A DNA stretch of 64,000 nt. It comes from Escherichia phage vB_EcoM_G2248. The translations under genes and the position numbers were made by a program. The stretch is taken from the sequence record MK327932.1. One strand, 5' to 3'. How positions within the stretch are numbered: the stretch's first letter is position 1; each line of letters starts with the position of its first letter. Below, piece by piece: positions 1-64,000 of the stretch. The notes beneath the pieces were generated by a model. It was not told the origin of the DNA. It saw nothing but the letters and a program-made list of their open reading frames with translations, and did no database searches.

Positions 1-1581
1 ACTACCAAAGAACTGATGGAAAAATGGTCCCCGCTGCTGGAAAACGAAAAACTGCCGGAAATCGCAACTGCGTCTAAGCAGAAACTGGTTGCTAAAATTC
101 TGGAATCTCAGGAAGCGGATTTTGCTGTAGACCCGATCTATAAAGATGAAAAAGTTGTTGAAGCATTTGGCGGCTTTATCACCGAAGCAGAAGTTGCTGG
201 CGACCACGGCTATGATGCATCCAAAATCGCCGCAGGTCAGACTACTGGTGCAATCACCAACGTAGGTCCGGCTGTTATCGGTATGGTTCGCCGTGCTATC
301 CCTAACCTGATCGCATTTGATATTTGTGGCGTTCAGCCGATGAGCACCCCGACTAGCCAGATCTTTGCAATCCGTTCTGTATACGGTGCTGATCCGCTTG
401 CTGTTGGTGCTAAAGAAGCATTCCATCCGATGTACTCTCCGAATGCATTCCATAGCTCTCTGGCTGCTAAAGGTGCAACTGTAGGTTCTCCGCTGGGTAC
501 GGCATTCCAGAAACTGGCTATGCAAAGTGCAATTCAGGCTGGCGATATCGTTCATCACACCTTCGCAGAAACTGGCATTGCATATCTGCAAAACGTTACC
601 GCAGAAGCAGTAACTCCGCAGAAAGCAGGGCAGGAAAGCGAAGATGAAGTAGTAATGAAACTGATGGAAGAATGTAAACTGGTCGAAATCGCTTTCGGTA
701 TGGCAACTTCCATCGCGGAAATTCAGGAAGGCTTTAACGGTTCTCAGAATAACCCGTGGGCTGAAATGTCAATGCGTATTGACAAACAGGTTGTTGAAGC
801 GAAATCTCGCCAACTGAAAGCCCGTTACTCTATCGAAGTTGCACAGGATCTGCGTGCTGTACACGGTATGGACGCTGACGCCGAACTGAATGCTATTCTG
901 GCTAACGAAGTTCTGCTTGAAATCAACCGTGAAATCGTTGATGTAATCAACTTTACCGCTCAGGTTGGTAAAACTGGTATGACTCAGACCGTTGGTTCTA
1001 AAGCTGGTGTATTTGACCTGCAAGACCCGATCGATACTCGCGGTGCTCGTTGGGCTGGTGAATCCTTCAAATCTCTGATCTACCAGATCGACAAAGAAGC
1101 TGCTGAAATCGCTCGTCAGACTGGTCGCGGTGCGGGTAACTTTGTTATCGCTTCCCGTAACGTTGTAAACATTCTGGCGTCTGCTGATCAGGGTATCAGT
1201 CTTGCTATGCAGGGTGCTGCAAAAGGTCTGAATACCGACACCACTAAAGCTGTTTTCGCTGGTGTTCTGGCTGGTAAGTACAAAGTATTCATCGACCAGT
1301 ATGCTCGTCAGGACTACTTCACCGTAGGTTACAAAGGCGACAACGAAATGGATGCTGGTATCTACTATGCTCCGTATGTTGCTCTGACTCCGCTGCGTGC
1401 AACTGACCCGCAGTCTTTCCATCCGGTTCTGGGCTTCAAGACTCGCTATGGCATCGGCATCAACCCGTTTGCTGACAGCAAATCCCAGGCGCCGTCCGCT
1501 CGCATCACCTCCGGTATGTTGAGCAAAGAAAGCGTAGGTAAAAACGCATACTTCCGCCGTGTATGGGTTAAAGGTTGCTAA
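1..1581 (+). CDS. 23: Major capsid protein gp23 (5' end outside window)
   Basis: Translation aligns along its length with T4 gp23 (e.g. RRAIPNLIAFDICGVQPM, GKNAYFRRV near C-terminus); reading frame is open from base 1, so the start lies upstream of the window. Confidence 0.95.
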   Translation, partial: TTKELMEKWSPLLENEKLPEIATASKQKLVAKILESQEADFAVDPIYKDEKVVEAFGGFITEAEVAGDHGYDASKIAAGQTTGAITNVGPAVIGMVRRAIPNLIAFDICGVQPMSTPTSQIFAIRSVYGADPLAVGAKEAFHPMYSPNAFHSSLAAKGATVGSPLGTAFQKLAMQSAIQAGDIVHHTFAETGIAYLQNVTAEAVTPQKAGQESEDEVVMKLMEECKLVEIAFGMATSIAEIQEGFNGSQNNPWAEMSMRIDKQVVEAKSRQLKARYSIEVAQDLRAVHGMDADAELNAILANEVLLEINREIVDVINFTAQVGKTGMTQTVGSKAGVFDLQDPIDTRGARWAGESFKSLIYQIDKEAAEIARQTGRGAGNFVIASRNVVNILASADQGISLAMQGAAKGLNTDTTKAVFAGVLAGKYKVFIDQYARQDYFTVGYKGDNEMDAGIYYAPYVALTPLRATDPQSFHPVLGFKTRYGIGINPFADSKSQAPSARITSGMLSKESVGKNAYFRRVWVKGC

Positions 1582-1590
1582 TTAAACTCC

Positions 1591-1615
1591 GGTCGGGTGC
1601 AATGCCCGACTTTAT
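1591..1615 (+). terminator. Hairpin after gene 23
   Basis: Inverted repeat GTCGGG/CCCGAC followed by a T-rich tract immediately after the gp23 stop. Confidence 0.5.
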
Positions 1616-1652
1616 CATAAACCTTATGACAGTGTAAAGTGTTAATTCCAAA

Positions 1653-1681
1653 GGGAAGACTCGAAAGGGTCTTCCCTTTTT
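1653..1681 (+). terminator. Rho-independent terminator after gene 23
   Basis: GGGAAGAC-loop-GTCTTCCC followed by TTTTT. Confidence 0.65.
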
Positions 1682-1697
1682 GCGTATTATATCCCGT

Positions 1698-1705
1698 TAT
1701 AAATA
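1698..1705 (+). promoter_or_regulatory. T4-type late promoter (TATAAATA)
   Basis: Exact TATAAATA about 40 nt upstream of the ORF starting at 1744. Confidence 0.6.
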
Positions 1706-1743
1706 AGGTTGCAAGCCTATATTCTAAGGGGAGCGAAAATTAG

Positions 1744-2052
1744 ATGCACACACTCATAAAGACCAAAACTCCAGCCGTTTCCGCACCCGTAAACTGTATT
1801 CATAGTTCTCACATGACCGTGCAAATGTCAGTTGAAGGGGTAAGGGAAGGGCAAAAAGTCATTGCGGAAGCCTTGTTAGAAGGTTCTCTAGATGGTAAAG
1901 GTTGGTTCACTATTTCAGAATTGAAAGCTGATGGTAATGAATATGCAACTGATGGTGGAGCGTTTGAAACATTATGGTCGTTTATTAGGGCAAATGTAAA
2001 ATCAGTATCTAATGATTCTACTGTAACGGTGTATCTTGCTAAACGGGGGTAA
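1744..2052 (+). CDS. Hypothetical late protein (102 aa)
   Basis: ORF with GGGGAG Shine-Dalgarno about 12 nt upstream of the ATG; downstream of a late promoter; no recognisable homology. Confidence 0.4.
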   Translation: MHTLIKTKTPAVSAPVNCIHSSHMTVQMSVEGVREGQKVIAEALLEGSLDGKGWFTISELKADGNEYATDGGAFETLWSFIRANVKSVSNDSTVTVYLAKRG

Positions 2053-2056
2053 TTAT

Positions 2057-3769
2057 ATGAAGCTAAATCCACAAGCTATCATTAGTGCTGGTTCCGTGAG
2101 TGGTGGTTGTTCTGGTGGTATTCAGATCGGGACTAACGTACCTAGCGGAATTAAAAATACCCATCGTTTCGAAAATGAAGAAGCGAGGGATACATATTTT
2201 ACCGAACATTTTCCAGAATTAGATAGACTAAAAACAATTATTGTTTGCGGTGCTAAACTTCAATTATGGACTGGTAATACAGCACAATCCCCGTATGATA
2301 ATTCTAAATGGGTCGATATGACCTGGGTGATTCAGGGCGAACAAGGTATTACTGGAGAGAAAGGCGAAAATGGACGTGGAATTGCTAGAATCGCAGCACA
2401 ATTATCTGACGATGATCGAAACTGGACTCTAGAAATTACATATACAGACTCAACGCAAGAATCTTTAGTATTTCCTGTTCCAGATGTATTAGCAAACTTC
2501 GTACAGCGTTTAAACGCAATCGAAGTAAAATGGACAACAACCAATCCAATCAACAATCTCGGGGTCGCTATATCACCCGGACGCTATCCGGTAGGTGATG
2601 CAACTTATGGAAAACCTCCAATGATGGCGAATAAGGGGTCCGCAGATGTATATGTCGTTGATGGTAGCGTTATTCAGGTGGTCCGTTCTGTTGATGGTGG
2701 CGTTTACACTCGTATCCGACACAATGGAGAATGGAGTGAATGGAACTCTCAAAACGATGGTGGAATTGGTGGCGGTGGTTTAACTGGTGATCAGGAAGCT
2801 ATGCTAACAAGTCTAAGCACTCGTTTACCGGAGACGTCACCAGAAATACTGGATTTAAACACTCTGACTAAACAAGGTCGCTTTTGTTATTTTGAAGGGA
2901 CCGCAAACCGTCCGAATGGAGCACAAGCACACGGTTCAGTAGACGTACATTCGTGTAAAAACTATGTGTTACAGATTGCAACCAGTGTAGAAGGGGTAAT
3001 GTATCATCGCTCATACACAAAGAAAACTGATTCATGGTCCGAATGGACACAGATCAGCGATCATACTGGAGGGGCGACAATATATGAGTTCCCTCGTGTG
3101 TCTAGTGTGTTCACGACCGCACAAAGTTTAATCGAGGCAACAACACCGGGTACTGGAGGCGGGGCATTTTATATTCCGTGGAAATATGTCATTCATGATA
3201 ACTATGGGTGTACACCACGGATATCAGAGCCAGTTAGACAGAACGATGCCGATCATTGGTGGGTGTGTCCGAAATATGGAAGTTATGACATGGAATTGAT
3301 TTTTGATGTTGGTTTTATTAAAACACCACAAACAATTCCTCCTATCTTTACAATCACGGTATGGCATCGATTAACCGACGGTCGAGAACAACAAGCAGCA
3401 CGTTATCAGATTGGATTAGATGTATCACAAAAAAACCAAACATCAAAATCGCTAAAATTGAGAATGACTCACATTACATCGGGAGAGATGTTCCGGTGGC
3501 ATGTTTCATTTAATGGTGGTAGTTGGTCGGCAAGCGATAACCCAGATGTTTCCCTTGTACCATTCCGAACATTGCTGATGGTCGATGAAGTGGAACACGA
3601 TTCAGCAAAACGAATTGGTTCGTTAGCATACAACACATGGGCGAATTTTCAAGCTAGAAAAGGTCTGGCGGCGACTGTAAGTGAAGACGAATTAAAAAAA
3701 GCTCGTCTTAATGCCGTTAAATGGAGCGCATCAATCGAAAGTGTTGATGCATCTCAGGACGACCAATAA
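2057..3769 (+). CDS. Hypothetical late protein (~570 aa) with short collagen-like G-X-Y stretch
   Basis: Long ORF; ATG at 2057 preceded by GGGGG RBS; contains GEQGITGEKGENGRG (five consecutive G-X-Y triplets) and Gly-rich tracts; no T4 counterpart at this position. Confidence 0.55.
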   Translation: MKLNPQAIISAGSVSGGCSGGIQIGTNVPSGIKNTHRFENEEARDTYFTEHFPELDRLKTIIVCGAKLQLWTGNTAQSPYDNSKWVDMTWVIQGEQGITGEKGENGRGIARIAAQLSDDDRNWTLEITYTDSTQESLVFPVPDVLANFVQRLNAIEVKWTTTNPINNLGVAISPGRYPVGDATYGKPPMMANKGSADVYVVDGSVIQVVRSVDGGVYTRIRHNGEWSEWNSQNDGGIGGGGLTGDQEAMLTSLSTRLPETSPEILDLNTLTKQGRFCYFEGTANRPNGAQAHGSVDVHSCKNYVLQIATSVEGVMYHRSYTKKTDSWSEWTQISDHTGGATIYEFPRVSSVFTTAQSLIEATTPGTGGGAFYIPWKYVIHDNYGCTPRISEPVRQNDADHWWVCPKYGSYDMELIFDVGFIKTPQTIPPIFTITVWHRLTDGREQQAARYQIGLDVSQKNQTSKSLKLRMTHITSGEMFRWHVSFNGGSWSASDNPDVSLVPFRTLLMVDEVEHDSAKRIGSLAYNTWANFQARKGLAATVSEDELKKARLNAVKWSASIESVDASQDDQ

Positions 3770-3786
3770 TTAGCGGGGGGTGATTG

Positions 3787-4716
3787 ATGACTGACATTAA
3801 GGCAAAAATTAGCCAGTTGCAAACTGATTTTGTTCAAGGCGAGATCACACATTTCACCGGAAACGAATCAAATGCTCTAATGGAAAGTGATGTTGAAAGA
3901 ATTTCAAATTCAATCAACACTCAATTAATTGATCCTGTAATTGATTTTGTTATTGCTTGTGATGAAGTAATAGCAGAAACAGCAAGCGAGGCACATCAAG
4001 CGGCAGAAGTAGCAAAAAATACTGCTGACGTGGCAGACCGAACGGCAGGTCAATCCATGAGTATGGCAACTGATGCAATTGCTAAAGCTACTACCGCTGA
4101 ATCAGAAGCAACACGAGCACACACCCGATTAGATGAACTGAATATTCCAACAATGCCTAATCTTGATAACCAGACATGGAACTGGCTATCAAGATCTTTT
4201 GATAGTGTCAGTATTAGAGTTGGTAATGGTGTAACATTAGCTGACTCTAATACTAAACCACATATCACATGGACACCAATTCGCCAAAACTTTGAAACAG
4301 GTAGCTATTACGTTGAAGGACGTTTTGAAGCTCGTTTTAAAGTAATGGTTCGAGATTGGATTCAGGGCGAAGGTGGTAATATTGTTTATCTGGCAGGAAT
4401 TGATAGTTTAGCGTCATTTAACGGTTGGATTTATCTGGATGGTTTATCATCTACGGATACGATGAAAACAACCAATATTCAGATTAACGCATACACACAA
4501 AAAGACTCGCAAGTAGTATTTGGCGCTAGTGCTGTTGCGTCTATGTCAGATTCAACAAAAGTTAAAATGGCGTTATTCGTAAACGTAGGAACAGATAGAT
4601 TTGATCAATATACAGATCCGGTCTATGTCGACCTTGTTATGACATTCCAGCGTGACGCTAGCGGTAATTTTGGTTTTGGTACGTTGTTCCCAGAATTAAC
4701 CCCATCTTCTTCATAA
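3787..4716 (+). CDS. Hypothetical late protein (~309 aa), N-terminal helical/coiled-coil-like
   Basis: ATG at 3787 preceded by GCGGGGGG RBS; N-terminal Ala/Glu/Thr-rich heptad-like region; no recognisable homology. Confidence 0.5.
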   Translation: MTDIKAKISQLQTDFVQGEITHFTGNESNALMESDVERISNSINTQLIDPVIDFVIACDEVIAETASEAHQAAEVAKNTADVADRTAGQSMSMATDAIAKATTAESEATRAHTRLDELNIPTMPNLDNQTWNWLSRSFDSVSIRVGNGVTLADSNTKPHITWTPIRQNFETGSYYVEGRFEARFKVMVRDWIQGEGGNIVYLAGIDSLASFNGWIYLDGLSSTDTMKTTNIQINAYTQKDSQVVFGASAVASMSDSTKVKMALFVNVGTDRFDQYTDPVYVDLVMTFQRDASGNFGFGTLFPELTPSSS

Positions 4717-4726
4717 GGAGGAAGGC

Positions 4727-4879
4727 ATGAGTAAGAAAGAAAACGGCTATGTTATGACTCGTAAGGAATACGACGAATTGATGTTAGCATTAGCGTATGC
4801 GATTATTCGTTCTGATCATGCAATTAATCTGGTGCACAAAGTCAATCGTAGTGTTGATAATGTTGCTAGGAAGAAGTAA
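4727..4879 (+). CDS. Small hypothetical protein (50 aa)
   Basis: ATG 7 nt after a strong AGGAGGAAGG RBS; ends just before a terminator hairpin; below the 60-aa ORF-track cut-off. Confidence 0.35.
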   Translation: MSKKENGYVMTRKEYDELMLALAYAIIRSDHAINLVHKVNRSVDNVARKK

Positions 4880-4888
4880 TTTTATTTT

Positions 4889-4916
4889 GGGAATCCTTCG
4901 GGATTCCCTTTTCTTT
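4889..4916 (+). terminator. Rho-independent terminator
   Basis: GGGAATCC-TTCG-GGATTCCC followed by a T-run. Confidence 0.65.
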
Positions 4917-4919
4917 TTG

Positions 4920-4927
4920 TATAAATA
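4920..4927 (+). promoter_or_regulatory. T4-type late promoter (TATAAATA) for gene 24
   Basis: Exact TATAAATA about 38 nt upstream of the gp24 ATG at 4965. Confidence 0.65.
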
Positions 4928-4964
4928 TGATATATCCATTAAGGCAAATACAGGATTCATAAAC

Positions 4965-6206
4965 ATGACTCATATTTTTACTGAACTGTTGCGGGAATCT
5001 ACTTCCTCAGTAGCTAACCAGACAGCGCGACCGCAACTATTATCACTGACTCGCGCGGTAAACAACCTGATTTTCTCTGATCTGGTGGCAATCCAACCAA
5101 CCGATCAACCAGTATCTGCATTGTACGGCCTACGTTATCTTAATCATGATGGTCAGATGACGTTCCGGACCGCTGCAACCTATGGCGGTGCTGTTGGTGA
5201 TCGTTCTGATATTGAAGAATTTTCACAAGAAAAATCCTATGATGTAGGAGCAAAATTTAAATCAGGCGATGTTGTATACGAAGTTGTAACCGCTGGTACA
5301 GTAGGTGCAGATGCAGCCACGCCCGAAGCCGCAATTTTTAAAGGTGTGATGACAAATCAGATTCGCTTCTATAGCGACTGTGCACCTGTAGAATACTTTG
5401 AAGATAAAAACACAGAGATCTCATCAACGTCAATGCAGTTTGATAAGTGGCAGGTTAATGTAGGTTCTCGTAAATTGAAAACCTCGTTCACCACTGAATT
5501 AATGCAGGATCTTGAAGCAAGCCAAATCAACTCTGAAAACTCTGTAATTGATCTTCTGGCTACTGTCGCTTCCGAAGAGATCAACAAAGATATTATACAG
5601 AAGTTGATCACTGTATCAACTCGCTATAAAATTAAAGGGATCACCCCTGATGGCGTACTTTCTCTAGTTAGCGTTCAGGACGCACCAAAACAAGCTCGCG
5701 AACTTTACCGCTATGCTTGCGAAATGAGCAATCAAATGTTGCGTACTTCCTCCTTTGCTGGCACATACGTTTTGGCGTCTTCTCGCGTGGTTGGTCTCCT
5801 GCAATCTACCGGATGGATGGAAGAAACCGACAATGCTCTAAGCGAAGGCCGTCTACGCTGTGGTCTGGAAGTGTACGCAGATACGGTAACTCCGTTTGAT
5901 TATATGGTCGTTGGCTGTAAACACATGATCGGTGATATGGAGAGTGTAGGTTCTCTTTTCTACTCCCCATACACAGAAGCCGATGGCGCTGGCGCATATA
6001 AGAGCGTAATCGATCCTAACAGCTTCCAACACCATGTAGCTATTATGAATCGTTATTCACTCTCTGTCAACCCATACACAGCAAAAGTTGACCAAGAAGA
6101 ACACCAGGTCATCAAGGGTGACGAGTGGGCTAAACTTGCTGGACGTTCAGAAATGTCCTACATTTTAGGTATCGAACTGCCACCGCTTGAGATTGACAAC
6201 TCTTAA
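4965..6206 (+). CDS. 24: Capsid vertex protein gp24
   Basis: From MTHIFTELLRESTSS... the translation parallels the T4 gp24 N-terminus and is gp23-like in fold; the track's 4797 start is an upstream in-frame extension. Confidence 0.85.
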   Translation: MTHIFTELLRESTSSVANQTARPQLLSLTRAVNNLIFSDLVAIQPTDQPVSALYGLRYLNHDGQMTFRTAATYGGAVGDRSDIEEFSQEKSYDVGAKFKSGDVVYEVVTAGTVGADAATPEAAIFKGVMTNQIRFYSDCAPVEYFEDKNTEISSTSMQFDKWQVNVGSRKLKTSFTTELMQDLEASQINSENSVIDLLATVASEEINKDIIQKLITVSTRYKIKGITPDGVLSLVSVQDAPKQARELYRYACEMSNQMLRTSSFAGTYVLASSRVVGLLQSTGWMEETDNALSEGRLRCGLEVYADTVTPFDYMVVGCKHMIGDMESVGSLFYSPYTEADGAGAYKSVIDPNSFQHHVAIMNRYSLSVNPYTAKVDQEEHQVIKGDEWAKLAGRSEMSYILGIELPPLEIDNS

Positions 6207-6794
6207 CTAAATATCTAACCAAGACAAGTCAGATCCGCCCAAGATTTTTTCGACGGCGGATCTATTTTCTTGATGATATAAGTTAAAACATGGTATCCCA
6301 TGTCTACGGGCAACATAAACAGCAATTCGAGTTCCGCCCGAAACAATACCATTAACTTCTTTCGCCCAAAATAACACACAATCTACAGGATCATCAAGTG
6401 TCTCACCTAAGACTTGAGCAACATTTCTAGAAAACAGATTTTGCATGTATAGCGGTATAGAACGAGGATTATCATAAACGTGTTCTAATTCATCCATCGC
6501 CAGATTCTTTTGCTCTAGAGTCTGCCACGCAATCACATCACGACCATTATGCTTATGATCGTAAAACTTCCAATTTGGAATGAAAATTTTTCTATAATCT
6601 GGGTCGTAATACTTCATGAAAGCATTGTCCATACCGTAAGCCCCTCCAGAATGCGCTACAACGCGATTTTCTGACAATACCCTCCCAATGGCACTAGCCA
6701 TTATCAAAATGTCGTTAGGCGCTTTTCTAGAGCCTATAAGAGCACATCTACGAAGTGGTTTTACTCCAAATAGATCTTGTAACTGGTCAAACAT
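6207..6794 (-). CDS. DprA/Smf-like (SLOG-type Rossmann) protein
   Basis: Motif pattern ALIGSRKAP...A..GR.L......VAHSGGAYGMD resembles the DprA/Smf core (GSR ... SGGA.G.D); ATG at 6794 with GGAGG RBS. Confidence 0.45.
   Translation of the reverse strand: MFDQLQDLFGVKPLRRCALIGSRKAPNDILIMASAIGRVLSENRVVAHSGGAYGMDNAFMKYYDPDYRKIFIPNWKFYDHKHNGRDVIAWQTLEQKNLAMDELEHVYDNPRSIPLYMQNLFSRNVAQVLGETLDDPVDCVLFWAKEVNGIVSGGTRIAVYVARRHGIPCFNLYHQENRSAVEKILGGSDLSWLDI
6231..6270 (+). terminator. Hairpin terminator after gene 24
   Basis: AGATCCGCC...GGCGGATCT inverted repeat followed by a T-rich tract; it overlaps the 3' end of the convergent minus-strand ORF. Confidence 0.5.
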
Positions 6795-7175
6795 AATATT
6801 TTCCTCCATAGAAAGCAGTATCATATTACAAGTTAATAACAAATACAAGTATCCGCGTAGCGGAAGCGAGCACAGCGAGCATTAAAACACTTCCAGTAAC
6901 TGATTAATAAATGTTCGAAACAAATTTTTATTATTCTATAAGATAAGTCTTCGTTTTGTTCATAATTTAATCATACATGTAAAAACTACACAAAAAGGAT
7001 ATCGCTTCGCGAACTCCTACGGAGTATAACATTTGTGTTACAATATGTAGTGATTAATAATTAACCAAAGATACATTTTCTATGTTCTAAAGATCTTTCT
7101 TCGTTTTGGTCACAATTTAATCAAACAGTATTAATATTGTCCACATGTAAACTAAATCATGATGATTTGTGGATA

Positions 7176-7201
7176 CAAAAAAGCCGCCCCGAAGGACGGC
7201 T
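7176..7201 (-). terminator. Rho-independent terminator (minus strand)
   Basis: On the minus strand: TAGCCGTCCTTCGGGGCGGC followed by TTTTTT, immediately downstream of the ORF ending at 7210. Confidence 0.6.
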
Positions 7202-7209
7202 AATGTTAA

Positions 7210-7647
7210 TTATTTGTTGATAACGATCTGATTTCGGCGAATGGTAACATTGCTCTTAGAGATGATCAGATCATCCGGCACTACGTTCGTTTTGTATGGC
7301 TGGAAGCGAACAAGCATCTGATTGCGTTTAGAACCTTCCTTAATCTTGATTTCCATCTGGATATTGTTGCCTACGTGAGCAATAGCAATTTGACCTTTGT
7401 TCTCATAGACCCACTTGCTGGTAACGTCGCCAGCGAAAGCCTTAATAACTTGCAATGCTTCGTCGTATGCAGTAGAGCTATGAACGTTCAGAAGACCAGC
7501 CGTCGCCAGACGTGAGCAAGTGATCGCTGGAGATTGCCAAACATCAACATTGATTTGCTCAATCAGAGCAACACCGCCATGATCAACTGCTTTGAATGCT
7601 TCAAACATTGCTTTTTTCATTGCTACGTGGTTTTTACGGAATTTCAT
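7210..7647 (-). CDS. Hypothetical protein (145 aa)
   Basis: ORF followed by its own terminator; no recognisable homology. Confidence 0.5.
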   Translation of the reverse strand: MKFRKNHVAMKKAMFEAFKAVDHGGVALIEQINVDVWQSPAITCSRLATAGLLNVHSSTAYDEALQVIKAFAGDVTSKWVYENKGQIAIAHVGNNIQMEIKIKEGSKRNQMLVRFQPYKTNVVPDDLIISKSNVTIRRNQIVINK

Positions 7648-7693
7648 AATTAGTCACCTCTATTGATTAGTTATTCAGAATATTAATTACAAA

Positions 7694-7972
7694 TCAGGAC
7701 ATTGCCCGTTTGAATGCGTCCATTATAACAGTGTTTTTCGGCTTGTCAACACGTTTTTGAACTTTATTTTTAATTTTTTTGTTGATGTGGTGTTTACGAT
7801 AAACAACCTTTTCACGGTTGGCGTAAGCCTCGCGTGCATCTTTCACCATCAACCATGCCTTAGCCGCATCTTGTCCGCTGATCCCGCCAATCTTCTTAGC
7901 AATATCAACAAAATTAAGACCGTGGTCTTCTCGTAGCATGTAAACCATTAACGCTGTTTTCCTGTCCATCAC
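7694..7972 (-). CDS. Small putative helix-turn-helix DNA-binding protein (92 aa)
   Basis: Segment LNFVDIAKKIGGISGQDAAKAW resembles an HTH; basic C-terminal tail; ATGA start/stop overlap with the upstream gene. Confidence 0.4.
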   Translation of the reverse strand: MMDRKTALMVYMLREDHGLNFVDIAKKIGGISGQDAAKAWLMVKDAREAYANREKVVYRKHHINKKIKNKVQKRVDKPKNTVIMDAFKRAMS

Positions 7973-8166
7973 TTCGCCTCATTGACGATTAACAGGATAG
8001 TGATCAGTACCGGAAACTGGATCATGACAGTACCAAAAAACCGGATAAACGCATTTTCTGACTTCCACACATTACATGCTGCTAGCTGATAGCACAATGT
8101 TGCAACCAGAGCAAGAATATACACAGAAAGTGGTGTAACTTCGATCAGTCGGGAAATCTCATTCAT
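7969..8166 (-). CDS. Small membrane protein (65 aa, two predicted TM helices)
   Basis: Two hydrophobic stretches (VYILALVATLCYQLAA and VMIQFPVLITILLIV). Confidence 0.4.
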   Translation of the reverse strand: MNEISRLIEVTPLSVYILALVATLCYQLAACNVWKSENAFIRFFGTVMIQFPVLITILLIVNEAK

Positions 8167-8289
8167 ACTTCACCTCATACATTCATAAACACAACAACGA
8201 ATAGAACAGTAACAGTTATTAAAGCCATTTTCAACCCCATATTCATAATATTTTCTTCGCCTCACTATGACAGTAGCATGTCGATGCGT

Positions 8290-8320
8290 GCCATTATAGG
8301 CATCTAAATCGCTCTGTCAA
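8290..8320 (-). promoter_or_regulatory. Sigma70-type early promoter (minus strand)
   Basis: On the minus strand: TTGACA, 16-nt spacer, TATAAT, upstream of the small membrane-protein gene. Confidence 0.5.
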
Positions 8321-8331
8321 GCGCAAAAAAA

Positions 8332-8358
8332 CAAAAAAGCCACCCCGAAGGATGGCTT
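8332..8358 (-). terminator. Rho-independent terminator (minus strand)
   Basis: AGCCACCCC-GAAG-GATGGCT hairpin with a T-run on the minus strand, downstream of the Hoc-like gene. Confidence 0.6.
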
Positions 8359-8363
8359 AATGG

Positions 8364-9593
8364 TTAAAGTGGCGGAGCTTCGCGTATACGAAGAACTCTT
8401 TCTAGTGTCTCTCGATCTAAGTGATGGAATTTGCTTGCATTGTAGCTATAACCATTTCTGGATTCCATACAAATACAATCGCCGTATTTTTCCTCTGCTG
8501 CCGCGATCGTCTCCAGGTCTTTGGCATATCGACTACGGGAATATACTTCTCTGTGTCTCCATTCTAAGTTTAACTCATTGAATTTAACAATCTCGTCAAA
8601 TACCCACCAGCCAATATAGATAAACGACGTTCTACGCCACGGAAGCGGATGGACATAACGGAACATAGTATGAAGAGACTCGACTATGTTCATCTGGCAT
8701 TTGGTACTGATTACAAATCCTACCTCAACACGAGTTCCGTCAATGGTTTGAAAGAGTTTAGCTATACACCAGAAAGTAGCATGATCGTCCTGTGTCGCTC
8801 TTTCTTTGTATAGTGTGCCGTTAGGTAAAATTGAAAATCCCTCTGATATCTCTCCTATGGTGTTTCCTAATAATACCTTATCTTGTCCTTCTCGTTGTAG
8901 ATACCAGTTGTATTGGATGGATAGCGGTGGCATATCGCTATTATCGCCTACAATGTCCTCTGACACAAAATACTGCAATATGATTGGATAACCTATTGCT
9001 ACGGTGTTATCTGCGTTCACATCGCGATCTACGCTCATTTTAGCGAGCATTACCTTAGAAGATGTTTTGTCGATTGAGTTTTCCGATTCACCCCAGACCG
9101 AGACAGTATACACCCCGTTATCGTCATCGCTAAATTCGTGTATTGTTAATGTGTCGCTTGTGTTGTCTAATACTCGACCGTCTTTCTCCCAGCGATAATG
9201 GAGAGTATATGTGTCTGACGGTGATTTTCCTGTGGAGTAACTAACCGTTGTTCGTAGGTCAACATCGGTTTTTGTCTGTACATAGAAATGAGTAGGTTCT
9301 GTTATTTTTACAACTAGTTCGGCCTCATCCATCCGCACCGCGTTACTGGTTGCTTCGTCTCCTGTGTCGGTATCGCGCACGGTTACTTTGTAAGACCCTG
9401 CATTTTCACTTGTTGCGTCAGAAATAGTTAACGTGTTAGTGTCGCCTTCTTGCGATTTATCGTCTTTTGTCCATGTATATGTTAGATTGCTTGGTGCAGG
9501 GTCATCCCCAGAATCCAAAGTCACCGTTAATGTGAACGTGTCACCAGCGAGAAAACATCTTTTATCCGATTTTAATTTAACGGTAAATGCCAT
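8364..9593 (-). CDS. hoc: Hoc-like capsid decoration protein (409 aa)
   Basis: Ig-like beta-rich repeats (e.g. GSYKVTVRDTDTGDE, GVYTVSVWGESENS) plus a C-terminal domain shared with the next ORF (RYVHPLPWRRTSFIYIGWWVFDEI); position matches T4 hoc. Confidence 0.7.
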   Translation of the reverse strand: MAFTVKLKSDKRCFLAGDTFTLTVTLDSGDDPAPSNLTYTWTKDDKSQEGDTNTLTISDATSENAGSYKVTVRDTDTGDEATSNAVRMDEAELVVKITEPTHFYVQTKTDVDLRTTVSYSTGKSPSDTYTLHYRWEKDGRVLDNTSDTLTIHEFSDDDNGVYTVSVWGESENSIDKTSSKVMLAKMSVDRDVNADNTVAIGYPIILQYFVSEDIVGDNSDMPPLSIQYNWYLQREGQDKVLLGNTIGEISEGFSILPNGTLYKERATQDDHATFWCIAKLFQTIDGTRVEVGFVISTKCQMNIVESLHTMFRYVHPLPWRRTSFIYIGWWVFDEIVKFNELNLEWRHREVYSRSRYAKDLETIAAAEEKYGDCICMESRNGYSYNASKFHHLDRETLERVLRIREAPPL

Positions 9594-9610
9594 ATAATAC
9601 TACTCCATAT

Positions 9611-9638
9611 AACAAAGACCGACCCGAAGGCCGGTCTA
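9611..9638 (-). terminator. Rho-independent terminator (minus strand)
   Basis: GACCGACCC-GAAG-GCCGGTC hairpin with flanking T-run on the minus strand, after the 846-aa ORF. Confidence 0.6.
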
Positions 9639-9644
9639 ACTATT

Positions 9645-12185
9645 TTAAAATAACTGTGTTCCGTCAACCAGATAACCGTTACGAGATTCAAGTACATGCG
9701 TATTGCTGTAATGATGCAGCGATGCCGCGATAGTCTCGATCTCATCTGGATATTTGGTATGCTCAAAATCTTCCAGCCAGTTTAATCCAGATTTAAGGCA
9801 TCGTTCGATCTCATCCATGACCCAATACCCTTGATATTGGAACGAGGTACGACGCCACGGGATGGGATGCACATAACGTTTAAGTGTCGCTTTAGTAAAC
9901 ACAATGCGAACTTTTTCTGTGTGTGCAACATGGCCTTCGTCGTCCTTGACGACCGCGTAATATGTTGCTTCATGGTTCTCTTTAGTCAACTCACCATGAG
10001 GGATAGTCAAAACTTTTTGAGTTGCCCCAGGAATTGTTTTGTCTATGCCTCCTTTGACTTTATGCCACTGCCAACTAACTACTTTATCATCATCGACGTG
10101 TTCAGCGTGCGCTTCCAGCTTAACGTCTTGCTCTTGACCTTCTTTTGCCACAACATCAACCGGATGTTTGATAATGTTGATGTTTTGATGTGGAGCCATA
10201 GTGATTTCTGCCGGATTAGTTTCTACAGTTGTTTCTGCGGCTGTAATAACGGCAGTATAACGACCTACGTCAGAAGGTTTAACATGCTCGATGATAAGAG
10301 TTTCCGAGTTTTCCCCTGGAATAATAACACCATCTTTTTTCCACTGATAAGTTGGTTTTATGCCAATCGTATTAGTGGCTTGAGCGTGTAAAATAACTCT
10401 CTGGTTGAGGTTGACGTGAGCATCTTGCGGATGTATTGTAATTCGAGTATCGTTTTCAACAATCGACGGATCGTCGGTAATGATAACCCTTGCCGGATTG
10501 GTCATTTGCGATACACGATGTTCACCAAAACCCGCTGATACACGGCAGGTGTATACACCAGATGACGTTATCTGAGCGTGATCTTCACCATAAGAATTTC
10601 GTTGTTCGACACCAGCCGGGAAAAGATCTTTACCGTCTTTAAACCAGCGATAACGAACAGGTAGCGCATCATTCGAGGTTGCCTCAACTGAGATGGTCCA
10701 TACTCCACCAGAACGAACACTAATAGCGTGTGGCTGTTTAGTGATGTTCATAGTGGATTTGGTGGCGTCTACAGAAACCTGAACTTCATTGGAATCTTTA
10801 ACGATGCGATGATTCGAGATACCCATAGAAACCACGCATTTATAACGACCCTCGTCGGCTTTAGTGATAGCAGAAAAATGTAATGAATCCGAAGTTTTAT
10901 TTGGGATCAACTCATTATCCTTATACCACTGATAATCTAATTTGAAATGTTCATAATTAGACGTTGCTCGACAAGTAAGAGTTTGAGATGAACTCACACG
11001 AACGTTATTGATCGGCTGTGGTTGTTGGGTGATCGTGATCACCGGAGATGACCCGACCAGAAGTGTTGCTACCTCTGATTCGGTGATCTGATTATTTCCA
11101 TATGTAATTCGAGCTTTGAATTTAGCCTCATTAACATCATTGGTCGCCGGAATGATTTTTAACTCTTTTTCCGTTTCTCCAACGATAGGAGTAAATTCAC
11201 CTTCTTCTTTTTTCTGGCGTAGCCACTGTATTTTAACATTGGTGTAATTTGTTACATAATCAACACTTAGTACCGCTGGCGTTAATGCCGGAACATTAGT
11301 GTTTAATGGCTGTCGGGAAATTCGGAAATATGAACGTCCAGACACAACAACATTACAATCTTTAGAATAAACTACAGTACCCCCTTGACGAACTTCGAGA
11401 CGCCAGATCCCAGCATCGGCTTGTGTTACATACGGGATGATCATTGCTGTACCGTCTTGATCGATGATCTTTTTCCCGTTATGAATCCATGTGTACTCAA
11501 TATCACGAGTTGCATCATCGGACCTTACCGTAACTTCTAAATCCAAACGAGCATCTTCTAATACGGTGACAGTATCAGAATAATGTTCTTCGATGTGAAT
11601 TACTGGCGGTTTATCGTTTTCTTCCACAACAACCGGACTAATACGGTAATATGCTCGTGCGTCCTGGATAACAAATACTTTACAAGTATAATTGCCGAAG
11701 TCTTCACGAGATACCCTATCAACGTGTACGTTTTTAGCTTGTACTTTGTTGGGGTCAATCATAACATGATCTTTATACCAGATTGTATCAAATTGATAAC
11801 CGTCTTCGACAATCGGAGTGGCAAAAACATCAAGTGCTTCGCCAATTCGTTTGTAGATGTAAGTCGGAGATTGGTCTTGTGGTGCGATAAATGGAATACG
11901 CTCAACCAAAATCGGATCAATATCCACATAATCCAGTGGATTCTCTTTCAATTTGACACGCGCGGTATATGTGCCAAATTGTTCTTGAGTCAATTCGGCA
12001 ATGTACAGAGATTGGTCTGGTTCTGCAACTTGATCCGCTGGCACACTCTGACCGTTTAGCTTCCATTCTACGATATAGTCTTTAAAATCTGATGTACTTA
12101 CTACCAATTTAAGAACAAGTTCATGTCCCACTGATGCGTGGACAGGACCAGTAGTTTGATGTAAAATATTGATTTTATCAGACAT
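9645..12185 (-). CDS. Giant Hoc-like protein (846 aa) with multiple Ig-like domains
   Basis: Repeated ~90-aa Ig-like modules (conserved W...Y.C/Y.V patterns, e.g. GRYKCVV, GVYTCRV, GNYTCKV) and a C-terminal domain paralogous to the neighbouring Hoc-like gene (RYVHPIPWRRTSFQYQGYWVMDEI). Confidence 0.7.
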   Translation of the reverse strand: MSDKINILHQTTGPVHASVGHELVLKLVVSTSDFKDYIVEWKLNGQSVPADQVAEPDQSLYIAELTQEQFGTYTARVKLKENPLDYVDIDPILVERIPFIAPQDQSPTYIYKRIGEALDVFATPIVEDGYQFDTIWYKDHVMIDPNKVQAKNVHVDRVSREDFGNYTCKVFVIQDARAYYRISPVVVEENDKPPVIHIEEHYSDTVTVLEDARLDLEVTVRSDDATRDIEYTWIHNGKKIIDQDGTAMIIPYVTQADAGIWRLEVRQGGTVVYSKDCNVVVSGRSYFRISRQPLNTNVPALTPAVLSVDYVTNYTNVKIQWLRQKKEEGEFTPIVGETEKELKIIPATNDVNEAKFKARITYGNNQITESEVATLLVGSSPVITITQQPQPINNVRVSSSQTLTCRATSNYEHFKLDYQWYKDNELIPNKTSDSLHFSAITKADEGRYKCVVSMGISNHRIVKDSNEVQVSVDATKSTMNITKQPHAISVRSGGVWTISVEATSNDALPVRYRWFKDGKDLFPAGVEQRNSYGEDHAQITSSGVYTCRVSAGFGEHRVSQMTNPARVIITDDPSIVENDTRITIHPQDAHVNLNQRVILHAQATNTIGIKPTYQWKKDGVIIPGENSETLIIEHVKPSDVGRYTAVITAAETTVETNPAEITMAPHQNINIIKHPVDVVAKEGQEQDVKLEAHAEHVDDDKVVSWQWHKVKGGIDKTIPGATQKVLTIPHGELTKENHEATYYAVVKDDEGHVAHTEKVRIVFTKATLKRYVHPIPWRRTSFQYQGYWVMDEIERCLKSGLNWLEDFEHTKYPDEIETIAASLHHYSNTHVLESRNGYLVDGTQLF

Positions 12186-12264
12186 GTTATATCCTCTTTT
12201 TAATTGTATAACGGAACTACAATTAAAATCATAACAAATATTTCACAACTTTCATCACCCAAAA

Positions 12265-12993
12265 TTACTTGAGTGTGTGAAATTGGCTATGTTTGGTTTC
12301 CCGTACCTTGACAGACCCATCACGTTTGATATAATAGATCAGTGACTTGAGGGTGTCGTGTACATACGCGTGAGGGAAACGCTCTGGATACTTCTTCCAA
12401 TCTGGAGTATTAACGATCCAGTCGAAAATCCACCACGGGCATGAGTAGTAACCACGACCGCCACCGATCAAACAAATGGTTGGACGGAAACCAGTAAGAT
12501 CGCAAAATGAATCAGTATCATGTGCAGGAGAACGATGCTCTGCTTCGTCAGAGAAAATGTTTGCTACCGGAGATTCCACTTTAACTTCCGGTACAACCAC
12601 AATTTCAACTGGTACTGTGTGTGGTTCGGCTTCTTCTACAACTGTAACTGTAATTGTAATTGGTTCTTCTTTTTGTTCTGGTTCTTTCATTGCTTCAACC
12701 AGAGACGGATCAACTTCGTCGAATACCACTTTATCATCTGCGGTATCTGCTGCCAGAATAAGGTCGTTAATGCTGGTTCCCTCTTCCTGGGTTTCTTCTT
12801 CCATTTCGGATGCCAGTTTAGTTAATTCTGTTTCTACGAACTCGATCATGTTCTCTAGTGATAGCGTCTTTTTGACCTTGATGTCAAATTGTTTTGCGTA
12901 GTCCGCTAATTCTGTTTTAGCGGCTTTCTGTGCTTCTTTGTCGTCGGACGCCGCAATAGCGCGGAGTTCTTCGAAATATTCTTTATCAAACAT
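12265..12993 (-). CDS. inh: Inh-like protein (possible prohead protease inhibitor)
   Basis: Assignment is by position only (T4 order hoc-inh-uvsW); acidic Glu/Pro/Val-rich central region; no motif confirmation. Confidence 0.35.
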   Translation of the reverse strand: MFDKEYFEELRAIAASDDKEAQKAAKTELADYAKQFDIKVKKTLSLENMIEFVETELTKLASEMEEETQEEGTSINDLILAADTADDKVVFDEVDPSLVEAMKEPEQKEEPITITVTVVEEAEPHTVPVEIVVVPEVKVESPVANIFSDEAEHRSPAHDTDSFCDLTGFRPTICLIGGGRGYYSCPWWIFDWIVNTPDWKKYPERFPHAYVHDTLKSLIYYIKRDGSVKVRETKHSQFHTLK

Positions 12994-13019
12994 GTTATTC
13001 TCCTGATTGGGGGTGTTTG

Positions 13020-13027
13020 TATAAATA
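13020..13027 (+). promoter_or_regulatory. T4-type late promoter (TATAAATA) for uvsW
   Basis: Exact TATAAATA about 37 nt upstream of the uvsW ATG. Confidence 0.6.
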
Positions 13028-13063
13028 TTTGTATACTGTATTTATTGAGTGAGGCTATTCGCT

Positions 13064-14566
13064 ATGCAAGATATTAAAATTCACTTTCTGAACTACTCCC
13101 ATGTTCAAATTGAATGTAGTGATTCAATTTTATTAGAAATGCGAGATTATTTTAGTTTTGAAGTCGAGGGAGCGCGGTTTCAAAAAAGATTTAAGTATGG
13201 CGGTTGGGATGGGCGTATTCGTCTTTTAGACTACAACGGAAAGTTGCCTATCGGCCTAACTAAAACCGTTGGTATCTTCGCTAAAAATATGGGTTATTCT
13301 GTATGGGTAGATCCTCGCTTATTCGAAAAAGAACAGGTTACAGAAGAAGAGATCACAAAATGGTGTAACGACTTAGAATTATATTCCGGTGCTAACAGGA
13401 TCACCCCGCACTGGTATCAATCAAAGGCTGTCTTTGAAGGTATTCATCATAAACGCCGTATGTTAGTTTTGCCTACGTCCGCTGGTAAATCTGCGATTGC
13501 TTGTATGTTGTCTCGTTGGTACTTAGAGAACTACGAAGGGAAAGTGCTGATCATCGTTCCTACCACGTCGCTAGTGCTGCAAATGCGTGATGATTTTGTT
13601 GATTATCGCCAGTTTCCGTATGAAGCAATTCATACTATCATGAGCGGTACTAGTAAACACGTAGGTGATCGCCTGATCGTTGTTAGTACGTGGCAATCAG
13701 CATGTAAACAGCCGAGTGAATGGTTCCAGCAATTTGGGATGGTTATTGTTGATGAATGTCACAAGGCCACTGCTAAAAACCTGCTAAACATCGTTACTGA
13801 TATGGATCATTGCCAGTTTAAGATCGGTATGACTGGTTCCCCTCGTGACGGGAAAGCTAACATGATGCAGTATGTCGGTCTTTTCGGTGATATTTCTAAG
13901 ATCGTGAGTATTGACCGCCTGATGGAAGAAGGTCAAGTGACGAAACTGAAAATCAACTGTCTTTTCCTTCGTTATACCGATGAGGAATGTAGCGCGGTTA
14001 AGGGTAGAGAATATGCGGAAGAGATCAAGTATATTACGTCTAACCCACGACGTAATAAGTTTGCTTGTAATTTGGCGCTAAAACTCGCTAAGAAGGGCGA
14101 AAACGTATTCCTGATGTTCCGCAATACTAAGCACGGAAAACTTATGTATGACGCGTTACAGAAGGTACACGACAAGGTTTATTATATTGACGGTGGAGTT
14201 AAGACAGAAGAACGTGATGAATTTAAGAAATTAGCGGAAGGGGAAACAGGGATCATTTGTGTTGCTTCCTATGGTGTTTTCTCTACTGGTGTTTCAATTA
14301 AGAATTTGCACCATGTTATTTTCGGTCATCCCGTGAAGGAATCAACTATCGTTCGTCAGAGTATCGGTCGTGCATTGCGTAAACATGGTTCGAAAGACAT
14401 TGCAACGGTCTGGGATCTTATCGATCATTTGGCAGTTAAGACAAAGAGCAAGAATGCTAAGAAACAGTTTAGTCACCTTAATTATGCTCTTAAACATGCC
14501 CTGGAAAGAATAAAAATTTACAACACAGATCGATTCGAATATGTAACGAAAACTATAGAGATTTAA
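13064..14566 (+). CDS. uvsW: UvsW DNA/RNA helicase
   Basis: MQDIKIHF... aligns with the T4 UvsW N-terminus; helicase motifs LPTSAGKS (Walker A), DECH, GSPRDGKANMMQYVGLFG; ATG at 13064 with GAGTGAGG RBS. Confidence 0.9.
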   Translation: MQDIKIHFLNYSHVQIECSDSILLEMRDYFSFEVEGARFQKRFKYGGWDGRIRLLDYNGKLPIGLTKTVGIFAKNMGYSVWVDPRLFEKEQVTEEEITKWCNDLELYSGANRITPHWYQSKAVFEGIHHKRRMLVLPTSAGKSAIACMLSRWYLENYEGKVLIIVPTTSLVLQMRDDFVDYRQFPYEAIHTIMSGTSKHVGDRLIVVSTWQSACKQPSEWFQQFGMVIVDECHKATAKNLLNIVTDMDHCQFKIGMTGSPRDGKANMMQYVGLFGDISKIVSIDRLMEEGQVTKLKINCLFLRYTDEECSAVKGREYAEEIKYITSNPRRNKFACNLALKLAKKGENVFLMFRNTKHGKLMYDALQKVHDKVYYIDGGVKTEERDEFKKLAEGETGIICVASYGVFSTGVSIKNLHHVIFGHPVKESTIVRQSIGRALRKHGSKDIATVWDLIDHLAVKTKSKNAKKQFSHLNYALKHALERIKIYNTDRFEYVTKTIEI

Positions 14567-14571
14567 TAAAT

Positions 14572-14594
14572 AGGGGCTTTAATGCCCCTTTATT
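14572..14594 (+). terminator. Hairpin after uvsW
   Basis: AGGGGC-TTTAAT-GCCCCT followed by a T-rich tract. Confidence 0.55.
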
Positions 14595-14609
14595 CTACGG
14601 AGATTAAAA

Positions 14610-14846
14610 ATGATTAGCTTTAAACGTTTTTTGGTTGAGGCCGTTATTGACGGTTTTATGAGTAAGATTTATTCTTGTAATACTATCGAGGGATTAAATG
14701 AACTTGAGGCATATTATGAGAAGCGCAAGAAAGAAACAGAATTGAAACCTGCTGATGATATTTCGATCCGTGATGCCATCGCTGGACGCCGTAAGCAACT
14801 GGAAGCGGACAACGAGCCGGAAGAGGAGCCGGAAGAGGATTTTTAA
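14610..14846 (+). CDS. uvsW.1: UvsW.1-like small acidic protein
   Basis: 78-aa ORF immediately after uvsW, as in T4; acidic C-terminus. Confidence 0.6.
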   Translation: MISFKRFLVEAVIDGFMSKIYSCNTIEGLNELEAYYEKRKKETELKPADDISIRDAIAGRRKQLEADNEPEEEPEEDF

Positions 14847-14851
14847 GATAT

Positions 14852-14884
14852 AAAAAAAGCCCCATCATTGATGGGGCAAAATAA
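14852..14884. terminator. Bidirectional terminator between convergent genes
   Basis: GCCCCATC-ATT-GATGGGGC flanked by A-run and T-run. Confidence 0.6.
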
Positions 14885-14910
14885 ACCAATTAAAATCGGT
14901 TATCAACAAA

Positions 14911-15105
14911 TTACATTAACAGCATTGTTTGCTCTACGAGTTGTTCTTGTTCTTCGCCGTTCGCATCTTCACTAATCGAACGTTCTGTTACTAGCTGTAA
15001 GCAGTAGCCAGTGTGAACAACGCCGTTTTCTGTCTGAACGGATAACGCATCCTCGACAGGTTGTTTACAACAAATACAGATTTTCATAAAAAATTCCTCC
15101 TGCAT
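14911..15105 (-). CDS. UvsY.-2-like small Cys-rich protein
   Basis: Small ORF downstream of uvsY with CxxC motif (CICCKQ...C); positional analogy to T4 uvsY.-2. Confidence 0.4.
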   Translation of the reverse strand: MQEEFFMKICICCKQPVEDALSVQTENGVVHTGYCLQLVTERSISEDANGEEQEQLVEQTMLLM

Positions 15106-15109
15106 GTAT

Positions 15110-15517
15110 TTAGCGACCAGATTCCAGCATACGCAATTCTATAGCATTCTTGATCGCAAAGCCACGAGATTTAACGATATCAAGTGCGCGACCAGCAAAA
15201 TCCATTACCATCTGGTAATATGCAATTTTTGTATCAAGCGGTAAGATCTCGTCGTCTGCTGCCATGACAACTTTCAATTCTGATTTCTCATATTCAGCAC
15301 GACACCAGTCATCACTACGGTTAGTGTAAAAGTCAAGACGATTTTTCATAGCCTTTTTCTTTTTAGCCTCAAGAGCAATCGTCTCTCTTTTCGCCTCGCT
15401 GTAAATCCTTAACCACTTTGAGTATACTACCGGATTATTCAGCGCCTCCCATTGCAACTTAGTCGCATCGATCTTCATGTCAGCTTCTAATTGTTCTTTC
15501 AAATCGTTTAGGTCCAT
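15110..15517 (-). CDS. uvsY: UvsY recombination mediator
   Basis: 135 aa; aligns with T4 UvsY (KLQWEA.NN..YSKWL, KSRGFAIK conserved). Confidence 0.9.
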   Translation of the reverse strand: MDLNDLKEQLEADMKIDATKLQWEALNNPVVYSKWLRIYSEAKRETIALEAKKKKAMKNRLDFYTNRSDDWCRAEYEKSELKVVMAADDEILPLDTKIAYYQMVMDFAGRALDIVKSRGFAIKNAIELRMLESGR

Positions 15518-15564
15518 AATATCCCCTTATTCACACTAAGACCTATATCATATCACACACAAAA

Positions 15565-15951
15565 TCACTTTGCAAGTCTTATGCGTAGTTGTTCAAGATC
15601 ATCTGGGTTGTCTATTACTGAAAAGTAGATTGATACTATGATTGAGTTATCGTCGTACTGCGGAGTTACTTCTACTGTCAGGTTTCGGACCCGTGGTTCA
15701 TAGTTTCGGATCGCCTCATTGATGTTTTTTGATAAGGTATCCACTGTCAGTGGGTTCATGTTCTCAAACAAAGATTTATTGAGATCGCATCCAAACAGTG
15801 GATCAAATGGACGAGATCCCTTGCGAGTAGTAACGATCAGTAGAATAGAATCCTTAACCGCTTTAATCCCTATGTTCTTTTTAACGTCGTTATTCCACGA
15901 TCTGGATATATTGAGATCCAAATCAGTATACATCTGATTAATAGTTGCCAT
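15565..15951 (-). CDS. 25: Baseplate wedge protein gp25
   Basis: TRKGSRPFDP.FGCDL, FSVIDNPDD motifs as in T4 gp25; start taken at MATINQMY. Confidence 0.9.
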   Translation of the reverse strand: MATINQMYTDLDLNISRSWNNDVKKNIGIKAVKDSILLIVTTRKGSRPFDPLFGCDLNKSLFENMNPLTVDTLSKNINEAIRNYEPRVRNLTVEVTPQYDDNSIIVSIYFSVIDNPDDLEQLRIRLAK

Positions 15952-15959
15952 GTTATACC

Positions 15960-16589
15960 TCAAAGAATTTTAAGGAAACTGGATAGACCTGATAATGAAT
16001 ATACACCAGATTCCCCGCATTCGCACTTGATCGGTACTGCCAGCGTGATTTGATTTCTTGTTAGCTCGTCGATCACTTCTTCCACTTTATCCGTGGTAAG
16101 CATATCCAGCAAGCGGTCAAAGTCCTGTGCGTTCAGGTCGTCTATATTGAATTGCTGATCGCCGATCACGATATATTCGATACATGCAATTACCATCTGC
16201 ATAATATCAACATCTTCTGTAAACTTAGGTTGACGAAACTTGATTTTTACTTGTCCTAAGTCTAAAATATATGGTTCAACTTCTGGTATCTGTGTGCGTG
16301 AAACATCAAGAGAGTATACTTTCTCTTTATTGCATACACCACACACCCAAGTAGCATCAATTTTCATCTTATTGAGGCTGTGACACCATAAGAGAAGAAA
16401 AATATATTCTGCTTCGCATTTCTCTAGCTCTAATGCATTGATCCCCGTACATTCATGTATGATCTCTATAACAACCTCTGACAGCTTGCCAGTCTCTTTT
16501 GCTGCTACCAGTTTTTGAAATTCGCCGAAGGTGAAAGCACGGGCGTGTATCAACTTTTCGCCTAATTGGATCTTGAAAAAGTATTGCAT
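15960..16589 (-). CDS. 26: Baseplate hub protein gp26
   Basis: Position and size (209 aa) match T4 gene 26 between 25 and 51; overlaps gene 25 start. Confidence 0.7.
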   Translation of the reverse strand: MQYFFKIQLGEKLIHARAFTFGEFQKLVAAKETGKLSEVVIEIIHECTGINALELEKCEAEYIFLLLWCHSLNKMKIDATWVCGVCNKEKVYSLDVSRTQIPEVEPYILDLGQVKIKFRQPKFTEDVDIMQMVIACIEYIVIGDQQFNIDDLNAQDFDRLLDMLTTDKVEEVIDELTRNQITLAVPIKCECGESGVYSLSGLSSFLKIL

Positions 16590-16631
16590 AATAAAACACC
16601 CTTTATAAACACATAGAATTATTTAGTATTT

Positions 16632-16639
16632 TATAAATA
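16632..16639 (+). promoter_or_regulatory. T4-type late promoter (TATAAATA) for gene 51
   Basis: Exact TATAAATA about 21 nt upstream of the gene 51 ATG. Confidence 0.55.
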
Positions 16640-16659
16640 CCCGAAAGGGGGATTATACC

Positions 16660-17430
16660 ATGAATATTATCCGAATAAAACTGCCGGAAGGTGTGCAGAG
16701 ATTTAAACCATTCACGGTAAAAGATTATAGAGATTTCCTTCTGGTGTCAACTGAAATTAAGATGAATCCAGAAGAAGAACAAACGATTCTTGATGAGCTA
16801 TTAGAAGAAATATATCCAGACGTAGACCCGGCATTTCGTGAATATATTTTCCTGAATGTCTTTACTAGTTCAATTGGTAAAACTAAGATACCGCTTTGTT
16901 TTACTTGCCCGACTTGCAACAAAGAAAGAAAAATGTTGCTTAACTTACAGGTTGAAGCACTAAAACCAATCGTTCTAGAGGCCGCAGGGCTTAAAATAAC
17001 TTTCCGGTATGTTAAACCATCAACCGACTATGCAAAAACGTTTCTGGATGCGATAGAGCGTGTATCTGATGGTATTAATGATTATCTATGGACTGAATTA
17101 CCGGAAGAAGTTAGAGAACAGGTTATCGATTCAATCTCATTTGCTGAATTTGAAGAAGTTGTTAAGCAGATGCACACAATCAAGATCGAACAAAAGATAT
17201 CTTGTTGTGAAAGTCATGACCTGAAATACATAGGTCTTCTTCCATTATTCAAATTGTTGTTGAATCCAGATGAGTTATTCATCTTTTATCGAATAAACCA
17301 TCTATTGGCAAAATCAAATTATTCTATCAGTGATCTTATGGATATGTTACCGATTGAGAGAAACATTGCACTGACACTGGTCGAGAAAGACGTAAAAGAG
17401 GCAAATAATGCAAAGAACGGGGTTTCCTAA
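16660..17430 (+). CDS. 51: Baseplate hub assembly protein gp51
   Basis: Position and size (256 aa) match T4 gene 51; Cys cluster CFTCPTCNKER. Confidence 0.7.
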   Translation: MNIIRIKLPEGVQRFKPFTVKDYRDFLLVSTEIKMNPEEEQTILDELLEEIYPDVDPAFREYIFLNVFTSSIGKTKIPLCFTCPTCNKERKMLLNLQVEALKPIVLEAAGLKITFRYVKPSTDYAKTFLDAIERVSDGINDYLWTELPEEVREQVIDSISFAEFEEVVKQMHTIKIEQKISCCESHDLKYIGLLPLFKLLLNPDELFIFYRINHLLAKSNYSISDLMDMLPIERNIALTLVEKDVKEANNAKNGVS

Positions 17431-18517
17431 TGTCTCAATAAAACTTTATCAGGATTATGAGGCATTTCTAAATCATCGCTTTATAGAGTTGGGTGCTACC
17501 TTTGTTACAATGACTCTGCGTGATTCGATTCGTGGGGTGAATGAAGGATTGTTGCAATTCTATGATAATAAGGCGATGCATACAAAATTAAACGGGAGAG
17601 AGATCATTCAGATTTCGCTATCCACTGCTAATACAGATGAAGTGTTTAACCGAATCTATGGGATCTCTCATAGTAATGTAACAATTGACCAAAAATCCGA
17701 CAATATTTTAACATTCCAGTTAAAGAGCTATCACGAAACATTAAACCTTAAATTTTCTCGCTCATTGACAAATAACGCGGTTAATAACGTAACTAGCATG
17801 ATTGATGCCATCTATAAGGAAGTTCCTTTATGGAAACCTACTATAAAGGGTGATAACGTTGTTATTCCTCGTTGTCCGTGGGTTAGTACCATAAATGACT
17901 ATATGGATTTTGTTAGGGCATACGGGCAAAGCGTAGAAACCGAGTCTTTCGTGTATTGCTGGGAAGATTTTGATGGTATAACGATTGCTGGATACGATAC
18001 AATATTAAAAAATGAGCCAATACCAGCTATAATCTGTGAGCCTAGACTCATGGGGCAATTTATTGATATGTCGCCTAATCTGATGGTTTTTAATTTCGAG
18101 TGGCAGACTAAGAGCAATGCTAAAGTTAAAAATTCATTTAGCAATGTGACATACACAACTATTGATTTTGTTACTAAGCAGTATAATAAAATTGTTGTTG
18201 GTAATGGGGATAATATTGCACACTTTGCTCATGGTGGCGCTTATGGTAATTTAACTTATAAGAATGCGTTTTTGGAAGGTTCTAAACTTGCCACAATAGA
18301 ACAATATGATTCATATGCTACCGCCGTGTGTCACGGTAATTTTTCGTTGCGCCCCGGCATGGTTATTCGATTCTTTGATGAGAAGCAACAAGCACGCAAT
18401 GATTTTATTGTTGACGAAGTGGTGCATGAAATTAGCCGAGAGCAATCATTAACTCACCTGTATATGATCGGTAACAGCGAAGAATTACAGGAAGTCAAAT
18501 TTGAAGGTAAGATATAA
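17408..18517 (+). CDS. 27: Baseplate hub protein gp27
   Basis: 369 aa in the T4 gene 27 position; overlaps the gene 51 stop. Confidence 0.75.
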   Translation: MQRTGFPNVSIKLYQDYEAFLNHRFIELGATFVTMTLRDSIRGVNEGLLQFYDNKAMHTKLNGREIIQISLSTANTDEVFNRIYGISHSNVTIDQKSDNILTFQLKSYHETLNLKFSRSLTNNAVNNVTSMIDAIYKEVPLWKPTIKGDNVVIPRCPWVSTINDYMDFVRAYGQSVETESFVYCWEDFDGITIAGYDTILKNEPIPAIICEPRLMGQFIDMSPNLMVFNFEWQTKSNAKVKNSFSNVTYTTIDFVTKQYNKIVVGNGDNIAHFAHGGAYGNLTYKNAFLEGSKLATIEQYDSYATAVCHGNFSLRPGMVIRFFDEKQQARNDFIVDEVVHEISREQSLTHLYMIGNSEELQEVKFEGKI

Positions 18518-19035
18518 TGACAGAAACTAAACCTATGTTAAAATTTGTTGTTCCTGTAAAAAAATTAGAGATAAACGGGAAACATATTAAGATCCCAAAA
18601 ATGGGGATTAAGCAACATCGATTATTAAAAGATGTTCGTAGCTGTGATGAAACATTAAAGATTCTTCTTGATTCAATCTGTCCTGGGTTAAACGCTGCCG
18701 AGTCTGAATTGGTTATGCTTAACCTTTGTGCGTTTAATGGTAAGTGTCTGGAAGAAAAAGATGGTCTTAAGCTGTCTGATGTGTATATTTGTACAGAGAC
18801 TGAATTTACTTTAAATGGTAAAGTCTTTAAATTTAAAAATCCAATGTATACTTCTGACCCCATTATCGATGACGCTGATTTCTTGAGTCATCATTATCAC
18901 GATCCTAGCGTAGACTTCCATGATTTCCCAGCTTTTATTATGGATTGGGCTACAGGATTAAGAAAAACTATTGCACTGGATACACCGGAAGGTACTATCT
19001 ATGGTGGAATTAACATATTGGATCGCCTATCATGA
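18517..19035 (+). CDS. 28: Baseplate hub distal protein gp28
   Basis: 172 aa in the T4 gene 28 position; ATGA overlap with gene 27. Confidence 0.7.
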   Translation: MTETKPMLKFVVPVKKLEINGKHIKIPKMGIKQHRLLKDVRSCDETLKILLDSICPGLNAAESELVMLNLCAFNGKCLEEKDGLKLSDVYICTETEFTLNGKVFKFKNPMYTSDPIIDDADFLSHHYHDPSVDFHDFPAFIMDWATGLRKTIALDTPEGTIYGGINILDRLS

Positions 19036-20765
19036 ATGACGCATTAACATCATTTCGCGGGATGCGCAAGGAAGCGGAAGAAAACCCGATTGATAAACTT
19101 AACAAATTAGATAAACTTGATTCTATTGATAATTTGCAAGCCGCTACCGAATTGGTGGCAGAGACAGTAGAACAAAAATCTAATGAAGTTGTTGGTGCGG
19201 TCGAGGATAACACCGCAGCCAATGAATTGACGGCAGAAAATACACAATCTACCGCTGGCAATACACAAAAAACTTATGAAGAATTGCAAAAACTCAATAA
19301 TTTCTCTTCTCAGATGAATGAGAAATTACGTGGTTTTGGTGTTATGATGGAACGTAGATTTGGTGTTGTCAGTAAAATGGCTAGCGGTATTGGTGCGATT
19401 GAAGAAGCATTGAAAAAACCGGAACAACCGCAAACAATGCCATCACCTCAGCCAGTTTTGCCTACTGTACCGGAACAGCCTAACAATGACAACTATCAAG
19501 GTCTTCCAAAGAAAAAACCAGATGTTGAGGAACGGAAGAAAAAGAACGCCGCAGATAAGCGTAATGCTGATTCTATGGAAAATCTTCTTAAAGTTGTTCG
19601 TGGAGGATTTAAAGAAACCATAGGTATCTCTAATAAGGTCTTAGGGATGTTATTTAAGATCACTTTGACCGCTATGGCAGAAGCCGCAAAATGGGGTGCT
19701 ATTTTGATGGGTATTGTTTTTGTCATTGATACCCTGATGGTTCATTTCAGATATTGGAGTGATTTATTCGAAACAAAATTCAAGGAATTTATGGATAAGG
19801 CCGGAGGATGGGCTGGTCCTATTAGCGATATTTTAACTACTGTTCGTCAGGTTCGAGATTATTGGTCTAAAGGAGAATATAAAGAATTAATTAAATCGCT
19901 GGTTATGGGTATTGGTGATGCGTTCTATAAAACCTTTATCCAACTTGATCGAATTATCACTACTGGTATTGCTAAAATTCTTCGCATGATCCCTGGTATG
20001 GGTGATTATGCCGATAATTTAGAATACGGTGCTTTAAAATCTGCTGTTGCTAAAGGCTATAAGCCAAATGAAAGAGAACTCGAATTAATGGATAAGGTCG
20101 AGTCTGAACACGAAGAAGACAAATATGGAGAGCGCACAGGATGGACAGGAAAAGCCCGTGATATTGGCGAGGCCATAGGCGAATCTATTAAAGATAAATT
20201 TAATGAAGGTCTTGTTAGTCTGGGCTGGAGAGATCAAAAGGATGTTGACGCAGAGAAACGACAAGAAGAATTAAAACGCGGGGAATACAAGTCTGTTTCT
20301 GCTGAACAACGATCTGCTAGTCGTAAACTTAAAATTAAAAGCGAGGGAGCGATCAATAATATTAATGAAGTTATGGAGAATTTGAGCGGTGACTATGACA
20401 AAGAAAGAATGGAAGAGTTGAAAAAGGATATTGATGTTTACCGTGAGCAAGTTCAAGATCCTACATTAGTTGAAAGTGACCGTTCTCAGTTAGAGCGTCT
20501 TATTGAAAAATTTGATGAGATGTATGCTGATAAAACTAAGGGTGTGGTTCCAACTAATCCTGTTCCTGCAACTGAAACGGAAACAGCAAAACAAGCGGAA
20601 CGTACTGAACAAATGCAGAAACAAGCTGCAATCCAGCAACAAACGACAAATCAGACCTCAAACGTAAATAATACACAAATTGTAACAAACAATAGAACTA
20701 TTAAACAGGGTGCACCAACAACTAGAATTGATGCCCCAGGTACAATTAATATGGGGAACTTTTAA
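19032..20765 (+). CDS. 29: Baseplate hub / tail tape-measure protein gp29
   Basis: 577 aa (T4 gp29 is about 590 aa); helical, charged, with a hydrophobic segment; position matches. Confidence 0.75.
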   Translation: MNDALTSFRGMRKEAEENPIDKLNKLDKLDSIDNLQAATELVAETVEQKSNEVVGAVEDNTAANELTAENTQSTAGNTQKTYEELQKLNNFSSQMNEKLRGFGVMMERRFGVVSKMASGIGAIEEALKKPEQPQTMPSPQPVLPTVPEQPNNDNYQGLPKKKPDVEERKKKNAADKRNADSMENLLKVVRGGFKETIGISNKVLGMLFKITLTAMAEAAKWGAILMGIVFVIDTLMVHFRYWSDLFETKFKEFMDKAGGWAGPISDILTTVRQVRDYWSKGEYKELIKSLVMGIGDAFYKTFIQLDRIITTGIAKILRMIPGMGDYADNLEYGALKSAVAKGYKPNERELELMDKVESEHEEDKYGERTGWTGKARDIGEAIGESIKDKFNEGLVSLGWRDQKDVDAEKRQEELKRGEYKSVSAEQRSASRKLKIKSEGAINNINEVMENLSGDYDKERMEELKKDIDVYREQVQDPTLVESDRSQLERLIEKFDEMYADKTKGVVPTNPVPATETETAKQAERTEQMQKQAAIQQQTTNQTSNVNNTQIVTNNRTIKQGAPTTRIDAPGTINMGNF

Positions 20766-21823
20766 TGAAAATTAGTGTTATCAATGATGCCGTTGATAGC
20801 TTTAAAGCGGGGGTTAAAACCTCCGCTGGTTTTACCTCAAAAAATAAAGGGAAAACATTAACCGCTCAATTCCCCGCTGAACGTGCTAGCGGTAATGATT
20901 CTAGCGGTTATTATATCAACGACTTATATAATAATGGTCTGTTATTCACTGCATACGATTACACATCTCGTACTACTGGATCGTTGCGTGATTTCAGGAA
21001 AAAGAAAAATGTTGCTAGCGGTTTTGGCGGTAGCGTTAATATCGCTGGTTTTGATTTAAATTTGGGTGGGAGAAATGCTGCATTTGACCGAGAGGCAATT
21101 GCTAATATTCTTCTTCCTCGTAGTCAATCTGACGTTGACGCTGCCAGCCATAAGTTTAATGATGTTGGTGAATCTGTTATTTCTCGCGGCGGTGGTACTT
21201 TAGGCGGTGCTCTTTCTAATATGGCATCTACTGCCGTTTTTGGTGGTATCGAAAGTATTACTGGTGGATACCTTGCCGATCACGGTGAACAGATTTATAA
21301 TACGGCGCGAAGCATGTATGCGGGTGCTGACGCACGAACGAAAAACTACGTATGGCATCTAACCCCACGTAGTATTGAAGACCTTCGCAATATTCTGATC
21401 ATATACGAAACGTTTTTAGAGTTGTCTTATGGTTCTAGTGGTATTTCCAGCACCGCAAAAGAATTAAAAGCGGAAGTTGATGCGTGGTATAAAAATACAC
21501 TATTGAGCAAATCCACTCCAGCCGAGGCAAAGAGAAATGATACGCTGTTTGAAGGGATCACCGATTTTCTATCAAACGTAATTACTGTATCTAACCCGAC
21601 AATATGGATGATCTCTAACTTCGGCAAGCGTACATCGTTTGAAGGGCGTAGCGATGCATTTGGTCCCGCTCAGATCTCAAGTGTACGTCTGGACAAGTCG
21701 CCTGATGGTAAGTTTAATGGCCTTGCTATTTCTCCTAACTTGCCGAGTACCTTTGTTCTGGAAGTATCATTTAGAGAGATCTTGACACTTTCCCGTGGTA
21801 CTATATTTGGGAGTGCGGCATAA
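20765..21823 (+). CDS. 48: Baseplate tail-tube cap gp48
   Basis: 352 aa in the T4 gene 48 position; translationally coupled. Confidence 0.75.
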   Translation: MKISVINDAVDSFKAGVKTSAGFTSKNKGKTLTAQFPAERASGNDSSGYYINDLYNNGLLFTAYDYTSRTTGSLRDFRKKKNVASGFGGSVNIAGFDLNLGGRNAAFDREAIANILLPRSQSDVDAASHKFNDVGESVISRGGGTLGGALSNMASTAVFGGIESITGGYLADHGEQIYNTARSMYAGADARTKNYVWHLTPRSIEDLRNILIIYETFLELSYGSSGISSTAKELKAEVDAWYKNTLLSKSTPAEAKRNDTLFEGITDFLSNVITVSNPTIWMISNFGKRTSFEGRSDAFGPAQISSVRLDKSPDGKFNGLAISPNLPSTFVLEVSFREILTLSRGTIFGSAA

Positions 21824-22755
21824 TGTTTGATTTAAATGATTTTAACGAACAAGCCGCTAACCTTGACTTTCAGCGATCTAACTTATTCAGCGTGGCATTT
21901 GCCACCACTCCAAGTAATAAGACACAAGCGATCCTAGAAAGTATGGGTGGTGCGGTATATGATATTATACCAAATGCATTAAATGACTATTTCGGGATTA
22001 CTCGTGGTGATTATACTGACGCATTAACAAATCTTGCTGTACAGGGTGTTAGGCGTGCTGTTGATTCATCTGGTGTCAAAAAGTATCTTTTAGGTGCAAT
22101 GTCATCCCGCGTAGTTCAATCTCTTCTGGGGCAATTTGATGTTGGTACATATGCGCTTGACTGGTTCAATATGGCATATAAGACAAACGGTCTTCTGGTG
22201 TATGCTGTTAAGGTTCCAGAAAACAGATTGAATTATGAAATGGACCGTAACCACAATGCGCCAAACATTCGAATTACCGGACGTGATTTTGATCCGCTTG
22301 TATTGAGCTTTAGAATGGACTCTAGCGCATCAAACTATAGAGCAATGCAGGATTGGGTTAACTCAGTAGAAGACCCCGTTACAGGGCTTCGTGCGCTTCC
22401 TGTTGACGTTGAAGCAGATATTCAGGTCAACTTACATAACCGAATGGGAGTTCCTCACACGATCATGATGTTTAATGGTTGTGTTCCTGTTGGTGTGAGT
22501 GCACCGGAATTAAACTATGAAAACAACAACGAAATCACAACATTCGATGTTACTTTCGCATATCGTTCTATGCAAACTGGTGCTGTAGGAGAGCAAGCCG
22601 CGCGAGAATGGATTGAGGATAAGGCAATAAACGCAATAACAAACACTTTCGGCAATAATTTACTTGATAGTGGGTTATCTGCTGCTGGTAATGCTTTATC
22701 GCGTCTAAATGGCGTTGGTGGGCGTGTGGTGAATACTGTCACTAACTGGTTCTGA
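21823..22755 (+). CDS. 54: Baseplate tail-tube initiator gp54
   Basis: 310 aa in the T4 gene 54 position. Confidence 0.75.
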   Translation: MFDLNDFNEQAANLDFQRSNLFSVAFATTPSNKTQAILESMGGAVYDIIPNALNDYFGITRGDYTDALTNLAVQGVRRAVDSSGVKKYLLGAMSSRVVQSLLGQFDVGTYALDWFNMAYKTNGLLVYAVKVPENRLNYEMDRNHNAPNIRITGRDFDPLVLSFRMDSSASNYRAMQDWVNSVEDPVTGLRALPVDVEADIQVNLHNRMGVPHTIMMFNGCVPVGVSAPELNYENNNEITTFDVTFAYRSMQTGAVGEQAAREWIEDKAINAITNTFGNNLLDSGLSAAGNALSRLNGVGGRVVNTVTNWF

Positions 22756-22761
22756 TAAGCG

Positions 22762-22790
22762 AAAGGCGGGGATTATCCCCGCCTTTTTAT
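22762..22790. terminator. Bidirectional terminator
   Basis: GGCGGGGA-TTA-TCCCCGCC followed by TTTTT. Confidence 0.65.
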
Positions 22791-23272
22791 TTTGCTAAAT
22801 CATTGCAGTATTTTAGTGCCTTAGTTTGAAATTCTGCGCTGTTAAGTTCTTCATAACGGTCATAATCACCGTTTAATGCTGCCTTTCTTGCTTCTTGCTC
22901 TATCTGCATGTCAGACATGATAATACAGCGATCCCGTGCTTTCAGCTTCTCAAGTTGTATAGACTCTTCTTTCTGTTTGCGCAATTCTTCTTGACGCTTC
23001 TTTTCTTCTCGTGCTTTCTCTTCCCGCGCTTCTTTGATTGCATCCTTGAACATCTGCGTTTGTGGTGCTAAACCAACTTTAACGCGATCCACGTCTCGAC
23101 GTTCCATTTTAGAAATAAAGCATGATTCGATCTGATCATCACTTGCATATGCTGCTTTACATTCACGAAGCAAGAAAACCGGATCTGATTTAGCATTCAT
23201 CATAGCTTCCATGTTGGCACAACCAGTAAGCATGAATGCAGCCGCAAGACCAATCAGTTTAATCATTTTCAT
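22787..23272 (-). CDS. Putative lipoprotein (161 aa)
   Basis: N-terminal signal peptide with lipobox (LAAAFMLTGC); charged coiled-coil-like centre; ATGA overlap with the upstream ART gene. Confidence 0.5.
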   Translation of the reverse strand: MKMIKLIGLAAAFMLTGCANMEAMMNAKSDPVFLLRECKAAYASDDQIESCFISKMERRDVDRVKVGLAPQTQMFKDAIKEAREEKAREEKKRQEELRKQKEESIQLEKLKARDRCIIMSDMQIEQEARKAALNGDYDRYEELNSAEFQTKALKYCNDLAK

Positions 23273-24093
23273 TTAGTCACCTCACCGAAAATTGTAAATT
23301 GTCTACGATTCTCATCGCCGAAAGATTCTACTACGTCGTTTACCTTGACGCAAGTCCCGCGCGGTAAAATTACTTCACATTCGCAAGGATTCCATGCAAT
23401 TGACCCAACAACAAAACCTTTATGATCTTTTACGTCAATTACCCATGATACATTACAAGAATGTTGCATCTTTCCGGTCATTGATTCATATCGATTCTCA
23501 CAATAAAGGCTAGTGCTGTTTGATAGCCATCCTCCAAAGATGATCGGTGTCATGCTGGTCGATACAAAGTTTTTAAAGGTAAACTCCTTATCTTCAATGA
23601 TGCGCTCTATTGTCTGAATGTCAAGATGTTGACCGCGATAAAGAGTACCGTTTAACTTTTCGGTTTTATCCATGACACAATCCATCAAATCAACAATCTC
23701 TGATATCTCATCGGTCATGTCTTCTTCCCCTAAGAGAGCACCATTTACCCATTCGTATTGTTCAGATACATAATCACAGATTGCATTATATTCTGCTGGG
23801 GTTATGTTGTTATGTTTGTAATGTTTGAATACATTATCTCCAAAGTCTTCGGAGTGTACTTCATACATCACATTAATGATTTTCTTGACAAATCCATAAT
23901 CTTGTGTCTCGCGCTCAAGGAAGCGGATAACCTTCACATAATCATCAAAGTTAATCTGATCGCTGATCATCTCAGTGATCATGTAACCATTAATACCCTC
24001 AATGTCATATGTTTCGATGTAATTATCCATACGTTCCATCATTGATTCGCGTGATTCTTCTGAAAGACGAAAATCCTGTAATTTCTTGAACAT
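23269..24093 (-). CDS. Alt-like ADP-ribosyltransferase paralog (274 aa)
   Basis: C-terminal region paralogous to the Alt catalytic region (LYRGQ...FKNFVSTSMTPIIFGGW versus LYRGM...FKNYVSTSLAPNIFGGW). Confidence 0.6.
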   Translation of the reverse strand: MFKKLQDFRLSEESRESMMERMDNYIETYDIEGINGYMITEMISDQINFDDYVKVIRFLERETQDYGFVKKIINVMYEVHSEDFGDNVFKHYKHNNITPAEYNAICDYVSEQYEWVNGALLGEEDMTDEISEIVDLMDCVMDKTEKLNGTLYRGQHLDIQTIERIIEDKEFTFKNFVSTSMTPIIFGGWLSNSTSLYCENRYESMTGKMQHSCNVSWVIDVKDHKGFVVGSIAWNPCECEVILPRGTCVKVNDVVESFGDENRRQFTIFGEVTK

Positions 24094-24126
24094 TTTAAAC
24101 CTCCCATATAACAGAAAACGGGGCTA

Positions 24127-24158
24127 GTATAAAACTAGTCCCCGTTTGAGTCAACCAT
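24127..24158 (-). terminator. Hairpin terminator (minus strand)
   Basis: AACGGGGCTAGT...ACTAGTCCCCGTT inverted repeat with a T-run on the minus strand. Confidence 0.55.
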
Positions 24159-24171
24159 TATTTCTTAAAAA

Positions 24172-26223
24172 TTACATTTTAAATTTATCTGGCATTGCGT
24201 CTACAGATACCAGATCAGCGATAAGCTGACGTAGAGTTGCCTTATCTGCTTTCTTACGTTCGGTTTTAGCTTCGCTAATGAAGCTGGAGAAAGACAGGTC
24301 AGAAGCAGGTTTAACAACACCTTCACGGATGAATGCATCACCGTCCGCGATCATCTCGCCAGATTCTTGTAATGCTGCCAGTTCATTTTTGTTCATAATA
24401 TGTGCCTCAATGTAATAAGTTTCTTGTGAATCCGTCGATGCCGTAGCACGAGTTACCGTATCAAAGGATAACACAACACCGCGAGGAAGTAAAATCTCGC
24501 ATTCTTTGTAAGCAAATGCTTTGTTACCTACTGGCAAGACAGGGATGTTTTCCGCGCCAGCAATGGAGAAAGCAACATTAGCGCCACCTTCACCGCGAGA
24601 GCCAGCCATAGAATCAACACCAGCAACGGCACTAGCCACGTTTGCATTCCAGCCGCCAAAAATGTTAGGTGCAAGGGAAGTGCTCACATAGTTTTTAAAG
24701 TAAAACGCTTTTTGCTTACGTGCAGTTTCCCACATTTGCGACCGGAAGTCCATACCACGATACAGAATAGTACCCGGATCAAGTTTAACGCCATAGTTGG
24801 AGAAGGCATTATCCAGTGCATCGCACATCTTGACCAATTCTTCTGGATCTGAGATGCCTTCAAACTCTTCCAGCTTACGATCAGTTAGGAAGTTGTTCAT
24901 ATTGATGTATGCTGCATCGGCATATTCGCTCAACACAAAACCTTCCGCGCCTGGCAGATCAAGATCAATATCTGCCATCATTTCACCCATGTTACTAGCA
25001 ATTGCTTCAAACATACCGGAAGCAACATTACGCAGGGCATCGGTTTTAATCTGGGTGATATGACTACGCAGCATTTCAGCTTTTACATCTGCTGGCATAG
25101 ACTGGTCTACTCGATCCATTGCCAGGGCGGTGATCTTGTTTTCGAATACTTCCTCGCTCATGATTTCTTTTAAGCGTTTGATTGATGCTGCGATAACTTC
25201 CGCAGACAACGGATCATATTGATCCTGAACTTTTACCAGTTCGCTTACTGCGTATTTTGCATCGGCTTCGCTTTCAAAAATAGTACGCATGAAACCATAG
25301 CGAGTGATAATATCACTTGTCCAGTCATTCAGAGAACGGGCGGTTGAACGTTCTAAGGCTTGACGATCAATCAGAGTATTAAACTGTTTCTTAGGTTCGG
25401 CTTCGGTGATATCTTCTTCCGGTTTAAGATTAATTTTTTCTGGATGATTCACATAGTCGCTGTTATAGGTCGCTTGAGTTTTCAGCATTTCTTCTTTAGT
25501 CAAACGAGATTTAGCCGCTACGCGTTGTTCCGCTTCCGCGTTTCGTTCTTCTTCTGACACCAGACTAGCCGCATACGCCTCATCTTTAGTCAGAGATTCA
25601 CCAGTAGCCTTAGATACCCAGCGATCACCTAAATCACTTTCTACTTTAGTGAACAAGGAATCATCAAGTTTAATCCCTTTAATCTTATCAATCGCCATAC
25701 CGCGACGCTTGACAACAACTAAAGCGATCTTTTTGCTGGTCATTACTTCCTGCTGGAATACTTCAAACTTCGGTGTACGACGCACCAAACGCTCTATAAC
25801 GCGCTTAACCAGTTCGGTCTTACCTTTCATGCGGGATACGTTAAAACGGAACATAACAGCGTCTAATTGCGCTTTACGGGCTGTTTCCATAACCACATCA
25901 AAAGCACTTGCCATAACTGCAATCGGGTTATCGCCTAGACCATTTTTAAGCTGTACAATACGACCGCTTTTGTTCATTTCGCACAGTACAACATGTGCGG
26001 TCTTGTCACCCATACGAATGATTTTAGGTGTTTTGTTGGTGAAGTTACAAAGACGGACAATCACATCTTTATCGCGTGTCTGTACTGCAAAAAGCTGTTT
26101 AGGATTCTGCTTAGGCTTTAAGCACTGTACCGGAGCAATACTGCCAAAGTTTTCTTCCTCTTCCGTCAACAGCCATTTCTCGAAAGATTCAATCATTAGA
26201 TCGTCGATTTCTAAGTTAAACAT
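24172..26223 (-). CDS. alt: Alt ADP-ribosyltransferase (packaged, modifies host RNA polymerase in T4)
   Basis: 683 aa (T4 Alt is 682 aa); position after gene 54; ART-like C-terminal motifs. Confidence 0.8.
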   Translation of the reverse strand: MFNLEIDDLMIESFEKWLLTEEEENFGSIAPVQCLKPKQNPKQLFAVQTRDKDVIVRLCNFTNKTPKIIRMGDKTAHVVLCEMNKSGRIVQLKNGLGDNPIAVMASAFDVVMETARKAQLDAVMFRFNVSRMKGKTELVKRVIERLVRRTPKFEVFQQEVMTSKKIALVVVKRRGMAIDKIKGIKLDDSLFTKVESDLGDRWVSKATGESLTKDEAYAASLVSEEERNAEAEQRVAAKSRLTKEEMLKTQATYNSDYVNHPEKINLKPEEDITEAEPKKQFNTLIDRQALERSTARSLNDWTSDIITRYGFMRTIFESEADAKYAVSELVKVQDQYDPLSAEVIAASIKRLKEIMSEEVFENKITALAMDRVDQSMPADVKAEMLRSHITQIKTDALRNVASGMFEAIASNMGEMMADIDLDLPGAEGFVLSEYADAAYINMNNFLTDRKLEEFEGISDPEELVKMCDALDNAFSNYGVKLDPGTILYRGMDFRSQMWETARKQKAFYFKNYVSTSLAPNIFGGWNANVASAVAGVDSMAGSRGEGGANVAFSIAGAENIPVLPVGNKAFAYKECEILLPRGVVLSFDTVTRATASTDSQETYYIEAHIMNKNELAALQESGEMIADGDAFIREGVVKPASDLSFSSFISEAKTERKKADKATLRQLIADLVSVDAMPDKFKM

Positions 26224-26290
26224 TTTATATCCTCTAGTTGATAACCTATAAACCTATATTTATGAAAACGGGGCTTAACGCCCCCTTTTA

Positions 26291-26503
26291 TTATAATGCA
26301 CCAGCAAGCAATTGCTCTAAGGTGTATCCTGAATAGTCTTTTTCAATCAGGGTATATTTTCCTACTCGTTTAATCCAGCCACGCATTTCAACGTATTCTG
26401 CGTAGTTGATGGTACGAGTTGTTCCATCTTCTAGCAAAGCAGTACCGATTTCGTTAATGCGGTCATAAGTTACGTCGGTAATGATGATTTCGATGTTAGC
26501 CAT
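26291..26503 (-). CDS. Small hypothetical early protein (70 aa)
   Basis: ORF immediately downstream of a PeSL-like early promoter. Confidence 0.45.
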   Translation of the reverse strand: MANIEIIITDVTYDRINEIGTALLEDGTTRTINYAEYVEMRGWIKRVGKYTLIEKDYSGYTLEQLLAGAL

Positions 26504-26570
26504 TTGATACTCCTTAGTAGTTCGTTTCGGTATGGGTGTATTATGATATACACCCTCTGTTATGTCAACA
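26504..26570 (-). promoter_or_regulatory. PeSL-like early promoter cassette
   Basis: Minus strand reads TTGACA, 17-nt spacer, CATAAT, then ACCGAAACGA leader and RBS before the ATG. Confidence 0.6.
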
Positions 26571-26573
26571 ACT

Positions 26574-26754
26574 TTTAGAACATTTTTGAAATTAATTCTG
26601 CTTTGATTTCGCAGAGAACATCTAAAGATTTCTCGTCACCCGCTTTTGCTGCTTCTGCTTGCATTTTTGAAATGGCTTCAATCTCAGTGCAATTATAAGC
26701 CGCTTGAACTTTAGCGATTGCGATGATTGCCGATTCGATGGTTAAGTGTTTCAT
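26574..26754 (-). CDS. Small hypothetical early protein (~59 aa)
   Basis: ORF below the track cut-off, preceded by a PeSL cassette and GGAGAATCAAACATG start context. Confidence 0.4.
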
Positions 26755-26816
26755 GTTTGATTCTCCTTTCGTTTCGGTATGTGTGCATTATAGGGGATCG
26801 GTGACCCCCTGTCAAC
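26755..26816 (-). promoter_or_regulatory. PeSL-like early promoter cassette
   Basis: Minus strand: TTGACA, GGGGGTCACCGATCCCC (palindromic 17-nt spacer), TATAAT, leader, GGAGAATCAAACATG. Confidence 0.65.
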
Positions 26817-26822
26817 AACTTT

Positions 26823-27341
26823 TTAGTTATTTTTTAATTGTTCATCTTGCAATAATGCAATCACATGCTGGCGATGTTCTTCCGATTGAGGCACACCGAA
26901 AAAGTTTGTTTTGTAGAAATACTCTAATCGGTCTTCTCGTGTGCTCTCTTCCATCATGATCGCGGGTAGTCCGAGATTTCGGAAACGTCGCTTTTCTGCT
27001 GGCGTAAAATCACTGTAATACAACATAGAATCATCATTACCAGCAATGCTAAACTCATCATTCATGAAGGAGAATATTGCGTTTAAACGCTGTTTACCGT
27101 CCACGATTTCGATCTCATAGCGAGAGCCATCATCAATCTTAGCCATTGCGATAGCACCAACCGGAAAATCATTAATCAGGTTTTCGATAAACATACGTTT
27201 GTTTTCGGTGTCCCATACCAAAGGACGCTGATAATCTGGGTTCATGTTGATATATCCATCTTCTAACCACGCCTCATAAACAGAGATGACAAAGTTTTTA
27301 GTATTGGTATAGTAACGGCGTTTAGGCGTTAAACGGTTCAT
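26823..27341 (-). CDS. DUF262 / ParB-like (GmrSD N-terminal-type) domain protein
   Basis: Motifs DYQRPLVW and VDGKQRLNAI match the ParB/Srx-fold DUF262 signature ((Y/F)QR...W, DG.QR); ATG at 27341 with AGGAGA RBS, TAA-ATG coupling to the upstream gene. Confidence 0.55.
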   Translation of the reverse strand: MNRLTPKRRYYTNTKNFVISVYEAWLEDGYINMNPDYQRPLVWDTENKRMFIENLINDFPVGAIAMAKIDDGSRYEIEIVDGKQRLNAIFSFMNDEFSIAGNDDSMLYYSDFTPAEKRRFRNLGLPAIMMEESTREDRLEYFYKTNFFGVPQSEEHRQHVIALLQDEQLKNN

Positions 27342-27342
27342 G

Positions 27343-27675
27343 TTATAGTCTCCTGAATGGATCATCACGTAAATCAATATCTTTTAAGAACTCATCCCAT
27401 GAATGGCGGATATTGTTCTTAATTCTCCAGATAAGCGCAGGGATTGAACGCTCTCCCATCTGGAAGTATGGATCATATGATCCGTATGCCCAATATGCTA
27501 CTACAATTCCACAATCAGCGCAATAGTATTCTATTTCACTTGCTGGCGACCAAAGTCCATCAATATGATCGGTGATCTTGCTTTCGATGTTATGGCTATG
27601 ACAATCAGGGCAACGGATGCAATGACCTTGTTTATCGTAATTTGACGTTAGCGAATACTTAAACAATCTCATCAT
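27343..27675 (-). CDS. Zinc-finger protein (110 aa)
   Basis: CIRCPDCHSH ... CADCG: two CxxC pairs. Confidence 0.45.
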   Translation of the reverse strand: MMRLFKYSLTSNYDKQGHCIRCPDCHSHNIESKITDHIDGLWSPASEIEYYCADCGIVVAYWAYGSYDPYFQMGERSIPALIWRIKNNIRHSWDEFLKDIDLRDDPFRRL

Positions 27676-28388
27676 AGATCCTTATTTGCTTCAAATACTG
27701 CCTTTGCGAATCCTCGCGGGGTAAGTGACCTGATAGTCTTTGTTTTCGTTCCTTTCCCGCCTAGCTTAGAATGCTGTTTACTGTACCCTTTATTAATCTG
27801 CAAAGGTTTCTTTTCTGGCATTATAAAGCCTTGTCCGGTCCATAAGCAAGTCTTTTTCGGGTACATATCACGGGCGGCAATATACTCAGGAAAAGTAGGA
27901 TGTTTATCATCTTCCGGCAAATAACCGCCATATTCCCACGGATGGAACATATAATCAGGCTTACGCCACATGCTAGAGATAACGCTTACAGGATTCTCTA
28001 TCATGTAGGGAACTCCTAGCCATTCACCCAAATAAGCGGTTATTTTAGCTGCCCTTACATCATGAACTTGAATCAATGGTCCTTGCTCTCGTTTCTTTCG
28101 TTCAAAGTGTGCAGCGCCACTAACAGCTAAATTGGTGCACGGTGGGAATGCAAAGATAATATCCGGTTTCCCCCATTCAAGGTCCATTGCTCTTTCCAGC
28201 CAGTTCAAATCAATCCATGTGTTTACATAGGTAATGTTTGGATGTTCAAATCGGGTATTATACTTTTTGTATGTACCGTGGTCGCCATCGTCAGCATTAA
28301 AGCAGATCACCTTATGACCTGCTTTAGCCCATTCTAACCCCATTATCCCCGATCCGTCAAAGTTGCAGAATATTAATTTTTGTTTCAC
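27672..28388 (-). CDS. C5-cytosine DNA methyltransferase-like protein (238 aa, compact)
   Basis: Motif I-like FCNFDGSGIMG (F.G.G), motif IV-like FAFPPCTNLAVSG (PC...S.G) and motif VI-like MIENP (ENV-type), with spacing resembling C5-MTase catalytic cores; lacks an obvious target-recognition domain. Confidence 0.45.
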   Translation of the reverse strand: MKQKLIFCNFDGSGIMGLEWAKAGHKVICFNADDGDHGTYKKYNTRFEHPNITYVNTWIDLNWLERAMDLEWGKPDIIFAFPPCTNLAVSGAAHFERKKREQGPLIQVHDVRAAKITAYLGEWLGVPYMIENPVSVISSMWRKPDYMFHPWEYGGYLPEDDKHPTFPEYIAARDMYPKKTCLWTGQGFIMPEKKPLQINKGYSKQHSKLGGKGTKTKTIRSLTPRGFAKAVFEANKDL

Positions 28389-28636
28389 GCTGCCCCCATT
28401 GGTTTGATAGTAACAGAATCTAAAAGACCTTTGTTAGCCAGTTCGCGGCAAGTTTTCAGATCCGCAACTTCCCAGCCAGCCGCAATCAGGTTGTCAATGA
28501 GGCTGTTAGCAACTTCTTCGCTCATGAAAGAGCACTGTTTGCCGATGGTGTAGCGTACACGCTGTAATTTCAGTTTACGGAAGCCTTTAACGTTCAGGTC
28601 TTTAGCGATTTTCTTTGCGGTTTCGATGTTAGCCAT
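28385..28636 (-). CDS. Small hypothetical protein (83 aa), first gene of the operon
   Basis: ORF directly after a PeSL promoter; ATGA overlap with the MTase-like gene. Confidence 0.45.
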   Translation of the reverse strand: MANIETAKKIAKDLNVKGFRKLKLQRVRYTIGKQCSFMSEEVANSLIDNLIAAGWEVADLKTCRELANKGLLDSVTIKPMGAA

Positions 28637-28706
28637 TGTTTGATTCTCCTAAGTGGTATCTCGTCTTGATGGTTGCATTGTAGGGGAGTTATCCTCCCCT
28701 GTCAAC
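28637..28706 (-). promoter_or_regulatory. PeSL-like early promoter cassette
   Basis: Minus strand: TTGACA, GGGGAGGATAACTCCCC palindromic spacer, TACAAT, leader, RBS. Confidence 0.6.
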
Positions 28707-28721
28707 ACTTTTTATAAAATT

Positions 28722-28886
28722 ATTTGTTAATTTCTGGTGCGTTGCTAGGATAGTAACCTTCTTTAACTCCGAGGTATTTCGCAACCATCCCTACAATCTT
28801 CTGTGCTACTACAATGTCAAATTTCAGATAATCTTCGCCGTGGGTTTCAATGATATATGCTTCACATGCTGCTTTAGTCTCGAACA
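28722..28886 (-). CDS. Small hypothetical protein (~55 aa), duplicated gene copy 1
   Basis: MFETKAACEAY...; near-identical at nucleotide level to the copy at 32000..32167, including flanks. Confidence 0.45.
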
Positions 28887-28887
28887 T

Positions 28888-28950
28888 TTTGATTCTCCTA
28901 TTTCGTTTCGGTATGTGTGTAGTATAGGGGATCTCCCGATCCCCGTCAAC
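28888..28950 (-). promoter_or_regulatory. PeSL-like early promoter cassette
   Basis: Minus strand: TTGACG, GGGATCGGGAGATCCCC palindromic spacer, TATACT, leader, RBS. Confidence 0.55.
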
Positions 28951-28963
28951 AACTTTTTTAAAA

Positions 28964-29245
28964 TTATTCGTGATTAGTTTCGATGTTGTGCATTTTGCAC
29001 CAGTTCAGCCAATCACCCAGATCCTGATAGTTAATGCTTTTATCTGCTGCCATCGTTTTTGTCTTGATACCCATATGTGCGTTATGAGTAAGCATTTTTA
29101 CAGTGAACTCGATTTTATCGCCTTTAGCTTTAACATCAACCAGTTTGGTCCACTGGCTACCAGCGCCGCGAATGTTCATGCCAACGATGTTTCCGATGTA
29201 TGCTTCTTTGTTTTTCATGATTTCGGTTGCTTTGATGAATTTCAT
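28964..29245 (-). CDS. Small hypothetical early protein (93 aa)
   Basis: ORF with PeSL cassette upstream. Confidence 0.45.
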   Translation of the reverse strand: MKFIKATEIMKNKEAYIGNIVGMNIRGAGSQWTKLVDVKAKGDKIEFTVKMLTHNAHMGIKTKTMAADKSINYQDLGDWLNWCKMHNIETNHE

Positions 29246-29309
29246 TTTTGATTCTCCAATTCGTTTCGGTATGGGTGTATTATGCTATGTTCTTACTTTG
29301 GTGTCAACA
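29246..29309 (-). promoter_or_regulatory. PeSL-like early promoter cassette
   Basis: Minus strand: TTGACA ... CATAAT, leader, GGAGAATCAAAAATG. Confidence 0.55.
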
Positions 29310-29314
29310 ACTTT

Positions 29315-29584
29315 TTAGATATTTTCAGAAATAAATTTTAAAACTTGACGTAAATGTTTCTCATCTTTGATAGTCGCCGGAAGTTCTTCTTTTACTTCTT
29401 GTGCAAGATAGATATTTCCGTTCCAAGTGAAAGATCCGTCTTCGTTTACGCGATAGCTGAACATCCACTCGCAATCATTTTCGATTTCATATACACACAG
29501 AAGGGTGTAATCGTTAAAGCTATTGATTTCAAGGTCGAAGCCGTGACGTTTTGCAAAGTTGGTAGTGGTTTTAGTCAGTACCAT
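29315..29584 (-). CDS. Small hypothetical early protein (89 aa)
   Basis: ORF with PeSL cassette upstream. Confidence 0.45.
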   Translation of the reverse strand: MVLTKTTTNFAKRHGFDLEINSFNDYTLLCVYEIENDCEWMFSYRVNEDGSFTWNGNIYLAQEVKEELPATIKDEKHLRQVLKFISENI

Positions 29585-29654
29585 TGTTTGATTCTCCTAA
29601 GTGGTATCTCGTTTCGATGGTTGTATTATGCTATACACAGGATCTGGTGTCAAT
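29585..29654 (-). promoter_or_regulatory. PeSL-like early promoter cassette
   Basis: Minus strand TTGACA ... CATAAT-like; followed upstream by a terminator hairpin (29686..29703). Confidence 0.55.
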
Positions 29655-29710
29655 ACCTTTTTTAAAAATTTTGGCAATAAAAAAGCCGACACTAAGGTCG
29701 GCTAATAAAA

Positions 29711-30019
29711 TCAACGAGATAGATAATCGTTTTGCGCGATCTGGTCGGCGTATGCTGGTGTTACGTCAATCGCCAGCACTTTAACGCGTGCTTTCTTGCG
29801 ACCTGGGTTTTCTCGTAACCAGTGCTCATGACCGTGAACATTTTTATACTGCGATGCTTCTTCGAAGGTACGGATCGGACCTGGGTAATCAGCGTAAAGG
29901 ATCTCTAGATCTTCGGTGATGTAAAAATATACATCGTAATTGCTGTTCTCTAGCTTAAGCAGAGACTTTCGGAACATTGGGAGATTTTCGCGGGTAAATT
30001 CAAAGATATTATCTTTCAT
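29711..30019 (-). CDS. H-x-H-W family small protein, paralog A (102 aa)
   Basis: YFYITEDLEILY ... HGHEHW ... VKVLAIDVT shared with six other ORFs in the block. Confidence 0.5.
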   Translation of the reverse strand: MKDNIFEFTRENLPMFRKSLLKLENSNYDVYFYITEDLEILYADYPGPIRTFEEASQYKNVHGHEHWLRENPGRKKARVKVLAIDVTPAYADQIAQNDYLSR

Positions 30020-30075
30020 AGTATTATCCTCAATAGTTGGATGAAAAGGGGGGGGGGGGCTTAATGCCCCGTATA

Positions 30076-30363
30076 TTAAAACAGTCCTTCCTGTACACCG
30101 TAGTAGAGTTCATCGCTGATAATTTCATTAATGCGACGGTGTGCATATTCCTGATTTGCGAAGTTGTCAGCAAGTTCTACTTTAGTTTCGCCGTCATGAG
30201 TCCATTTAGTGATAACTTTACCATCTGCAAATTTGAAGTTGAACTCTTTAGCTACCGCATCGCGTACCAGACGTGCAAACTTATTGTTGCGGATTGCATT
30301 GTCGGTTTCGTGTGCAGCGTGAGCGAATTTGTTAACTTTCAGAGTGATAGTAATGTATGCCAT
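30076..30363 (-). CDS. Small hypothetical protein (95 aa), paralog of the 33627..33938 ORF
   Basis: Shares the segment VR.A.AKEFN.K with the ORF at 33627..33938. Confidence 0.45.
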   Translation of the reverse strand: MAYITITLKVNKFAHAAHETDNAIRNNKFARLVRDAVAKEFNFKFADGKVITKWTHDGETKVELADNFANQEYAHRRINEIISDELYYGVQEGLF

Positions 30364-30439
30364 AATTTGATTCTCCTAGTTAGAAAGTGTATCTCGTTTC
30401 GATGGGGATATTATGCTATATCCCCGATCCGGTGTCAAC
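30364..30439 (-). promoter_or_regulatory. PeSL-like early promoter cassette
   Basis: Minus strand: TTGACA, CCGGATCGGGGATATAG spacer, CATAAT. Confidence 0.55.
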
Positions 30440-30444
30440 ACTTT

Positions 30445-30723
30445 TTATAAAATAATTTTTTGATATTTTTCTATGATGTTCGTGTAAGTCACATCAACCG
30501 CTAGCACCGTTGCTTCGAATCCACCGTTTAGCCAATGGCTATGATCATGATCGTGAAAGAAACCTAGACCAGTACGAAGACCTTCTTTATATTCTGCGCG
30601 TACATTCAGTTTGTCGTCGATAAACAGATAAAACCATGAATTTTTACTAGGATTGATGATACAACCTTTCAGATTAGGGAGAATATCACGACTAAGAATA
30701 AACTTATCACCTACTTTGAACAT
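30445..30723 (-). CDS. H-x-H-W family small protein, paralog B
   Basis: WFYLFIDDKLNV ... HDHDHSHW ... VLAVDVT; start taken at MFKVGDKF. Confidence 0.5.
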   Translation of the reverse strand: MFKVGDKFILSRDILPNLKGCIINPSKNSWFYLFIDDKLNVRAEYKEGLRTGLGFFHDHDHSHWLNGGFEATVLAVDVTYTNIIEKYQKIIL

Positions 30724-30737
30724 AATATTTTCCTCAC

Positions 30738-31046
30738 TTATAAAGTTTGACCGTTGTTTTTCGCGTAATGCTGAATGCGTGCTTGATCTGCTTCCGCTGG
30801 TGATAGATTCCATGCGATCACTACAACTTCTGGCGCATCATGATCATTATCACTTACCCAATGATTATGATTCATACAATTGTTTGCTATCGCGTGAGCA
30901 AATGATCTCATTACCGGAGACGTATAATCATAGTAACGGATTTTCAGATTTTCATCAACGTACAAGTAGATCGTATACGGCTTATATTCAGTAACCAGTA
31001 ACAGACAGTTACGCAATTCTGGGAAAATCTTTTTAGTTAATTTCAT
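30738..31046 (-). CDS. H-x-H-W family small protein, paralog C
   Basis: YLYVDENLKIRY ... NHNHW ... VVVIAW; start at MKLTKKIF with GAGGA RBS. Confidence 0.5.
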   Translation of the reverse strand: MKLTKKIFPELRNCLLLVTEYKPYTIYLYVDENLKIRYYDYTSPVMRSFAHAIANNCMNHNHWVSDNDHDAPEVVVIAWNLSPAEADQARIQHYAKNNGQTL

Positions 31047-31047
31047 T

Positions 31048-31278
31048 TTATAATCCTCGGTCGCGGCTATAGTACACGGTACGCCATACAATTTCATGTT
31101 TCGTGTCGCTCCAGCACACGATCTCATTTACTCTTAAATCTTTGTTATCAACAAAAGATGAACATTGTGACGCTTCTTTCATCATTTTATCTGCTGTTTT
31201 CTCATCAAATACAGCACAGATTTCTTTATACACTCGATAATCTTTGAATTGACTCTGGATACCCATAATTAACACCAC
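31048..31278 (-). CDS. Small Cys-containing protein (76 aa), paralog pair member 1
   Basis: FKDY.VYKEI..VF.E..A.KMM.EAS.C.SF shared with the next ORF. Confidence 0.45.
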   Translation of the reverse strand: MVLIMGIQSQFKDYRVYKEICAVFDEKTADKMMKEASQCSSFVDNKDLRVNEIVCWSDTKHEIVWRTVYYSRDRGL

Positions 31279-31478
31279 TCAAGAGTTTTTGAAAACACAT
31301 CTATCCATTGTTGAGTATATGCGGTTTCTTTCCATGAGACAATACCAGTAGAATAATGGTTTTTGTTTCCAGAAAAGGACGGGCATTTTGATGCATCTTC
31401 CATCATCTTTTCGGCGAACTCTGGTTCGTATACTCGCAAGATCTGTTGATATGCTTTATAATCTTTAAATTTGCTCAT
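31269..31478 (-). CDS. Small Cys-containing protein (69 aa), paralog pair member 2
   Basis: SKFKDYKAYQQILRVYEPEFAEKMMEDASKCPSF paralogous to the preceding ORF. Confidence 0.45.
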   Translation of the reverse strand: MSKFKDYKAYQQILRVYEPEFAEKMMEDASKCPSFSGNKNHYSTGIVSWKETAYTQQWIDVFSKTLEWC

Positions 31479-31743
31479 AATCGTTAACTACCTTATCAGC
31501 TTCTTTTATTGTTTTTACATCAACTGCGATAACCCGTAAAGGTTCGTCATGGTTCCACCAATGATCGTGAATATCGGCTTGTGATTTATCACCAAAGGAA
31601 TCACGAATATCATTTTTACATTTATAGCTAATGTGACCGTCATAGTCAACATAAAGGTAATTATCGAAAATCGGCGTTTTTAAGATCATACCGAAAAATC
31701 TTTCTTTGTGTGTCTTATCCAGCGTTGCAGTAATTCGCATCAT
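31465..31743 (-). CDS. H-x-H-W family small protein, paralog D
   Basis: YLYVDYDGHISY ... IHDHWW ... VIAVDV. Confidence 0.5.
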   Translation of the reverse strand: MMRITATLDKTHKERFFGMILKTPIFDNYLYVDYDGHISYKCKNDIRDSFGDKSQADIHDHWWNHDEPLRVIAVDVKTIKEADKVVNDYEQI

Positions 31744-31755
31744 AATATATTCCTC

Positions 31756-31935
31756 TTAGAAAGGGATGGTCATTTCTTGAGCTTGTACATTCTCGTTAGG
31801 ATTAAACTTCATCCAACCGATATTGTCTACCAGCATATGTACATTTTTATCATATCCTACTTGAGTAGTCAACACTAAATGTGCTTTACCTTCAACGATG
31901 ATTTCCATGTACTTCTGAACTTCGATAGCTTTCAT
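31756..31935 (-). CDS. Small hypothetical early protein (~59 aa)
   Basis: ORF below the track cut-off, preceded by a PeSL cassette and GGAGAATCAAAATG context. Confidence 0.35.
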   Translation of the reverse strand: MKAIEVQKYMEIIVEGKAHLVLTTQVGYDKNVHMLVDNIGWMKFNPNENVQAQEMTIPF

Positions 31936-31997
31936 TTTGATTCTCCGTTTGTTGTCTTGATGGGAGTATCTTACTACTCCCTTTAATCATTGTCAAC
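31936..31997 (-). promoter_or_regulatory. PeSL-like early promoter cassette
   Basis: Minus strand: TTGACA ... GGGAGTAGTAAGATACTCCC palindrome ... leader. Confidence 0.5.
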
Positions 31998-31999
31998 GA

Positions 32000-32167
32000 T
32001 TATTTGTTAATTTCCGGTGCGTTGCTTGGATAGTAGCCTTCTTTAACACCCAGATATTTTGCAACCATTCCGGTGATCTTCTGTGCTACTACGATATCGA
32101 ATTTCAGGTAGTCTTCACCGTGGTTTGCTACAATGTATGCTTCGCATTCTGCTTTAGTCTGGAACAT
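32000..32167 (-). CDS. Small hypothetical protein (~55 aa), duplicated gene copy 2
   Basis: MFQTKAECEAY...; near-identical to 28722..28886; the ORF-track start at 32203 runs into the promoter, so the internal ATG with GGAGAATCAAAAATG context is used. Confidence 0.45.
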   Translation of the reverse strand: MFQTKAECEAYIVANHGEDYLKFDIVVAQKITGMVAKYLGVKEGYYPSNAPEINK

Positions 32168-32232
32168 TTTTGATTCTCCTATATCTCGTTGGTATGTGTG
32201 CATTATAGGGGATCTCCCGATCCCCTGTCAAC
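32168..32232 (-). promoter_or_regulatory. PeSL-like early promoter cassette
   Basis: Minus strand: TTGACA, GGGGATCGGGAGATCCCC palindromic spacer, TATAAT. Confidence 0.6.
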
Positions 32233-32240
32233 AACTTTTT

Positions 32241-32576
32241 TTATTCTTTATACGCATATTTCATAAATTTGTCTGCTACTTCATCGGCATGTTCCGATTC
32301 TACGCCGGATTCGAGAACAATAGCAAGGTCGGTTTCGTCGTGACCTTCGTACCAGTGATTATGTGTGTCGTTTGAATCAATATAGAATTTATCACCTTCG
32401 TAAGTTCGAGCAAATACATCTAAATTCTCGTCGATGTAAAAGATCCAATCTTCATAAAGAATAACCGTATTAGCCAGATTTTTATTGCCTTCAACGAAAG
32501 GTTCGACTACAAACAAATTAGTATTTTCCTCAAAATTATACAGCTTCGTAAACTTCCCAATGTTCAGCGCCAACAC
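32241..32576 (-). CDS. H-x-H-W family small protein, paralog E (start uncertain)
   Basis: WIFYIDENLDVF ... THNHWY ... LAIVLESG; the N-terminus overlaps the next ORF so the true start may be internal. Confidence 0.45.
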   Translation of the reverse strand: MLALNIGKFTKLYNFEENTNLFVVEPFVEGNKNLANTVILYEDWIFYIDENLDVFARTYEGDKFYIDSNDTHNHWYEGHDETDLAIVLESGVESEHADEVADKFMKYAYKE

Positions 32577-32727
32577 GCTTAACGAAAAGGTTTTCTTTGA
32601 TGTTATTCATAAACGTCTGGATGGATTTAATGCGGTTGGAAGGTTTCCAGTCTTTGTTGGCATTGCGGCGATACATAATAATATTACCAGTTCGCTTATA
32701 TTCAGCAACCATTTTAAGACCACACAT
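32536..32727 (-). CDS. Small hypothetical early protein (63 aa)
   Basis: ORF directly downstream of a PeSL cassette. Confidence 0.4.
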   Translation of the reverse strand: MCGLKMVAEYKRTGNIIMYRRNANKDWKPSNRIKSIQTFMNNIKENLFVKRVGAEHWEVYEAV

Positions 32728-32783
32728 AATATTATCCTCAATTTGTGGGAGAGTATTACCCTCCCGATTATTGTTATACTACA

Positions 32784-33086
32784 TTACGCAAAATGGCGTG
32801 TCAATGCTTCTTTTGCTGTTCCGCTAAGATTCTCGATCTCTCCTGGCATAACATCAACCGCCAGAACTTCTACAACATCCTCTGATCCTAACCAGTGAGT
32901 ATGACCTTTGTAGAACTTGATATCCCATTTATCGCTATCGCTAGCCCACCACACATCACCGTCTATAAAGTTGATGTAAAGCACACTACGACACATTGAA
33001 TTAGTTACTTTCAATACTGCGCCTTTCATCTCTTCCACGGTATGGTCTTCCATTTTGAAGACCTCGCCTACCTTAACTTTTGCCAT
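32784..33086 (-). CDS. H-x-H-W family small protein, paralog F
   Basis: LYINFIDGDVWW ... KGHTHW ... VEVLAVDVMP; start at MAKVKVGEV. Confidence 0.5.
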   Translation of the reverse strand: MAKVKVGEVFKMEDHTVEEMKGAVLKVTNSMCRSVLYINFIDGDVWWASDSDKWDIKFYKGHTHWLGSEDVVEVLAVDVMPGEIENLSGTAKEALTRHFA

Positions 33087-33087
33087 G

Positions 33088-33354
33088 TTACATGCTCCGA
33101 ATATGTTTAGATGCATCTTCCAGTTCGTCGATAGTGACACTGTGAGCCAGTAAGTGTACTGGTTGTGGTTCTTCACCTTCCATAGTATTGATCAGATGAC
33201 CGTTTCCTGGGTGGAATGTATCGTTGCCGTTCCAAATAGCATACACATCATCTTCTGTTACGTAGATAATAAGTCCAATCGGTGATTCTGGTAATTGAAA
33301 AATTTTACCCACTGCATCTTTGCGATTGTTTACGATATCTTTTACTGTCTTCAT
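33088..33354 (-). CDS. Divergent H-x-H-family-like small protein, paralog G (88 aa)
   Basis: IIYVTEDDVYAIW ... HPGNGH ... VHLLAHSV follows the family layout with weaker motif conservation. Confidence 0.4.
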   Translation of the reverse strand: MKTVKDIVNNRKDAVGKIFQLPESPIGLIIYVTEDDVYAIWNGNDTFHPGNGHLINTMEGEEPQPVHLLAHSVTIDELEDASKHIRSM

Positions 33355-33373
33355 TTAGTTACCTCTCGTTAAA

Positions 33374-33553
33374 TTACATCACAATCACGCCAGCCGTTGA
33401 AAGTTGATGTTTCAACTGAGCATTTTCTGCTACTGTCAAATCAATGATTTCTTGTGACGCTGCAATCATATAGCCATTGGTGATATTGTTTTGCATCAGT
33501 TCAATGGTTTCTTCGTTGTAGCGGATTTTAGCGATGATTTCGTTGAAGTTCAT
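33374..33553 (-). CDS. Small hypothetical early protein (~59 aa)
   Basis: Start taken at MNFNEII directly after a PeSL cassette. Confidence 0.4.
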   Translation of the reverse strand: MNFNEIIAKIRYNEETIELMQNNITNGYMIAASQEIIDLTVAENAQLKHQLSTAGVIVM

Positions 33554-33618
33554 GTTTGATTCTCCTAGTTCGTTTCGGTATGTGTGTATTATAGGGGAGT
33601 TTAACCTCACCTGTCAAC
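33554..33618 (-). promoter_or_regulatory. PeSL-like early promoter cassette
   Basis: Minus strand: TTGACA ... TATAAT, leader ACCGAAACGA, GGAGAATCAAACATG. Confidence 0.6.
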
Positions 33619-33626
33619 AACTTTTT

Positions 33627-33938
33627 TTAAAGTTTTTCCATGATAACGGTCATAATTACATCTTCTGCGCGAGCGGTCAGATTATCAGCGTCAGTATGTG
33701 GGCGGTTGGTTGTTACAGAGATAACACCGTTGCGCACTGGTTTGATATTGATATCAAGATGATCCGCGAAACGTTCGCCAGTTACAGAATGAATTTTGGT
33801 GTTAAATTCTTTTGCCAGTGCCTTGCGAACTTCACGAATCAGGATAGCGTTTTTCAGTTGGTTCTCCGCGCTCATGGTCTTCTGGGTGTTCATGGTTCCG
33901 TCGAAGTCAATCATTGGCAGCGTTACGATGTATTTCAT
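33627..33938 (-). CDS. Small hypothetical protein (~103 aa), paralog of 30076..30363
   Basis: Start at MKYIVTL after a PeSL cassette; shares VRKALAKEFNTK with the 30076 ORF. Confidence 0.45.
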   Translation of the reverse strand: MKYIVTLPMIDFDGTMNTQKTMSAENQLKNAILIREVRKALAKEFNTKIHSVTGERFADHLDINIKPVRNGVISVTTNRPHTDADNLTARAEDVIMTVIMEKL

Positions 33939-34052
33939 TTTTGATTCTCCGTTTAAGAAAGTGTGTTTCGTTTTGATGTGTGTAGTATAGGGGATACGTG
34001 ATCCCCTTCGTTTTGATGTGTGTAGTATAGGGGATACGTGATCCCCTGTCAA
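33939..34052 (-). promoter_or_regulatory. PeSL-like early promoter cassette containing a perfect 40-bp tandem duplication
   Basis: The unit TCGTTTTGATGTGTGTAGTATAGGGGATACGTGATCCCCT occurs twice in direct tandem (33968..34007 and 34008..34047), duplicating the -10 region and stem-loop; -35 TTGACA lies just beyond. Confidence 0.6.
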
Positions 34053-34065
34053 CAACTTTTTTGAA

Positions 34066-34410
34066 TTATTTTTTCATGAGCTTAATGGCTTCTTCCATAG
34101 CCAGCACATTTCGATAGTTAGGGTATCGTGTTAGATCGTCATACATTCGCTTAAGGGTGGAAACTTCCTCAAACTCTGGGTTTTCTAGATATAGTTGAAC
34201 AAATTGTTTCTCTACCATCTCGGCTTTTAGCTTGTCTGCTTGTTCCTGTTCATATGATTTCGTTGGACCCAACACCAACAAAATGATAAAGGTGATCAAC
34301 GGGCTAATGATCAATGATAGGATAACATAACCGATAACGCTACGGTTTAAACGGCTTGCGTACATGCCTACCAGGAAAACAAAAAGGATATAGATAAACA
34401 GAAAGAACAT
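34066..34410 (-). CDS. Small membrane protein (114 aa)
   Basis: Two strongly hydrophobic N-terminal segments (FFLFIYILFVFLVGM, VILSLIISPLITFIILLVLG). Confidence 0.5.
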   Translation of the reverse strand: MFFLFIYILFVFLVGMYASRLNRSVIGYVILSLIISPLITFIILLVLGPTKSYEQEQADKLKAEMVEKQFVQLYLENPEFEEVSTLKRMYDDLTRYPNYRNVLAMEEAIKLMKK

Positions 34411-34417
34411 ATAATGG

Positions 34418-34891
34418 TTACTCCTTATTTTCGCGCTCGTACTTTTCGAAATAAAATTCTACTGGCTGGTCATGAATTGACAGCAAGCCAAAGCGTTTAG
34501 CCGCTCGCAATCCCATATTGCGCTGAATGTACTTCTGGAAGTTCTCGCGTATACACTTACGCCAGTATTCTAAGCCCATACAGCTTTTATAAAGATTGCA
34601 TTGCACACACGCCGGATTCATGTTATCAAGTATATCATGTTCCGGTTTATGCATTCCTACAACCTTATACTTCCACGATCCATCATCATTACGGGCAATT
34701 CGTCCATTTTCATCATAGACTACCTTTGAGCGTCGCAATACTGGTTTGATGTGGTCTGCGTGCCAGCGATCCCCTAGTTCCTCGCCACAATAGGCACAAC
34801 GTCCACCATATTTCATTTTCAGGATCTGGCGTTGCTCTTTCTTTGACAATTTTTTAGGTTTAGGGGCTTTCGCCCCTTCATTATCACACAT
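34418..34891 (-). CDS. HNH endonuclease
   Basis: CAYCGEELGDRWHADHIKPV ... NMNPACVQCN: HNH motif with two CxxC pairs; overlaps the 3' end of the ligase gene. Confidence 0.65.
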   Translation of the reverse strand: MCDNEGAKAPKPKKLSKKEQRQILKMKYGGRCAYCGEELGDRWHADHIKPVLRRSKVVYDENGRIARNDDGSWKYKVVGMHKPEHDILDNMNPACVQCNLYKSCMGLEYWRKCIRENFQKYIQRNMGLRAAKRFGLLSIHDQPVEFYFEKYERENKE

Positions 34892-36386
34892 CGAATACCT
34901 CTTTTACTGTATTTGCAGTGGTCTTGTCGTAGCGAATACGTTTGATGATCGGGAGAAATAAAGAGAACTCAGGTTCATCTTCTTTACGTGATTTGCTGCG
35001 AATGTACCCGTTGCATGTCATCTCAATGACTTTTCCAATCAGGTTATGACGGTCAGCCCATAACATTTCTCGGTCGAGTTCATTTCGACGATCGAACGGA
35101 ATTACACGTTCAATACCATCATCACCTTTTTCGGTTGTGGTGTCGGTTAATCCCGATCCGGTGTTAGTCATCATTCGTCCGCACGCACTACGGACAGTAA
35201 AACCGCCTACCTTATTAGGATCTTTACTATGCGGATATACATCAACAATTTCAGCGTCGAAGTCAATCACTTCTTTAAATTTAACCTGGTCTTTACTGCG
35301 ACGATCTTCAAATACACCATGTAAATTTTTAAGGATAATACCTTCTAAGCCCATGTTTACATAGCGATGATATACTTCGCGAGCTTCATCTATATTGTTA
35401 ACTACAGTGTTTTCGATTATCTGAACACGAGGATCGTTAAGTTCTTCAACAATCTGTTTTAGTTCTTCGAATCGATCTTTATATTGCTTCGTTGCTTTCT
35501 CGTTTCCGTAATACACATCACGGTCGATAACATCCCAGACAGTATAAACAATACATTGGGCTTCTTCTTTTGGAATAGTTCCTTTAAGTGATTTGTTGAG
35601 GATACCATTTCCGGTCTGACGATCTGCAACAACGGATTCTTTTACTGCTTCCGCTACTGGCGTTAATGGCATTTCCTCTTCTTCAAATATCCATGACAGA
35701 GTACCATCATAAACGCTCTCAACGAAGTTCTGCGCTGGTGTTTGCGAAAGGGTAGGCATATATACCAATTCGCCATCTAGAACAATTCCACGGCCTCGTA
35801 GACGCTCTAAAACCGCAAACAAATCATCAAGTCCTTGATAGGTATTACCTGAGCGGGTATAGATTGCTAATGTTTCCCCGTCAATATCAGCCATACCACG
35901 AGCGCCATCGCTTTTAAGTTGTGCATACGCCGGATACTTGATATTAGCAATAGTCTTATCAGAACATGACGATGCAAGGTGACACGGTTGCTGGGGGATC
36001 AGTTTCTTCCATACCTTGTTTGCAGTGGTAGCGGAACAACCACATTCCAGATCACGATTCAGGACCATCATTGCAACTTTAGCATCATCTTCTGACAAGC
36101 AAGTCAGAGTATCGGTAACTAGCTGTAATGCTGCGTTACCAGTTACTTGACGCGTGGCAAGTTTATTTTTAAAGACCTGTAATGCACCGGATAAAGACAA
36201 TACAGACGAATAACGCGATGGTTTATCGTATTTCTTTACGCCAAACGTAACCTGTTTGCAATATGCCAGATAAAAGCATTCTTTCAGTGTTTCATTGCTT
36301 GCAGATTCTTTCAGGATCTTTTCTTTCAGCGATGTTTTGTCTGTTGCTGCAAGCTGGTTAATGATATTAAGAATTGACATTTTCAC
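34884..36386 (-). CDS. 30: ATP-dependent DNA ligase gp30
   Basis: 500 aa; adenylation motif AQLKSDGARG (KxDG); position and size match T4 gene 30. Confidence 0.85.
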   Translation of the reverse strand: MKMSILNIINQLAATDKTSLKEKILKESASNETLKECFYLAYCKQVTFGVKKYDKPSRYSSVLSLSGALQVFKNKLATRQVTGNAALQLVTDTLTCLSEDDAKVAMMVLNRDLECGCSATTANKVWKKLIPQQPCHLASSCSDKTIANIKYPAYAQLKSDGARGMADIDGETLAIYTRSGNTYQGLDDLFAVLERLRGRGIVLDGELVYMPTLSQTPAQNFVESVYDGTLSWIFEEEEMPLTPVAEAVKESVVADRQTGNGILNKSLKGTIPKEEAQCIVYTVWDVIDRDVYYGNEKATKQYKDRFEELKQIVEELNDPRVQIIENTVVNNIDEAREVYHRYVNMGLEGIILKNLHGVFEDRRSKDQVKFKEVIDFDAEIVDVYPHSKDPNKVGGFTVRSACGRMMTNTGSGLTDTTTEKGDDGIERVIPFDRRNELDREMLWADRHNLIGKVIEMTCNGYIRSKSRKEDEPEFSLFLPIIKRIRYDKTTANTVKEVFDV

Positions 36387-36846
36387 CTCGTTTTGTTAAA
36401 CGTTCACGAATATCATTGAGGATACTACAAAATTCCGATTCAGTCAATATAGTCTTTAACGGATCAGTTCCACCTATGCTATGACGTAATTTCTTATTTC
36501 CTGTAGCGAGTAATGCTTTACAAAATTCTGGGTTATCCCGTGCCATCGTAACAAATGCCAGATGTACCAGTCTGTAATAATGCTCACTCATTCGATGAAT
36601 AGGGCGACCCTGAAAATATAACATGTGATTCTCAATCTTTTCAGTTCTTCCGGTTCTTTTTGCTTTGCCACCGTGCATCAAAAAGATTTCTCTTTGTCTC
36701 TGAGGGTTCTTAAATCTTAGCCCCTGTAAAAATCCTTCTGTGCTGTTAATATCGCAACCAAATAGACGGAATGGTCTTTTATTGAAATTGCTCAATTCAC
36801 CCGATGGATAAGGTCCACCCGCATAGATATCAATTTCAGAAGTCAT
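36367..36846 (-). CDS. NADAR (YbiA-like) domain protein
   Basis: GELSNF...F......EGFLQGLRF and ALLATGNKKLRHS resemble the YbiA/NADAR pattern (LSNF ... E..FQ..KF ... ALL.T....L.E). Confidence 0.55.
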   Translation of the reverse strand: MTSEIDIYAGGPYPSGELSNFNKRPFRLFGCDINSTEGFLQGLRFKNPQRQREIFLMHGGKAKRTGRTEKIENHMLYFQGRPIHRMSEHYYRLVHLAFVTMARDNPEFCKALLATGNKKLRHSIGGTDPLKTILTESEFCSILNDIRERLTKRGENVNS

Positions 36847-37052
36847 TGAAACTAATCTCGCTAATCAGAGAGAACGGATCATAATCGTCATTAGGAATAT
36901 CGATAGTAATCGAATGAGGATTTACCCATACACCAAACTGGTCTTCTTCGGTGAATACTTCGGTATGGATTTCGTGGATGTTTACATTCATAGTTTTCAT
37001 AATAAAATTCCTTAATAATCAATAACTTACAAAATCATATAGCCAAAATATA

Positions 37053-37071
37053 GGCGGGATTATTACCCGCC
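37053..37071 (-). terminator. Hairpin terminator after gene 31 (minus strand)
   Basis: GGCGGGATTATTACCCGCC with a T-rich tract on the minus strand. Confidence 0.55.
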
Positions 37072-37082
37072 GTTTAAAATCA

Positions 37083-37406
37083 TTAACCGTAAACTACCAC
37101 AATATTCTGTTTGTGTGTTACAGTCCATTTCAGGTCGATCTCTTCTTCCTTCTTAACGCCGTTAATAACGTCTGGATGAGGAACTTTATTCATCTTTCCA
37201 TGTGGCAGTAGAACAGTTTTACCCAGCAATTCTTGATCTACCGTTTCACCAATATCAATAATCTTACCTACCAGCGGAATCTCGCCCATAGTGCGCTTTT
37301 GCTCAATAATGATCCCCATAGAGCTTTTTACTTCGGTCCCTGCGCTTTCTGCTTTAGCTTCGATAATTACATAATCACCAAGTGCTTTAGGAGTTTTAAC
37401 GGTCAT
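37083..37406 (-). CDS. 31: Co-chaperonin gp31 (GroES-like)
   Basis: 107 aa (T4 gp31 is 111 aa); GroES-like layout (GDYVIIEA ... NKVPHP); position after ligase. Confidence 0.75.
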   Translation of the reverse strand: MTVKTPKALGDYVIIEAKAESAGTEVKSSMGIIIEQKRTMGEIPLVGKIIDIGETVDQELLGKTVLLPHGKMNKVPHPDVINGVKKEEEIDLKWTVTHKQNIVVVYG

Positions 37407-37447
37407 AATTTTATTACCTCTTCAAATCAATACAGTTTAATGATGAA

Positions 37448-37768
37448 TTATTTATAAATTTCGACGATCTGCGCTGGAGTCAGCCCGTCTACATTAATCA
37501 GACTATCAAGCCCAAAACTACGGAAACCTTCAACTGCAATTTCATATACTGGCAAAGATGTTTCTGATTCTTTACGCGGTTTTTCAACATTCGGAACTAA
37601 CCACTTTTCGTATGTTTCGAAAGGCATCAGTGCCGGATCTCGCGTAGCGATCATATCTCGGACAGTACCATCTTTCTTAGTAAACTGCAAAGAGTGAGTA
37701 CCGACCGAAAACATTTTCTTTAGTGCTTCACGAAGTGCGATATTATCAACTTGTTCAGTCATTATCAA
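37448..37768 (-). CDS. Hypothetical protein (106 aa)
   Basis: ORF between cd and 31; overlaps the cd stop. Confidence 0.4.
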   Translation of the reverse strand: MIMTEQVDNIALREALKKMFSVGTHSLQFTKKDGTVRDMIATRDPALMPFETYEKWLVPNVEKPRKESETSLPVYEIAVEGFRSFGLDSLINVDGLTPAQIVEIYK

Positions 37769-38261
37769 TACCCTTCAAATCAGTCAATAATGCTTTTGGA
37801 ATACGCGTGATCGTAATATCGGCATTATTCAGAATATCAGCCCAATCACGCCCACCATTTCGATCATATGTGTCGCAATAGTATAGATGTTTAATTCCAC
37901 TGTTTGCAATTGCTTTAGCGCAATCTGGACACGGTGAAGCAGTACACCACATACTAGCGCCTTCAATCGATACACCGCTACGGGCAGCAAACAAAATAGC
38001 ATTTAATTCAGCGTGGATCTCGTTTTTCTGTGACCATGCACTATGCTCTGGTCGTTTTTCTGGGATCATTTTGCCGTCATCATCCAGCCAACCGCTTTTA
38101 TGTGCATGACAGCTACAATTTACTTGCCCTGCTGGAGTTCCGTTAAATCCAGTAGAAATGATTCGCCCGTCTTTTTCGATCAGTGCGCCTACCTTCCACG
38201 AAACACATTTAGAGTTCTTTGCGATCAGATAGGCGATCTGCATGTAAGTTTGTGACAACAT
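37755..38261 (-). CDS. cd: dCMP deaminase
   Basis: Cytidine/dCMP deaminase zinc motifs HAELNAI and ASPCPDCAKAI. Confidence 0.8.
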   Translation of the reverse strand: MLSQTYMQIAYLIAKNSKCVSWKVGALIEKDGRIISTGFNGTPAGQVNCSCHAHKSGWLDDDGKMIPEKRPEHSAWSQKNEIHAELNAILFAARSGVSIEGASMWCTASPCPDCAKAIANSGIKHLYYCDTYDRNGGRDWADILNNADITITRIPKALLTDLKGIDND

Positions 38262-38282
38262 AATATAATCCTCACATATTAA

Positions 38283-38486
38283 TTAACCGTATACGCGAAA
38301 GTATTCTACTGATCCGTCGCTATACTGTTTTACATTGAATGTATTCACACCATGATTATTTCTCATGATGACATATACACTGCGACGCTCATCACCAAAC
38401 GGCATAACTGGCGCTGGTTCAATATCAACACTAAAACCACGTTTAGCAAGTGCTTCGCCTAATTGCTTGATTTTATCGGTAAACAT
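38283..38486 (-). CDS. Small hypothetical protein (67 aa)
   Basis: ORF between pseT and cd; adjacent start/stop. Confidence 0.4.
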   Translation of the reverse strand: MFTDKIKQLGEALAKRGFSVDIEPAPVMPFGDERRSVYVIMRNNHGVNTFNVKQYSDGSVEYFRVYG

Positions 38487-39364
38487 TAAAAGTCTCCGTA
38501 GTTAACCTGAAAACATTCTACACCAATTGAGCGGTACATGTCAACCACTTGATCACGATCATCTACTGCCAACACAACATGATAACGCGGTGCAATTTCA
38601 GAGAAGAAAATCTCTTTCTTCACTTCATGATCGGGACGACGATCATTAGTTTCACGTTGAAAGTGATCACTCGGTTCAATACCCTGTTCACGCAACCATT
38701 GCAGAGTATCTTCTTCGCAAACATCCTCACGCCCTGAGCATGTAATGATACGATAACCATTATCACGATACAGTTTAAGCATTTCGATCACTTGCGGACG
38801 CGGTTTATCTTCTTTGACCTTTGTCCAGTCAAACGGATGACGACCGCCCTTATCCGCTAATGTTCCATCAATATCAAAGATCACTGCCTTCGGCAGCATG
38901 GTATTCGGTTTGTATACTTCTTGACCCATATATTCCTGCATCAGATAAAATTGGTTACGCAAATGAGAAAGTGGAATTGCTTTCTCGCCTCGATAGAAAT
39001 TACGTTTCTTTAGTGTCTCAAATGATTCATTGAACACTTGTTCAGTATACACCGCGTTAAATTCTTTTGCAAGTTCTTTGTAGAATACACGATGTTTTTC
39101 TTTCAGGTTAGTATCAGAGATAATGATACTTAATCCGCGTGATAGAGTCTCACGAGCAATCATTCTCTGAATAGACTCTACCAGTTTTTCTTTTTCCTTA
39201 GTATACTTGTATTTCAAATGTGAGTCAACACCAAACAACATAAGACGAAGATCATCGCGATTCACATTACGATAATTACTAAACCGTTTACACGTTTCCA
39301 TAGCCCATGTAGTTTTACCGGACCCAGAACAACCAACGGTTAAAATCACTTCACATTTCGGCAT
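38486..39364 (-). CDS. pseT: Polynucleotide 5'-kinase / 3'-phosphatase
   Basis: Walker A GCSGSGKTT in the kinase domain and HAD motif VIFDIDGTL in the phosphatase domain; start at MPKCEV with TAATG coupling. Confidence 0.85.
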   Translation of the reverse strand: MPKCEVILTVGCSGSGKTTWAMETCKRFSNYRNVNRDDLRLMLFGVDSHLKYKYTKEKEKLVESIQRMIARETLSRGLSIIISDTNLKEKHRVFYKELAKEFNAVYTEQVFNESFETLKKRNFYRGEKAIPLSHLRNQFYLMQEYMGQEVYKPNTMLPKAVIFDIDGTLADKGGRHPFDWTKVKEDKPRPQVIEMLKLYRDNGYRIITCSGREDVCEEDTLQWLREQGIEPSDHFQRETNDRRPDHEVKKEIFFSEIAPRYHVVLAVDDRDQVVDMYRSIGVECFQVNYGDF

Positions 39365-39816
39365 TATTTCTCCTTCGGTTTGCACCGTTCCTCATTAAGT
39401 TCTTTTCGATAATAACACATGATCAACTTACTTTCAAGTGTATATCTCTTAATATCAGCAAGCCAGACTCTAAATTTTTGGGAGTCCTCCCACGACATAG
39501 AAACTCTAGGTTTACCGTCTATTGTATCCACTTTCAGGTCAATGTCAACTTTTTCTATTGGTGCTGGTAGTTGAGGATGTAATTTCGGTTCCTGTGAATA
39601 ATGGTCCAGTGTACACGAAGAAAGAGCAAATACAATAGGCACAGCGAAGACATGGATTATGGCGGTCTGAAAATTCTTATGTGCTTTCTTAAACATCCGG
39701 TGTATCACGAAAATTGAAAACACCATCAGGATAATAATGCTTGCCCCTATCCCCAGATAATCAACCAGATTAAAATTGCTTATCTGCTCTTGCGTAGGCA
39801 ATATTTCTATGCTCAT
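39364..39816 (-). CDS. Membrane protein (150 aa)
   Basis: Two hydrophobic helices near the N-terminus. Confidence 0.45.
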   Translation of the reverse strand: MSIEILPTQEQISNFNLVDYLGIGASIIILMVFSIFVIHRMFKKAHKNFQTAIIHVFAVPIVFALSSCTLDHYSQEPKLHPQLPAPIEKVDIDLKVDTIDGKPRVSMSWEDSQKFRVWLADIKRYTLESKLIMCYYRKELNEERCKPKEK

Positions 39817-40136
39817 TTAGTAGCCTCCTTTAATTCTTCGGTAAACTCCTTAAATGAATCATTAAGCTGTTTCTCTACCAACTTGGGTTTTTGTGCTACT
39901 ACATAGCCTCGTGTAGCGTCTTTCATTGCTTTGTTTTGTTCTTCTGCAAACTTAGTTCTTATTCCGTACATATCCTTTTGTAGTGAGTCTACGACCTTCA
40001 TCTTTTCATCTGTCTTTTTCTTATACTCTGTAAATTCCTGATTCAGTCGGTCTACCTCCTTTTTATTTTCCCACCACATATTACCACCTACCCCTAGCAA
40101 CACAGAGATGATAACAATGTATATCAGCTTTGACAT
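39813..40136 (-). CDS. Small membrane/secreted protein
   Basis: Start taken at MSKLIYIVIISVLLGVGG (hydrophobic N-terminus) downstream of the rnlA terminator hairpin. Confidence 0.4.
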   Translation of the reverse strand: MSKLIYIVIISVLLGVGGNMWWENKKEVDRLNQEFTEYKKKTDEKMKVVDSLQKDMYGIRTKFAEEQNKAMKDATRGYVVAQKPKLVEKQLNDSFKEFTEELKEATK

Positions 40137-40180
40137 ATTACCCCCAACGACAAAAGGCGGGGAACTAGCCCCGCTTATTA

Positions 40181-41350
40181 TTACCAATCAATCTTATCAG
40201 CCGGAATAAGTTTCTTATAATTCCGTAGATAGTAAGTTTTCATTGAATCCAGAATACGGTCATAATCAAGACCATCAAATGCAATCATCAGACACATGAA
40301 AATATATGCTTGTGCATCACCATGTTTACGTGATTCGATAGTCGCATTTGATGCATATGTCTTTCTGTCTTCTCCCGCGTGTGCGTTATAAAATTCTGTT
40401 GCTGTCGTGAAGGCATTGCGAAGAATAGACCTGAATGCTTCCTCGAATAGCTCGATTCGTTCCAGTGCTTCCGGTTCGCCTTCATATGCAGCACGCAAAT
40501 CATCGGTTTCGCTTTCTACGACATAGTAGATCAGGTTATTAGGAAACATCGATGTGTTTTTAATGTTATGCACACCAATATACCATTCACTCTTCACTTT
40601 GAACATTTGACCGTCTTTAGTGCGTGCAACAATTCCTTCGATACCTTCTGCGGTCCGAACTTCGTCAAGAATATTGCCAAAACGCGCTGAATCAACCTGT
40701 AACGCATTTACCAGATGAGGACGTAGGATTGCGTCAGCAAATAGCATTTGATGCGGTACGTACTCTCCTGTGACGTTATGGCGTACATTCAGAAGTGTTA
40801 GCGACGGTTCAGAATATTCTACAACAATTCGGTTGCTGGGTGCTGTATATTCAAAGTTGAAAGTATAATCAGACCCAATATCAGCAATCTTAGCGCGTAG
40901 ATCCGCATACTTCTCTGAATACAGAAGACCGTTTGCTCTCTCTGCCTGGCTTGAGTACAAGGCCGCTTTAGACTTCAACTGAACATAGCCGTTATCAATG
41001 TATGTGCTTACTAGACTACCGTCCATTTTGTCCATGACCATTTCCACATCTTCCGGCTTAAAGCGAGCGCGATCATTCTCACCCAAATTAAAAAACTTCT
41101 CCATAGGACGAGATGCGATGCGGACCGGACGACCTTTATCGTCAATTTCAAACATGATCCCGCGACACTCTAACGCATCTGGTTTATTCCACATTTCCGG
41201 TTTGCTCAAGTACAGATAACTAAAAATGCGCATACGGGTTTGCATCGCCGTAATTTCATCTTTGTAATAGAACGTATCAGATCCGTCACATAGTGCCATC
41301 AGATTTTTGAACAATGCTAAAACTTTTTTGTTGTTTTCTTTTGTTGACAT
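40181..41350 (-). CDS. rnlA: RNA ligase 1
   Basis: N-terminus aligns with T4 RnlA (RIFSY.Y ... PDALECRGIMFE ... PVRIASRPMEKFFNL.EN). Confidence 0.85.
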   Translation of the reverse strand: MSTKENNKKVLALFKNLMALCDGSDTFYYKDEITAMQTRMRIFSYLYLSKPEMWNKPDALECRGIMFEIDDKGRPVRIASRPMEKFFNLGENDRARFKPEDVEMVMDKMDGSLVSTYIDNGYVQLKSKAALYSSQAERANGLLYSEKYADLRAKIADIGSDYTFNFEYTAPSNRIVVEYSEPSLTLLNVRHNVTGEYVPHQMLFADAILRPHLVNALQVDSARFGNILDEVRTAEGIEGIVARTKDGQMFKVKSEWYIGVHNIKNTSMFPNNLIYYVVESETDDLRAAYEGEPEALERIELFEEAFRSILRNAFTTATEFYNAHAGEDRKTYASNATIESRKHGDAQAYIFMCLMIAFDGLDYDRILDSMKTYYLRNYKKLIPADKIDW

Positions 41351-41747
41351 AATTTGTGTTCCATTCTGGTTTAAATTTGGTGATCAAAACAGGTTCTTCG
41401 ATATCGGCAGTGCTTATAATATCCTTACCCGTTGGATTCTCGATGTACAACTCAAAGCACTGTCGGTAATAGAATGTTACTGTCTTACCTTCCTCTAGCG
41501 CCTTATGAATATTCTTACTCTTGCGAGTATCCGCTGTTGGTGTTTGTCTGTTAATGCTAGTCCTGTAATAATTGATCCTCTTTCTGAGATTGACAGTCTG
41601 ACCAATGTATACCAGTTCATCATCAACAACAATAGCGTAAAGAACATTTAAACGGTTCTTCTGAGGCGGCAGAATCACATCACCATCTTTACACTCTAAA
41701 CATGAATATTTAACGAATCCATAGTTTTCTATTAGCTCATTAATCAT
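41286..41747 (-). CDS. denA: GIY-YIG endonuclease (endonuclease II-like)
   Basis: GIY-YIG-type motif LVYIGQT...R..Y; position after rnlA as in T4 denA; the true start is probably internal to avoid overlap with rnlA. Confidence 0.55.
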   Translation of the reverse strand: MINELIENYGFVKYSCLECKDGDVILPPQKNRLNVLYAIVVDDELVYIGQTVNLRKRINYYRTSINRQTPTADTRKSKNIHKALEEGKTVTFYYRQCFELYIENPTGKDIISTADIEEPVLITKFKPEWNTNYVNKRKQQKSFSIVQKSDGTM

Positions 41748-41797
41748 TATCCTTTCCTCACGTCACAACAAAGGCGGGATTTCTCCCGCCCACCTTA

Positions 41798-42196
41798 TTA
41801 ACTTTCCAGAATATCGCGAGCTTCGTTACGCTCCTTGATGATTTTCAGGACAAATTCCAGTTTTTCTTTGTTCAGTGTTCCGTTTTCCATTGCTTCTTTG
41901 ACGGTAAACACTCCGCCACCTTGCCCGTATACAGTGACAGTGATTTCACCTAACATCGTGGTGTGAAAACCGCCAATTTTCGGTGATTCGAAAGAAACAA
42001 TTACCTCGCGGACAGTATTACCGTCGTTGATTTCTGAGAGGGTAATGTCGTTTTTGTAGGCGGTTGCTTTAACCATACGGATCAGCATAGTCTGATCTGG
42101 GGAGATGGTCATTTTGTCCATTGCATGTTGCAATGCAGCGTAACCGAAAACTTTAACGAAGTCCAGAACGTCTTTGCGAGTTTGAAATTTAATCAT
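41798..42196 (-). CDS. Hypothetical protein (132 aa)
   Basis: ORF with a PeSL cassette upstream and a hairpin downstream. Confidence 0.45.
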   Translation of the reverse strand: MIKFQTRKDVLDFVKVFGYAALQHAMDKMTISPDQTMLIRMVKATAYKNDITLSEINDGNTVREVIVSFESPKIGGFHTTMLGEITVTVYGQGGGVFTVKEAMENGTLNKEKLEFVLKIIKERNEARDILES

Positions 42197-42258
42197 CTTG
42201 ATACTCCTTAGTTGTTTTGGTATGGGAGTATCTTACTACTCCCGTGATATGCTGTCAA
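42197..42258 (-). promoter_or_regulatory. PeSL-like early promoter cassette
   Basis: Minus strand: TTGACA ... GGGAGTAGTAAGATACTCCC ... leader. Confidence 0.5.
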
Positions 42259-42266
42259 CTGCTTTT

Positions 42267-42416
42267 TTATGCAACCGCAAACATCAACATTTGAACATTC
42301 TTGGCTGTCTGGCTTTCAAAGTTCTGACATTCTTTGATAATGTCCTCTACTTTCTCGCCGGAGATCTCCGCGTAAGTTTCGATTGCCATTTTCAGTACCG
42401 CGTCAAAGTTGTTCAT
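42267..42416 (-). CDS. Small hypothetical early protein (~49 aa)
   Basis: Start at MNNFDAV after a PeSL cassette. Confidence 0.35.
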   Translation of the reverse strand: MNNFDAVLKMAIETYAEISGEKVEDIIKECQNFESQTAKNVQMLMFAVA

Positions 42417-42484
42417 TTGATTCTCCTTAAAGTGTATTTCGTTTCGATGGGGGTATATTACTACCCCCCGTTTCATGCTGTCAA
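42417..42484 (-). promoter_or_regulatory. PeSL-like early promoter cassette
   Basis: Minus strand: TTGACA ... GGGGGGTAGTAATATACCCCC palindrome ... leader. Confidence 0.5.
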
Positions 42485-42703
42485 CTACTTTTTAATGACA
42501 AGTTCGAATTTTGCTACCTTGCGTCCTCGTTTATTGAAAGCAACCCACGGACGATTTTCAATGTAGAACAATTCTTCGCCAATAATGAATACTGGCTGAT
42601 TGTAAAGGCGACCCATCAGGTCACGCTGGCGAATGGTAGTAGATTCGTATACTTCGCCTACTACAAAGTGCTTGCTGATAGAGTCGGTGCAAGTAAATTT
42701 CAT
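42485..42703 (-). CDS. Small hypothetical early protein (72 aa)
   Basis: ORF between two PeSL cassettes. Confidence 0.45.
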   Translation of the reverse strand: MKFTCTDSISKHFVVGEVYESTTIRQRDLMGRLYNQPVFIIGEELFYIENRPWVAFNKRGRKVAKFELVIKK

Positions 42704-42765
42704 TTTGATTCTCCTTTGTTTCGTTTCGATGGGGGTATATTACTACCCCCGTTATTCAGTGTCAA
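42704..42765 (-). promoter_or_regulatory. PeSL-like early promoter cassette
   Basis: Near-duplicate of the cassette at 42417..42484. Confidence 0.5.
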
Positions 42766-42772
42766 CTACTTT

Positions 42773-42991
42773 TTACTTGTTGTATTCATTCCACCATTGG
42801 GTTAGCTTATCAATTATTTTTGTGTTTCTATCCAACTTATCCCACCGTTTTCGAGGGTTTATCAACCGTAATAGGTAAGGTGTACTTGTTAAGTGAACTC
42901 GGTCAATGTAGTGATTGATGTACTGTTTTTCGATTCTAAGTTTCATCTTTTTACGATGAAAATATGCAATGACTTGTTCTTCTGTTTCCAT
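42773..42991 (-). CDS. Small hypothetical early protein (~72 aa)
   Basis: Start at METEEQ after a PeSL cassette; basic, helical. Confidence 0.4.
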   Translation of the reverse strand: METEEQVIAYFHRKKMKLRIEKQYINHYIDRVHLTSTPYLLRLINPRKRWDKLDRNTKIIDKLTQWWNEYNK

Positions 42992-43089
42992 ATGTTCCTC
43001 CGTTTCGATGTGCATTATGCTATACCCCGATCCGATTGTCAACACCCAATAACAAAAAAGTCGCCACGATGGGCGACTTTGAACAAACA

Positions 43090-43566
43090 TTAATCATGAC
43101 CGTGATTTGCAATATCCGCTCGCGTCTTATCTTTGTGATTTCCTACGTCAAAGACACGATAACCATTTTCACGCAAAACTTTAATCACTTCTGGGTTATC
43201 CTCAAAGACTCCGACAACTTCATCTTTATCAAAGGATTTAATTACCTCTAATTTGATGTGATAGTCTTTACGGGAATCGGTACGGCCTCTCATAAAGATT
43301 TTATCAAAACACACCCCGTTAGAAATTAACCAATCAATTGTTTCCATGTAAGCATGTGAACTTCGTCCGGTGAGGATGTAAATCAAATGCCCGTTGTCGG
43401 AAAGAGCATTAATAACACGAATTACATCGTAAATGGGGGAATCTCCCCCACATGCTTTGTTATATTCGATCCATGACTCGACTTTATCAAGATTTTCGGT
43501 TGGCATCTTTGCTAGTCGATGCGTTGGATCTGTGATCGTAAAATCTAAATCGACAAAATATATCAT
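43090..43566 (-). CDS. HAD-family phosphatase
   Basis: HAD motif I FVDLDFTIT (DxDxT), motif II ILTGR, and Asp-containing motif FEDNPE. Confidence 0.55.
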   Translation of the reverse strand: MIYFVDLDFTITDPTHRLAKMPTENLDKVESWIEYNKACGGDSPIYDVIRVINALSDNGHLIYILTGRSSHAYMETIDWLISNGVCFDKIFMRGRTDSRKDYHIKLEVIKSFDKDEVVGVFEDNPEVIKVLRENGYRVFDVGNHKDKTRADIANHGHD

Positions 43567-44723
43567 AGATATTTCCCGAATCGGTTGTAGTCGTCGTCTG
43601 TTAAATCGGTATTAACCTGAGATACCAGATACATGATCTCTACTTCTTGCGCCGCGTTTTGAACTTCGTCAGAGTTTAACCACTTACGCATCCACGGTAA
43701 AGGATGACGACGAACACTAAACGGGCTTTTCAGTCCGGCAGCACGCATACGGGAATCTGCCAGGTATTCTACATAGGTTTTCAGAATTTCCGGTGACAGG
43801 TTAGGAATTGCCCCCATTGCGAATAAGTGATCTACCCATTCTTTTTCTTGCTCGACAACATCCAGAAAGATTTTCGTTGCTTCGCCTTCAAGTTCTTCCG
43901 CAATCTGTTTCCACTCATCACCATCAGCCCCCGTTTGCCATTGACGAATAATGTATTGTGTGCCTTTTAAGTGAAGTTGTTCATCACGCGCAATAAATTT
44001 CATGATCTTCGCGTTACCTTCCAGTAAACCACGTTCGGCAAAGCTGAAAGTACATGCAAAGGACACATAAAAACGGATTGCTTCCAGTGCATTTACGCAG
44101 TGTGCACACAGATAAATCGAAGCCATCAGATCTCGTTTTGTATCTTCAAAAAATCTTCTTGCATCATCTAATTCTGTCTGATCGTCTCGTTCTTCCCAAT
44201 AGCGGAGATCTTCTTTTGCATTCTCATACTTACGAATCCAATAGAGAACATCATCATAATATTGCCCGATAGATTCCGCTCGCTTCATGATAGCAGGGTT
44301 ATCGATGATCTGGTCGAACTCACTAGCCGGATCAATGAAACAGTTACGCATAATGTGTGTATAGCTTCGGCTATGAATCGTTTCGCTGAATGTCCATGTT
44401 TGCAACCATGTATCAAGAGTCGGATCAGATACAATTGGACCAAATGCTGCGGACGGTGCGCGACCTTGAATAGAATCAAGTAATGTCTGATACTTCAAGT
44501 TTTCGGTAAAGAAACGCTTTTCAACGTCACCCATATTAAGATATTGAATACGGTCGGTTGCAAGTGAAATCTCTTCTGGACGCCAGAAAAATGACAATTG
44601 CTTTTCGATCAGTTCTTCAAATACTTGATGACGCTGAATATCATAGCGAGCGATACCCAACCCACTACCCAGAAACATTGGTTCGTTCATAATATCAACA
44701 TGTTCGCGGTTAAATACGCTCAT
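43563..44723 (-). CDS. nrdB: Ribonucleotide reductase small subunit
   Basis: 386 aa (T4 NrdB is 388 aa); di-iron ligand pattern (E..H repeats); position before nrdA. Confidence 0.8.
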   Translation of the reverse strand: MSVFNREHVDIMNEPMFLGSGLGIARYDIQRHQVFEELIEKQLSFFWRPEEISLATDRIQYLNMGDVEKRFFTENLKYQTLLDSIQGRAPSAAFGPIVSDPTLDTWLQTWTFSETIHSRSYTHIMRNCFIDPASEFDQIIDNPAIMKRAESIGQYYDDVLYWIRKYENAKEDLRYWEERDDQTELDDARRFFEDTKRDLMASIYLCAHCVNALEAIRFYVSFACTFSFAERGLLEGNAKIMKFIARDEQLHLKGTQYIIRQWQTGADGDEWKQIAEELEGEATKIFLDVVEQEKEWVDHLFAMGAIPNLSPEILKTYVEYLADSRMRAAGLKSPFSVRRHPLPWMRKWLNSDEVQNAAQEVEIMYLVSQVNTDLTDDDYNRFGKYL

Positions 44724-44735
44724 TAATTCACCTCA

Positions 44736-44903
44736 CTGTCACTTTTTAACACAAAAGAACTTAGTATTTCTGTTAACTTCGCTATCCTGCTGCAATTCCT
44801 GCACAGCTTCAAAACAATTTTGATGTGATGAAAACTCTACGCTGGTAACAGTTCCTTTATTATATAATCCTACGCTAACGGAAAGCAATAACCATATTGT
44901 AGC
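44736..44903 (-). CDS. Small secreted/membrane protein (~55 aa), tandem paralog 1
   Basis: MATIWLLLSVSVGLYNKG...; paralogous to the adjacent ORF; below the track cut-off. Confidence 0.35.
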
Positions 44904-44910
44904 CATTAGT

Positions 44911-45081
44911 TCACCTTCTGCTTTTCAACACAGTACAGATTCATAAAGCGTTTATTGTCTTCGCGGATAATCTCGCGAGCTTTAACGCAATCCTGCTTTG
45001 TTGCAAATTCAATGCTTGACATATTTCCGTAATTATACATTGAATTGCTGATTGCAATCAATAACCATACAGTAGCCATTA
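44911..45081 (-). CDS. Small secreted/membrane protein (~56 aa), tandem paralog 2
   Basis: MATVWLLIAISNSMYNYG...; paralogous to the adjacent ORF. Confidence 0.35.
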
Positions 45082-45246
45082 TCCGACAACCTCAAAACAT
45101 TTATCATCAGGAAGAATCGCCCATTCTACGCCATATTCATCCTCAACGTAGTAGCAAGCCCCATCATGTCGAGCATCATATACATCACCGACAACAAAGC
45201 TATCAGCTAGCTCAAAATCTACAGCAACACATTTTAATTTGGTCAT
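45079..45246 (-). CDS. Small hypothetical early protein (~56 aa)
   Basis: Start at MTKLKCVAVDF after a PeSL cassette. Confidence 0.35.
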   Translation of the reverse strand: MTKLKCVAVDFELADSFVVGDVYDARHDGACYYVEDEYGVEWAILPDDKCFEVVG

Positions 45247-45306
45247 AATAAAATCCTCACTTGTTTTTGATGGTTGTATTATAGCGGGGATTTCTCCCCG
45301 CGTCAA
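45247..45306 (-). promoter_or_regulatory. PeSL-like early promoter cassette
   Basis: Minus strand: TTGACG, CGGGGAGAAATCCCCGC palindromic spacer, TATAAT. Confidence 0.55.
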
Positions 45307-45314
45307 CACTTATT

Positions 45315-47558
45315 TTACAGCTTGCAAGATGAGCACTCGCTAGCGTCTTCTGTACCATCTGCACCGTCGCGAACGTTCGCATAATACAGGGTTTTCAGAC
45401 CGTAATGTTGAGCGAACAACATATCATCTAACACATCAGCAATATCGACTTTACCAGTCTTATAAGTGCTTGGATCATAGGATGTATTGGAACTAATCGC
45501 CTGATCTACAAACTTCTGCATGATCGCTGCCAGTGTCAGATAGGGCTTGTTACCTTTCTTGATCAGTGTCCAAAGCAGGTCAATAACATCAGCATTATTC
45601 TCTACGTTCGGAATAACCTGATTAAATTGCCCTTCTTTCGATCCTTTAACCGATACAATCCCGCGAGGCGGTTCAATACCGTTTGTGCTGTTAGACACCT
45701 GAGAAGATGACTCACAGGGCATCAGCGCCGAAAGCGTACTGTTACGAATGCCATATTTTTTCAGGTCTTCGCGCAGTTCTTCCCAATCCATCTCATACAC
45801 CGGATCAACCAGTTCATCTACTGTCTTTTTGTACCAGTCGATAGGAAGTTCACCGCGACCATAGCGTGTTTCGTGCATCAGTTCGCAAGCACCCTTCTCT
45901 TTAGCCAGTCGCACACTAGCCTTAATCAGAGCATATTGCAAGCGTTCAAACGTTTTATGCGTAAACTCGTTAGCGTCTTCATATGTGAAGAAATTATCTG
46001 CTAGATATGATGCAAAGTTAGTAACACCAACACCCAGAGAGCGACGTTTTTTGGCTGTCAGAGCTTGTTCTACAGGATAATCCTGATAATCTAACAGGTT
46101 GTCAAGTGCACGCACCATAACCATAGCAATGCGTTCTACTTCTTCCATATTTTCGATATCGAAATTACCTAAAACATATGCTGCCAAAGTACATAGGCTA
46201 ATTTCTGAATCATCACGACCCATCGGTTTTGTTGGCAGAGCAATTTCACAACACAGGTTAGATTGTTTAATCGGTGCTACATTACGAATAAACGCCCCGT
46301 GATTGTTCATGTTGTCTGTGAACGCTGGATAGATTCGACCAGTGTTAAAACGTTCAATTGCCACCGCTAAAAACAGGTCTTCGGCTTTAACACGAGTTTT
46401 ACGAACACTCGGATCTTTTTCCAGTTTTTCGTAAAGCTGGCGGAAACCTTCCTCATCTCGGAAGTACAGATCCCACAACAAGCCACCCGCAACATCTGGA
46501 CTAAACAGAGTAATGTAATCCCGTTTAAGGAATCGCTCTACCATCAGGTTATTAATCTGTACGCCGTAATCAAGATGACGAATGCGGTTATCTTCCACCC
46601 CCTTATTGTTCTTTAACACAATCAGACTTTCAAACTCTAAATGCCACATTGGGTAATAGAGTGTCGCTGCCCCGCCACGAATACCGCCTTGTGAGCATGA
46701 CTTAACGGCAGTCTGAAAATGTTTCCAGAATGGGATAACGCCAGTATGACGAACTTCACCATGCCCGATCTTAGATCCTTCCGCGCGAATCATACCAGCA
46801 TTGATACCGATACCAGCACGCTTGCTAATATACTTGATGATTGCATTTGCTGTTTCGTTGATGCCCGGCAATGAGTCATCACTTTCAATCACCACACACG
46901 AACTAAATTGGCGTGTTGGGGTACGCACACCTGCCATAATCGGAGTAGGCAGAGAGATTTGCTTATTCGCAACAGCATTATAAAAATCAATCACATGTTC
47001 AAGTCGATTTTCTGTCTCTTCTTGATGCAAGCACATACCGATCAGCATATACGCAAATTGCGGTGTTTCGATTATTTTCTTAGTGCTGCGATCCTGAACA
47101 AGATATTTCTCTTTTAACTGCATCGCACCAGCATAGGTCATTTTAAAATCAAGTTTATGGTCGATGAATTTCTCCAGATATTCCACTTCTTCACGGGAAT
47201 ACTTTTGCAGAATTTCGCGATCATATTTTCCGGTTGCAATATTACTCTCAATATGGCTGTAAAAATCAATCGGTTGGAATTGACCGTATACTGATTTGCG
47301 AAGCGCGAACATTGCAAGGTTACTTGCTACATATTGATAATCGGGTGTTTCTACAGTGATGTTATCTGCGGCGACCTTAATCAATACTTTCTGGATATCA
47401 TTGGTAGACATACCTTCTGTCAGAAGTGGTTCAACCATATCAAACAATTCATATGGATCAACGTTATGACCTTCGGCTGCCGCTTCCAGAATTTTCATTA
47501 CTTTTTCTTTTTCAAACGGAACAGTCAGACCGGAAGACTTAACAACATTTTTAATCAT
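45315..47558 (-). CDS. nrdA: Ribonucleotide reductase large subunit
   Basis: 747 aa (T4 NrdA is 754 aa); ATP-cone N-terminus and class I RNR catalytic core; C-terminal CxxC tail. Confidence 0.85.
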   Translation of the reverse strand: MIKNVVKSSGLTVPFEKEKVMKILEAAAEGHNVDPYELFDMVEPLLTEGMSTNDIQKVLIKVAADNITVETPDYQYVASNLAMFALRKSVYGQFQPIDFYSHIESNIATGKYDREILQKYSREEVEYLEKFIDHKLDFKMTYAGAMQLKEKYLVQDRSTKKIIETPQFAYMLIGMCLHQEETENRLEHVIDFYNAVANKQISLPTPIMAGVRTPTRQFSSCVVIESDDSLPGINETANAIIKYISKRAGIGINAGMIRAEGSKIGHGEVRHTGVIPFWKHFQTAVKSCSQGGIRGGAATLYYPMWHLEFESLIVLKNNKGVEDNRIRHLDYGVQINNLMVERFLKRDYITLFSPDVAGGLLWDLYFRDEEGFRQLYEKLEKDPSVRKTRVKAEDLFLAVAIERFNTGRIYPAFTDNMNNHGAFIRNVAPIKQSNLCCEIALPTKPMGRDDSEISLCTLAAYVLGNFDIENMEEVERIAMVMVRALDNLLDYQDYPVEQALTAKKRRSLGVGVTNFASYLADNFFTYEDANEFTHKTFERLQYALIKASVRLAKEKGACELMHETRYGRGELPIDWYKKTVDELVDPVYEMDWEELREDLKKYGIRNSTLSALMPCESSSQVSNSTNGIEPPRGIVSVKGSKEGQFNQVIPNVENNADVIDLLWTLIKKGNKPYLTLAAIMQKFVDQAISSNTSYDPSTYKTGKVDIADVLDDMLFAQHYGLKTLYYANVRDGADGTEDASECSSCKL

Positions 47559-47626
47559 ATTACCTCACTTCATATTTTAGCAGGAACAAGTTTATCCTCC
47601 ATATTGGGGGCTTTCGCCCCCTTTGT

Positions 47627-48847
47627 TTATACTGCCATTTGAGCGGTGATTGCTGGATGGCTTTGATAGTTGTGAATTTTAAAGTCTTTCGGAGTCTTTG
47701 TCAATACCTCATCTAAAGATTTAAATTCCGGCAACTCAATTGTTGGTTTATCAAACGGAACACGGCTTAACTGTTCCATAACTTGATCAAAATGGTTTTT
47801 GTAAATGTGAGTATCTCCACCAGAGAAAATCAGTTCTCCTACCTCAAGATCACACATTTTCGCTATGATGTGAGTTAACAGCGCATAGCTGGCGACGTTA
47901 AAGGGCAAGCCCAAAAAGCTGTCTACGCTTCGCTGAAACCACATACAAGACAGTTTACCTTCATTGACGTAGAATTGCACGAAAGGATGACATACACCTA
48001 ATACAGCATTATGTGTTCCTTGTACGTTCCATGAGTCAATAATGATCCGGCGATCCGTTGGATTGTTTTTAATTTGTTCAATCACGTTTTGTAACTGGTC
48101 TTCCCAAATCTTCTGGCGATAGACATATTCTTCATCGTCTTTAGGGCTTGATGTGTCTACGTCCATACTAACAAAGATCGTGGTATCCGGTGCTAAAATG
48201 TCACCGCCCAGATATTCATTATCAAGCAGATAACCGAAATAACCATCATCTACCCATTCCTGGAATCCCCACAAGCAATATGCATCATTAACAAAATTAG
48301 ATTGAGTCTTCCAGTGGTCTGCTACCAGAATATAATCAAACTCTTCATAACGCATACCACGCCAGATAGCACATAAACGGTCTTCTGTGTCGTTGGTTGG
48401 TGTAAAGTCTTCTACCCACGGGTGCTTAAATGTATGTGTATATTTGCTCTTAACGCGCTTAATTTTGATTTCACCATGTGGATGAATCGGTTTTCGTCGC
48501 CACGCCATACCATACATATTGCCGACATTATAACCATTGAATCGCAAGGGATTCTTTTCTTTCATATCAAGACAGTTGCCGCGCCAAATATCAAAGGCTT
48601 CCTCGTCAAACTTGCCGCGTGTAATTTCCTGTAAGCGACGGCGGTCAAGTGATCCCTCCATAAACCATAGCAATTCGCCAATTACAGAGGCTGTAGCCAT
48701 CTTTTTAGTGGTCAGTAATGGGAAACCCTTGCTTAAATCAATTCGCATCTCTGCGCCGAATTTAGAGAGCGTACCTACCCCCGTGCGGTCTTCACGAGGA
48801 CAGCCATTATCAAGAACATCACGCAATAGTTTCAAATATTCTTTCAT
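47627..48847 (-). CDS. td: Thymidylate synthase with ~115-aa internal insertion
   Basis: N- and C-terminal thirds align with ThyA (DRTGVGT, CHPFVQFYV, LGLPFNVASYALL), but a ~115-aa aromatic-rich segment is inserted between the YG..WR motif and the DQL..V...K..P.DRR motif, giving 406 aa. Confidence 0.75.
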   Translation of the reverse strand: MKEYLKLLRDVLDNGCPREDRTGVGTLSKFGAEMRIDLSKGFPLLTTKKMATASVIGELLWFMEGSLDRRRLQEITRGKFDEEAFDIWRGNCLDMKEKNPLRFNGYNVGNMYGMAWRRKPIHPHGEIKIKRVKSKYTHTFKHPWVEDFTPTNDTEDRLCAIWRGMRYEEFDYILVADHWKTQSNFVNDAYCLWGFQEWVDDGYFGYLLDNEYLGGDILAPDTTIFVSMDVDTSSPKDDEEYVYRQKIWEDQLQNVIEQIKNNPTDRRIIIDSWNVQGTHNAVLGVCHPFVQFYVNEGKLSCMWFQRSVDSFLGLPFNVASYALLTHIIAKMCDLEVGELIFSGGDTHIYKNHFDQVMEQLSRVPFDKPTIELPEFKSLDEVLTKTPKDFKIHNYQSHPAITAQMAV

Positions 48848-49088
48848 CCCACATCACCTTTTTCTTATTGATTGCTTTCTTACGCAGTTTTGCTACTGTA
48901 TCGTCAATGTCTATAAAGATAACACCACGGTCGAATATAGTAGCAGGTCTTGATATATCGCTATTTTCTTGCACAGGAAGCCATGATGCGCTCGCTTCAT
49001 CATAGAGATATTGTAAACCGTAATAATCTACGGCTACTGCGTAGTTTTCACTGGTAGCTGACCATAATTGAATAATACCGACTTTCAT
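48819..49088 (-). CDS. Hypothetical protein (~90 aa)
   Basis: Start taken at MKVGIIQLW; TAATG coupling to the upstream micro-ORF. Confidence 0.4.
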   Translation of the reverse strand: MKVGIIQLWSATSENYAVAVDYYGLQYLYDEASASWLPVQENSDISRPATIFDRGVIFIDIDDTVAKLRKKAINKKKVMWDERIFETIA

Positions 49089-49180
49089 TATTGTTCCCGT
49101 CCGCAATGTAAACACCGACTACCAGCAAACATCAAAGATTCACCACAATGTTTGCACTCATAATCTGTCAGAATTTTCAT
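49088..49180 (-). CDS. Zinc-ribbon micro-protein (30 aa)
   Basis: MKILTDYECKHCGESLMFAGSRCLHCGREQ: two CxxC pairs; nested between frd and the next gene with TAATG coupling. Confidence 0.35.
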   Translation of the reverse strand: MKILTDYECKHCGESLMFAGSRCLHCGREQ

Positions 49181-49181
49181 G

Positions 49182-49751
49182 TTACGCCTTCTTACGTTCT
49201 AAAATTTTTTCGCTGATCAGGTAATCATCAAGGAAGTAATTATGTTCTTCTTTTGTTGCAAAATCAAAATATAATTCCTGAATCATTTCCTTAGAGATAC
49301 CAACATCATATTCAAATGGATCGTTGATTCCTGAGCGTTGAACATACGTTAACACAATACGATCCGCAAAGTCAACCGCTTTTTCAATCAGGGAAGGTCC
49401 GCCGATAACACTTACCAAACCTTGCATTTTCTCCATGACTTTTAACAGATCCTTCAATTCAATTCCAGTATATACATCTGGTTGGTCTCCATTTTTTGTT
49501 TTCGGTTCTGGCTTGCTGGCATCGGTACTAATAACCACATTCACACGACCTTCCAGTGCTTTAGGGAGACTTTCAAAGGTATTGCGACCCATCACAACCG
49601 CAGCAAGATCAACATCTCCCATAGTGCGCATTTTAAAGTTTTCCATGTCCTTTTTGATTGGACGTCCCCACGGTAAACCGCCTTTAAAACCAAAAGCCCA
49701 ATTTTCATCTGACATTTTAGTGTTACCAATCGCAAATACACATTGAATCAT
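49182..49751 (-). CDS. frd: Dihydrofolate reductase
   Basis: 189 aa; DHFR pattern (IGN...LPW, GRNTFESLP); adjacent to td as in T4. Confidence 0.8.
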   Translation of the reverse strand: MIQCVFAIGNTKMSDENWAFGFKGGLPWGRPIKKDMENFKMRTMGDVDLAAVVMGRNTFESLPKALEGRVNVVISTDASKPEPKTKNGDQPDVYTGIELKDLLKVMEKMQGLVSVIGGPSLIEKAVDFADRIVLTYVQRSGINDPFEYDVGISKEMIQELYFDFATKEEHNYFLDDYLISEKILERKKA

Positions 49752-49765
49752 AATATAATCTCCTG

Positions 49766-50095
49766 TCAGATCAGTTTAAAGAAGTTTTCGTTTACATTTT
49801 CTTCGGTGATTGCTGTCTTAAATTCTTGACCGTTATCCGGTGTGATGAAATAACGGTCAGAATAATCACGAAAACGTTTTAAGTGAGATACCCCAACATT
49901 AACACCATTTTCCCAGAAACGAAAGGTAATCATTTTTGGTTCATATCGATAGTCGCTGGTTAACACAGTACCATCACCGCGACGGGCTTCATAAACCGTA
50001 ATACATTCACGATTAGCGGCTTTAATACATTCTTCAATAGTGCCACATGAGATAATACTTACTGTTTCATCTACGATTTGTTCTACAGTCCACAT
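49766..50095 (-). CDS. Hypothetical protein (109 aa)
   Basis: ORF after a PeSL cassette. Confidence 0.45.
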   Translation of the reverse strand: MWTVEQIVDETVSIISCGTIEECIKAANRECITVYEARRGDGTVLTSDYRYEPKMITFRFWENGVNVGVSHLKRFRDYSDRYFITPDNGQEFKTAITEENVNENFFKLI

Positions 50096-50153
50096 AATAT
50101 AATCCTCTTTGTTTCGATGTTTGTATTATACATCATCTGTGTTTGACGTCAAC
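50096..50153 (-). promoter_or_regulatory. PeSL-like early promoter cassette
   Basis: Minus strand: TTGACG ... TATAAT-like, leader, RBS. Confidence 0.5.
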
Positions 50154-50478
50154 CTTTTTGTTCCATGAAAAGCGGTGCTGTTTCTTCTTTCAGTTTAATA
50201 ACTAGCGCGGAAACTTCATCAAGAAAATCTTTTTCCATATGAGCAAGCATTGATTTAGAATCTTTGATGACTTTCAAAGAATATTCACTTAGATTTCCTT
50301 TTCCTAACAATAATGCGGGATACACACTATGTGGGATCTCGATTTCGTGATATTCGCTCATAGTATAATATTTGTGAATTTTTAAATCTATATTTCTTCG
50401 TTGTACGTCTACATCAGCAATGACATACAGAAGTTCGATTTTATCACTTTTCTGGGAAAGGGTAGCATTCAAAAACAT
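50149..50478 (-). CDS. Hypothetical protein (109 aa)
   Basis: ORF after a PeSL cassette. Confidence 0.45.
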   Translation of the reverse strand: MFLNATLSQKSDKIELLYVIADVDVQRRNIDLKIHKYYTMSEYHEIEIPHSVYPALLLGKGNLSEYSLKVIKDSKSMLAHMEKDFLDEVSALVIKLKEETAPLFMEQKG

Positions 50479-50535
50479 TGTTAATCCTCCGTTGTTTCGA
50501 TGAGTTCATTATACATTACCTCGCCAACATGTCAA
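50479..50535 (-). promoter_or_regulatory. PeSL-like early promoter cassette
   Basis: Minus strand: TTGACA ... -10-like element, leader, RBS. Confidence 0.5.
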
Positions 50536-50558
50536 CACCTTTTTCATAAATTTTTAGG

Positions 50559-50578
50559 CAATAAAAAAGCCTCCCCGA
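50559..50578 (-). terminator. Rho-independent terminator after gene 32 (minus strand)
   Basis: GCCTCCC-TTCG-GGGAGGC followed by TTTTTT on the minus strand. Confidence 0.65.
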
Positions 50579-50597
50579 AGGGAGGCTGTAAAATTCA

Positions 50598-51545
50598 TTA
50601 CATCGCTAACAGAGAGTCCAGGTCATCCAGATCAGAAGCGGAGGAAGTACCGCCACCCAAGTCCAGAGATGCCATCAGGTCATCAGCGGAAGAATCGGAC
50701 GCTGTGCTAGTTGCGGTAGTACCAGCGTCGAATGCATTCATCTGTGCATCAAAATCATCAAGCTGGCTGTTAATCGCTGCCGCAGCACCAGAAGCCGAAG
50801 CACCAGCTACCAGGCTTACACCTTTAACTTTCTTAAATTTAGCATCCAGTTCCTCGAAAGATTTAAACTGGTCTTTTGCTACGATAACATCAATATCTAC
50901 CATGTTTTCGAACAGATATTTCTGGAATGCTTCATCTTCGATGTTCGGAATCGCTGATTGCTGCATGAAACGTGAATCATCGTAGTTCAGGAATTTATCT
51001 ACTTTCTTAGCTTTCAGAAGGAAGTTAGCGCCTTCGAACGGACATACGATGTTTACAGGTTTTTCGCCCAATTCCGTGTTTACGTTGCTCATTGCCAGAA
51101 TCTTGTCATAAATTTTCTTACCGAAGCGGAATTTAAATACTTTACCTTCGTTTTCCGGCGCTTTCGGATCTTTCATTACCAGAATGTTTGCGAAGTAAGA
51201 AGATTTACGCTTAACATCTTGATATTCTTTATTGTTGGTGTTGTACAGGTCATTTTCGCTAATGTATTTGCACACAGGGCAAGAATCAAAATCGCCGTGG
51301 GTGCTAGGGCAGTTTTCCCAATAATACTTACCATTTACTTTGAAAGAATGGTTTACAAGGTTGATGATCGGTAAACCGTCTTCGGTGCGTGCTGGAAGAA
51401 AACGAATCACCGCTTCACCGTTACCCGCCGCGTCAGTTTTAATCTTCCACTCTTTCGGATCTTCTTTGGAGAAGCCGTTGCTACCTTTCAGTGCTGCCAG
51501 TTGAGCTTGCAGTTTGGAAGAATCTTGACGACGAAAAATGTTCAT
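50598..51545 (-). CDS. 32: Single-stranded DNA-binding protein gp32
   Basis: Aligns with T4 gp32 (GNG.AVIRFLP, zinc site H...[27 protein letters not shown]); start at MNIFRRQ with GAGG RBS; acidic Ser/Asp-rich C-terminus. Confidence 0.9.
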
Positions 51546-51611
51546 AATTATACCTCTTTTATACATTAACTATTAATTTGCTAGATTATTATACAGATTT
51601 AAATTTACTTG

Positions 51612-52292
51612 TCAACTATTTGTTTCGGCTTTTAATTGAGATATTTCTTTACACTCTTTAACTACTTTAACAAATAATGCTCTTGCTTTTGCGGCGTCAA
51701 TAACAAGTAGTTTCTTGTACGCCTTCATTTTAACACTATAAGTTTGCCAAATCAAGTCTTTGGCTACCTTGTCGTGTTCGTCGATTATATTTAGAAAGCT
51801 ATCTAACAACATAAACGACTCAAACGATATAATCCGATTTTGCAGTAGTTTAAAGATACCGCTAGTTTCGGTTGCGGGATTGTATGTAATTAGCTCTTTA
51901 AGAGTAACCCCGCGTTTCTCGGAGAAGTATACCAGACTTTTAATGTCATCGTCAAATCTTGTTGCTGCATCGGTTATCTTTCCTATGTATTCCATATAAA
52001 AGCCGTATGCGTCAACATCAGTGATTTCACCTACCCATGCATCGGTATTAGCTACCAGATTGCTTAGGAATAGGAAGTATAATTCTCTTAGATTGTACTT
52101 ATCCGCTAATTTCGCGAAATAATACTTATCTCTGCGTTTATTGAATGCGGCATCAGATAACCGCATCCTCCAATTATATTTTACGCAATCATAACGCCCG
52201 TTCATATGAGCTTTCATCATGCAATATAACATATACACAGATTTAGCATTAATTCGCATATCTGGATCTGGAGGAAGACGGTTTCTGATCAT
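51612..52292 (-). CDS. 59: Helicase loader gp59
   Basis: Aligns with T4 gp59 (KSVY.LY.M.K.HMNG.YD..KYNW.MR.SDAA..KRRDKY.F.KL). Confidence 0.85.
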   Translation of the reverse strand: MIRNRLPPDPDMRINAKSVYMLYCMMKAHMNGRYDCVKYNWRMRLSDAAFNKRRDKYYFAKLADKYNLRELYFLFLSNLVANTDAWVGEITDVDAYGFYMEYIGKITDAATRFDDDIKSLVYFSEKRGVTLKELITYNPATETSGIFKLLQNRIISFESFMLLDSFLNIIDEHDKVAKDLIWQTYSVKMKAYKKLLVIDAAKARALFVKVVKECKEISQLKAETNS

Positions 52293-52301
52293 ACATACCC
52301 C

Positions 52302-52571
52302 TTAAATATCGAGAGTGTTGGTCGGTTCGTCGATCACTCCCTTCCTGAGCGTTCTATTTACTATACATTCTTGTGTGATCTTGTCAATAATGGACACCGG
52401 AATATACTTCTGATAGTGACCATATTCTATAGAGTTTTCCTCTACAAACTGCGTTGTCGCTTCAAGATAAGTCAATCCCTCTTCAACAACCAGTTTTTCG
52501 ATTGCAAGACCGTTTGCTGTTTTATTCGCGGCTTTTACCGCATGTTCATTAAGCATTGAACACCCGATCAT
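52302..52571 (-). CDS. 33: Late transcription co-activator gp33
   Basis: C-terminal half aligns with T4 gp33 (YLEATT.F.EENSI ... NTLD). Confidence 0.75.
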   Translation of the reverse strand: MIGCSMLNEHAVKAANKTANGLAIEKLVVEEGLTYLEATTQFVEENSIEYGHYQKYIPVSIIDKITQECIVNRTLRKGVIDEPTNTLDI

Positions 52572-52824
52572 AGAGTTCTACCGCTTCGTCGCGTTCTGCT
52601 TCGAAGGTTTCGCGCTGTTGTTGGTGATACAGTTTAAACAGAATGCCCCACATTTTACCATCTACGCCTAATTCTTCTTTAGCACGCTGTTTGATCTCTT
52701 TGATCTTATCGCCATATGCTTCTTGAATTGTTTTCTGATCGCTGGCTTCTTTAATCAGTTGTGCCAGGGTATTTCCGTGTACTGCTTCGTCAAATACTAC
52801 TTTTTCTTTTTTCTGTTCAGTCAT
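52549..52824 (-). CDS. dsbA: DsbA-like dsDNA-binding protein
   Basis: 91 aa (T4 DsbA is 89 aa); assigned by position between 33 and rnh. Confidence 0.5.
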   Translation of the reverse strand: MTEQKKEKVVFDEAVHGNTLAQLIKEASDQKTIQEAYGDKIKEIKQRAKEELGVDGKMWGILFKLYHQQQRETFEAERDEAVELYDRVFNA

Positions 52825-52828
52825 AATA

Positions 52829-53428
52829 TTAACCCTCTTTCGTCATTAATTGAAAACCACGTTCAGCTTTTGAGATTTCGCTAGGACTTAAATCATCGCC
52901 GACATATTCTAGCATCATTTCTCGGATAATGTCAAGTGCTTTTTCATCACCTGATTTTAACTCGAACTCAAGTTCATAATGAGCAGTGTCGCCCATTCCT
53001 TCGCCTACTTTGCCATAATAGAAAGTGTCTTTGCACATTTCCACTATACCGCAACCCATATCTAGAGTCAATGACTTGCGATATGTCATTACTTGCATTA
53101 TTGTAGTGATATAGTCGGAGTTTACCCCTAGACTATCAATAAAATGGACGAACTCATCCCAATTTGAAAATGTCATTTCCTCGCGGTTGAATATTCCAGA
53201 TTCATTATCACCCATTTTGACCATGATCTCTGATTTTCTACAGTCAAGTCGTGCATAAATTCCTTTTTGACGTAGTGCATGGTCTTCGGTGTCATAATAA
53301 AAATCGTGTTTTAATATGTTATCACGGTCTACGAGATTGTACCCGTCATACATTGCCACCCACAAATCACAGATTGTTTCTACACCATCCTGTGAATGGG
53401 CATAGTATTTTAATTCAAGTTCTTTCAT
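52829..53428 (-). CDS. CYTH-like (triphosphate tunnel metalloenzyme family) protein
   Basis: N-terminal E-x-E-x-K (ELELK), central Arg/Lys residues, C-terminal acidic strand YELEFELK; size 199 aa is typical of CYTH domains; no T4 gene occupies this position. Confidence 0.5.
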   Translation of the reverse strand: MKELELKYYAHSQDGVETICDLWVAMYDGYNLVDRDNILKHDFYYDTEDHALRQKGIYARLDCRKSEIMVKMGDNESGIFNREEMTFSNWDEFVHFIDSLGVNSDYITTIMQVMTYRKSLTLDMGCGIVEMCKDTFYYGKVGEGMGDTAHYELEFELKSGDEKALDIIREMMLEYVGDDLSPSEISKAERGFQLMTKEG

Positions 53429-53438
53429 ATGTCAACCC

Positions 53439-54386
53439 TTAGAACTCACCAATTTTCTGCAACATTTTAACTAACGCATTTGTTACAAAATAGTTATAAA
53501 TTTTACCGCGTGGTGCTGGTTTAGACTTTTCCCATGACTCCAGAATCTGAGTCTGAATATCATCTGGGATGTAATCGAAATCAATAAGTTCGCGGTTTTC
53601 GTCAAAGCGTCGTGATTCTTCCTCTGTCATCAAAGACTTTGGATCTTCGGCATCGAAAATTTGCTCTAACCATTTGGTCGCAACTGGTTTAGCTCGCTCC
53701 CCTTCCAGTCGAGAGATAATAAAATCACTACGACATTTGACAGAGGCTACACCGTCTTTTGCGTCACCCTTAACACATTTTACCATAAGGTCTTTGTAAG
53801 GGCTACCATATTTGCATTTCTTCCATGCTTTCTGTACTGGCGCCCACTGTTTCACGTTTTTGTATTTGTGCAACTGTGTGTAGTCACCATCGCCGGAGTT
53901 GATCAGTACCTGGCGACCTTCTACAGAAAACTTTTTAGTTAATACAGCGATTATATCATCTGCTTCAACTTTGTCAACCTTAATAACGTGATAAGGCATG
54001 TTCTCTTTAAACTCTTCGGTGATCTTATTGATCGCAGCAAAGATCATCTCCCAATCACGCGGATCTGCGTCTCGTTTTTCCTTACGGTTGCGTTTATAGT
54101 AAGGGGCGATATCACGTCGCCAGTAACCTTTGCTTGAATCAAAAGCAAGTACCGTAATAGGGTATTGCTCTTTGAATTTTGTCATATTATAACGCATGGT
54201 GTCAAGAATAAGATGACGGATCATACCTTCACTAATAAGGTCTTCCGGTTTAAAGGTATGCGAGATAGTAGCAATCATAAGCTGAGACATATCAATCAAA
54301 TGCACACCTTCCGGCAGTTTATCTTCTGGATCATCGAAGAAATCATTAAGTGTAGCGGTAGTTTTTGTAAACGGGTTATACGTCAT
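53439..54386 (-). CDS. rnh: RNase H (5'-3' exonuclease, FEN family)
   Basis: Aligns with T4 RNase H (GYWRRD.A.YYK.NR, DDIIAVL.KKFS.EG, VKQWAP, PRGKIY.YFV). Confidence 0.85.
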   Translation of the reverse strand: MTYNPFTKTTATLNDFFDDPEDKLPEGVHLIDMSQLMIATISHTFKPEDLISEGMIRHLILDTMRYNMTKFKEQYPITVLAFDSSKGYWRRDIAPYYKRNRKEKRDADPRDWEMIFAAINKITEEFKENMPYHVIKVDKVEADDIIAVLTKKFSVEGRQVLINSGDGDYTQLHKYKNVKQWAPVQKAWKKCKYGSPYKDLMVKCVKGDAKDGVASVKCRSDFIISRLEGERAKPVATKWLEQIFDAEDPKSLMTEEESRRFDENRELIDFDYIPDDIQTQILESWEKSKPAPRGKIYNYFVTNALVKMLQKIGEF

Positions 54387-54388
54387 AA

Positions 54389-54574
54389 TTAAGTTCTCTC
54401 CACTCTCACAACAACAGTCTCATCAAACGAGTTAGATACTTCACGATCATACCCGTATTTCTCCATAACACGCAGAATTGCATTGTTTAGTTCTGCGCGA
54501 AAATAATTGTAATCCTTATCAGGGATTCTGTCAACTACCCATTTTGCACCGTCTGACAAATCAACTTTAACCAT
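54389..54574 (-). CDS. Small hypothetical protein (61 aa)
   Basis: ORF upstream of rnh with start/stop overlap. Confidence 0.4.
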   Translation of the reverse strand: MVKVDLSDGAKWVVDRIPDKDYNYFRAELNNAILRVMEKYGYDREVSNSFDETVVVRVERT

Positions 54575-54612
54575 AATATATCATCCTCTTTTGTTTCTAT
54601 CAAGCCTCATTT

Positions 54613-54620
54613 TATAAATA
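54613..54620 (+). promoter_or_regulatory. T4-type late promoter (TATAAATA) for gene 34
   Basis: Exact TATAAATA about 29 nt upstream of the gp34 ATG. Confidence 0.6.
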
Positions 54621-54648
54621 TGAACATACTATAAAAGGAGACCCAATA

Positions 54649-57600
54649 ATGGCAGATTTTTCTCAACATTTCAAGGCCACATTTGGCTTTGATGCTGGTA
54701 ATGAAAAGGTCGTCAATGTAGCATTGGCTGATAAGAATGTCAACACCGATGCGGTCAACGTTGAATTTTTCAATTACCATAATGGTATTACTCAGTATGA
54801 CACAACTCGCGGTTATGATCAATACGGAACTACAATCCATCAAAACCGTCCGTATTATGCAAAAGAAGATATCACAAAGCCAGCAGGTGACTTTGACCCG
54901 ACTAAATGGCAAGCACTGCGCACGGACCCACGTTGGGATTATGTTGCAGCAACTTCCGGCGATACTCCTTTAAAGTCCGGTGATTATATCGCAGCGGACT
55001 GTCAGTTTGCAAACTTAACATTCTCAATGCCTACTAATCCGGCAGAGGGCGACACTATAACAGTGAAAGATATCGGTGGCAAGTGCGGTGTTAATGAGTT
55101 ATCGTTCCTTGCGGCTGGTCATGAGTTCTATCATAACGGTGTGGTAAACAACCGCAAATGGTACTGTACTACCCCTTATGCAATGAACTACTTCATTTTT
55201 GTTCGCAATCGCTGGCACGTTTACCAGACGGGAACAGAGCCGCGCGGGGTATATGCACAGCCGTCTATTGATCCGATTCAGATGCAAAACGGTGATCAGG
55301 TATTCCGTCGTAGTTCTTTAGGTAACATCGTTTTGATGCTTCCTAAATTTGCTAATAACGGTGATATGATTCAGACTACCGACCTTGACGGATTGACTGC
55401 AACCAACCATGTTACGGTAAAAGTGCATGAAGGTGCGCAAGAACAATCAATCGGTACTTTCGGGTTAAAAGAAATTGTTGGTAAGCGTAGCGGTCACGGC
55501 GTATTCATCTTTGACAAGCCGGAAAACTTATGGCGTGTGTGGGATGGTGATCAGTCAGTTCGCTTGAATCCAATCATTGATGATACTCGCTTATCCCCCA
55601 ATAGCTATGTTGCTGTATTTGGTGATCATGATGTTACTCTGACATTACCGACTAACGTAGAGCCTGGCGATCGTATCCAAGTTTCTATGCAGTATATGCA
55701 CGGAAACCAGACCTGCCGAATCATTACCGCCGCAGAAGATACAAAAATTCTTATGCAGAAAAACATGGTTCAGTTTCCTAAGCGTAGCGAGTACCCATTC
55801 AATGGGACCGATACATGGACGGAAGTGTCTGAATTGTCTTTCAACGCTGCAAATGATTATGTACCTTATCTGGAGTTCTCTTATTCAGAAGGTGATGATG
55901 GTAAGAAACACTGGTTGGTGGCACATGCTCACCCGATTGTAGAACGAGTAGATCCGACTCGTAAAGATCGTGTTGGTGTAATTGCACTGGCTACCCAGGA
56001 TGAAACAAACAAAAACCATGAAGATAATCCTAGCGACGAAGTTGCGGTGACTCCAAAGGTTCTGGCTAACAAAACAGCCAACGAGACTCGACGCGGTATT
56101 GCTCGCATTGCGACTCAAGCGGAAACGCATCAAGATACTGGTTCCAGCTTCCTGGATGATGTTATCGTTACACCTAAAAAGTTAAATGACTGTGTTGCTA
56201 CCGAAGCCCGTCGTGGTGTGATGGAAATTGCAACTCAGCATGAAACCAACGAAGGTTTAGACGATACTCGCGCAATCACTCCTAAGAAGTTAGAAGAACG
56301 TCGCGCGTCCGAGGATCTTGCTGGTATCGCTGAAATTGTTCAGGTAGGCGGTAATGCTGCCGCTCGAAGGGGTGAAGCTGGCACGGGGATCTATAACATC
56401 AACGACCACGCTAAAATCGTTACTCCGCAAAACATCAACGAAGTTAAAGCTACTGAAACTTCTCGTGGTGTTGGGTATCTGGCAACTGACGCGGAAGTGC
56501 AAGGGGCTACTGAATCAACCCCGCAAGATGCATTGCTGATCACTACTCGCACGTTAACTAAGCGTATTGCTACCGAATCACGTACTGGTATCGCTGAAAT
56601 TGCAACTCAGGAAGAAACAAACTTAGGTCAAAGTGATAACCATATCATCACGCCTAAAAAGCTACATACTCGCCGTGCAACTGAAACTTTACACGGTTTA
56701 GCAGAAATTGCAACTCAACCGGAGTTTGACGCAGGTCGTGACGATGCTCGCATTTCTACCCCATTGAAGATTAAAACCTTCTTTGAGAATGCACAGCGTT
56801 TGAAAGTAGATCCGACTCAGGGGCTTAACCTTACTGGTGACTTGTGGCAGGGTATCATGATCAGCGGTCTTGATGCAACCGAAGATACAAAAGGTGTCGC
56901 GAAAGTTGCAACTACTCAGCTTACGGACGCAGGAGAAGATGACGCTACGATCATTACTCCTAAAAAGCTGCAAGGCAAAAAGGCCACCGAAGGTAAAGAA
57001 GGTATTATCCGAGTTGGTACTCAAGCCGAAACCGTCGCTGGTACTATGGACAATGTAGCAATTTCGCCTAAAAACTTCAAGTATGTTGCGCAGACAGAAG
57101 AGTCATGGCAAGCAACGGAAGCCCGTCGCGGATTCCTGAAAGTAGCAACACAAGAAAACTGTTTTGTTGGTGACAATCTGCAAGGTTCTACTCAAGATCT
57201 CGATAACTATCAGCATGATGGGATTGCAGTAACTCCGAAAGGATTAAACTACGCACTTGCTAATTTCTTACCTAAGATGGCAACAGCCCAGAATAGTTTG
57301 AAATTGGGTAACGTAGAGGCCGCTAAATGGGCGCGTAGAGACATTGATCAGACCATCGAGAGCAATTACACGTTTAATAAAAACGTCAACGTGAAGGGCG
57401 ATTTAGAGTGCTTAAAATCAGGTTCCTTTGAAACTCTGTATGTGACTAAAAACTCTACTGACGATCCAAGTAATGGTCATCTGGTATTGGGTGAGCGTGG
57501 AGTTGATGGTCACACCGGAATTACATTGCATGGTACTACCCTGTCAGAAGGTATGGAAAACTCATGGTCTATTATCGTTGGTGGTACTGGTACGGCGCAA

Positions 57601-58389
57601 GTAGTTGATAGTGATGCTATCGCTTTCGGTAAGATTAACGATTCTGGGTTTGTTGAGCATTACGCCTTTGCTATGGAACATAATGGCGACGCGGCAGCAT
57701 ATAGAGACTTTATCGCAGGTCGTAACCTGTATGCGAAACAAGGCGGTTTATACATTGTTGATCAGTCTAATCCGGCAATGACTCGCTCAGAAGATGGTAT
57801 GTTGAATATCGGTCACGGTGGAAGTGTTAACATCAAAGCAGGTTATCAGACGCTTACTACAGAGATTGCCGGGCAGAAATATCAGATCGTCCACGCAGGA
57901 AACGCAGACGAAGTTCTTAATCGTCAGTTTGTTAAGAATGCTGGCGATACAATGACTGGTAAATTGATTATGGATAATGCGTCTATTGTATCAGTTAAGC
58001 ATGAAGCGATCGCTACTACTGCACCAGCAATTGGTAACATTGGCTTCTGGAACATGCGAGTAACTACCCAAAACATCAAAGAAACCTACCCAGAAAAGAA
58101 AAATGGTACATTGATGCAATGGGGTACTGATGAAAACGGCCTTACCCAAATCTGGTCGCCTGATGGTACTCATAAGCATTATATCCGTTCCGGTACAGAT
58201 GGTCAATGGACCGCATGGGGCGAAATTTACACCAAACAGAACAAGCCTACCGCTCAGGAAATAGGGGCAGTGGTTGCCGAAGGTGGTTTGATGAACTCTA
58301 TGACGGTTCGTGACTGGATCAAGGTTGGTAATGTTAAAATTATTGCCAATAATCTGACTCGTACCGTAGATTTTATCTGGGAAGACTAA
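54649..58389 (+). CDS. 34: Long tail fibre proximal subunit gp34
   Basis: 1246 aa (T4 gp34 is 1289 aa); N-terminus aligns with T4 gp34 (INVALAD..V.TD.VNV, QYD.TRGY, KPAG.F, W.ALRTD, GDTI...DIGGK.GVN). Confidence 0.85.
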   Translation: MADFSQHFKATFGFDAGNEKVVNVALADKNVNTDAVNVEFFNYHNGITQYDTTRGYDQYGTTIHQNRPYYAKEDITKPAGDFDPTKWQALRTDPRWDYVAATSGDTPLKSGDYIAADCQFANLTFSMPTNPAEGDTITVKDIGGKCGVNELSFLAAGHEFYHNGVVNNRKWYCTTPYAMNYFIFVRNRWHVYQTGTEPRGVYAQPSIDPIQMQNGDQVFRRSSLGNIVLMLPKFANNGDMIQTTDLDGLTATNHVTVKVHEGAQEQSIGTFGLKEIVGKRSGHGVFIFDKPENLWRVWDGDQSVRLNPIIDDTRLSPNSYVAVFGDHDVTLTLPTNVEPGDRIQVSMQYMHGNQTCRIITAAEDTKILMQKNMVQFPKRSEYPFNGTDTWTEVSELSFNAANDYVPYLEFSYSEGDDGKKHWLVAHAHPIVERVDPTRKDRVGVIALATQDETNKNHEDNPSDEVAVTPKVLANKTANETRRGIARIATQAETHQDTGSSFLDDVIVTPKKLNDCVATEARRGVMEIATQHETNEGLDDTRAITPKKLEERRASEDLAGIAEIVQVGGNAAARRGEAGTGIYNINDHAKIVTPQNINEVKATETSRGVGYLATDAEVQGATESTPQDALLITTRTLTKRIATESRTGIAEIATQEETNLGQSDNHIITPKKLHTRRATETLHGLAEIATQPEFDAGRDDARISTPLKIKTFFENAQRLKVDPTQGLNLTGDLWQGIMISGLDATEDTKGVAKVATTQLTDAGEDDATIITPKKLQGKKATEGKEGIIRVGTQAETVAGTMDNVAISPKNFKYVAQTEESWQATEARRGFLKVATQENCFVGDNLQGSTQDLDNYQHDGIAVTPKGLNYALANFLPKMATAQNSLKLGNVEAAKWARRDIDQTIESNYTFNKNVNVKGDLECLKSGSFETLYVTKNSTDDPSNGHLVLGERGVDGHTGITLHGTTLSEGMENSWSIIVGGTGTAQVVDSDAIAFGKINDSGFVEHYAFAMEHNGDAAAYRDFIAGRNLYAKQGGLYIVDQSNPAMTRSEDGMLNIGHGGSVNIKAGYQTLTTEIAGQKYQIVHAGNADEVLNRQFVKNAGDTMTGKLIMDNASIVSVKHEAIATTAPAIGNIGFWNMRVTTQNIKETYPEKKNGTLMQWGTDENGLTQIWSPDGTHKHYIRSGTDGQWTAWGEIYTKQNKPTAQEIGAVVAEGGLMNSMTVRDWIKVGNVKIIANNLTRTVDFIWED

Positions 58390-58423
58390 TTAAAAGGGGG
58401 CGAAAGCCCCCTATGGGGTTATT

Positions 58424-59563
58424 ATGACACAAGAGATAGAATTACGCAATACTGGAATTAAGTTTGCGCATTTCGACGAAGACTCCGCGACATTTACAAG
58501 CATTTCAGAAAACAACTCTGTGATGTATAAGCTGGAAGTGCGCGGATCTAATGCGGATTCTTCCAAACCAGCAAGGATTAGATTTAATGGAGTGGAGATC
58601 GTCGGGACTGGCTATGAGACTGGCCTAAACTTTAAAGTTCTTACTCCAACTGGACAATTGCACGAAGAAAAGGTATTCTATGGTCGTGGTGCTGTATTGG
58701 CAATGCGTGATTATCTTTCTTTACTGAAAGGGGATTATATTATCGCAATGGCATCACATGGAGAACTATTTGCAGATGTTGTAAGTGATGGCATATTTGC
58801 TAAGTTAGGATCTGTGTCTTTCCCTAATTATATTCTATTACAGCAAATGCCTCGTGTATCGTATGCAGCAATTTACTCTACTAAAATGGGTAAAATTGTT
58901 TGTGAAGGCATGCAAGCAACTCACGGAGAAGGGCAAGATTCATCTATACAGATTGAGAAAGTCTATGATACTATAGGTGATCTTGCAATTACAGGAACAC
59001 CACAACGATTTTTAGATTATCCGGTCGAGTATGTTAGCGAAGATGCCGAACATTTCGAGCTAATACAATGGCCTCATGATGAGATCAGCGCACCACTTGA
59101 AGATTTTAACATCAAGGCAGGTGACAAACTATCAATATCTTTTGAATTGTTCCGTGATAGTGCCGCAGCCGCAGCCAACGTAACAGCGCGATTCTTCCAT
59201 AACTATTTTATGGAGGGGCAATATAAAACTGGCGTTCGCTACAATGCCAGCCAGAAAGATCAATGGGAAAAATTCGAAGCTGTTTATACTGTACCGGAAG
59301 GTGTCGATAGTGTAGTAACTGGTTGTATCAGATATCCAACCAACTCCAATGAAGGTGTTGTTAAGGTTAGAAACATCCTGATTACTCCTATAAGCGGTGT
59401 CGTCAAAACTACCGGACCTACTTCCTTTGGTGTTAACGGTATTAGAACAACTCACATTCAGGATAACGGCAATTTCGATAACCCTGTTATGAGTCTTCTT
59501 AAACTACCTAGAGATAATAAACATATCACGTCAAACAACTTTAAAGAGTTTGATGTTGATTAA
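58424..59563 (+). CDS. 35: Long tail fibre hinge protein gp35
   Basis: 379 aa (T4 gp35 is 372 aa); position after gene 34. Confidence 0.7.
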   Translation: MTQEIELRNTGIKFAHFDEDSATFTSISENNSVMYKLEVRGSNADSSKPARIRFNGVEIVGTGYETGLNFKVLTPTGQLHEEKVFYGRGAVLAMRDYLSLLKGDYIIAMASHGELFADVVSDGIFAKLGSVSFPNYILLQQMPRVSYAAIYSTKMGKIVCEGMQATHGEGQDSSIQIEKVYDTIGDLAITGTPQRFLDYPVEYVSEDAEHFELIQWPHDEISAPLEDFNIKAGDKLSISFELFRDSAAAAANVTARFFHNYFMEGQYKTGVRYNASQKDQWEKFEAVYTVPEGVDSVVTGCIRYPTNSNEGVVKVRNILITPISGVVKTTGPTSFGVNGIRTTHIQDNGNFDNPVMSLLKLPRDNKHITSNNFKEFDVD

Positions 59564-59573
59564 CATTTTTAAC

Positions 59574-59612
59574 AAGCCGATCCTCGTGGTCGGCTTTATT
59601 TTTATGCAGTTG
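59574..59612 (+). terminator. Rho-independent terminator after gene 35
   Basis: GCCGATCC-TCGT-GGTCGGC followed by TTTATTTTT. Confidence 0.6.
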
Positions 59613-59724
59613 GTTAAAACATAACCAAAACGAAGAAAGATCTTTAGAATAATAGAAAATTTGTTTCGGTTAAAAAATAATCAGTGCCTACGGCACGTCG
59701 CGAAGCGATATTTTGTTAACATTC

Positions 59725-59732
59725 TATAAATA
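59725..59732 (+). promoter_or_regulatory. T4-type late promoter (TATAAATA) for gene 36
   Basis: Exact TATAAATA about 34 nt upstream of the gp36 ATG. Confidence 0.6.
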
Positions 59733-59765
59733 CTCGGAACTATAACTAATTTTTGAGGTTACTTT

Positions 59766-61256
59766 ATGGCAGATTTGAAACATGGATCTACTGTAGGCGG
59801 ATCTCCCATTTGGACGCAAGGAAACTTGACGATCCAGCCAGCGGGGGACCAGCTTTTCTATAAAGGTCATAAAATCTATACTGCGTTTGACAAGCCAACG
59901 GCGGAAGATTCTGATTCCGTCAGTGCAACCGAAGGTGGTACATTTCAGAAACTGGTCCATTTTGAGGAAGGTTTAAGCGTAGGTAGCGCATCCGGTGGAG
60001 AAACCAAAAAGAACGGGATCTTTAAAGGCAAGAGTGATGCTGCTAACTTTGATGGTGTAAGTTGGGGTTTGCATTCGTGGAAATCCATCGGTTTTGTTAA
60101 TGCTCGTGATGATGTTATCATGGCTTATATTGACACTACCACAGGTGATTTTAAAACTAAAGGGACCATCGAAGGGACAACCATTAAAGACACTGGTCAA
60201 CGCGTCTATAGCCCTGTTAATAAGCCGACGAATAATGATTTAGATTTGGTGTCTCGTCGCGGTGATACTCTCACAGGAACATATAACTTAAACACTGTCA
60301 CTGTTAAACTATCGGTTGATTCGAAATTAATTGCAAGGGGACGTGATTTAATTAATTTTGATGCGACTAAGATCTATTATGGTAACGTTCTTGATACGTT
60401 GGTATTCCGTAGCAAAGATGAGCCTACCATTTTTGTTAATGGCAAAGAAGGTCGTTTTTATCACACCAACAATAAACCAACTAAAGCCGATGTTGGACTA
60501 GGTAATGTCACCAATGATGCACAGGTTAAACGTGCTGGTGATATTATGGAAGGTAACTTGCAAGCGCCTAGAATGTTGGCGACAAACGATCCTGCTGGTC
60601 CGAATGAATTGGTTCGTTTGAGCTACTTTGAGAAAAAATCAATGGTAGCAAATCCAACAATCATTGGAAACGTTGATTGGAACACTCTTATTAATCGCGG
60701 TATCTATCGTGTGGAAAATGCTGGATCAGGTACTAATAAACCGTCTGATAGCTATTATAACGGCGTTTTGATGGTATATCGCCCAGAAGATGCGGTCGGT
60801 ACTCGTCGAATTGTTCAGGTATACTATCCTGAATCTATTGATCATCCGATGTGTTGGCGTTCTTGTTCTAATGAATCATGGACCGCATGGAACTATGTAG
60901 ATCACCGTAAATTGGCTGATGCTCGCTATGTTAATGTGACTGGCGATACCATGACGGGTGCTTTGACAGTTCCCGCTGCAAACGGCGTTCGTACAGCAAA
61001 AGCCAACTATAATGGTGATAATTGCTACGCTGGACTTAATAGCTTAGATGGTACAGCAATGATTCATCGTGTTAGCGATATTAAAGCGCACGAGAAACTA
61101 GGCATCACACATGATTCTAAAATTATTTTCGTTAAATCCCGTGACAATACTCAGGACACCGATACATTTGAATTATACCACGAAGGACACAAACCAACTC
61201 CTGATGATGTTGGTGCTGTTCCGCTTAATGCGGTAATTGATTTTGGTACTTTCTAA
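59766..61256 (+). CDS. 36: Long tail fibre distal connector gp36 (extended, 496 aa)
   Basis: N-terminus aligns with T4 gp36 (MADLK.GST.GGS.IW.QGN...PAGD...YK..KIY); more than twice the T4 length (221 aa). Confidence 0.75.
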   Translation: MADLKHGSTVGGSPIWTQGNLTIQPAGDQLFYKGHKIYTAFDKPTAEDSDSVSATEGGTFQKLVHFEEGLSVGSASGGETKKNGIFKGKSDAANFDGVSWGLHSWKSIGFVNARDDVIMAYIDTTTGDFKTKGTIEGTTIKDTGQRVYSPVNKPTNNDLDLVSRRGDTLTGTYNLNTVTVKLSVDSKLIARGRDLINFDATKIYYGNVLDTLVFRSKDEPTIFVNGKEGRFYHTNNKPTKADVGLGNVTNDAQVKRAGDIMEGNLQAPRMLATNDPAGPNELVRLSYFEKKSMVANPTIIGNVDWNTLINRGIYRVENAGSGTNKPSDSYYNGVLMVYRPEDAVGTRRIVQVYYPESIDHPMCWRSCSNESWTAWNYVDHRKLADARYVNVTGDTMTGALTVPAANGVRTAKANYNGDNCYAGLNSLDGTAMIHRVSDIKAHEKLGITHDSKIIFVKSRDNTQDTDTFELYHEGHKPTPDDVGAVPLNAVIDFGTF

Positions 61257-61258
61257 TT

Positions 61259-61285
61259 CTAGCGGGGATAATCCCCGCTTTTCTA
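61259..61285 (+). terminator. Hairpin after gene 36
   Basis: GCGGGGATAATCCCCGC followed by TTTTCT. Confidence 0.5.
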
Positions 61286-61323
61286 AATAATATTATTCTA
61301 ATAACCGTTAAGGATTTTATAAA

Positions 61324-64000
61324 ATGGCAGATTTACAGAGAATCCAATTTAAAAGAACAAGTACGGCAGGTCGCAAGCCGGATGCGAATATTCTAACTCC
61401 GGGTGAACTTGCTATTAACCTAGCGGATCGAGAACTATATACAAAAGATGACAGCAATAATGTAATTACTTTGGGACAGTTTCGCGGTGAATTGCCATCT
61501 GATGCAAATTTAGATAATTATGGACCTACTGGTAAATTTACTGGCATTTGGTCTAAATCAACTTCAACCAACGCTCAACCAACGCATAAATTCCCAGAAG
61601 AGAATGCTGTAGGTGTATTAGAAGTATTTGTGGCTGGCCAATTTGCTGGTACTCAGCGATATACAACTAGGTACGGTAACGTCTTTATTCGATCTTTGTC
61701 TGCTAAATGGAATGGTGTTGATGGTCCGTGGGGTGTGTGGAGAAATATTCAATCCGGTACTCGTCCATTGTCAACCACAATTGATCTTAATGATCTAGGT
61801 GGCGCGGAACATTTTGGTTTGTGGCGGAATAGTTCAAATACCATTGCTACCTTTGACAGAAATTTCCCAGAAGAAGGATCGTCCGCTCAAGGACTTTTAG
61901 AAGTATATGAAGGTGGAAACTATTCTCGCACACAGAGATATACGACCAGATTTGGTGTTGTTTATACTCGTTGTCTTGCTGCTGCGTGGGATGCTACTGC
62001 TCCTAAATGGGGACCGTGGCAACAAGTCGGTAACGTCACACCAGCGACTTTCTATGACGGAAACCTGAATGATTTTAAAACTCCTGGGTTATATAATATT
62101 TTAGGCACTGATGCCGTTATTAACTGTCCTACAGGTGAAGGTTTGCCGCCTGTTATTGTTGGTTTACTGGAAGTTAAACAGCGTGCTTCCGGTGGTGCTA
62201 TTTTCCAAAAATTTACTACTGCCGGAACGAGTGCAACTACTCGCGGACGTATTTTTGAGCGTGCATATACTGGTGGTGCGTGGGGAGCATGGAACGAAGT
62301 ATATACATCTTATTCTCTGCCAATTACTTTGGGTATGGGTGGTGTTAAATCTCAATTAACAGAGTTAGATTGGCAAACATTTGACTTTATTCCTGGTGGG
62401 ATGTATAGCGTACCGCTGAATAAAGTCAAGAACATGCCAGCAAATATGGATTGGGGAACGATTGACGGTAACTTAATTATGTTATCCGTTGGACCTAGTG
62501 AGCATACCGGAACAGGTCGCACCGTTCAAGTTTGGCGTGGTACTGTGACACAAGCTAACTACCGTTATTTTGTCGTTCGTGTTGCTGGTAATCCGGGAAA
62601 TAGAACTAATACCGTTCGCCGTGTTGTTGTTGAAGATGGTCGCCACACATGGACGGCGCAGCAAGATTTTAATGGCGCTGTTAATTTCGGCGGTTCGACC
62701 GTATTTAAATCAACTACAACATTCAATACAGAAGTTAAATTCCGCTCATCTAATGCATTTAAAATGTACGGCGGTAAATTTGGTACAATTTTCCGTAATG
62801 ATGGTGAAAGTCTTTATATTCTTTCCACCGACGAAGATGATCAAGATGGAAACTTTAACACAAATAGACCTTTCCGGTATCAATTCAAAACTGGTGATGT
62901 TACTTTAGGTGGAACTAGCGGTGCTGATATTTTAAGATTAAAAAGTAGTTCGCTTGCTGCTACCTTTGGTGGTGATGTTAACTTAAGTAAAGGTACATTG
63001 ACGTTTGCAGCTGGTGGTAAGCAATCACGCGATTACTTCCGGTTTAATCATTGGGGTGATAGCAATAACGCTCGTGATAACATTATTCAGTTAGAAGATA
63101 GTAAAGGCGCTCATTTTTCCACTGAACGTACTTTAGCGACGGGTGCAATTAAAACTAAATTCTTTGGTGAAGTTGAATCCGATGGTCGATTGACTATTAA
63201 ACGTCCGGGTGATGCTATTGTATTATCGACTACAGCTAGCAACGCTTTGCATATTCGCGGCGATGTTGATGGAAACAATAACTGGTATATTGGTAAAGGT
63301 GGTGCTGATAATTCACTAGCATTTTATAGCTATGCAACTCAGGCTGGTATACACATCACGAATAATGGCGAGATAGCACTTGCGCCACAAAATTTTAATA
63401 ATGTTAGTATTAGCAAAGACCGCATCTATATCAACGCTACACAGTGGGTTGCTAATCATTCTGGTGCGTGGGATGGGCAATGGCGCGAAGAAGCACCTAT
63501 CTTTGTTGATCAGGGTAGTGTTGGAGAAGATAGCTATTATCCACTTATTAAAGGACATAGCCAGATCACAGGTCAAGGTTATTCTACTAAGGTTGATTTT
63601 GGCTTACGTCGTACTCCCCAAACATGGGGACAAGCTGTTATTCGTGTTGGTTCTGCGGAAAACTCTCCGGCTTCTGGACGCCCTCAAGGAATATTTGAGT
63701 TTCATGCTAACGGAACTTCATATTCTCCTAAAGTTAAAACCGAAGCACTTGCCATCGGTACAGAGTCTATTTGGGGATCGCCACATTTAGTTCTCGGTGA
63801 TAATGACACTGGCTTAATGTGGGGTGGTGATGGACGTATTAACCTGCTTGCTAACGGACAGCATATTGCATCATGGGGTGTTTTCCATCAAGAACATCCT
63901 GGACTATGGTCTGTCGGTGCTGGGTTATGGACAGAAGTCGATAAAGCGATTATTTCTCATGGTCATTTGATTCAGGCGAATGACAACTATTCGACATATG
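61324..64000 (+). CDS. 37: Long tail fibre distal subunit gp37 (3' end outside window)
   Basis: N-terminus aligns with T4 gp37 (MA.L..IQFKR...AG..P.A..L..GELAINL.DR...TKDDS.N); frame is open to the window end (spot-checked at 62101 and 63961). Confidence 0.85.
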   Translation, partial: MADLQRIQFKRTSTAGRKPDANILTPGELAINLADRELYTKDDSNNVITLGQFRGELPSDANLDNYGPTGKFTGIWSKSTSTNAQPTHKFPEENAVGVLEVFVAGQFAGTQRYTTRYGNVFIRSLSAKWNGVDGPWGVWRNIQSGTRPLSTTIDLNDLGGAEHFGLWRNSSNTIATFDRNFPEEGSSAQGLLEVYEGGNYSRTQRYTTRFGVVYTRCLAAAWDATAPKWGPWQQVGNVTPATFYDGNLNDFKTPGLYNILGTDAVINCPTGEGLPPVIVGLLEVKQRASGGAIFQKFTTAGTSATTRGRIFERAYTGGAWGAWNEVYTSYSLPITLGMGGVKSQLTELDWQTFDFIPGGMYSVPLNKVKNMPANMDWGTIDGNLIMLSVGPSEHTGTGRTVQVWRGTVTQANYRYFVVRVAGNPGNRTNTVRRVVVEDGRHTWTAQQDFNGAVNFGGSTVFKSTTTFNTEVKFRSSNAFKMYGGKFGTIFRNDGESLYILSTDEDDQDGNFNTNRPFRYQFKTGDVTLGGTSGADILRLKSSSLAATFGGDVNLSKGTLTFAAGGKQSRDYFRFNHWGDSNNARDNIIQLEDSKGAHFSTERTLATGAIKTKFFGEVESDGRLTIKRPGDAIVLSTTASNALHIRGDVDGNNNWYIGKGGADNSLAFYSYATQAGIHITNNGEIALAPQNFNNVSISKDRIYINATQWVANHSGAWDGQWREEAPIFVDQGSVGEDSYYPLIKGHSQITGQGYSTKVDFGLRRTPQTWGQAVIRVGSAENSPASGRPQGIFEFHANGTSYSPKVKTEALAIGTESIWGSPHLVLGDNDTGLMWGGDGRINLLANGQHIASWGVFHQEHPGLWSVGAGLWTEVDKAIISHGHLIQANDNYSTY

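Follow-up and report, generated by a model that had tools for sequence, protein, structure and literature searches.

A short Alt-derived ADP-ribosyltransferase gene and a predicted lipoprotein gene form a putative early transcription unit next to alt in an RB49-type coliphage

The 64,000-nt stretch of Escherichia phage vB_EcoM_G2248 that was analysed (here called the window, to which all positions refer) comes from an RB49-type (Krischvirus) T4-like coliphage. It carries, in succession on the minus strand, alt, a short second ADP-ribosyltransferase gene (ART2) and a gene for a predicted lipoprotein, followed by gene 54 on the opposite strand (Table 1). Membership of PF03496, BLASTP and profile–profile matches to Alt and the catalytic residues together identify ART2 as a genuine second Alt-derived ADP-ribosyltransferase (ART). 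On balance, we think it probable that ART2 is an early cytoplasmic takeover enzyme reminiscent of the Mod proteins of T4, and that the lipoprotein works independently of it at the envelope, possibly in superinfection exclusion.

ART2 corresponds to RB49ORF183c, which Nolan et al. (2006) already placed among the alt paralogs, so the feature is real but largely known; the ART paralog has been present in the literature and in database annotation since 2003–2006. Added here are an early-type promoter nested in the alt terminator, a bidirectional terminator, the recurrence of the arrangement in relatives, purifying selection and cassette exchange. These findings contradict nothing in standard T4-family biology. 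The layout given in an earlier note on this DNA, with a 274-aa ORF directly after alt and a 161-aa ORF joined to it through ATGA, is borne out on the minus strand: the ART2 stop codon and the lipoprotein start codon share the four nucleotides at 23269–23272, and the lipoprotein gene has its own Shine–Dalgarno sequence (GAGG, 7 nt upstream) within the 3′ end of ART2.

Table 1. Features of the alt, ART2 and lipoprotein gene locus, listed in the direction of minus-strand transcription
Feature	Position	Strand	Remarks
Candidate late promoter, CATAAATA	26257..26264	-	~35 nt in front of the alt start codon
alt, full-length Alt-like ADP-ribosyltransferase, 683 aa (upstream paralog)	24172..26223	-	phrog_802 and PF03496
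Early sigma70-type promoter, TTGACT-17 nt-TATACT	24126..24154	-	for ART2 and the lipoprotein gene
Intrinsic terminator of alt, hairpin GGGG(A)CUAG-UUUUAUA-CUAGCCCC, then GUUUUCU	24114..24143	-	
ART2 Shine–Dalgarno sequence, GGGAGG	24100..24105	-	6 nt 5′ of the ATG at 24093; read from the sequence
ART2 (RB49ORF183c / RB49p183), short Alt-derived R-S-E ADP-ribosyltransferase, 274 aa	23269..24093	-	
ART2 catalytic Arg153 codon (LYRG)	23635..23637	-	invariant in 9 aligned ART2/Alt sequences
ART2 Ser178-Thr179-Ser180 (STS) codons	23554..23562	-	invariant in 9 aligned ART2/Alt sequences
ART2 Glu238-Cys-Glu240 codons (ExE, ARTT loop, arginine-specific type)	23374..23382	-	E238 and E240 invariant
Lipoprotein gene (RB49p182), 161 aa	22787..23272	-	phrog_16112
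Predicted signal peptide and lipobox, MKMIKLIGLAAAFMLTGC	23219..23272	-	PS51257-type rule satisfied
Bidirectional intrinsic terminator	22761..22787	.	common to the lipoprotein gene (-) and gene 54 (+)

Relationship of ART2 to Alt

The upstream gene matches phrog_802 over its full length (E=6e-180) in addition to PF03496, and is annotated as alt in RB49, GEC-3S and others. ART2 likewise matches PF03496 (ADPrib_exo_Tox; 59.3 bits, above the cut-off of 23.4, E=4e-16, residues 82–266), has a full-length match in phrog_15144 and aligns with Alt by BLASTP (37 % identity over 109 aa, E=1e-16). Profile–profile comparison using hhalign (probability 99.9 %, E=1.7e-34) places residues 65–273 of ART2 on residues 395–610 of Alt, and detected no Alt counterpart for the first ~64 residues. 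The paralogy with Alt claimed in the earlier note thus stands, but its confinement to the C-terminal part of ART2 does not, given the extent of this match. ART2 lacks the N-terminal ~390 residues of Alt as well as its conserved C-terminal tail ending ...KFKM, and hence the full Alt architecture: PF03496 occurs alone, versus PF26846 (Tevenvirinae_ADPRT) plus PF03496 in Alt.

The catalytic domain assigned to ART2 from the letters alone holds up in alignment, with R153, S178-T-S180 and E238-x-E240 intact and the R, STS and ExE motifs all present in the proper order (at the ExE codons the plus strand reads ttcacattc, i.e. GAA TGT GAA on the minus strand). All of the catalytic residues are invariant even in homologues that are only 23–46 % identical, and an NSTSLYCENRY segment after the STS motif is specific to the subfamily. 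The AF2 model (pLDDT 81.5, pTM 0.80) has a predicted C3/Vis-like ART fold, comprising a helical lobe and a split beta-sandwich; its best PDB matches in Foldseek were Vis, C3bot2 and Certhrax (E=8e-11 to 4e-10), and across Vis, C3, Certhrax, iota/CDTa and Tre1 the E values ranged from 1e-10 to 1e-8. ART2 therefore resembles the bacterial R-S-E toxins (C3-like, Vis, Certhrax, iota-CDTa and Tre1) in PF03496 membership and in predicted fold over ~210–225 columns, but it is only 12–20 % identical to them and has neither a secretion or translocation domain nor a cognate immunity protein. Unlike the cytoplasmic, co-varying partner in a toxin–immunity pair (e.g. Tre1–Tri1), the neighbour of ART2 is an exported-type lipoprotein that varies independently of it.

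In Tequatrovirus-type genomes, this locus can carry tandem duplicates of alt, either full-length or split, and Nolan et al. (2006) grouped RB49ORF183c with T4 alt.-1/alt.-2 as alt paralogs, so ART2 might be an inactive duplication remnant similar to the split alt.-1/alt.-2 of T4-type phages. However, ART2 shows 7 non-synonymous versus 28 synonymous changes (dN/dS 0.05) and is at least 97 % identical across all 58 Krischvirus records, suggesting that the gene is functional rather than decaying. Its catalytic residues are invariant, it possesses its own conserved promoter and Shine–Dalgarno sequence and its predicted fold is confident and complete, all of which makes decay very improbable. The second alt copies of Tequatrovirus (T4 alt.-1/alt.-2; ime09 ‘alt.-2’) do share with ART2 the alt–gene 54 locus and an origin in tandem duplication; they differ in having either the full length (685 aa) or a split structure with separate N- and C-terminal fragments, and in preceding alt.-3 (DUF5498, non-lipoprotein). 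ART2, by contrast, is a short form that is distinct and conserved, is preceded by a promoter of its own and has a lipoprotein gene next to it. T4 alt.-3 was rejected as a homologue of the lipoprotein (no lipobox, no similarity). Two short ARTs (P0048 and P0049) were rejected as relatives of ART2; these are C-terminal fragments or truncated Tequatrovirus-type second alt copies and have no lipoprotein neighbour.

Transcription signals and the expected timing of expression

The candidate late promoter of alt contains the sole ATAAATA on the minus strand between positions 22700 and 26400; the T4 late promoter consensus is TATAAATA. Within the same interval, no late-promoter (ATAAATA) motif was found upstream of ART2. 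The promoter scan returned the sigma70-type hexamers between alt and ART2 as a 10/12 match, and the GEC-3S record independently annotates the same promoter upstream of ART2. The −10 element is embedded in the alt terminator hairpin, in the loop and 3′ arm (RNA fold −20.9 kcal/mol, z=−2.3), i.e. the promoter is nested in the terminator. In three relatives whose ART2 is 40–46 % identical to that of the window (L004, L007 and L018), the hairpin is kept, with one compensatory change from a T-A to a C-G pair, as are the promoter-in-terminator design and both hexamers. Motifs of this early-type promoter class number 29 on the minus (early-gene) strand of the window, compared with one on the plus strand.

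At the other end of the pair, the terminator shared with gene 54 has a 12-bp stem with T-runs on either side and is annotated on both strands in GEC-3S. Internal sigma70-like matches in ART2 (23813 and 23624) were discarded as being at chance level (11 found in the region versus 10.1 expected), and the only Rfam match, to sraA on the terminator, was sub-threshold (E=0.083, 31 bits versus 56) and was dismissed. With an early-type promoter, two genes and a terminator, ART2 and the lipoprotein gene appear to form their own compact transcription unit, which would be expressed early.

T4 Alt, a member of the T4Alt/VIP2 family in the R-S-E clade, is packaged in the head and injected. ART2, directly downstream of alt, has a homologous helical lobe and catalytic core with the same R/STS/ExE residues; it differs in size (274 aa versus 683) and in lying behind an early-type promoter, whereas alt lies behind a late-type motif. 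ART2 could nevertheless be head-packaged and injected like Alt, its N-terminus (MFKKLQDFRLSE) serving as a capsid-targeting sequence cleaved after L-x-E by the prohead protease. This N-terminus resembles the targeting sequence of the T4 internal proteins, MKTYQEFIAE, and presents L-S-E at residues 10–12; moreover, late alt transcripts might read through into ART2. The gene also adjoins alt and morphogenesis genes, a context that Iyer et al. link to packaged ARTs (PMC9503650). However, ART2 is alone among all window ORFs in having an MFKKLQDF-like N-terminus, and its homologues have not kept it (MNYNYCIDEE, MFNANIKEV, MLNVSIKSE and MINIELEGK). The absence of the N-terminal domain and C-terminal tail of Alt also speaks against packaging, as do the early sigma70-type promoter, the missing ATAAATA and the terminator that separates ART2 from alt. 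We therefore consider packaging of ART2 unlikely, and from these sequence features ART2 probably differs from Alt in both timing and location.

The lipoprotein and its relationship to ART2

The N-terminus of the 161-aa product conforms to the PROSITE PS51257 lipobox rule (a basic n-region, a hydrophobic h-region and [LVI][ASTVI][GAS]C, with the Cys at position 15–35) through Lys2/Lys5, the lipobox LTGC and Cys18. Just 3 of the 130 window ORFs satisfy this rule, as do 9 of 10 tested family proteins including that of the window, the exception being 011D4 with LNGC. In the W115 record, an ortholog 98 % identical to the window protein is labelled ‘putative lipoprotein’; LipoP v1 is one of the annotation tools named in the W115 paper. 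The prediction made in the earlier note, that this product is a lipoprotein, is thereby upheld. Cys18 is predicted to be lipidated, and the Ala at +2 indicates that the protein is probably sorted to the outer membrane.

The AF2 model of the lipoprotein is all-helical (pLDDT 87) and is dominated by a central 62-residue helix (pLDDT >90), the core of which (residues 78–113) is 64 % E/K/R with little heptad hydrophobicity. The ‘coiled-coil-like centre’ described previously is therefore correct as to a long helix but not as to a classical coiled coil; in the model, it is closer in appearance to an ER/K single helix or spacer, and its length varies within the family. Residues G17, C18, C38, C51, D60, G67, C116, G135 and C156 are family invariants, G17 and C18 being invariant in 13 members and the other four cysteines family-wide. 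The latter make up two conserved pairs (C38–C51 and C116–C156) that point to periplasmic disulfides.

Apart from the full-length match to phrog_16112, homology offered no guide to function, as searches of Pfam, NCBIfam, PADLOC and PDB sequences returned nothing significant and Foldseek searches of PDB and BFVD found no fold match outside the family itself. A search of 1.84 billion representatives using the lipoprotein profile HMM returned 10 matches, which are lipoproteins of 155–174 aa except for one 103-aa fragment, and all of those looked up are situated at the alt/gene 54 locus. The outer-membrane type of the protein and its long helix would be compatible with a phage lysis component (an o-spanin or unimolecular spanin). 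However, it lacks a C-terminal transmembrane segment and an adjacent i-spanin partner, its gene belongs to an early unit at a distance from holin t, and its 161 aa and two conserved Cys pairs are unlike o-spanins, which are small and proline-rich; a role in lysis is thus very unlikely.

The ART2–lipoprotein arrangement recurs in every relative for which flanking sequence was available, down to ~41 % identity for ART2 and ~23 % for the lipoprotein. The two might accordingly constitute a functional two-component module, in which the lipoprotein directs, regulates or complements ART2 at the envelope or both act in one shared pathway. Both families show an identical, narrow distribution, and their genes are invariably neighbours, arranged as alt–ART2–lipoprotein gene and followed by gene 54 in the opposite orientation; the junction is tight in each case (ATGA, TAATG, an 8-nt overlap or a 2-nt gap), and in the window the two genes share a single promoter and terminator. 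However, ART2 carries neither a signal peptide nor a lipobox, i.e. no export signal, placing the two products in different compartments. The ATGA junction is also not special, as 4-nt overlaps are commonplace in the RB49-type genome (by gene coordinates, at least nine occur within the initial 45 kb of RB49). Co-occurrence is limited to a single phage lineage and, within it, a single syntenic locus, and can be explained by descent; strict as it is, it is compatible with shared descent at that locus and is by itself no proof of a functional link.

In phage 011D4, ART2 is 100 % identical to that of the window, whereas the lipoprotein is only 33 % identical, which counts against a specific partnership. 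The recombination boundaries are sharp, falling at the signal-peptide/mature junction and the terminator and thus exactly around the mature domain: signal-peptide DNA is ~100 % identical from one lipoprotein allele to another, whereas the mature part is replaced. The mature domain is therefore exchanged as a cassette between phages. Synonymous divergence is also discordant between the two genes; between the window and L006, dS is ~0.2 for alt and ART2 but ~1.0 for the lipoprotein gene. As read from these comparisons, the divergence of the lipoprotein is old and has been moved around by recombination; positive selection was ruled out, its dN/dS of 0.10 denoting purifying selection.

On this evidence (the missing export signal of ART2, the 011D4 swap and the dS values), the functional pairing of ART2 with the lipoprotein that had been suggested is not borne out, and we regard a two-component module as quite unlikely. 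The accompanying suggestion, that ART2 could differ from Alt in substrate or localisation, survives in part: a difference in location probably holds, by virtue of the domain losses and the early promoter, but the pairing at the envelope does not.

Proposed functions and place among T4-like phages

In the reading that we favour, that of an early cytoplasmic ART2 and an independent envelope lipoprotein, a tandem alt duplicate would have been truncated to ART2, keeping the helical lobe and catalytic core (Alt 395–610), and would have gained a sigma70-type early promoter nested in the alt terminator. ART2 would then be synthesised in the cytoplasm within minutes of infection and may act on host proteins as an arginine-specific (ExE) mono-ADP-ribosyltransferase. 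The lipoprotein would be co-translated and exported, receive its lipid at Cys18 and probably reach the outer membrane, where it may act independently of ART2, envelope modification or superinfection exclusion being its likeliest role; its mature domain would circulate as exchangeable alleles. Our literature search turned up neither a transcriptome or virion proteome of a Krischvirus nor any functional work on the ART2 or lipoprotein genes.

ART2 is similar to T4 ModA and ModB in being a small stand-alone ART with an early promoter and an ExE motif. It differs in lying at another genomic locus and in being descended from Alt and not from Mod, and BLASTP detected no similarity to ModA (E=0.41) or ModB (E=1.2), so that ‘Mod-like’ is an analogy only. 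RB49 has a single mod gene (RB49p014), which is closer to ModB, whereas T4 has ModA plus ModB; tblastn of a whole Krischvirus genome found no ModA homologue. With its one Mod homologue, RB49 has three ARTs when ART2 is included, the same number as T4.

A possible role of the lipoprotein in superinfection exclusion is suggested by an early gene, an envelope-targeted and allelically diverse product and the absence of Imm and Sp, no homologue of either T4 protein being detectable by tblastn of a whole Krischvirus genome. Like T5 Llp, Cor of phi80 and N15, and T4 Sp and Imm, the lipoprotein is small, envelope-targeted and, judging from its promoter, early, in a lytic coliphage; it differs in showing no homology to them and no fold match in PDB or BFVD. 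The only link to Cor was phrog_1119 (E=0.0078), and it covers residues 1–45, i.e. the signal peptide. A version of exclusion based on receptor masking is unsupported, as the lipoprotein allele does not track the type of the receptor-binding tip of gp37: tip identity fails to separate the allele classes, being 82.7 % for both 011D4 (allele B) and ELT3 (allele A) and ~66 % for JK32 (B) and GEC-3S (A).

A bolder proposal, which we hold to be rather unlikely, is that the early pair is a Krischvirus-type two-compartment module for takeover and exclusion. ART2 would stand in for the missing second Mod, and the lipoprotein would found a new family of disulfide-stabilised outer-membrane exclusion proteins replacing Imm and Sp, with swappable alleles that would mark out exclusion groups of phages circulating together.

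Should ART2 be active, the three ARTs of RB49-type phages would form a set unlike that of T4, made up of Alt, one Mod and an early ART derived from Alt, and a comparison of their targets would reveal the host modifications that T4-like takeover cannot do without. The lipoprotein represents a small orphan family characterised by a lipobox, two invariant Cys pairs and an ER/K helix of variable length. Given its cassette-like allele exchange, this protein may reasonably be considered as a factor in phage–phage or phage–host conflict at the envelope, and in that capacity it would be relevant to the design of Krischvirus phage cocktails.

Local gene order and the Alt-derived transferase

The 1.5 kb around ART2 (the 274-aa ORF 3′ of alt; RB49ORF183c/RB49p183) and the adjacent lipoprotein gene (161 aa; RB49p182) is 99.2 % identical to Krischvirus RB49 (OZ035808) and 98.7–99.1 % identical to Phi1, JSE, GEC-3S, Sf20 and ~50 more Krischvirus genomes. 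Local gene order is T4-like, with the plus-strand baseplate/tail genes 28, 29, 48 and 54 converging on minus-strand alt and the ORFs downstream of it. The ART2 stop and the lipoprotein start share an ATGA on the minus strand, as the earlier note had claimed. Also on the minus strand, a 184-aa phage ORF (window 26823–27377) carries a domain of the DUF262/GmrSD N-terminal type (ParB-like, 'DGKQR'), and its ortholog in the metagenomic locus L006 has PF03235:GmrSD_N; phage cytosine is unmodified, and this type IV restriction-like domain fragment may merit a look.

Features of the alt–gene 54 interval (window coordinates unless a relative's locus is named)
Feature	Position	Strand	Remark
alt	24172–26223	minus	683 aa
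ART2	23269–24093	minus	274-aa ORF
Lipoprotein gene	22787–23272	minus	161-aa ORF
Nested promoter/terminator	24114–24154; L004:4937–5003, L007:1836–1901, L018:1779–1844	minus (window)	-10 in hairpin
Bidirectional terminator	22761–22787	both	3′ of lipoprotein gene

ART2 matches the ADP-ribosyltransferase exoenzyme family in Pfam (PF03496, 59.3 bits, cut-off 23.4) and is covered along its full length by the PHROGs family phrog_15144 'ADP-ribosyltransferase'. BLASTP aligned it to the window Alt over 109 residues (37 % identity, E value 1e-16), and profile–profile comparison extended the match to ART2 65–273 against Alt 395–610 (probability 99.9 %, E value 1.7e-34), which makes roughly three quarters of ART2 Alt-derived and leaves only the first ~64 residues lacking a counterpart. 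The proposed paralogy therefore holds, but its restriction to the C-terminal region does not. Aligning ART2 with five metagenomic homologues (83–42 % identity), Alt and a pair of short Alt forms showed R153 (LYRG), S178-T179-S180 and E238/E240 (ECEVILPRG) to be invariant; the catalytic residues, whose loss had been considered, are thus all kept in both ART2 and Alt.

The AlphaFold2 model of ART2 (pLDDT 81.5, pTM 0.80) matched Vis, C3bot, Certhrax, CDTa/iota Ia and Tre1 over ~210–225 columns (E values 1e-10 to 1e-8), suggesting that the N-terminal half, previously described as different from Alt, consists for the most part of the helical lobe that typifies C3-like ADP-ribosyltransferases; only the first ~64 residues fit that description. 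After the STS motif comes a segment peculiar to this subfamily, GGW-x-NSTSLYCENRY (residues 185–210, window about 23464–23541), which is strongly kept in ART2 homologues, missing from Alt and poorly modelled (pLDDT <50). It sits where the phosphate–nicotinamide loop of C3-like enzymes would be and could have a role in substrate or NAD handling.

Tequatrovirus-type genomes differ in carrying, in the same alt/gene 54 slot, a second alt copy, full-length or split, followed by alt.-3, a DUF5498 protein that, unlike the window lipoprotein, has no lipobox. Examples are L002 (phage ime09; 1–4155) and L013 (586–5099), with a second Alt that is either 685 aa long or divided into two ORFs, N-terminal (273 aa) and C-terminal (415 aa). 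Across T4-like genera, ADP-ribosyltransferase genes have repeatedly been duplicated and decayed at this locus.

The lipoprotein family

The predicted signal peptide stood up to inspection: the N-terminus, MKMIKLIGLAAAFMLTGC, passes a PROSITE-type lipobox rule, with a basic n-region, an uncharged h-region and L-T-G-C ending at Cys18. Only 3 of the 130 window ORFs pass this rule, and ART2 and Alt fail it. The next residue is Ala, and the Lol-sorting rule therefore predicts that the lipoprotein resides in the outer membrane. The genome record of phage W115, for which LipoP was among the annotation tools (W115 paper), names a 98 %-identical ortholog 'putative lipoprotein'.

The AlphaFold2 model (pLDDT 87) is all-helical, comprising a short helical hairpin (31–65), a 62-residue helix (72–133) and C-terminal helices that fold back. 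At the core of the long helix (78–113), Glu/Lys/Arg account for 64 % of residues and heptad hydrophobicity is weak. Between the window gene and the homologues P0006, P0007, P0027, P0033 and P0034 there are in-frame length differences of -5, -7, -15 and +11 residues (the +11 variant duplicates EESRKENKHQE in tandem), all within this helix, as if its length were tunable or free to vary. The 'coiled-coil-like centre' of the earlier note is hence a long helix whose behaviour is that of an ER/K spacer, not of a classical coiled coil.

No sequence match was found in Pfam, NCBIfam, PADLOC or PDB, and searches of PDB and BFVD with the model returned fold matches only within its own family. A profile HMM run exhaustively against 1.84 billion cluster representatives recovered a family of ten members only, all of them lipoproteins of 155–174 aa save one 103-aa fragment. 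Across 13 diverse lipoproteins, M1, G17, C18, C38, C51, D60, G67, C116, G135 and C156 are invariant; this set corresponds to the lipobox and two pairs of cysteines, a pattern that fits a putative disulfide-bonded periplasmic protein.

Promoter and terminator signals

The minus-strand stretch that separates the end of alt from the start of ART2 contains GGTTGACT-N17-TATACT. Interleaved with this promoter is a hairpin, GGGG(A)CUAG-UUUUAUA-CUAGCCCC, followed by GUUUUCU (-20.9 kcal/mol, z=-2.3), such that the loop and 3′ arm of a putative alt terminator contain the -10 hexamer. Transcripts reading in from alt would terminate at the hairpin, while those started at the ART2 promoter would escape termination because they lack its 5′ arm. 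The composite is kept in the metagenomic loci L004, L007 and L018, whose ART2 is only 40–46 % identical, with one compensatory T-A to C-G stem change among them. The GEC-3S record annotates the same promoter and the bidirectional terminator after the lipoprotein gene. A sub-threshold Rfam match to the sRNA sraA overlying the latter (22753–22821, minus strand; 31 bits where the gathering score is 56, E value 0.083) is almost certainly a terminator-hairpin artefact.

The motif TTGAC[AT]-N16-18-TAnnnT has 29 matches on the minus strand, where the early-gene cluster lies, against a single one on the plus strand, a bias that argues for a genuine early-promoter signal; it agrees with the GTTGAC preference at -35 of RB49 early promoters (Nolan et al., PMC1524935). 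The minus-strand sites, mostly at 24–55 kb, form a very clean candidate early-promoter map. Within 22700–26400, the sole minus-strand ATAAATA lies upstream of alt, as CATAAATA (26257–26264), and none precedes ART2. We infer from these signals that alt is probably late, in line with packaging, and that ART2 and the lipoprotein gene form an early two-gene unit. An N-terminal resemblance could suggest that ART2 is itself packaged in the virion; however, the resembling N-terminus is not conserved, making this improbable.

Variation and proposed roles

All 58 Krischvirus records carry ART2 at ≥97 % identity, and it has no closer relatives outside the genus among sequenced phages. Between the window and L006, dN/dS is low throughout (alt 0.025, ART2 0.052, lipoprotein 0.107, gene 54 0.061), pointing to purifying selection on both genes of the unit; together with the conservation of ART2, this contradicts its being a pseudogene. 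Lipoprotein alleles fall into at least two classes (50 records at ≥94 % identity and 8 at 27–30 %). Phage 011D4 (species Krischvirus RB49) matches the window at 99.7–100 % in Alt, ART2 and gp54 and at 98.6 % in gp48, with 33 % in the lipoprotein; its DNA stays near-identical across ART2 and the codons of the signal peptide, drops to near-random in the mature domain and regains identity by the final codons and the terminator. Alongside the discordant dS of the L006 comparison (~0.2 in alt and ART2, ~1.0 in the lipoprotein, 0.76 in gene 54), this mosaic indicates that the mature domain recombines independently of ART2. The gp37 receptor-binding tip (L012, an RB49 locus, 6258–7154) also varies, from 54 to 100 % across the 58 records in otherwise ~98 %-identical Krischviruses, but shows no correlation with lipoprotein allele class.

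All relatives with usable flanks (L004, L006, L017 and L018; L016 in part) keep alt, ART2 and the lipoprotein gene with gene 54 on the opposite strand. This order and tight ART2/lipoprotein junctions (ATGA, TAATG, an 8-nt overlap or a 2-nt gap) persist down to ~41 % (ART2) and 23 % (lipoprotein) identity. A physical or functional partnership, the pairing with an envelope partner raised in the earlier note, is nevertheless not supported: the products are predicted in different compartments, both vary independently and 4-nt overlaps are commonplace in the RB49-type genome. The strict co-occurrence leaves this reading with a low probability.

The finding is real and correctly observed, but largely already known and of modest interest: the RB49 RefSeq record describes RB49p183 as 'similar to C-terminal part of T4 Alt protein', Nolan et al. 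2006 (PMC1524935) listed RB49ORF183c, 44RRORF188c and T4 alt.-1/alt.-2 as paralogous alt duplications, Iyer et al. 2022 (PMC9503650) placed such enzymes in the T4Alt/VIP2 family, full-length PHROGs families exist for both proteins, and the label 'putative lipoprotein' is already present in some records. Absent from the papers and records examined, and incremental, are the promoter-in-terminator design, the conserved early two-gene unit, the lipoprotein family signature and its cassette exchange.

RB49 has one Mod homologue, RB49p014 (167 aa; NC_005066, 8917–9420), nearer to T4 ModB (33 %, E value 8e-11) than to ModA (23 %, E value 2e-6); tblastn of the complete genome OZ035808 found neither a further Mod, including ModA, nor a T4 Imm homologue. 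The lone Sp (Spackle) match (E value 0.049) is spurious and, by coordinate offset, appears inside gene 41.

The best-supported model is an early operon with two independent accessory functions. ART2 would be an Alt-derived, arginine-specific (ExE) mono-ADP-ribosyltransferase made early in the cytoplasm and, by analogy, a functional counterpart of the Mod enzymes, of which this phage has a single one, despite lacking detectable similarity to ModA or ModB. The lipoprotein would be exported to the envelope. Its inferred early expression, the exchange of its alleles as cassettes and the lack of Imm and Sp make excluding superinfecting phages or remodelling the envelope its most plausible role. Either role is tentative, since the alleles do not follow gp37 tip types and the protein is not homologous to Cor, Llp or Sp.

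What the first reader, a model, noticed from the sequence alone, without database searches (positions are those of the whole stretch)
26504..34052. Repeated early-promoter stem-loop cassettes, including one duplicated cassette-plus-gene unit
At least a dozen ~65-bp elements in this block share, on the minus strand, a -35 TTGACA, a GC-rich palindromic 17-nt spacer (e.g. GGGGATCGGGAGATCCCC), a TATAAT-like -10, an ACCGAAACGA leader, and GGAGAATCAAA before the ATG. Further copies occur at 8290, 42197-43045, 45247, 50096 and 50479. These match the promoter-early stem-loop (PeSL) cassettes described as recombination modules in T4-type hyperplastic regions. The unit 28722-28950 (small gene plus cassette) is repeated almost identically at 32000-32232, which indicates recent cassette-mediated duplication or exchange.
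Basis: partly seen in the sequence, partly recalled or inferred. Interest (0 to 1): 0.5.

Follow-up and report, generated by a model that had tools for sequence, protein, structure and literature searches.

The report
Known promoter/stem-loop cassettes of RB49-like phage
The repeats are the already-described "PeSL" early-promoter/hairpin cassettes of RB49-like (Krischvirus) T4-type coliphages, in the same variable region where they were first defined and tested, so the finding is correct but ordinary; the "recent duplication" is an old, conserved pair of paralogous genes.

Summary
The window is a Krischvirus (RB49-like) genome, about 95% identical to phage vB_EcoM_G2494. Positions 26504-34052 are the alt-to-gene-30 hyperplastic region, homologous to ORF185-ORF212 of RB49/phi1. 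Twelve minus-strand cassettes are present. Each has an A/T tract, TTGACA, a 17-18 nt spacer, a TATAAT-like box, a CAT(AC)CGAAACGA leader and GGAGAATCAAA before the ATG. The motif GGAGAATCAAA occurs 12 times on the minus strand and never on the plus strand. Nine of the twelve have a real 7-8 bp hairpin. These are the PeSLs of Arbiol et al. 2010. That paper tested promoter, terminator and mini-circle activity on cassettes orthologous to those here. In 14 relatives, five natural deletion types have chimeric-cassette junctions, with the crossover in the stretch from just after the -10 box through the shared leader. The duplicated gene-plus-cassette unit is real, but the gene copies are only 84% identical in DNA. 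Both copies sit at the same positions in 11 of the 14 relatives examined. Orthologs are 94-100% identical and paralogs 83-90%, so the duplication is old. Minor extras unique to this genome are a perfect 40-bp tandem duplication inside one cassette and a C12 run. Verdict: already known.

The parts
26504..26590 (-). PeSL 1 (ORF186|ORF185 junction): A/T tract, TTGACA-17-CATAAT, 8-bp hairpin GGGTGTAT/ATACACCC spanning the -10 box, ACCGAAACGA leader, GGAGTATCAAATG
   Evidence: (z -2.3); crossover partner in the ORF186 deletions of pEJ01, JK32 and MIZ5
26755..26837 (-). PeSL 2 (ORF187|ORF186): TTGACA-17-TATAAT with spacer hairpin GGGGGTC-ACC-GATCCCC
   Evidence: (z -2.8)
28637..28727 (-). PeSL 3 (ORF191|ORF190): TTGACA-17-TACAAT with spacer hairpin GGGGAG-GATAA-CTCCCC
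   Evidence: (z -4.1); downstream parent of the chimeric junction in Brandy/JK32
28720..28887 (-). 55-aa gene, homolog of RB49/phi1 ORF191 (phrog_8009); paralog A of the 'duplicated unit'
28888..28971 (-). PeSL 4 (ORF193|ORF191): TTGACG-17-TATACT with spacer hairpin GGGGATC-GGGA-GATCCCC; the site where ORF192 (RB49, G2494) or another gene (JSE) is inserted in relatives
29246..29329 (-). PeSL 5 (ORF194|ORF193): TTGACA-17-CATAAT; no hairpin (promoter, leader and SD only)
   Evidence: (z +0.3)
29585..29710 (-). PeSL 6 (ORF197|ORF194): TTGACA-17-CATAAT with only a weak hairpin, preceded by a separate canonical terminator hairpin with T-run at 29703-29684; insertion site of ORF195/196 in RB49, MIZ5, Brandy, JK32 and KMB43
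30364..30460 (-). PeSL 7 (ORF199|ORF198): TTGACA-17-CATAAT, 8-bp hairpin GGGGATAT/ATATCCCC spanning the -10 box
   Evidence: (z -3.0); left edge of the ORF199-201 replacement in JSE/KMB43
31936..32010 (-). PeSL 8 (ORF205|ORF204): TTGACA-17-TAAGAT, hairpin GGGAGTA/TACTCCC spanning the -10 box
   Evidence: (z -4.7)
32000..32167 (-). 55-aa gene, homolog of RB49/phi1 ORF205 (phrog_8009); paralog B of the 'duplicated unit'
32168..32253 (-). PeSL 9 (ORF206|ORF205): TTGACA-18-TATAAT with spacer hairpin GGGGATC-GGGA-GATCCCC; ortholog of the PeSL206/205 whose promoter activity was measured (about 13,000 Miller units)
   Evidence: z -3.2; G5211 deletion junction
32728..32810 (-). PeSL 10 (ORF208|ORF207): TTGACA-17-TAGTAT with the -35 box inside the 3' end of ORF208; hairpin GGGAGGGT/ACTCTCCC lies downstream of the -10 box; different leader and SD (GAGGATAA)
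   Evidence: (z -2.5)
33553..33639 (-). PeSL 11 (ORF210|ORF209): TTGACA-18-TATAAT; degenerate spacer hairpin GGTGAG-GTTAAA-CTCCCC (intact GGGGAG in relatives)
   Evidence: (z -0.6)
33939..34074 (-). PeSL 12 (ORF211|ORF210): TTGACA-17-TATACT with spacer hairpin GGGGAT-CACGT-ATCCCC. This hairpin is identical to that of RB49 PeSL211/210, which was shown to terminate transcription. In this genome only, the cassette contains a perfect 40-bp tandem duplication (33967-34006 and 34007-34046) of hairpin, -10 box and leader.
   Evidence: family D3; z -5.3
42195..43060 (-). Four further cassettes of the same family in a second variable block (-35 boxes at 42258, 42484, 42765 and 43042); three have hairpins over the -10 box and the one at 43042 is weak
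45246..45328 (-). Cassette with spacer hairpin GCGGGGA-GAAA-TCCCCGC, TTGACG-17-TATAAT
   Evidence: (z -4.6)
24100..24175 (-).
50096..50552 (-). Two sigma70-consensus promoters (-35 boxes at 50152 and 50535) with the related leader CATCGAAACAA but no embedded hairpin; the one at 50535 is preceded by a separate terminator-like hairpin (50542-50597, repeat family D10)
8277..8350 (-). Sigma70-consensus promoter (TTGACA-16-TATAAT) directly after a T-run and hairpin end; lacks the family leader and SD, so only a loose relative

Best explanation
The block is the alt-to-DNA-ligase hyperplastic region of an RB49-like (Krischvirus) T4-type coliphage. Its repeats are PeSLs (promoter-early stem-loops).

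Each cassette sits between two small genes of unknown function and is a self-contained expression unit. It comprises an A/T-rich UP-like tract, a near-consensus host sigma70 promoter, a conserved transcribed leader and a strong Shine-Dalgarno sequence.

In most cassettes a G-run/C-run hairpin lies in the spacer, over the -10 box or beside it. When that hairpin is transcribed from an upstream promoter it attenuates or terminates read-through, which insulates each gene.

The cassettes share about 65-100 bp in direct orientation. The phage's efficient homologous recombination therefore crosses over between them. This deletes the intervening genes (as mini-circles), re-inserts them or swaps them, always at gene boundaries and always leaving a working chimeric promoter.

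Shown here: the architecture, strand bias, hairpins, orthology to the published elements, and chimeric-cassette deletion junctions in natural isolates.

Taken from the literature on orthologous cassettes: promoter strength, terminator activity, early timing and mini-circles.

Inferred: that the same activities hold in this particular genome.
For: Identity of the genome and locus. The block is 92-97% identical to 58 or more Krischvirus genomes. It is collinear with RB49/phi1 ORF185-ORF212 between alt and gene 30.

Architecture. There are 12 cassettes, all on the minus strand and all in intergenic gaps. All 13 TTGAC-containing sites that score at least 10 of 12 on the sigma70 consensus lie on the minus strand, and 12 of those are the cassettes. 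The motif and strand statistics are, and the consensus is.

Hairpins. Nine of the twelve cassettes fold into 7-8 bp stems. Five of the nine were matched by 0-1 of 200 shuffles, and the other four by 2, 3, 8 and 11 of 200. Stem sequences differ between cassettes on both sides while pairing is kept: GGGGATC/GATCCCC, GGGGAG/CTCCCC, GGGTGTAT/ATACACCC, GGGGATAT/ATATCCCC and GGGAGTA/TACTCCC.

Published definition and tests on orthologs. The paper describes five hairpin-position subclasses. PeSL206/205 showed promoter activity. The PeSL211/210 hairpin terminated about as well as rrnB T1. ORF192 and ORF210 mini-circles had crossovers between the -10 box and the ATG, or in the hairpin loop. The window's PeSL12 hairpin is identical to that of RB49. 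The RB49 early-promoter consensus, with T or C at -12, agrees with 5'-end mapping of early transcripts.

Recombination in nature. There are five deletion types: ORF186 in pEJ01 and JK32; ORF186-191 in MIZ5; ORF191 in Brandy and JK32; ORF210/211 in Brandy and JK32; ORF206-211 in G5211. In each, the junction is a chimeric cassette. The upstream half comes from one PeSL and the downstream leader, SD and gene from another. The switch falls in the stretch from just after the -10 box through the shared leader. Eleven of 20 structural breakpoints lie within 15 nt of a cassette, against 3.3 expected (P about 1e-4).
Against: No expression or 5'/3'-end data exist for this genome.

The embedded hairpins lack the T-run of canonical intrinsic terminators. 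The terminator scan picked up only 29703-29684 among the hairpins in cassette gaps on the coding strand.

Three of the 12 cassettes have no hairpin or a degenerate one.

Breakpoints are not significantly more frequent at PeSL gene junctions (9 of 12) than at gene junctions without a PeSL (7 of 13; Fisher P = 0.25). The comparative data here therefore do not show that PeSLs are preferred over any viable gene boundary.

Several indels (28372-28387, 33086/33352, 31264) lie at gene junctions without a cassette. The one at 28372-28387 shows a 16-nt alignment overlap at its junction.
Confidence: 0.92

Rival explanations
1. The cassettes are just strong early promoters with an optimised leader and SD. 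Their similarity reflects selection for expression (convergence on the sigma70, UP and SD consensus). They have no special role in recombination, and indels simply occur at any gene boundary.
For: Breakpoints are about as common at gene junctions without a cassette (7 of 13) as at those with one (9 of 12). Non-cassette indels exist at gene junctions without a cassette, one with a 16-nt alignment overlap at its junction.
Against: Conservation extends beyond the functional consensus. It covers GTTGTTGACA, ACAC(A/C)CAT(AC)CGAAACGA and GGAGAATCAAA, which are identical across unrelated genes. All five deletion junctions examined are chimeric cassettes that switch parent in the stretch from just after the -10 box through the shared leader. 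Hairpin-loop and -10 alleles reassort among orthologous cassettes. Mini-circles with such junctions have been published.
Confidence: 0.05
2. The hairpins are targets of a dedicated structure- or sequence-specific protein, in an integron-attC-like or cruciform-cutting recombination pathway, or a GATC/Dam-sensitive switch. On this view cassette shuffling is site-specific rather than plain homologous recombination.
For: Arbiol et al. themselves speculate about a GGGG...CCCC-binding protein, and they localise one RB49 mini-circle crossover to the hairpin loop. Loop alleles ACC and GGT are exact reverse complements and alternate at the same orthologous cassette in near-identical contexts, for example Brandy versus JK32. 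GATC is 5-fold enriched in spacers, mostly at spacer position 4, in both hairpin classes. An HNH endonuclease gene (34418-34891) borders the region.
Against: The five natural junctions examined cross over downstream of the hairpin, between the -10 box and the shared leader, and not in it. No integrase or recombinase family was found among the proteins scanned. GATC is lost in several orthologous alleles, such as GGGGGTC and TAAGGTC. The cassettes are related by descent, so the enrichment statistic is inflated.
Confidence: 0.03

Closest known systems
PeSLs (promoter-early stem-loops) of coliphages RB49 and phi1 (Arbiol, Comeau, Kutateladze, Adamia & Krisch 2010, Genome Biol Evol 2:140; PMC2839356)
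   Same: Same genus, same hyperplastic region (alt-gene 30, ORF185-212) and the same cassette at each orthologous gene junction. They share near-perfect TTGACA-N17-TATAAT, the AT tract, G-run/C-run hairpins in the same positional subclasses, and the SD plus ATG. The PeSL211/210 hairpin is identical. The deletion junctions are of the same kind.
   Different: Only allelic detail differs. ORF192, ORF189.1 and ORF195/196 are absent, and ORF211 and an 88-aa gene (33088-33354) are present. Loop alleles differ. One cassette carries a 40-bp tandem duplication that none of the listed database genomes shows, where each spans a single 41-nt copy.
PeSL/PmSL elements of T4/PST and KVP40/nt-1 (Comeau, Arbiol & Krisch 2014; PMC4122927)
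   Same: They are composite promoter-plus-hairpin cassettes that flank variable small ORFs in hyperplastic regions and are associated with indels. 'Degraded' or slipped copies are reported there too.
   Different: Promoter consensus differs (TTTACW or TTGYVH -35 boxes), and so does hairpin consensus (AGNA..TCNT or A3-4G3..C3T3-4). In PST the hairpin lies upstream of the promoter. These elements are analogs, not homologs.
Integron gene cassettes (attC hairpin sites)
   Same: Small promoter-dependent ORF cassettes delimited by hairpin-forming repeats. Circular excised intermediates are known. Arbiol et al. draw this comparison.
   Different: No integrase is present and there is no attI. Each cassette carries its own promoter. 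Natural crossovers map to linear sequence homology in the leader, not to a folded site.
Morons and Botstein 'linker' sequences of lambdoid phages
   Same: Autonomously expressed accessory genes with their own promoter and terminator, and conserved linkers that target exchange to gene boundaries.
   Different: Morons lack conserved flanking repeats and are thought to move by illegitimate recombination. Here the regulatory cassette itself supplies the homology.

Membership tests
PeSL (RB49/phi1 type) | Near-consensus sigma70 promoter (TTGACA, N17, TATAAT) oriented towards the downstream ORF | tested here: met
   All 12 in-block cassettes score 10-12 of 12 on the consensus, with 17-18 nt spacers, and all are on the coding (minus) strand. 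-10 variants with C or T at -12 match the published RB49 consensus.
PeSL (RB49/phi1 type) | AT-rich tract upstream of the -35 box that contains or follows the stop codon of the upstream gene | tested here: met
   An AAAAAAGTTG-type tract is present in the alignment, and stop codons lie 5-25 nt upstream of the -35 box.
PeSL (RB49/phi1 type) | Stable G-run/C-run stem-loop in one of five positions relative to the promoter | tested here: met
   Nine of the 12 cassettes have 7-8 bp hairpins: five in the spacer, three over the -10 box and one downstream. Cassette 29653 has a separate upstream terminator. Cassette 29307 has none and 33617 is degenerate.
PeSL (RB49/phi1 type) | Shine-Dalgarno sequence and start codon of the downstream ORF at the 3' end | tested here: met
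   GGAGAATCAAA followed by 0-4 nt and then ATG is present in 10 cassettes exactly and in one with one mismatch. Cassette 32804 uses GAGGATAA.
PeSL (RB49/phi1 type) | Located in a hyperplastic region of a T4-type phage, upstream of small ORFs of unknown function | tested here: met
   Krischvirus, alt-gene 30 region. The ORFs hit only 'unknown function' PHROGs or nothing.
PeSL (RB49/phi1 type) | Association with insertion, deletion or replacement breakpoints between close relatives, with chimeric cassettes at junctions | tested here: met
   Five deletion types have chimeric-cassette junctions. Eleven of 20 breakpoints lie within 15 nt of a cassette. Caveat: there is no significant excess over cassette-free gene junctions (Fisher P = 0.25).
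PeSL (RB49/phi1 type) | Promoter active early in infection; hairpin attenuates or terminates upstream transcription | not testable with these tools
   Published for orthologs: PeSL206/205 for promoter activity and the PeSL211/210 hairpin for termination. RB49 early 5' ends have been mapped. No data exist for this genome.
PeSL (RB49/phi1 type) | Formation of excised mini-circles by recombination between neighbouring cassettes | not testable with these tools
   Shown by inverse PCR for the ORF192 and ORF210 regions of RB49/phi1.
Canonical intrinsic (Rho-independent) terminator | GC-rich hairpin immediately followed by a run of T/U | tested here: not met
   None of the embedded hairpins was called on the coding strand. 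Among the hairpins in the cassette gaps, only the separate hairpin at 29703-29684 qualifies; the only other strong minus-strand call, 26284-26270, lies outside the block. After the spacer hairpins comes TATAAT or TATACT.
Integron attC cassette array | Tyrosine-recombinase integrase plus attI, and attC sites with conserved R/L boxes | tested here: not met
   No integrase or recombinase domain was found in the proteins scanned. Crossovers map to the stretch from just after the -10 box through the shared leader.
Curated RNA families (Rfam) | Match to a covariance model at the gathering score | tested here: not met
   Only two sub-threshold chance hits were found in 25500-35500.

The most novel reading that the evidence does not exclude
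The cassette hairpins may be more than passive homology patches. They may extrude as cruciforms or hairpins that flip in place: loop alleles ACC and GGT are exact reverse complements and alternate at the same orthologous cassette. They also carry a Dam site (GATC) at a fixed spacer register. On this reading, promoter activity or recombination at PeSLs would be structure- or methylation-dependent and possibly targeted by a phage protein. The unique 40-bp tandem duplication would then be a footprint of such hairpin-initiated template switching.
Probability: 0.08. Interest if true: 0.5.

Novelty: already known. Interest (0 to 1): 0.12.

Why it matters
It matters little as a discovery, because the elements, their locus and their proposed role were published in 2010 for the same phage genus. 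The comparison with 14 newer genomes does add independent natural examples of cassette-by-cassette deletions with chimeric junctions, which supports the published model. It also shows that indels at cassette-free gene junctions are almost as common, a caveat that the two-genome study could not see. For annotation, the cassettes give reliable gene starts and transcription-unit boundaries for about 20 small ORFs.

Tried and rejected
1. Rfam scan of 25500-35500 at E up to 1 gave only two sub-threshold chance hits, so no known RNA family explains the leader or the hairpins.

2. The terminator consensus scan does not call the embedded hairpins as intrinsic terminators. Terminator function therefore rests on the published reporter assay, not on the sequence.

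3. Recent duplication of ORF191/ORF205 is rejected on ortholog versus paralog identities across 12 genomes.

4. I tested whether breakpoints prefer PeSL junctions over other gene junctions. The result was not significant with this sample.

5. I considered a formal covariation count on the cassette alignment. I abandoned it because the hairpins sit in at least three different registers relative to the promoter, so a single consensus structure cannot be written on alignment A1. I used per-sequence folding with shuffles instead.

6. Pfam and PHROGs scans of the flanked ORFs found no recombinase and almost no functions.

7. I did not use the large protein or metagenome searches, because the identification was already unambiguous.

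Full report
**What the window is.** A megablast of 26504-34052 against 50,697 phage records hits 63 records. All of the substantial hits are Krischvirus (RB49-like, Straboviridae) coliphages at 92-97% identity, and the best is vB_EcoM_G2494 (99% coverage, 95.1% identity). Annotated neighbours show that the block lies between the Alt ADP-ribosyltransferase gene and an HNH gene followed by DNA ligase (gene 30). It is collinear with ORF185-ORF212 of RB49 and phi1.

**Checking the observation.** Reading the minus strand, a pattern scan, my own enumeration and the consensus promoter scan all agree on twelve cassettes in the block. Their -35 boxes start at 26568, 26815, 28705, 28949, 29307, 29653, 30438, 31996, 32231, 32804, 33617 and 34052.
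- All twelve lie in gaps between small minus-strand ORFs.
- TTGACA-N15-19-TANNNT occurs 28 times in the window against 5.6 expected, and 27 of these are on the minus strand.
- GGAGAATCAAA occurs 12 times on the minus strand and never on the plus strand.
- A 16-sequence alignment gives the consensus AAAAAAGTTGTTGACA-N17/18-TATAAT-ACACCCATCGAAACGA...GGAGAATCAAA-ATG.

So the repeated cassette is real and far beyond chance.

**Where the description is too uniform.**
- Folding each cassette with 200 shuffles shows clear 7-8 bp hairpins in nine of the twelve.
- Five hairpins lie in the spacer (26815, 28705, 28949, 32231, 34052). Three lie across the -10 hexamer (26568, 30438, 31996). One lies downstream of the -10 box (32804).
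- Cassette 29307 has none. Cassette 29653 has only a weak one but is preceded by a canonical terminator at 29703-29684. Cassette 33617 is degenerate in this genome, though intact in relatives.
- The outside copies at 42258, 42484, 42765 and 45306 have strong hairpins. Those at 43042, 50152, 50535 and 8320 do not.

**What it is.** These are the PeSLs (promoter-early stem-loops) described by Arbiol et al. 2010 in RB49 and phi1.
- The paper defines them as an AT-rich tract, a consensus sigma70 promoter, a G-run/C-run hairpin in one of five positions, and an SD plus ATG. They are concentrated in hyperplastic regions upstream of ORFans.
- The paper's experiments were done on this very locus. PeSL206/205, orthologous to the window cassette at 32231, gave about 13,000 Miller units.
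- The hairpin of PeSL211/210, orthologous to the window cassette at 34052, terminated about as well as rrnB T1. That 17-nt hairpin is identical in RB49.
- Mini-circles were recovered for ORF192 and ORF210. Their crossovers fell between the -10 box and the ATG, or in the hairpin loop.
- An independent study notes that the predicted RB49 early consensus, with T or C at -12, agrees with 5'-end mapping of early transcripts. This matches the TATAAT and CATAAT classes seen here.
- A 70-nt cassette probe finds only Krischvirus-type records.

**Comparative test of the recombination role.** I fetched the homologous region from 14 relatives and chained local blastn alignments against the window. Gene content differs repeatedly.
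- ORF186 is absent in pEJ01 and JK32.
- ORF186-191 are absent in MIZ5.
- ORF191 is absent in Brandy and JK32.
- ORF192, or a different gene, is inserted at 28957-28968 in RB49, G2494 and JSE.
- ORF195/196 are inserted at 29606-29702 in five phages.
- ORF206-211 are absent in G5211.
- ORF210/211 are absent in Brandy and JK32.
- ORF211 is absent in six phages.

For the five deletion types I aligned the junction against the two parental window cassettes. In every case the junction is a chimeric cassette. The upstream gene end, AT tract, -35 box, hairpin and -10 box come from one PeSL. The leader tail, SD and gene come from the other. The switch falls in the stretch from just after the -10 box through the shared leader (CATACCGAAACGAA in three of the junctions), which is where the published ORF192 mini-circle crossovers lie.

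Eleven of 20 distinct breakpoints lie within 15 nt of a cassette, against 3.3 expected (P about 1e-4). However, gene junctions without a cassette carry breakpoints almost as often (7 of 13 versus 9 of 12; Fisher P = 0.25). The data therefore support the published mechanism but do not prove a preference over other viable gene boundaries.

**The 'duplicated unit'.** The two 55-aa genes (28720-28887 and 32000-32167) are paralogs. They are 89% identical in protein and differ at 27 of 168 nt, with 18 synonymous and 6 non-synonymous codon differences.
- Both are homologs of RB49/phi1 ORF191 and ORF205. Both are present at the same two positions in the window and in 11 of the 14 relatives.
- Orthologs are 94-100% identical, whereas paralogs are 83-90% identical in every genome.
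- The duplication therefore predates the sampled diversity of the genus, and both copies are under purifying selection. It is not recent, and the copies are not 'almost identical'.
- What is shared exactly is the 18-nt hairpin GGGGATCGGGAGATCCCC. Across relatives the cassette upstream of ORF205 carries loop GGGA (window, E26, G5211), ACC (7 genomes) or GGT (5 genomes). The -10 alleles TATAAT and TATACT reassort independently. This points to ongoing conversion or exchange between cassettes rather than to the original duplication.

**Mechanism and rivals.** The best explanation is the published one, at 0.92 confidence. Each cassette is an insulated early expression unit, and the cassettes' mutual homology lets the T4-type recombination system delete, circularise, insert and swap the flanked ORFs.
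- The embedded hairpins are not canonical terminators, because no T-run follows them. Terminator function therefore rests on the published reporter assay.
- A pure 'just promoters' view is contradicted by conservation beyond the functional consensus and by the chimeric junctions.
- A site-specific or structure-specific pathway cannot be excluded. Three hints favour it: one published loop crossover, the reverse-complement loop alleles, and GATC enrichment in spacers (9 observed versus 1.7 expected).
- Against it, the natural junctions map between the -10 box and the leader rather than in the hairpin, no recombinase was found, and the cassettes are not independent samples.

**Verdict.** The recent-duplication inference is wrong. 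The feature is already known, in this genus and at this locus. Interest is low.

Noticed in passing
window 33967-34046 (minus strand; copies 34046-34007 and 34006-33967): A perfect 40-bp tandem duplication lies inside the ORF211|ORF210 cassette. It covers the hairpin GGGGATCACGTATCCCC, the -10 box TATACT and the leader up to CGAA, but not the -35 box. All 14 aligned relatives have one copy, and each of the 25 listed database records spans a single 41-nt copy. The second copy places a hairpin in the 5' UTR of the ORF210 homolog. It could be real slippage or unequal exchange, or an assembly artefact.
   Followed up: partly
window 30048-30059: A run of 12 G on the plus strand (C12 on the coding strand) extends the 3' arm of the terminator-like hairpin between the ORF198 and ORF197 homologs. 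It is the longest homopolymer in the window. The 14 relatives have C4-C6 at this position. It may be homopolymer slippage or a sequencing error.
   Followed up: partly
window 26815 and 32231 cassettes; loci L013 12300-12390 versus L014 11810-11900; other orthologous cassettes: The spacer-hairpin loop alleles ACC and GGT are exact reverse complements (GGGGATCACCGATCCCC versus GGGGATCGGTGATCCCC). They alternate at the same orthologous cassette among close relatives. For example, Brandy and JK32 differ only by this flip in an otherwise identical chimeric cassette. This suggests hairpin inversion or frequent conversion between cassettes. Neither PeSL paper mentions it.
   Followed up: partly
window promoter spacers at 26815, 28949, 29653, 30438, 32231, 34052, 43042: GATC (the Dam site) occurs 9 times in 21 cassette spacers against 1.7 expected. 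It usually starts at spacer position 4, in both the spacer-hairpin and the -10-hairpin classes. No other 4-nt palindrome is comparably enriched. The cassettes are related by descent, so the statistic is inflated. GATC is also over-represented in the whole window (363 observed versus 233 expected from base composition).
   Followed up: partly
window 29711-30019, 30445-30723, 30738-31046, 31465-31743, 32241-32516, 32784-33095: Several of the small ORFs between cassettes form a divergent paralog family (homologs of ORF197, 199, 200, 203, 208 and possibly 206). They show 26-36% identity, and the ORF197, ORF199 and ORF200 homologs hit phrog_9345. From reading the translations, they share a C-terminal H-x-H-W ... 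V(L/I)A(V/I)D(V/L) motif. Function is unknown.
   Followed up: partly
window 31048-31478: Two adjacent small ORFs (about 71 and 69 aa) are tandem paralogs at 41% aa identity (E = 1e-15). In JSE and KMB43 the block 30459-31264, which includes one of the pair, is replaced by a different 651-bp segment.
   Followed up: no
window 28372-28387: Most relatives carry an extra 226 bp here (ORF189.1 of RB49/phi1). The window lacks it, as do JSE, E26, pEJ01 and JK32. The junction shows a 16-nt alignment overlap, which suggests deletion between short direct repeats at a gene junction with no cassette.
   Followed up: no
window 26823-28388: A three-gene cluster without internal cassettes. It comprises a GmrSD_N/DUF262-domain protein (E = 4e-20), a zinc-ribbon protein and a 238-aa protein annotated in relatives as a DNA (cytosine) methyltransferase. 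An FPPC motif is visible in the translation, but there is no Pfam hit. A 176-nt stretch of the methyltransferase gene is about 80% identical to Salmonella siphophage-like records.
   Followed up: no
There is also a series of TTGACA-N16-18-TAnnnT sites at 50535, 51615, 52387, 52935, 53435, 53977, 54534 and 54743, which may be a further early-promoter block without the family leader.
   Followed up: no
phi1 EF437941 42607-42647; JSE EU863408 44936-44976; ECD7 44332-44372; Brandy 42445-42485: In several relatives, a copy 100% identical to the 41-nt hairpin, -10 box and leader module of the ORF211|ORF210 cassette lies about 80 kb away in another part of the genome. The same cassette core is therefore shared between distant variable regions.
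   Followed up: no

What the first reader, a model, noticed from the sequence alone, without database searches (positions are those of the whole stretch)
26823..28706. Early operon: small protein, C5-methyltransferase-like enzyme, zinc-finger protein and DUF262/ParB-like protein
Four tightly coupled minus-strand genes (ATGA and TAATG overlaps) sit behind one early promoter cassette in the hyperplastic block. The 238-aa protein carries C5-cytosine methyltransferase-like motifs (F.G.G; PPC...S.G; ENP) in the expected order and spacing but is unusually compact and lacks an obvious target-recognition domain. The last gene has the DUF262 signature (DYQRPLVW, DGKQRLNAI) of the ParB/Srx fold found in GmrSD-type modification-dependent restriction enzymes, here without a DUF1524 nuclease. 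A pyrimidine-C5-modifying enzyme partnered with a ParB-like NTP-binding protein and a zinc finger is not a canonical T4 module. It could be a DNA-modification or anti-restriction system, or a modification-sensing module. Function is inference only.
Basis: partly seen in the sequence, partly recalled or inferred. Interest (0 to 1): 0.8.

Follow-up and report, generated by a model that had tools for sequence, protein, structure and literature searches.

The report
Phage Dcm-like methylase with unrelated neighbours
This is one early operon in the variable region of an RB49-like (Krischvirus) coliphage; it carries a compact cytosine-C5 DNA methyltransferase from a large phage family that already has a tested member, and its three small neighbours (an orphan protein, a zinc-ribbon protein and a nuclease-less DUF262 protein) sit beside it only in this phage genus, so there is no evidence for a new multi-gene modification system.

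Summary
Four tightly packed minus-strand genes (83, 238, 110 and 172 aa) lie between two PeSL early-promoter cassettes in a window that is 98-99% identical to phages RB49 and JSE.

- **172-aa protein:** It is a genuine but compact, nuclease-less DUF262 (Pfam E 4e-20).
- **Partnership:** It is not supported. Of 80 IMG/VR loci carrying the methylase, only the one Krischvirus locus has the other three genes. In 12 further non-Krischvirus loci, only one of the three families was present each time. Extra ORFs are inserted between the genes in some Krischviruses.

Verdict: a known orphan methylase plus independently shuffled accessory genes. The roles of the DUF262, zinc-ribbon and 83-aa proteins remain unknown.

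The parts
28656..28719 (-). Upstream PeSL early-promoter cassette: -35 TTGACA, a GC hairpin (GGGGAGGATAACTCCCC) and -10 TACAAT. It drives the four-gene unit.
   Evidence: Promoter scan, 11/12 matches, at 28705..28677; member of repeat family D2; sequence read; the PeSL concept comes from PMC2839356.
28385..28636 (-). 83-aa ORFan found only in Krischvirus (phrog_14908; RB49p190 ortholog). Function unknown.
   Evidence: PHROG E 5e-59; tblastn finds it in only 56 phage records, all at least 95% identical; weak hits to the C-terminus of RT_UG35 and to a PPR-like hairpin.
27672..28388 (-). 238-aa compact Dcm-like C5-cytosine DNA methyltransferase (RB49p189 ortholog). Motif I is F10xGSG, the catalytic residue is P82-P83-C84, motif VI is E131-N-P, and K178/K179 are also conserved.
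27343..27675 (-). 110-aa four-cysteine zinc-ribbon protein (phrog_2993; RB49p188 ortholog). Function unknown.
   Evidence: PHROG E 5e-34; weak Pfam Zn_Ribbon_TF hit; CxxC...CxxC and the YWAYGSYxP motif are conserved in Nonagvirus, Felixounavirus and Gorganvirus homologs.
26823..27341 (-). 172-aa compact stand-alone DUF262 (GmrS-like, ParB/Srx-fold) protein with no nuclease domain (RB49p187 ortholog). Invariant motifs are YQR (37-39), DGKQR (81-85) and NfxGVPQSEEH (146-156).
   Evidence: Pfam GmrSD_N E 4.4e-20; PADLOC NsnA E 6e-21; the family profile hits solved DUF262 proteins 9jfl, 20yv and 7p9k in the PDB; alignment A2; the closest relatives are 160-185 aa.
26768..26842 (-). Downstream PeSL cassette that ends the unit and starts the next small gene (59 aa, 26754..26575).
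   Evidence: Promoter scan, 12/12 matches, at 26815..26787; repeat family D1.

Best explanation
The four genes form one PeSL-bounded early transcription unit in a hyperplastic (variable) region of an RB49-like Krischvirus.

The only component with an assignable activity is the 238-aa protein. It is a compact, orphan, SAM-dependent DNA cytosine-C5 methyltransferase of the phage 'Dcm-like' family. Expressed early from a sigma-70 promoter, it would flip a target cytosine and attack C6 with Cys84, with Glu131 protonating N3, and transfer a methyl group to C5 at a limited set of sites. This is inferred to protect newly made phage DNA from site-specific restriction enzymes. The cost is that the enzyme can be sensed by 5mC-dependent defences such as retron Ec86.

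The 83-aa ORFan, the zinc-ribbon protein and the nuclease-less DUF262 protein are independent accessory genes. PeSL-mediated modular shuffling placed them next to the methylase; they are not obligate partners of it.

What is shown: the gene structure, the fold, motif conservation, homology to the tested enzyme, and the lack of conserved linkage. What is inferred: activity of this particular ortholog, its target sequence (CCWGG was proposed for the K42 enzyme but never mapped rigorously), its anti-restriction role, and any role for the three neighbours.
For: - **Identity of the window:** 98-99% identical to RB49 and JSE.
- **Transcription unit:** PeSL promoters flank the block and none lies inside it.
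- **Motifs:** FxGxG, PPC, ENP and the KK pair are invariant in 43 homologs.
- **Link to a tested enzyme:** 55% full-length identity (E 1e-91) to KarlJaspers Bas06_0055. The 711-bp dcm gene of K42, a phage whose genome is 95.4% identical to KarlJaspers, raised 5mC in Ec86 msDNA by LC-MS. It triggered the retron unless C82, E128, K175 and K176 were mutated. These residues align with window C84, E131, K178 and K179.
- **Family size:** 7,310 database proteins, the 120 closest all 219-259 aa, and 1,517 phage records.
- **No global modification:** RB49 DNA is cut by HpaII and NheI (PMC4041780), and the Krischvirus TB34 has no detectable modified nucleoside (PMC13390438). Both fit sparse, site-specific methylation.
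- **No conserved linkage:** among 80 IMG/VR methylase loci with up to 6-kb flanks (some cut short by contig ends), only the single Krischvirus locus contains the 83-aa, zinc-ribbon or DUF262 genes (phmmer, family HMMs). In 12 other non-Krischvirus loci exactly one of the three families was present.
- **Separate distributions:** DUF262 homologs occur in Pseudotevenvirus, Slopekvirus, Karamvirus and ST64B. Zinc-ribbon homologs occur in Nonagvirus, Felixounavirus and Gorganvirus. The 83-aa gene is Krischvirus-only.
- **Indels inside the block:** ORF189.1 sits between the 83-aa and methylase genes in RB49, TB34, SAP and kaaroe. A 59-aa ORF sits between the zinc-ribbon and DUF262 genes in kaaroe.
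Against: - The window protein scores below Pfam's DNA_methylase threshold (14.4 against 22 bits, residues 10-100 only), and neither the single sequence nor the family profile hits a solved MTase by sequence. The assignment therefore rests on fold, motifs and family membership.
- No methylation data exist for any Krischvirus, and HPLC-MS of TB34 reported no modified base. That could mean the enzyme is inactive or does not act on the phage genome, although about 0.3% 5mC might escape detection (my estimate from 33 CCWGG sites per 64 kb).
- The loop before motif IX differs between the window enzyme (GYSKQH) and the K42 enzyme (DNPGW), so the target sequence may differ.
- All four genes are kept together in all 56 Krischvirus records that have any of them. 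These genomes are 95-100% identical, so this cannot separate selection from shared ancestry, and a lineage-specific functional link is not excluded.
Confidence: 0.72

Rival explanations
1. The first reader's module: the methylase, the zinc-ribbon protein and the DUF262 NTP-binding protein work together as one DNA-modification, anti-restriction or modification-sensing system. For example, the ParB-fold protein might load or target the methylase, as the ParB-like ATPase DpdB assists DpdA in 7-deazaguanine DNA modification.
For: The genes are translationally close-packed behind a single promoter. All four are retained in all 56 Krischvirus records. ParB-CTPase-fold domains are often fused to DNA methyltransferases in phages (PMC12704722). 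The DpdA/DpdB precedent is from my own knowledge and was not checked here.
Against: None of 79 non-Krischvirus methylase loci has either partner within up to 6 kb. None of six non-Krischvirus DUF262 loci and none of three zinc-ribbon loci has a methylase neighbour. Unrelated ORFs are inserted between the genes in RB49 and kaaroe. The homologous K42 Dcm works when expressed alone from a plasmid. The fusions reported in the literature involve PF02195 with N6/N4 methyltransferases, not DUF262 with C5 methyltransferases.
Confidence: 0.08
2. The 238-aa protein keeps the C5-MTase fold but does not methylate the phage genome. It might be inactive on duplex DNA, act on RNA/tRNA or single-stranded DNA, or serve to methylate host DNA or host defence nucleic acids.
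Confidence: 0.15
3. The compact nuclease-less DUF262 protein is the key element. It would be a phage decoy or poison subunit that binds host GmrSD-family (DUF262-DUF1524/HNH) type IV restriction enzymes, shielding DNA that the neighbouring methylase has marked with 5mC.
For: It keeps the YQR, DGxQR and NxxG motifs of GmrS domains but has no nuclease. BrxU, a GmrSD-family enzyme, cuts 5mC DNA (PMC13390438). Natural type IV systems exist that pair a ParB_n-only GmrS with a GmrSD (PMC12373910), so heteromeric DUF262 contacts are plausible.
Against: There is no experimental or structural support. The AF2 model was too poor to analyse (pLDDT 53.5). Homologs occur in phages with no Dcm-like neighbour. 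The invariant NTP-binding motifs suggest an enzyme or switch rather than a passive decoy.
Confidence: 0.05

Closest known systems
Phage 'Dcm-like' compact C5-cytosine methyltransferase (K42 / KarlJaspers Bas06_0055; phrog_757)
   Same: Same length class (236 vs 238 aa). 55% identity over the full length. The same catalytic residues (C82/E128/K175/K176 align with C84/E131/K178/K179). The same DNMT3-like minimal fold. Both are orphan genes with no cognate nuclease.
   Different: The host phage is a T4-like myovirus rather than a Drexlerviridae siphovirus. The loop preceding motif IX differs (GYSKQH vs DNPGW), so the target sequence may differ. No activity data exist for the Krischvirus ortholog.
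E. coli Dcm / M.EcoRII and M.HhaI-type bacterial C5-MTases (Pfam PF00145)
   Different: About 90-230 residues shorter. Only a roughly 65-residue insert (about residues 146-212) sits where the TRD lies. No recognisable motif VIII QxRxR or motif X GNxV by eye. Below the Pfam gathering score.
DNMT3A/3B catalytic domain
   Different: 13-19% identity. DNMT3 is eukaryotic, has regulatory domains and works as an oligomer with CpG specificity. HpaII cutting of RB49 argues against CpG methylation here.
GmrSD-family type IV restriction enzymes (GmrS/DUF262 N-domain; BrxU, SspE)
   Same: The 172-aa protein matches Pfam GmrSD_N above threshold. It shares the YQR and DGxQR motifs with solved DUF262 proteins.
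   Different: No DUF1524 or HNH nuclease. The domain is condensed to about 165 residues. It is phage-encoded, and its closest relatives are all nuclease-less.
PeSL-bounded gene modules of RB49/phi1 hyperplastic regions (Arbiol et al. 2010, PMC2839356)
   Same: The unit is flanked by the repeated promoter-stem-loop cassettes and shows indel polymorphism between close relatives.
   Different: None of note; this block is an ordinary example.

Membership tests
C5-cytosine DNA methyltransferase (fold level) | Class I Rossmann MTase core whose closest structural neighbours are C5-MTases | tested here: met
C5-cytosine DNA methyltransferase (fold level) | Motif I FxGxG (SAM binding), motif IV PC with the catalytic Cys, and motif VI ENV-like Glu, in that order | tested here: met
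   F10/G12/S13/G14, P82/P83/C84 and E131/N132/P133 are invariant in 43 homologs.
C5-cytosine DNA methyltransferase (fold level) | Pfam PF00145 DNA_methylase at or above the gathering score | tested here: not met
   14.4 bits against a cutoff of 22, residues 10-100 only. Three of the 120 listed family members carry a precomputed PF00145 hit.
C5-cytosine DNA methyltransferase (fold level) | A distinct target-recognition domain between motifs VIII and IX | tested here: inconclusive
   Only a conserved insert of about 65 residues (146-212) is present. About 190 of 238 residues align to the DNMT3B core. Whether the insert reads DNA sequence could not be tested.
Phage Dcm-like compact MTase family (phrog_757; K42/KarlJaspers Dcm) | Full-length homology to the experimentally tested member | tested here: met
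   phrog_757 E 2.1e-90; BLASTP 55% identity, E 1e-91, 238/236 aa.
Phage Dcm-like compact MTase family (phrog_757; K42/KarlJaspers Dcm) | Conservation of the residues whose mutation abolished K42 Dcm function (C82, E128, K175, K176) | tested here: met
   They align with C84, E131, K178 and K179. C84, E131 and K178 are invariant in A1; K179 is the consensus residue there but is not on the invariant or near-invariant lists.
Phage Dcm-like compact MTase family (phrog_757; K42/KarlJaspers Dcm) | Formation of 5-methylcytosine in DNA, and the target sequence | not testable with these tools
   Needs bisulfite or nanopore methylome data, or enzymology. The literature gives only negative bulk data for Krischvirus DNA.
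DUF262 / GmrS N-terminal domain (Pfam PF03235) | Profile match above the gathering score with the YQR and DGQQR-type motifs | tested here: met
   73.1 bits against 33.2; Y37-Q38-R39 and D81-G82-K83-Q84-R85 are invariant; the family profile hits PDB DUF262 proteins at E 9e-5 to 8e-4.
GmrSD-type modification-dependent restriction enzyme | A DUF1524 or HNH nuclease domain, fused or encoded next door | tested here: not met
   The protein ends at residue 172. Neighbouring ORFs are 59-110 aa with no nuclease hit. The best 150 relatives end with the DUF262 unit, and their N-terminal extensions have no Pfam domain.
Conserved multi-gene modification module (methylase + zinc ribbon + DUF262) | Gene neighbourhood conserved across unrelated genomes | tested here: not met
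   1 of 80 IMG/VR methylase loci (the Krischvirus one) has the partners; 0 of 12 other non-Krischvirus loci combine two of the families.

The most novel reading that the evidence does not exclude
The compact, nuclease-less DUF262 proteins of phages form a large family: 5,023 representative clusters at E <= 1e-10. The closest relatives are 160-185 aa stand-alone proteins or about 280-aa forms with an unknown N-terminal extension. This family could be an uncharacterised class of NTP-dependent anti-defence factors. One possibility is poison subunits or decoys for host GmrSD/BrxU/SspE-type enzymes. In Krischvirus such a factor would sit beside a Dcm-like methylase because 5mC-marked phage DNA needs cover from 5mC-dependent type IV restriction.
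Probability: 0.07. Interest if true: 0.7.

Novelty: new member of a known kind. Interest (0 to 1): 0.22.

Why it matters
The practical value is in annotation and prediction. Krischviruses are usually described as having unmodified DNA, yet they carry a conserved early-expressed C5-cytosine methylase from a family now known to trigger retron Ec86.

This predicts sparse, motif-specific 5mC in their DNA. It also predicts sensitivity differences on hosts carrying EcoRII-like enzymes, 5mC-dependent type IV enzymes or retron Ec86. Those differences are relevant because RB49-like phages (phi1, JSE, GEC-3S) are used or proposed for therapy.

The analysis also shows that tight operon packing in T4-type hyperplastic regions is not evidence of functional partnership. 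The compact DUF262 and zinc-ribbon families remain open but modest questions.

Tried and rejected
- **Sequence searches of solved structures:** the 238-aa and 172-aa proteins gave nothing as single sequences. The methylase family profile also found no MTase.
- **NCBIfam:** no hits for the 83-, 238- or 172-aa proteins, and only weak sub-threshold zinc-ribbon hits for the 110-aa protein.
- **DUF262 structure:** the prediction from a 9-sequence alignment was poor (pLDDT 53.5), so I did not fold-search it. One fold-search slot was left unused.
- **DUF262 homolog search:** the word-indexed search returned only 9 proteins. The exhaustive representative search was needed to see the family.
- **N-terminal extensions:** Pfam scans of the longer DUF262 relatives found no second domain.
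- **PDB searches of the two small proteins:** the zinc-ribbon search returned only chance-level hits. The 83-aa search gave designer-PPR hits whose E-values are sums over many repeats, with no single significant stretch, so I do not take them as homology.
- **CCWGG count:** 33 observed against 55.7 +/- 7.2 expected. The site is mildly depleted, but this does not identify the enzyme's target.
- **Link to the hmC/glc-hmC report for Krischvirus SAP (PMC13390438):** rejected as an explanation. SAP and its unmodified sister phage TB34 encode identical proteins in this locus.
- **Gene 42:** I did not scan the window for gene 42. Published statements say RB49 and Krischvirus lack dCMP hydroxymethylase.
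Full report
**What the window is.** The region 26700-28800 is 98-99% identical to Escherichia phages RB49, JSE and more than 50 other Krischvirus genomes. The block lies just upstream (in the minus-strand reading direction) of the Alt-like ADP-ribosyltransferase gene at 24172-26223. It sits in the run of small early genes that RB49 annotates as RB49p187-p190.

**Check of the observation.**
- Four minus-strand ORFs are present: 83 aa (28636..28385), 238 aa (28388..27672, GTG start), 110 aa (27675..27343) and 172 aa (27341..26823).
- The junctions are GTGA, ATGA and TAAcATG.
- Near-consensus sigma-70 promoters with a GC-rich hairpin between the -35 and -10 hexamers lie immediately upstream (28705..28677) and downstream (26815..26787) of the block. 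No such cassette lies inside it.
- These promoters belong to a repeated cassette family. It corresponds to the PeSL cassettes described for RB49 and phi1 as mediators of modular shuffling (PMC2839356).

**The 238-aa protein.**
- Pfam's DNA_methylase model only grazes it (E 0.027, 14.4 bits against a cutoff of 22, residues 10-100). Sequence searches of the PDB find nothing.
- It does match phrog_757, "DNA methyltransferase", at E 2e-90.
- It belongs to a very large, length-uniform family: 7,310 database proteins, the 120 closest all 219-259 aa, and 1,517 phage records.
- In a 43-member alignment the following are invariant: F10, G12, S13 and G14 (motif I); P82, P83 and C84 (motif IV, the catalytic Cys); E131, N132 and P133 (motif VI); and K178.
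- An AlphaFold2 model built on that alignment is confident (pLDDT 90.2, pTM 0.89).
- Foldseek's best PDB matches are the DNMT3A/3B catalytic domains (E about 1e-7).

**The family already has a tested member.**
- A preprint on retron Ec86 (bioRxiv 10.1101/2023.08.16.553469) isolated escape mutants of phage K42. K42's genome is 95.4% identical to that of KarlJaspers/Bas06. The mutations mapped to a 711-bp "Dcm-like" gene.
- Expressing that gene alone triggered the retron and raised 5mC in msDNA by LC-MS.
- A C82A/E128A/K175A/K176A mutant was inert.
- The authors also modelled their enzyme on DNMT3A.
- I retrieved the 711-bp KarlJaspers gene (Bas06_0055). The window protein is 55% identical to it over the full length (E 1e-91). 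C84, E131, K178 and K179 align with the four mutated residues.
- The CCWGG specificity quoted there is carried over from host Dcm. Its only support is loss of defence when the msDNA CCTGG motif is mutated, so it is not rigorously established.
- The window enzyme has a different loop just before motif IX (GYSKQH against DNPGW). Its target may therefore differ.

**Published data on Krischvirus DNA fit sparse methylation.**
- RB49 DNA is cut by the 5mC-sensitive enzymes HpaII and NheI (PMC4041780).
- TB34 showed no detectable modified nucleoside by HPLC-MS (PMC13390438).
- The window has 33 CCWGG sites in 64 kb, against 55.7 +/- 7.2 expected. If that were the target, 5mC would be about 0.3% of cytosines (my estimate). 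That level could be missed in bulk assays.

**The 172-aa protein.**
- It matches Pfam GmrSD_N/DUF262 well above threshold (E 4.4e-20, 73 bits) and PADLOC NsnA.
- A family profile hits solved DUF262 proteins, including 7p9k, through the YQR and DGxQR motifs.
- Invariant residues are Y37-Q38-R39, D81-G82-K83-Q84-R85 and N146...G149-V-P-Q-S-E-E-H156.
- An exhaustive profile search found 5,023 representative clusters at E <= 1e-10. The closest are 160-185 aa stand-alone proteins. The next group is about 270-290 aa, with the compact DUF262 unit at the C-terminus and an N-terminal extension with no Pfam domain.
- It is thus a genuine nuclease-less compact DUF262 family, not a truncated GmrSD.
- The structure prediction failed (pLDDT 53.5), so I did not fold-search it.

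**The 110-aa and 83-aa proteins.**
- The 110-aa protein (phrog_2993, E 5e-34) has two conserved CxxC pairs and a YWAYGSYxP motif. Pfam zinc-ribbon support is only weak.
- The 83-aa protein (phrog_14908) occurs only in Krischvirus: 56 records, all at least 95% identical.

- I fetched 80 IMG/VR loci encoding the methylase, with up to 6 kb on each side. I searched all ORFs in them with the three neighbour proteins (phmmer). I repeated the search with small family HMMs for the DUF262 and zinc-ribbon proteins. Only the single Krischvirus locus (L016) scored; the other 79 did not.
- Starting from the DUF262 side, homologs in RB43, Morganella phage Mm5, Salmonella phage ST64B and three metagenomic phage contigs sit in unrelated contexts with no methylase or zinc-ribbon gene.
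- Starting from the zinc-ribbon side, homologs in Nonagvirus JenP1, Felixounavirus VSe11 and Gorganvirus PM-CJR have neither partner nearby.
- The host ranges of the three families in the phage database differ.
- Within Krischvirus the block itself is polymorphic. RB49, TB34, SAP, kaaroe and ECD7 carry an extra 81-aa ORF (189.1) between the 83-aa and methylase genes. That indel is bounded by a 16-nt direct repeat (window 28372-28387). Kaaroe also has a 59-aa ORF between the zinc-ribbon and DUF262 genes.
- The K42 homolog is active when expressed alone.
- The one point in favour of linkage is that all 56 Krischvirus records keep all four genes. These genomes are 95-100% identical, so this cannot be told apart from common descent.

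**Most likely mechanism.**
- The unit is transcribed early from its PeSL promoter.
- The methylase uses SAM and Cys84/Glu131 chemistry to place 5mC at a restricted set of sites on replicating phage DNA.
- Its probable benefit is protection from cognate type II and related restriction enzymes.
- Its cost is exposure to 5mC-sensing defences such as retron Ec86 and type IV enzymes.
- The fold, the motifs and the family membership are shown. The activity, target and role of this ortholog are inferred.
- The other three proteins have no supportable function. The DUF262 protein is probably an NTP-binding switch or enzyme, given its invariant motifs. A role against GmrSD-family enzymes is an attractive but untested idea.

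**Novelty and score.** The methylase is already annotated in RB49, JSE, kaaroe, TB34 and others. Its family has a characterised member. The architecture is a routine PeSL-bounded hyperplastic-region unit. I rate the finding as a new member of a known kind, with interest 0.22. What remains of interest is the large uncharacterised compact-DUF262 family and the untested methylome of phages usually described as unmodified.

Noticed in passing
L003:559-637 (phage SAP, OZ034687.1) against L004 (phage TB34, OX001802.1); equivalent to window ~26756-26835: SAP and TB34 are reported as 99.96% identical, yet SAP has hmC/glc-hmC DNA and TB34 has plain C, unexplained by SNP analysis (PMC13390438). In this locus they differ by an exact 79-bp tandem duplication of the PeSL cassette just downstream of the DUF262 gene, plus a 1-nt indel at L003:3077. 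The four proteins are identical. An SNP-only comparison could miss structural variants like this.
   Followed up: partly
window 28372-28387: The 16-nt sequence at the junction of the 83-aa and methylase genes occurs twice in RB49, TB34, SAP, kaaroe and ECD7, flanking the extra 81-aa ORF189.1 that this window (like JSE and E26) lacks. This looks like a microhomology-bounded indel inside the operon.
   Followed up: partly
window 28385-28636 (-): The Krischvirus-only 83-aa protein shows weak similarity to the C-terminal region of the DRT reverse transcriptase RT_UG35 (PADLOC E 2.6e-5, residues 12-75). Residues 43-75 resemble a single PPR-like helical hairpin (PDB designer-PPR hits, but significant only when summed over repeats).
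   Followed up: partly
whole window: CCWGG, the site proposed for the homologous K42 Dcm, is under-represented: 33 observed against 55.7 +/- 7.2 in dinucleotide-preserving shuffles, and every shuffle had at least 33.
   Followed up: partly
window 27672-28388 (-), with literature: RB49 is routinely propagated on E. coli B (PMC4041780). BL21(DE3) natively carries retron Ec86, which is triggered by the homologous K42 Dcm (bioRxiv 10.1101/2023.08.16.553469). Either the Krischvirus enzyme has a different target, or the phage counters the retron, or the native retron is too weak. This is untested.
   Followed up: no
window 24172-26223 (-): A 683-aa Alt-like RNA polymerase ADP-ribosyltransferase (phrog_802 E 6e-180; Pfam ADPrib_exo_Tox) lies just downstream of the block. 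RB49 annotates a second, shorter Alt-C-terminal paralog beyond it.
   Followed up: no
L002:2142-2321 (phage kaaroe, MN850574.1): Kaaroe carries an additional 59-aa ORF between the zinc-ribbon and DUF262 genes. Its methylase is annotated from an internal Met (223 aa), which would remove motif I, so this is probably a start-site mis-annotation.
   Followed up: partly
proteins P0129 and P0160-P0275: A second common architecture of the compact DUF262 unit is a protein of about 270-290 aa with an N-terminal extension of 110-150 residues that has no Pfam match. It is an uncharacterised domain partner.
   Followed up: partly
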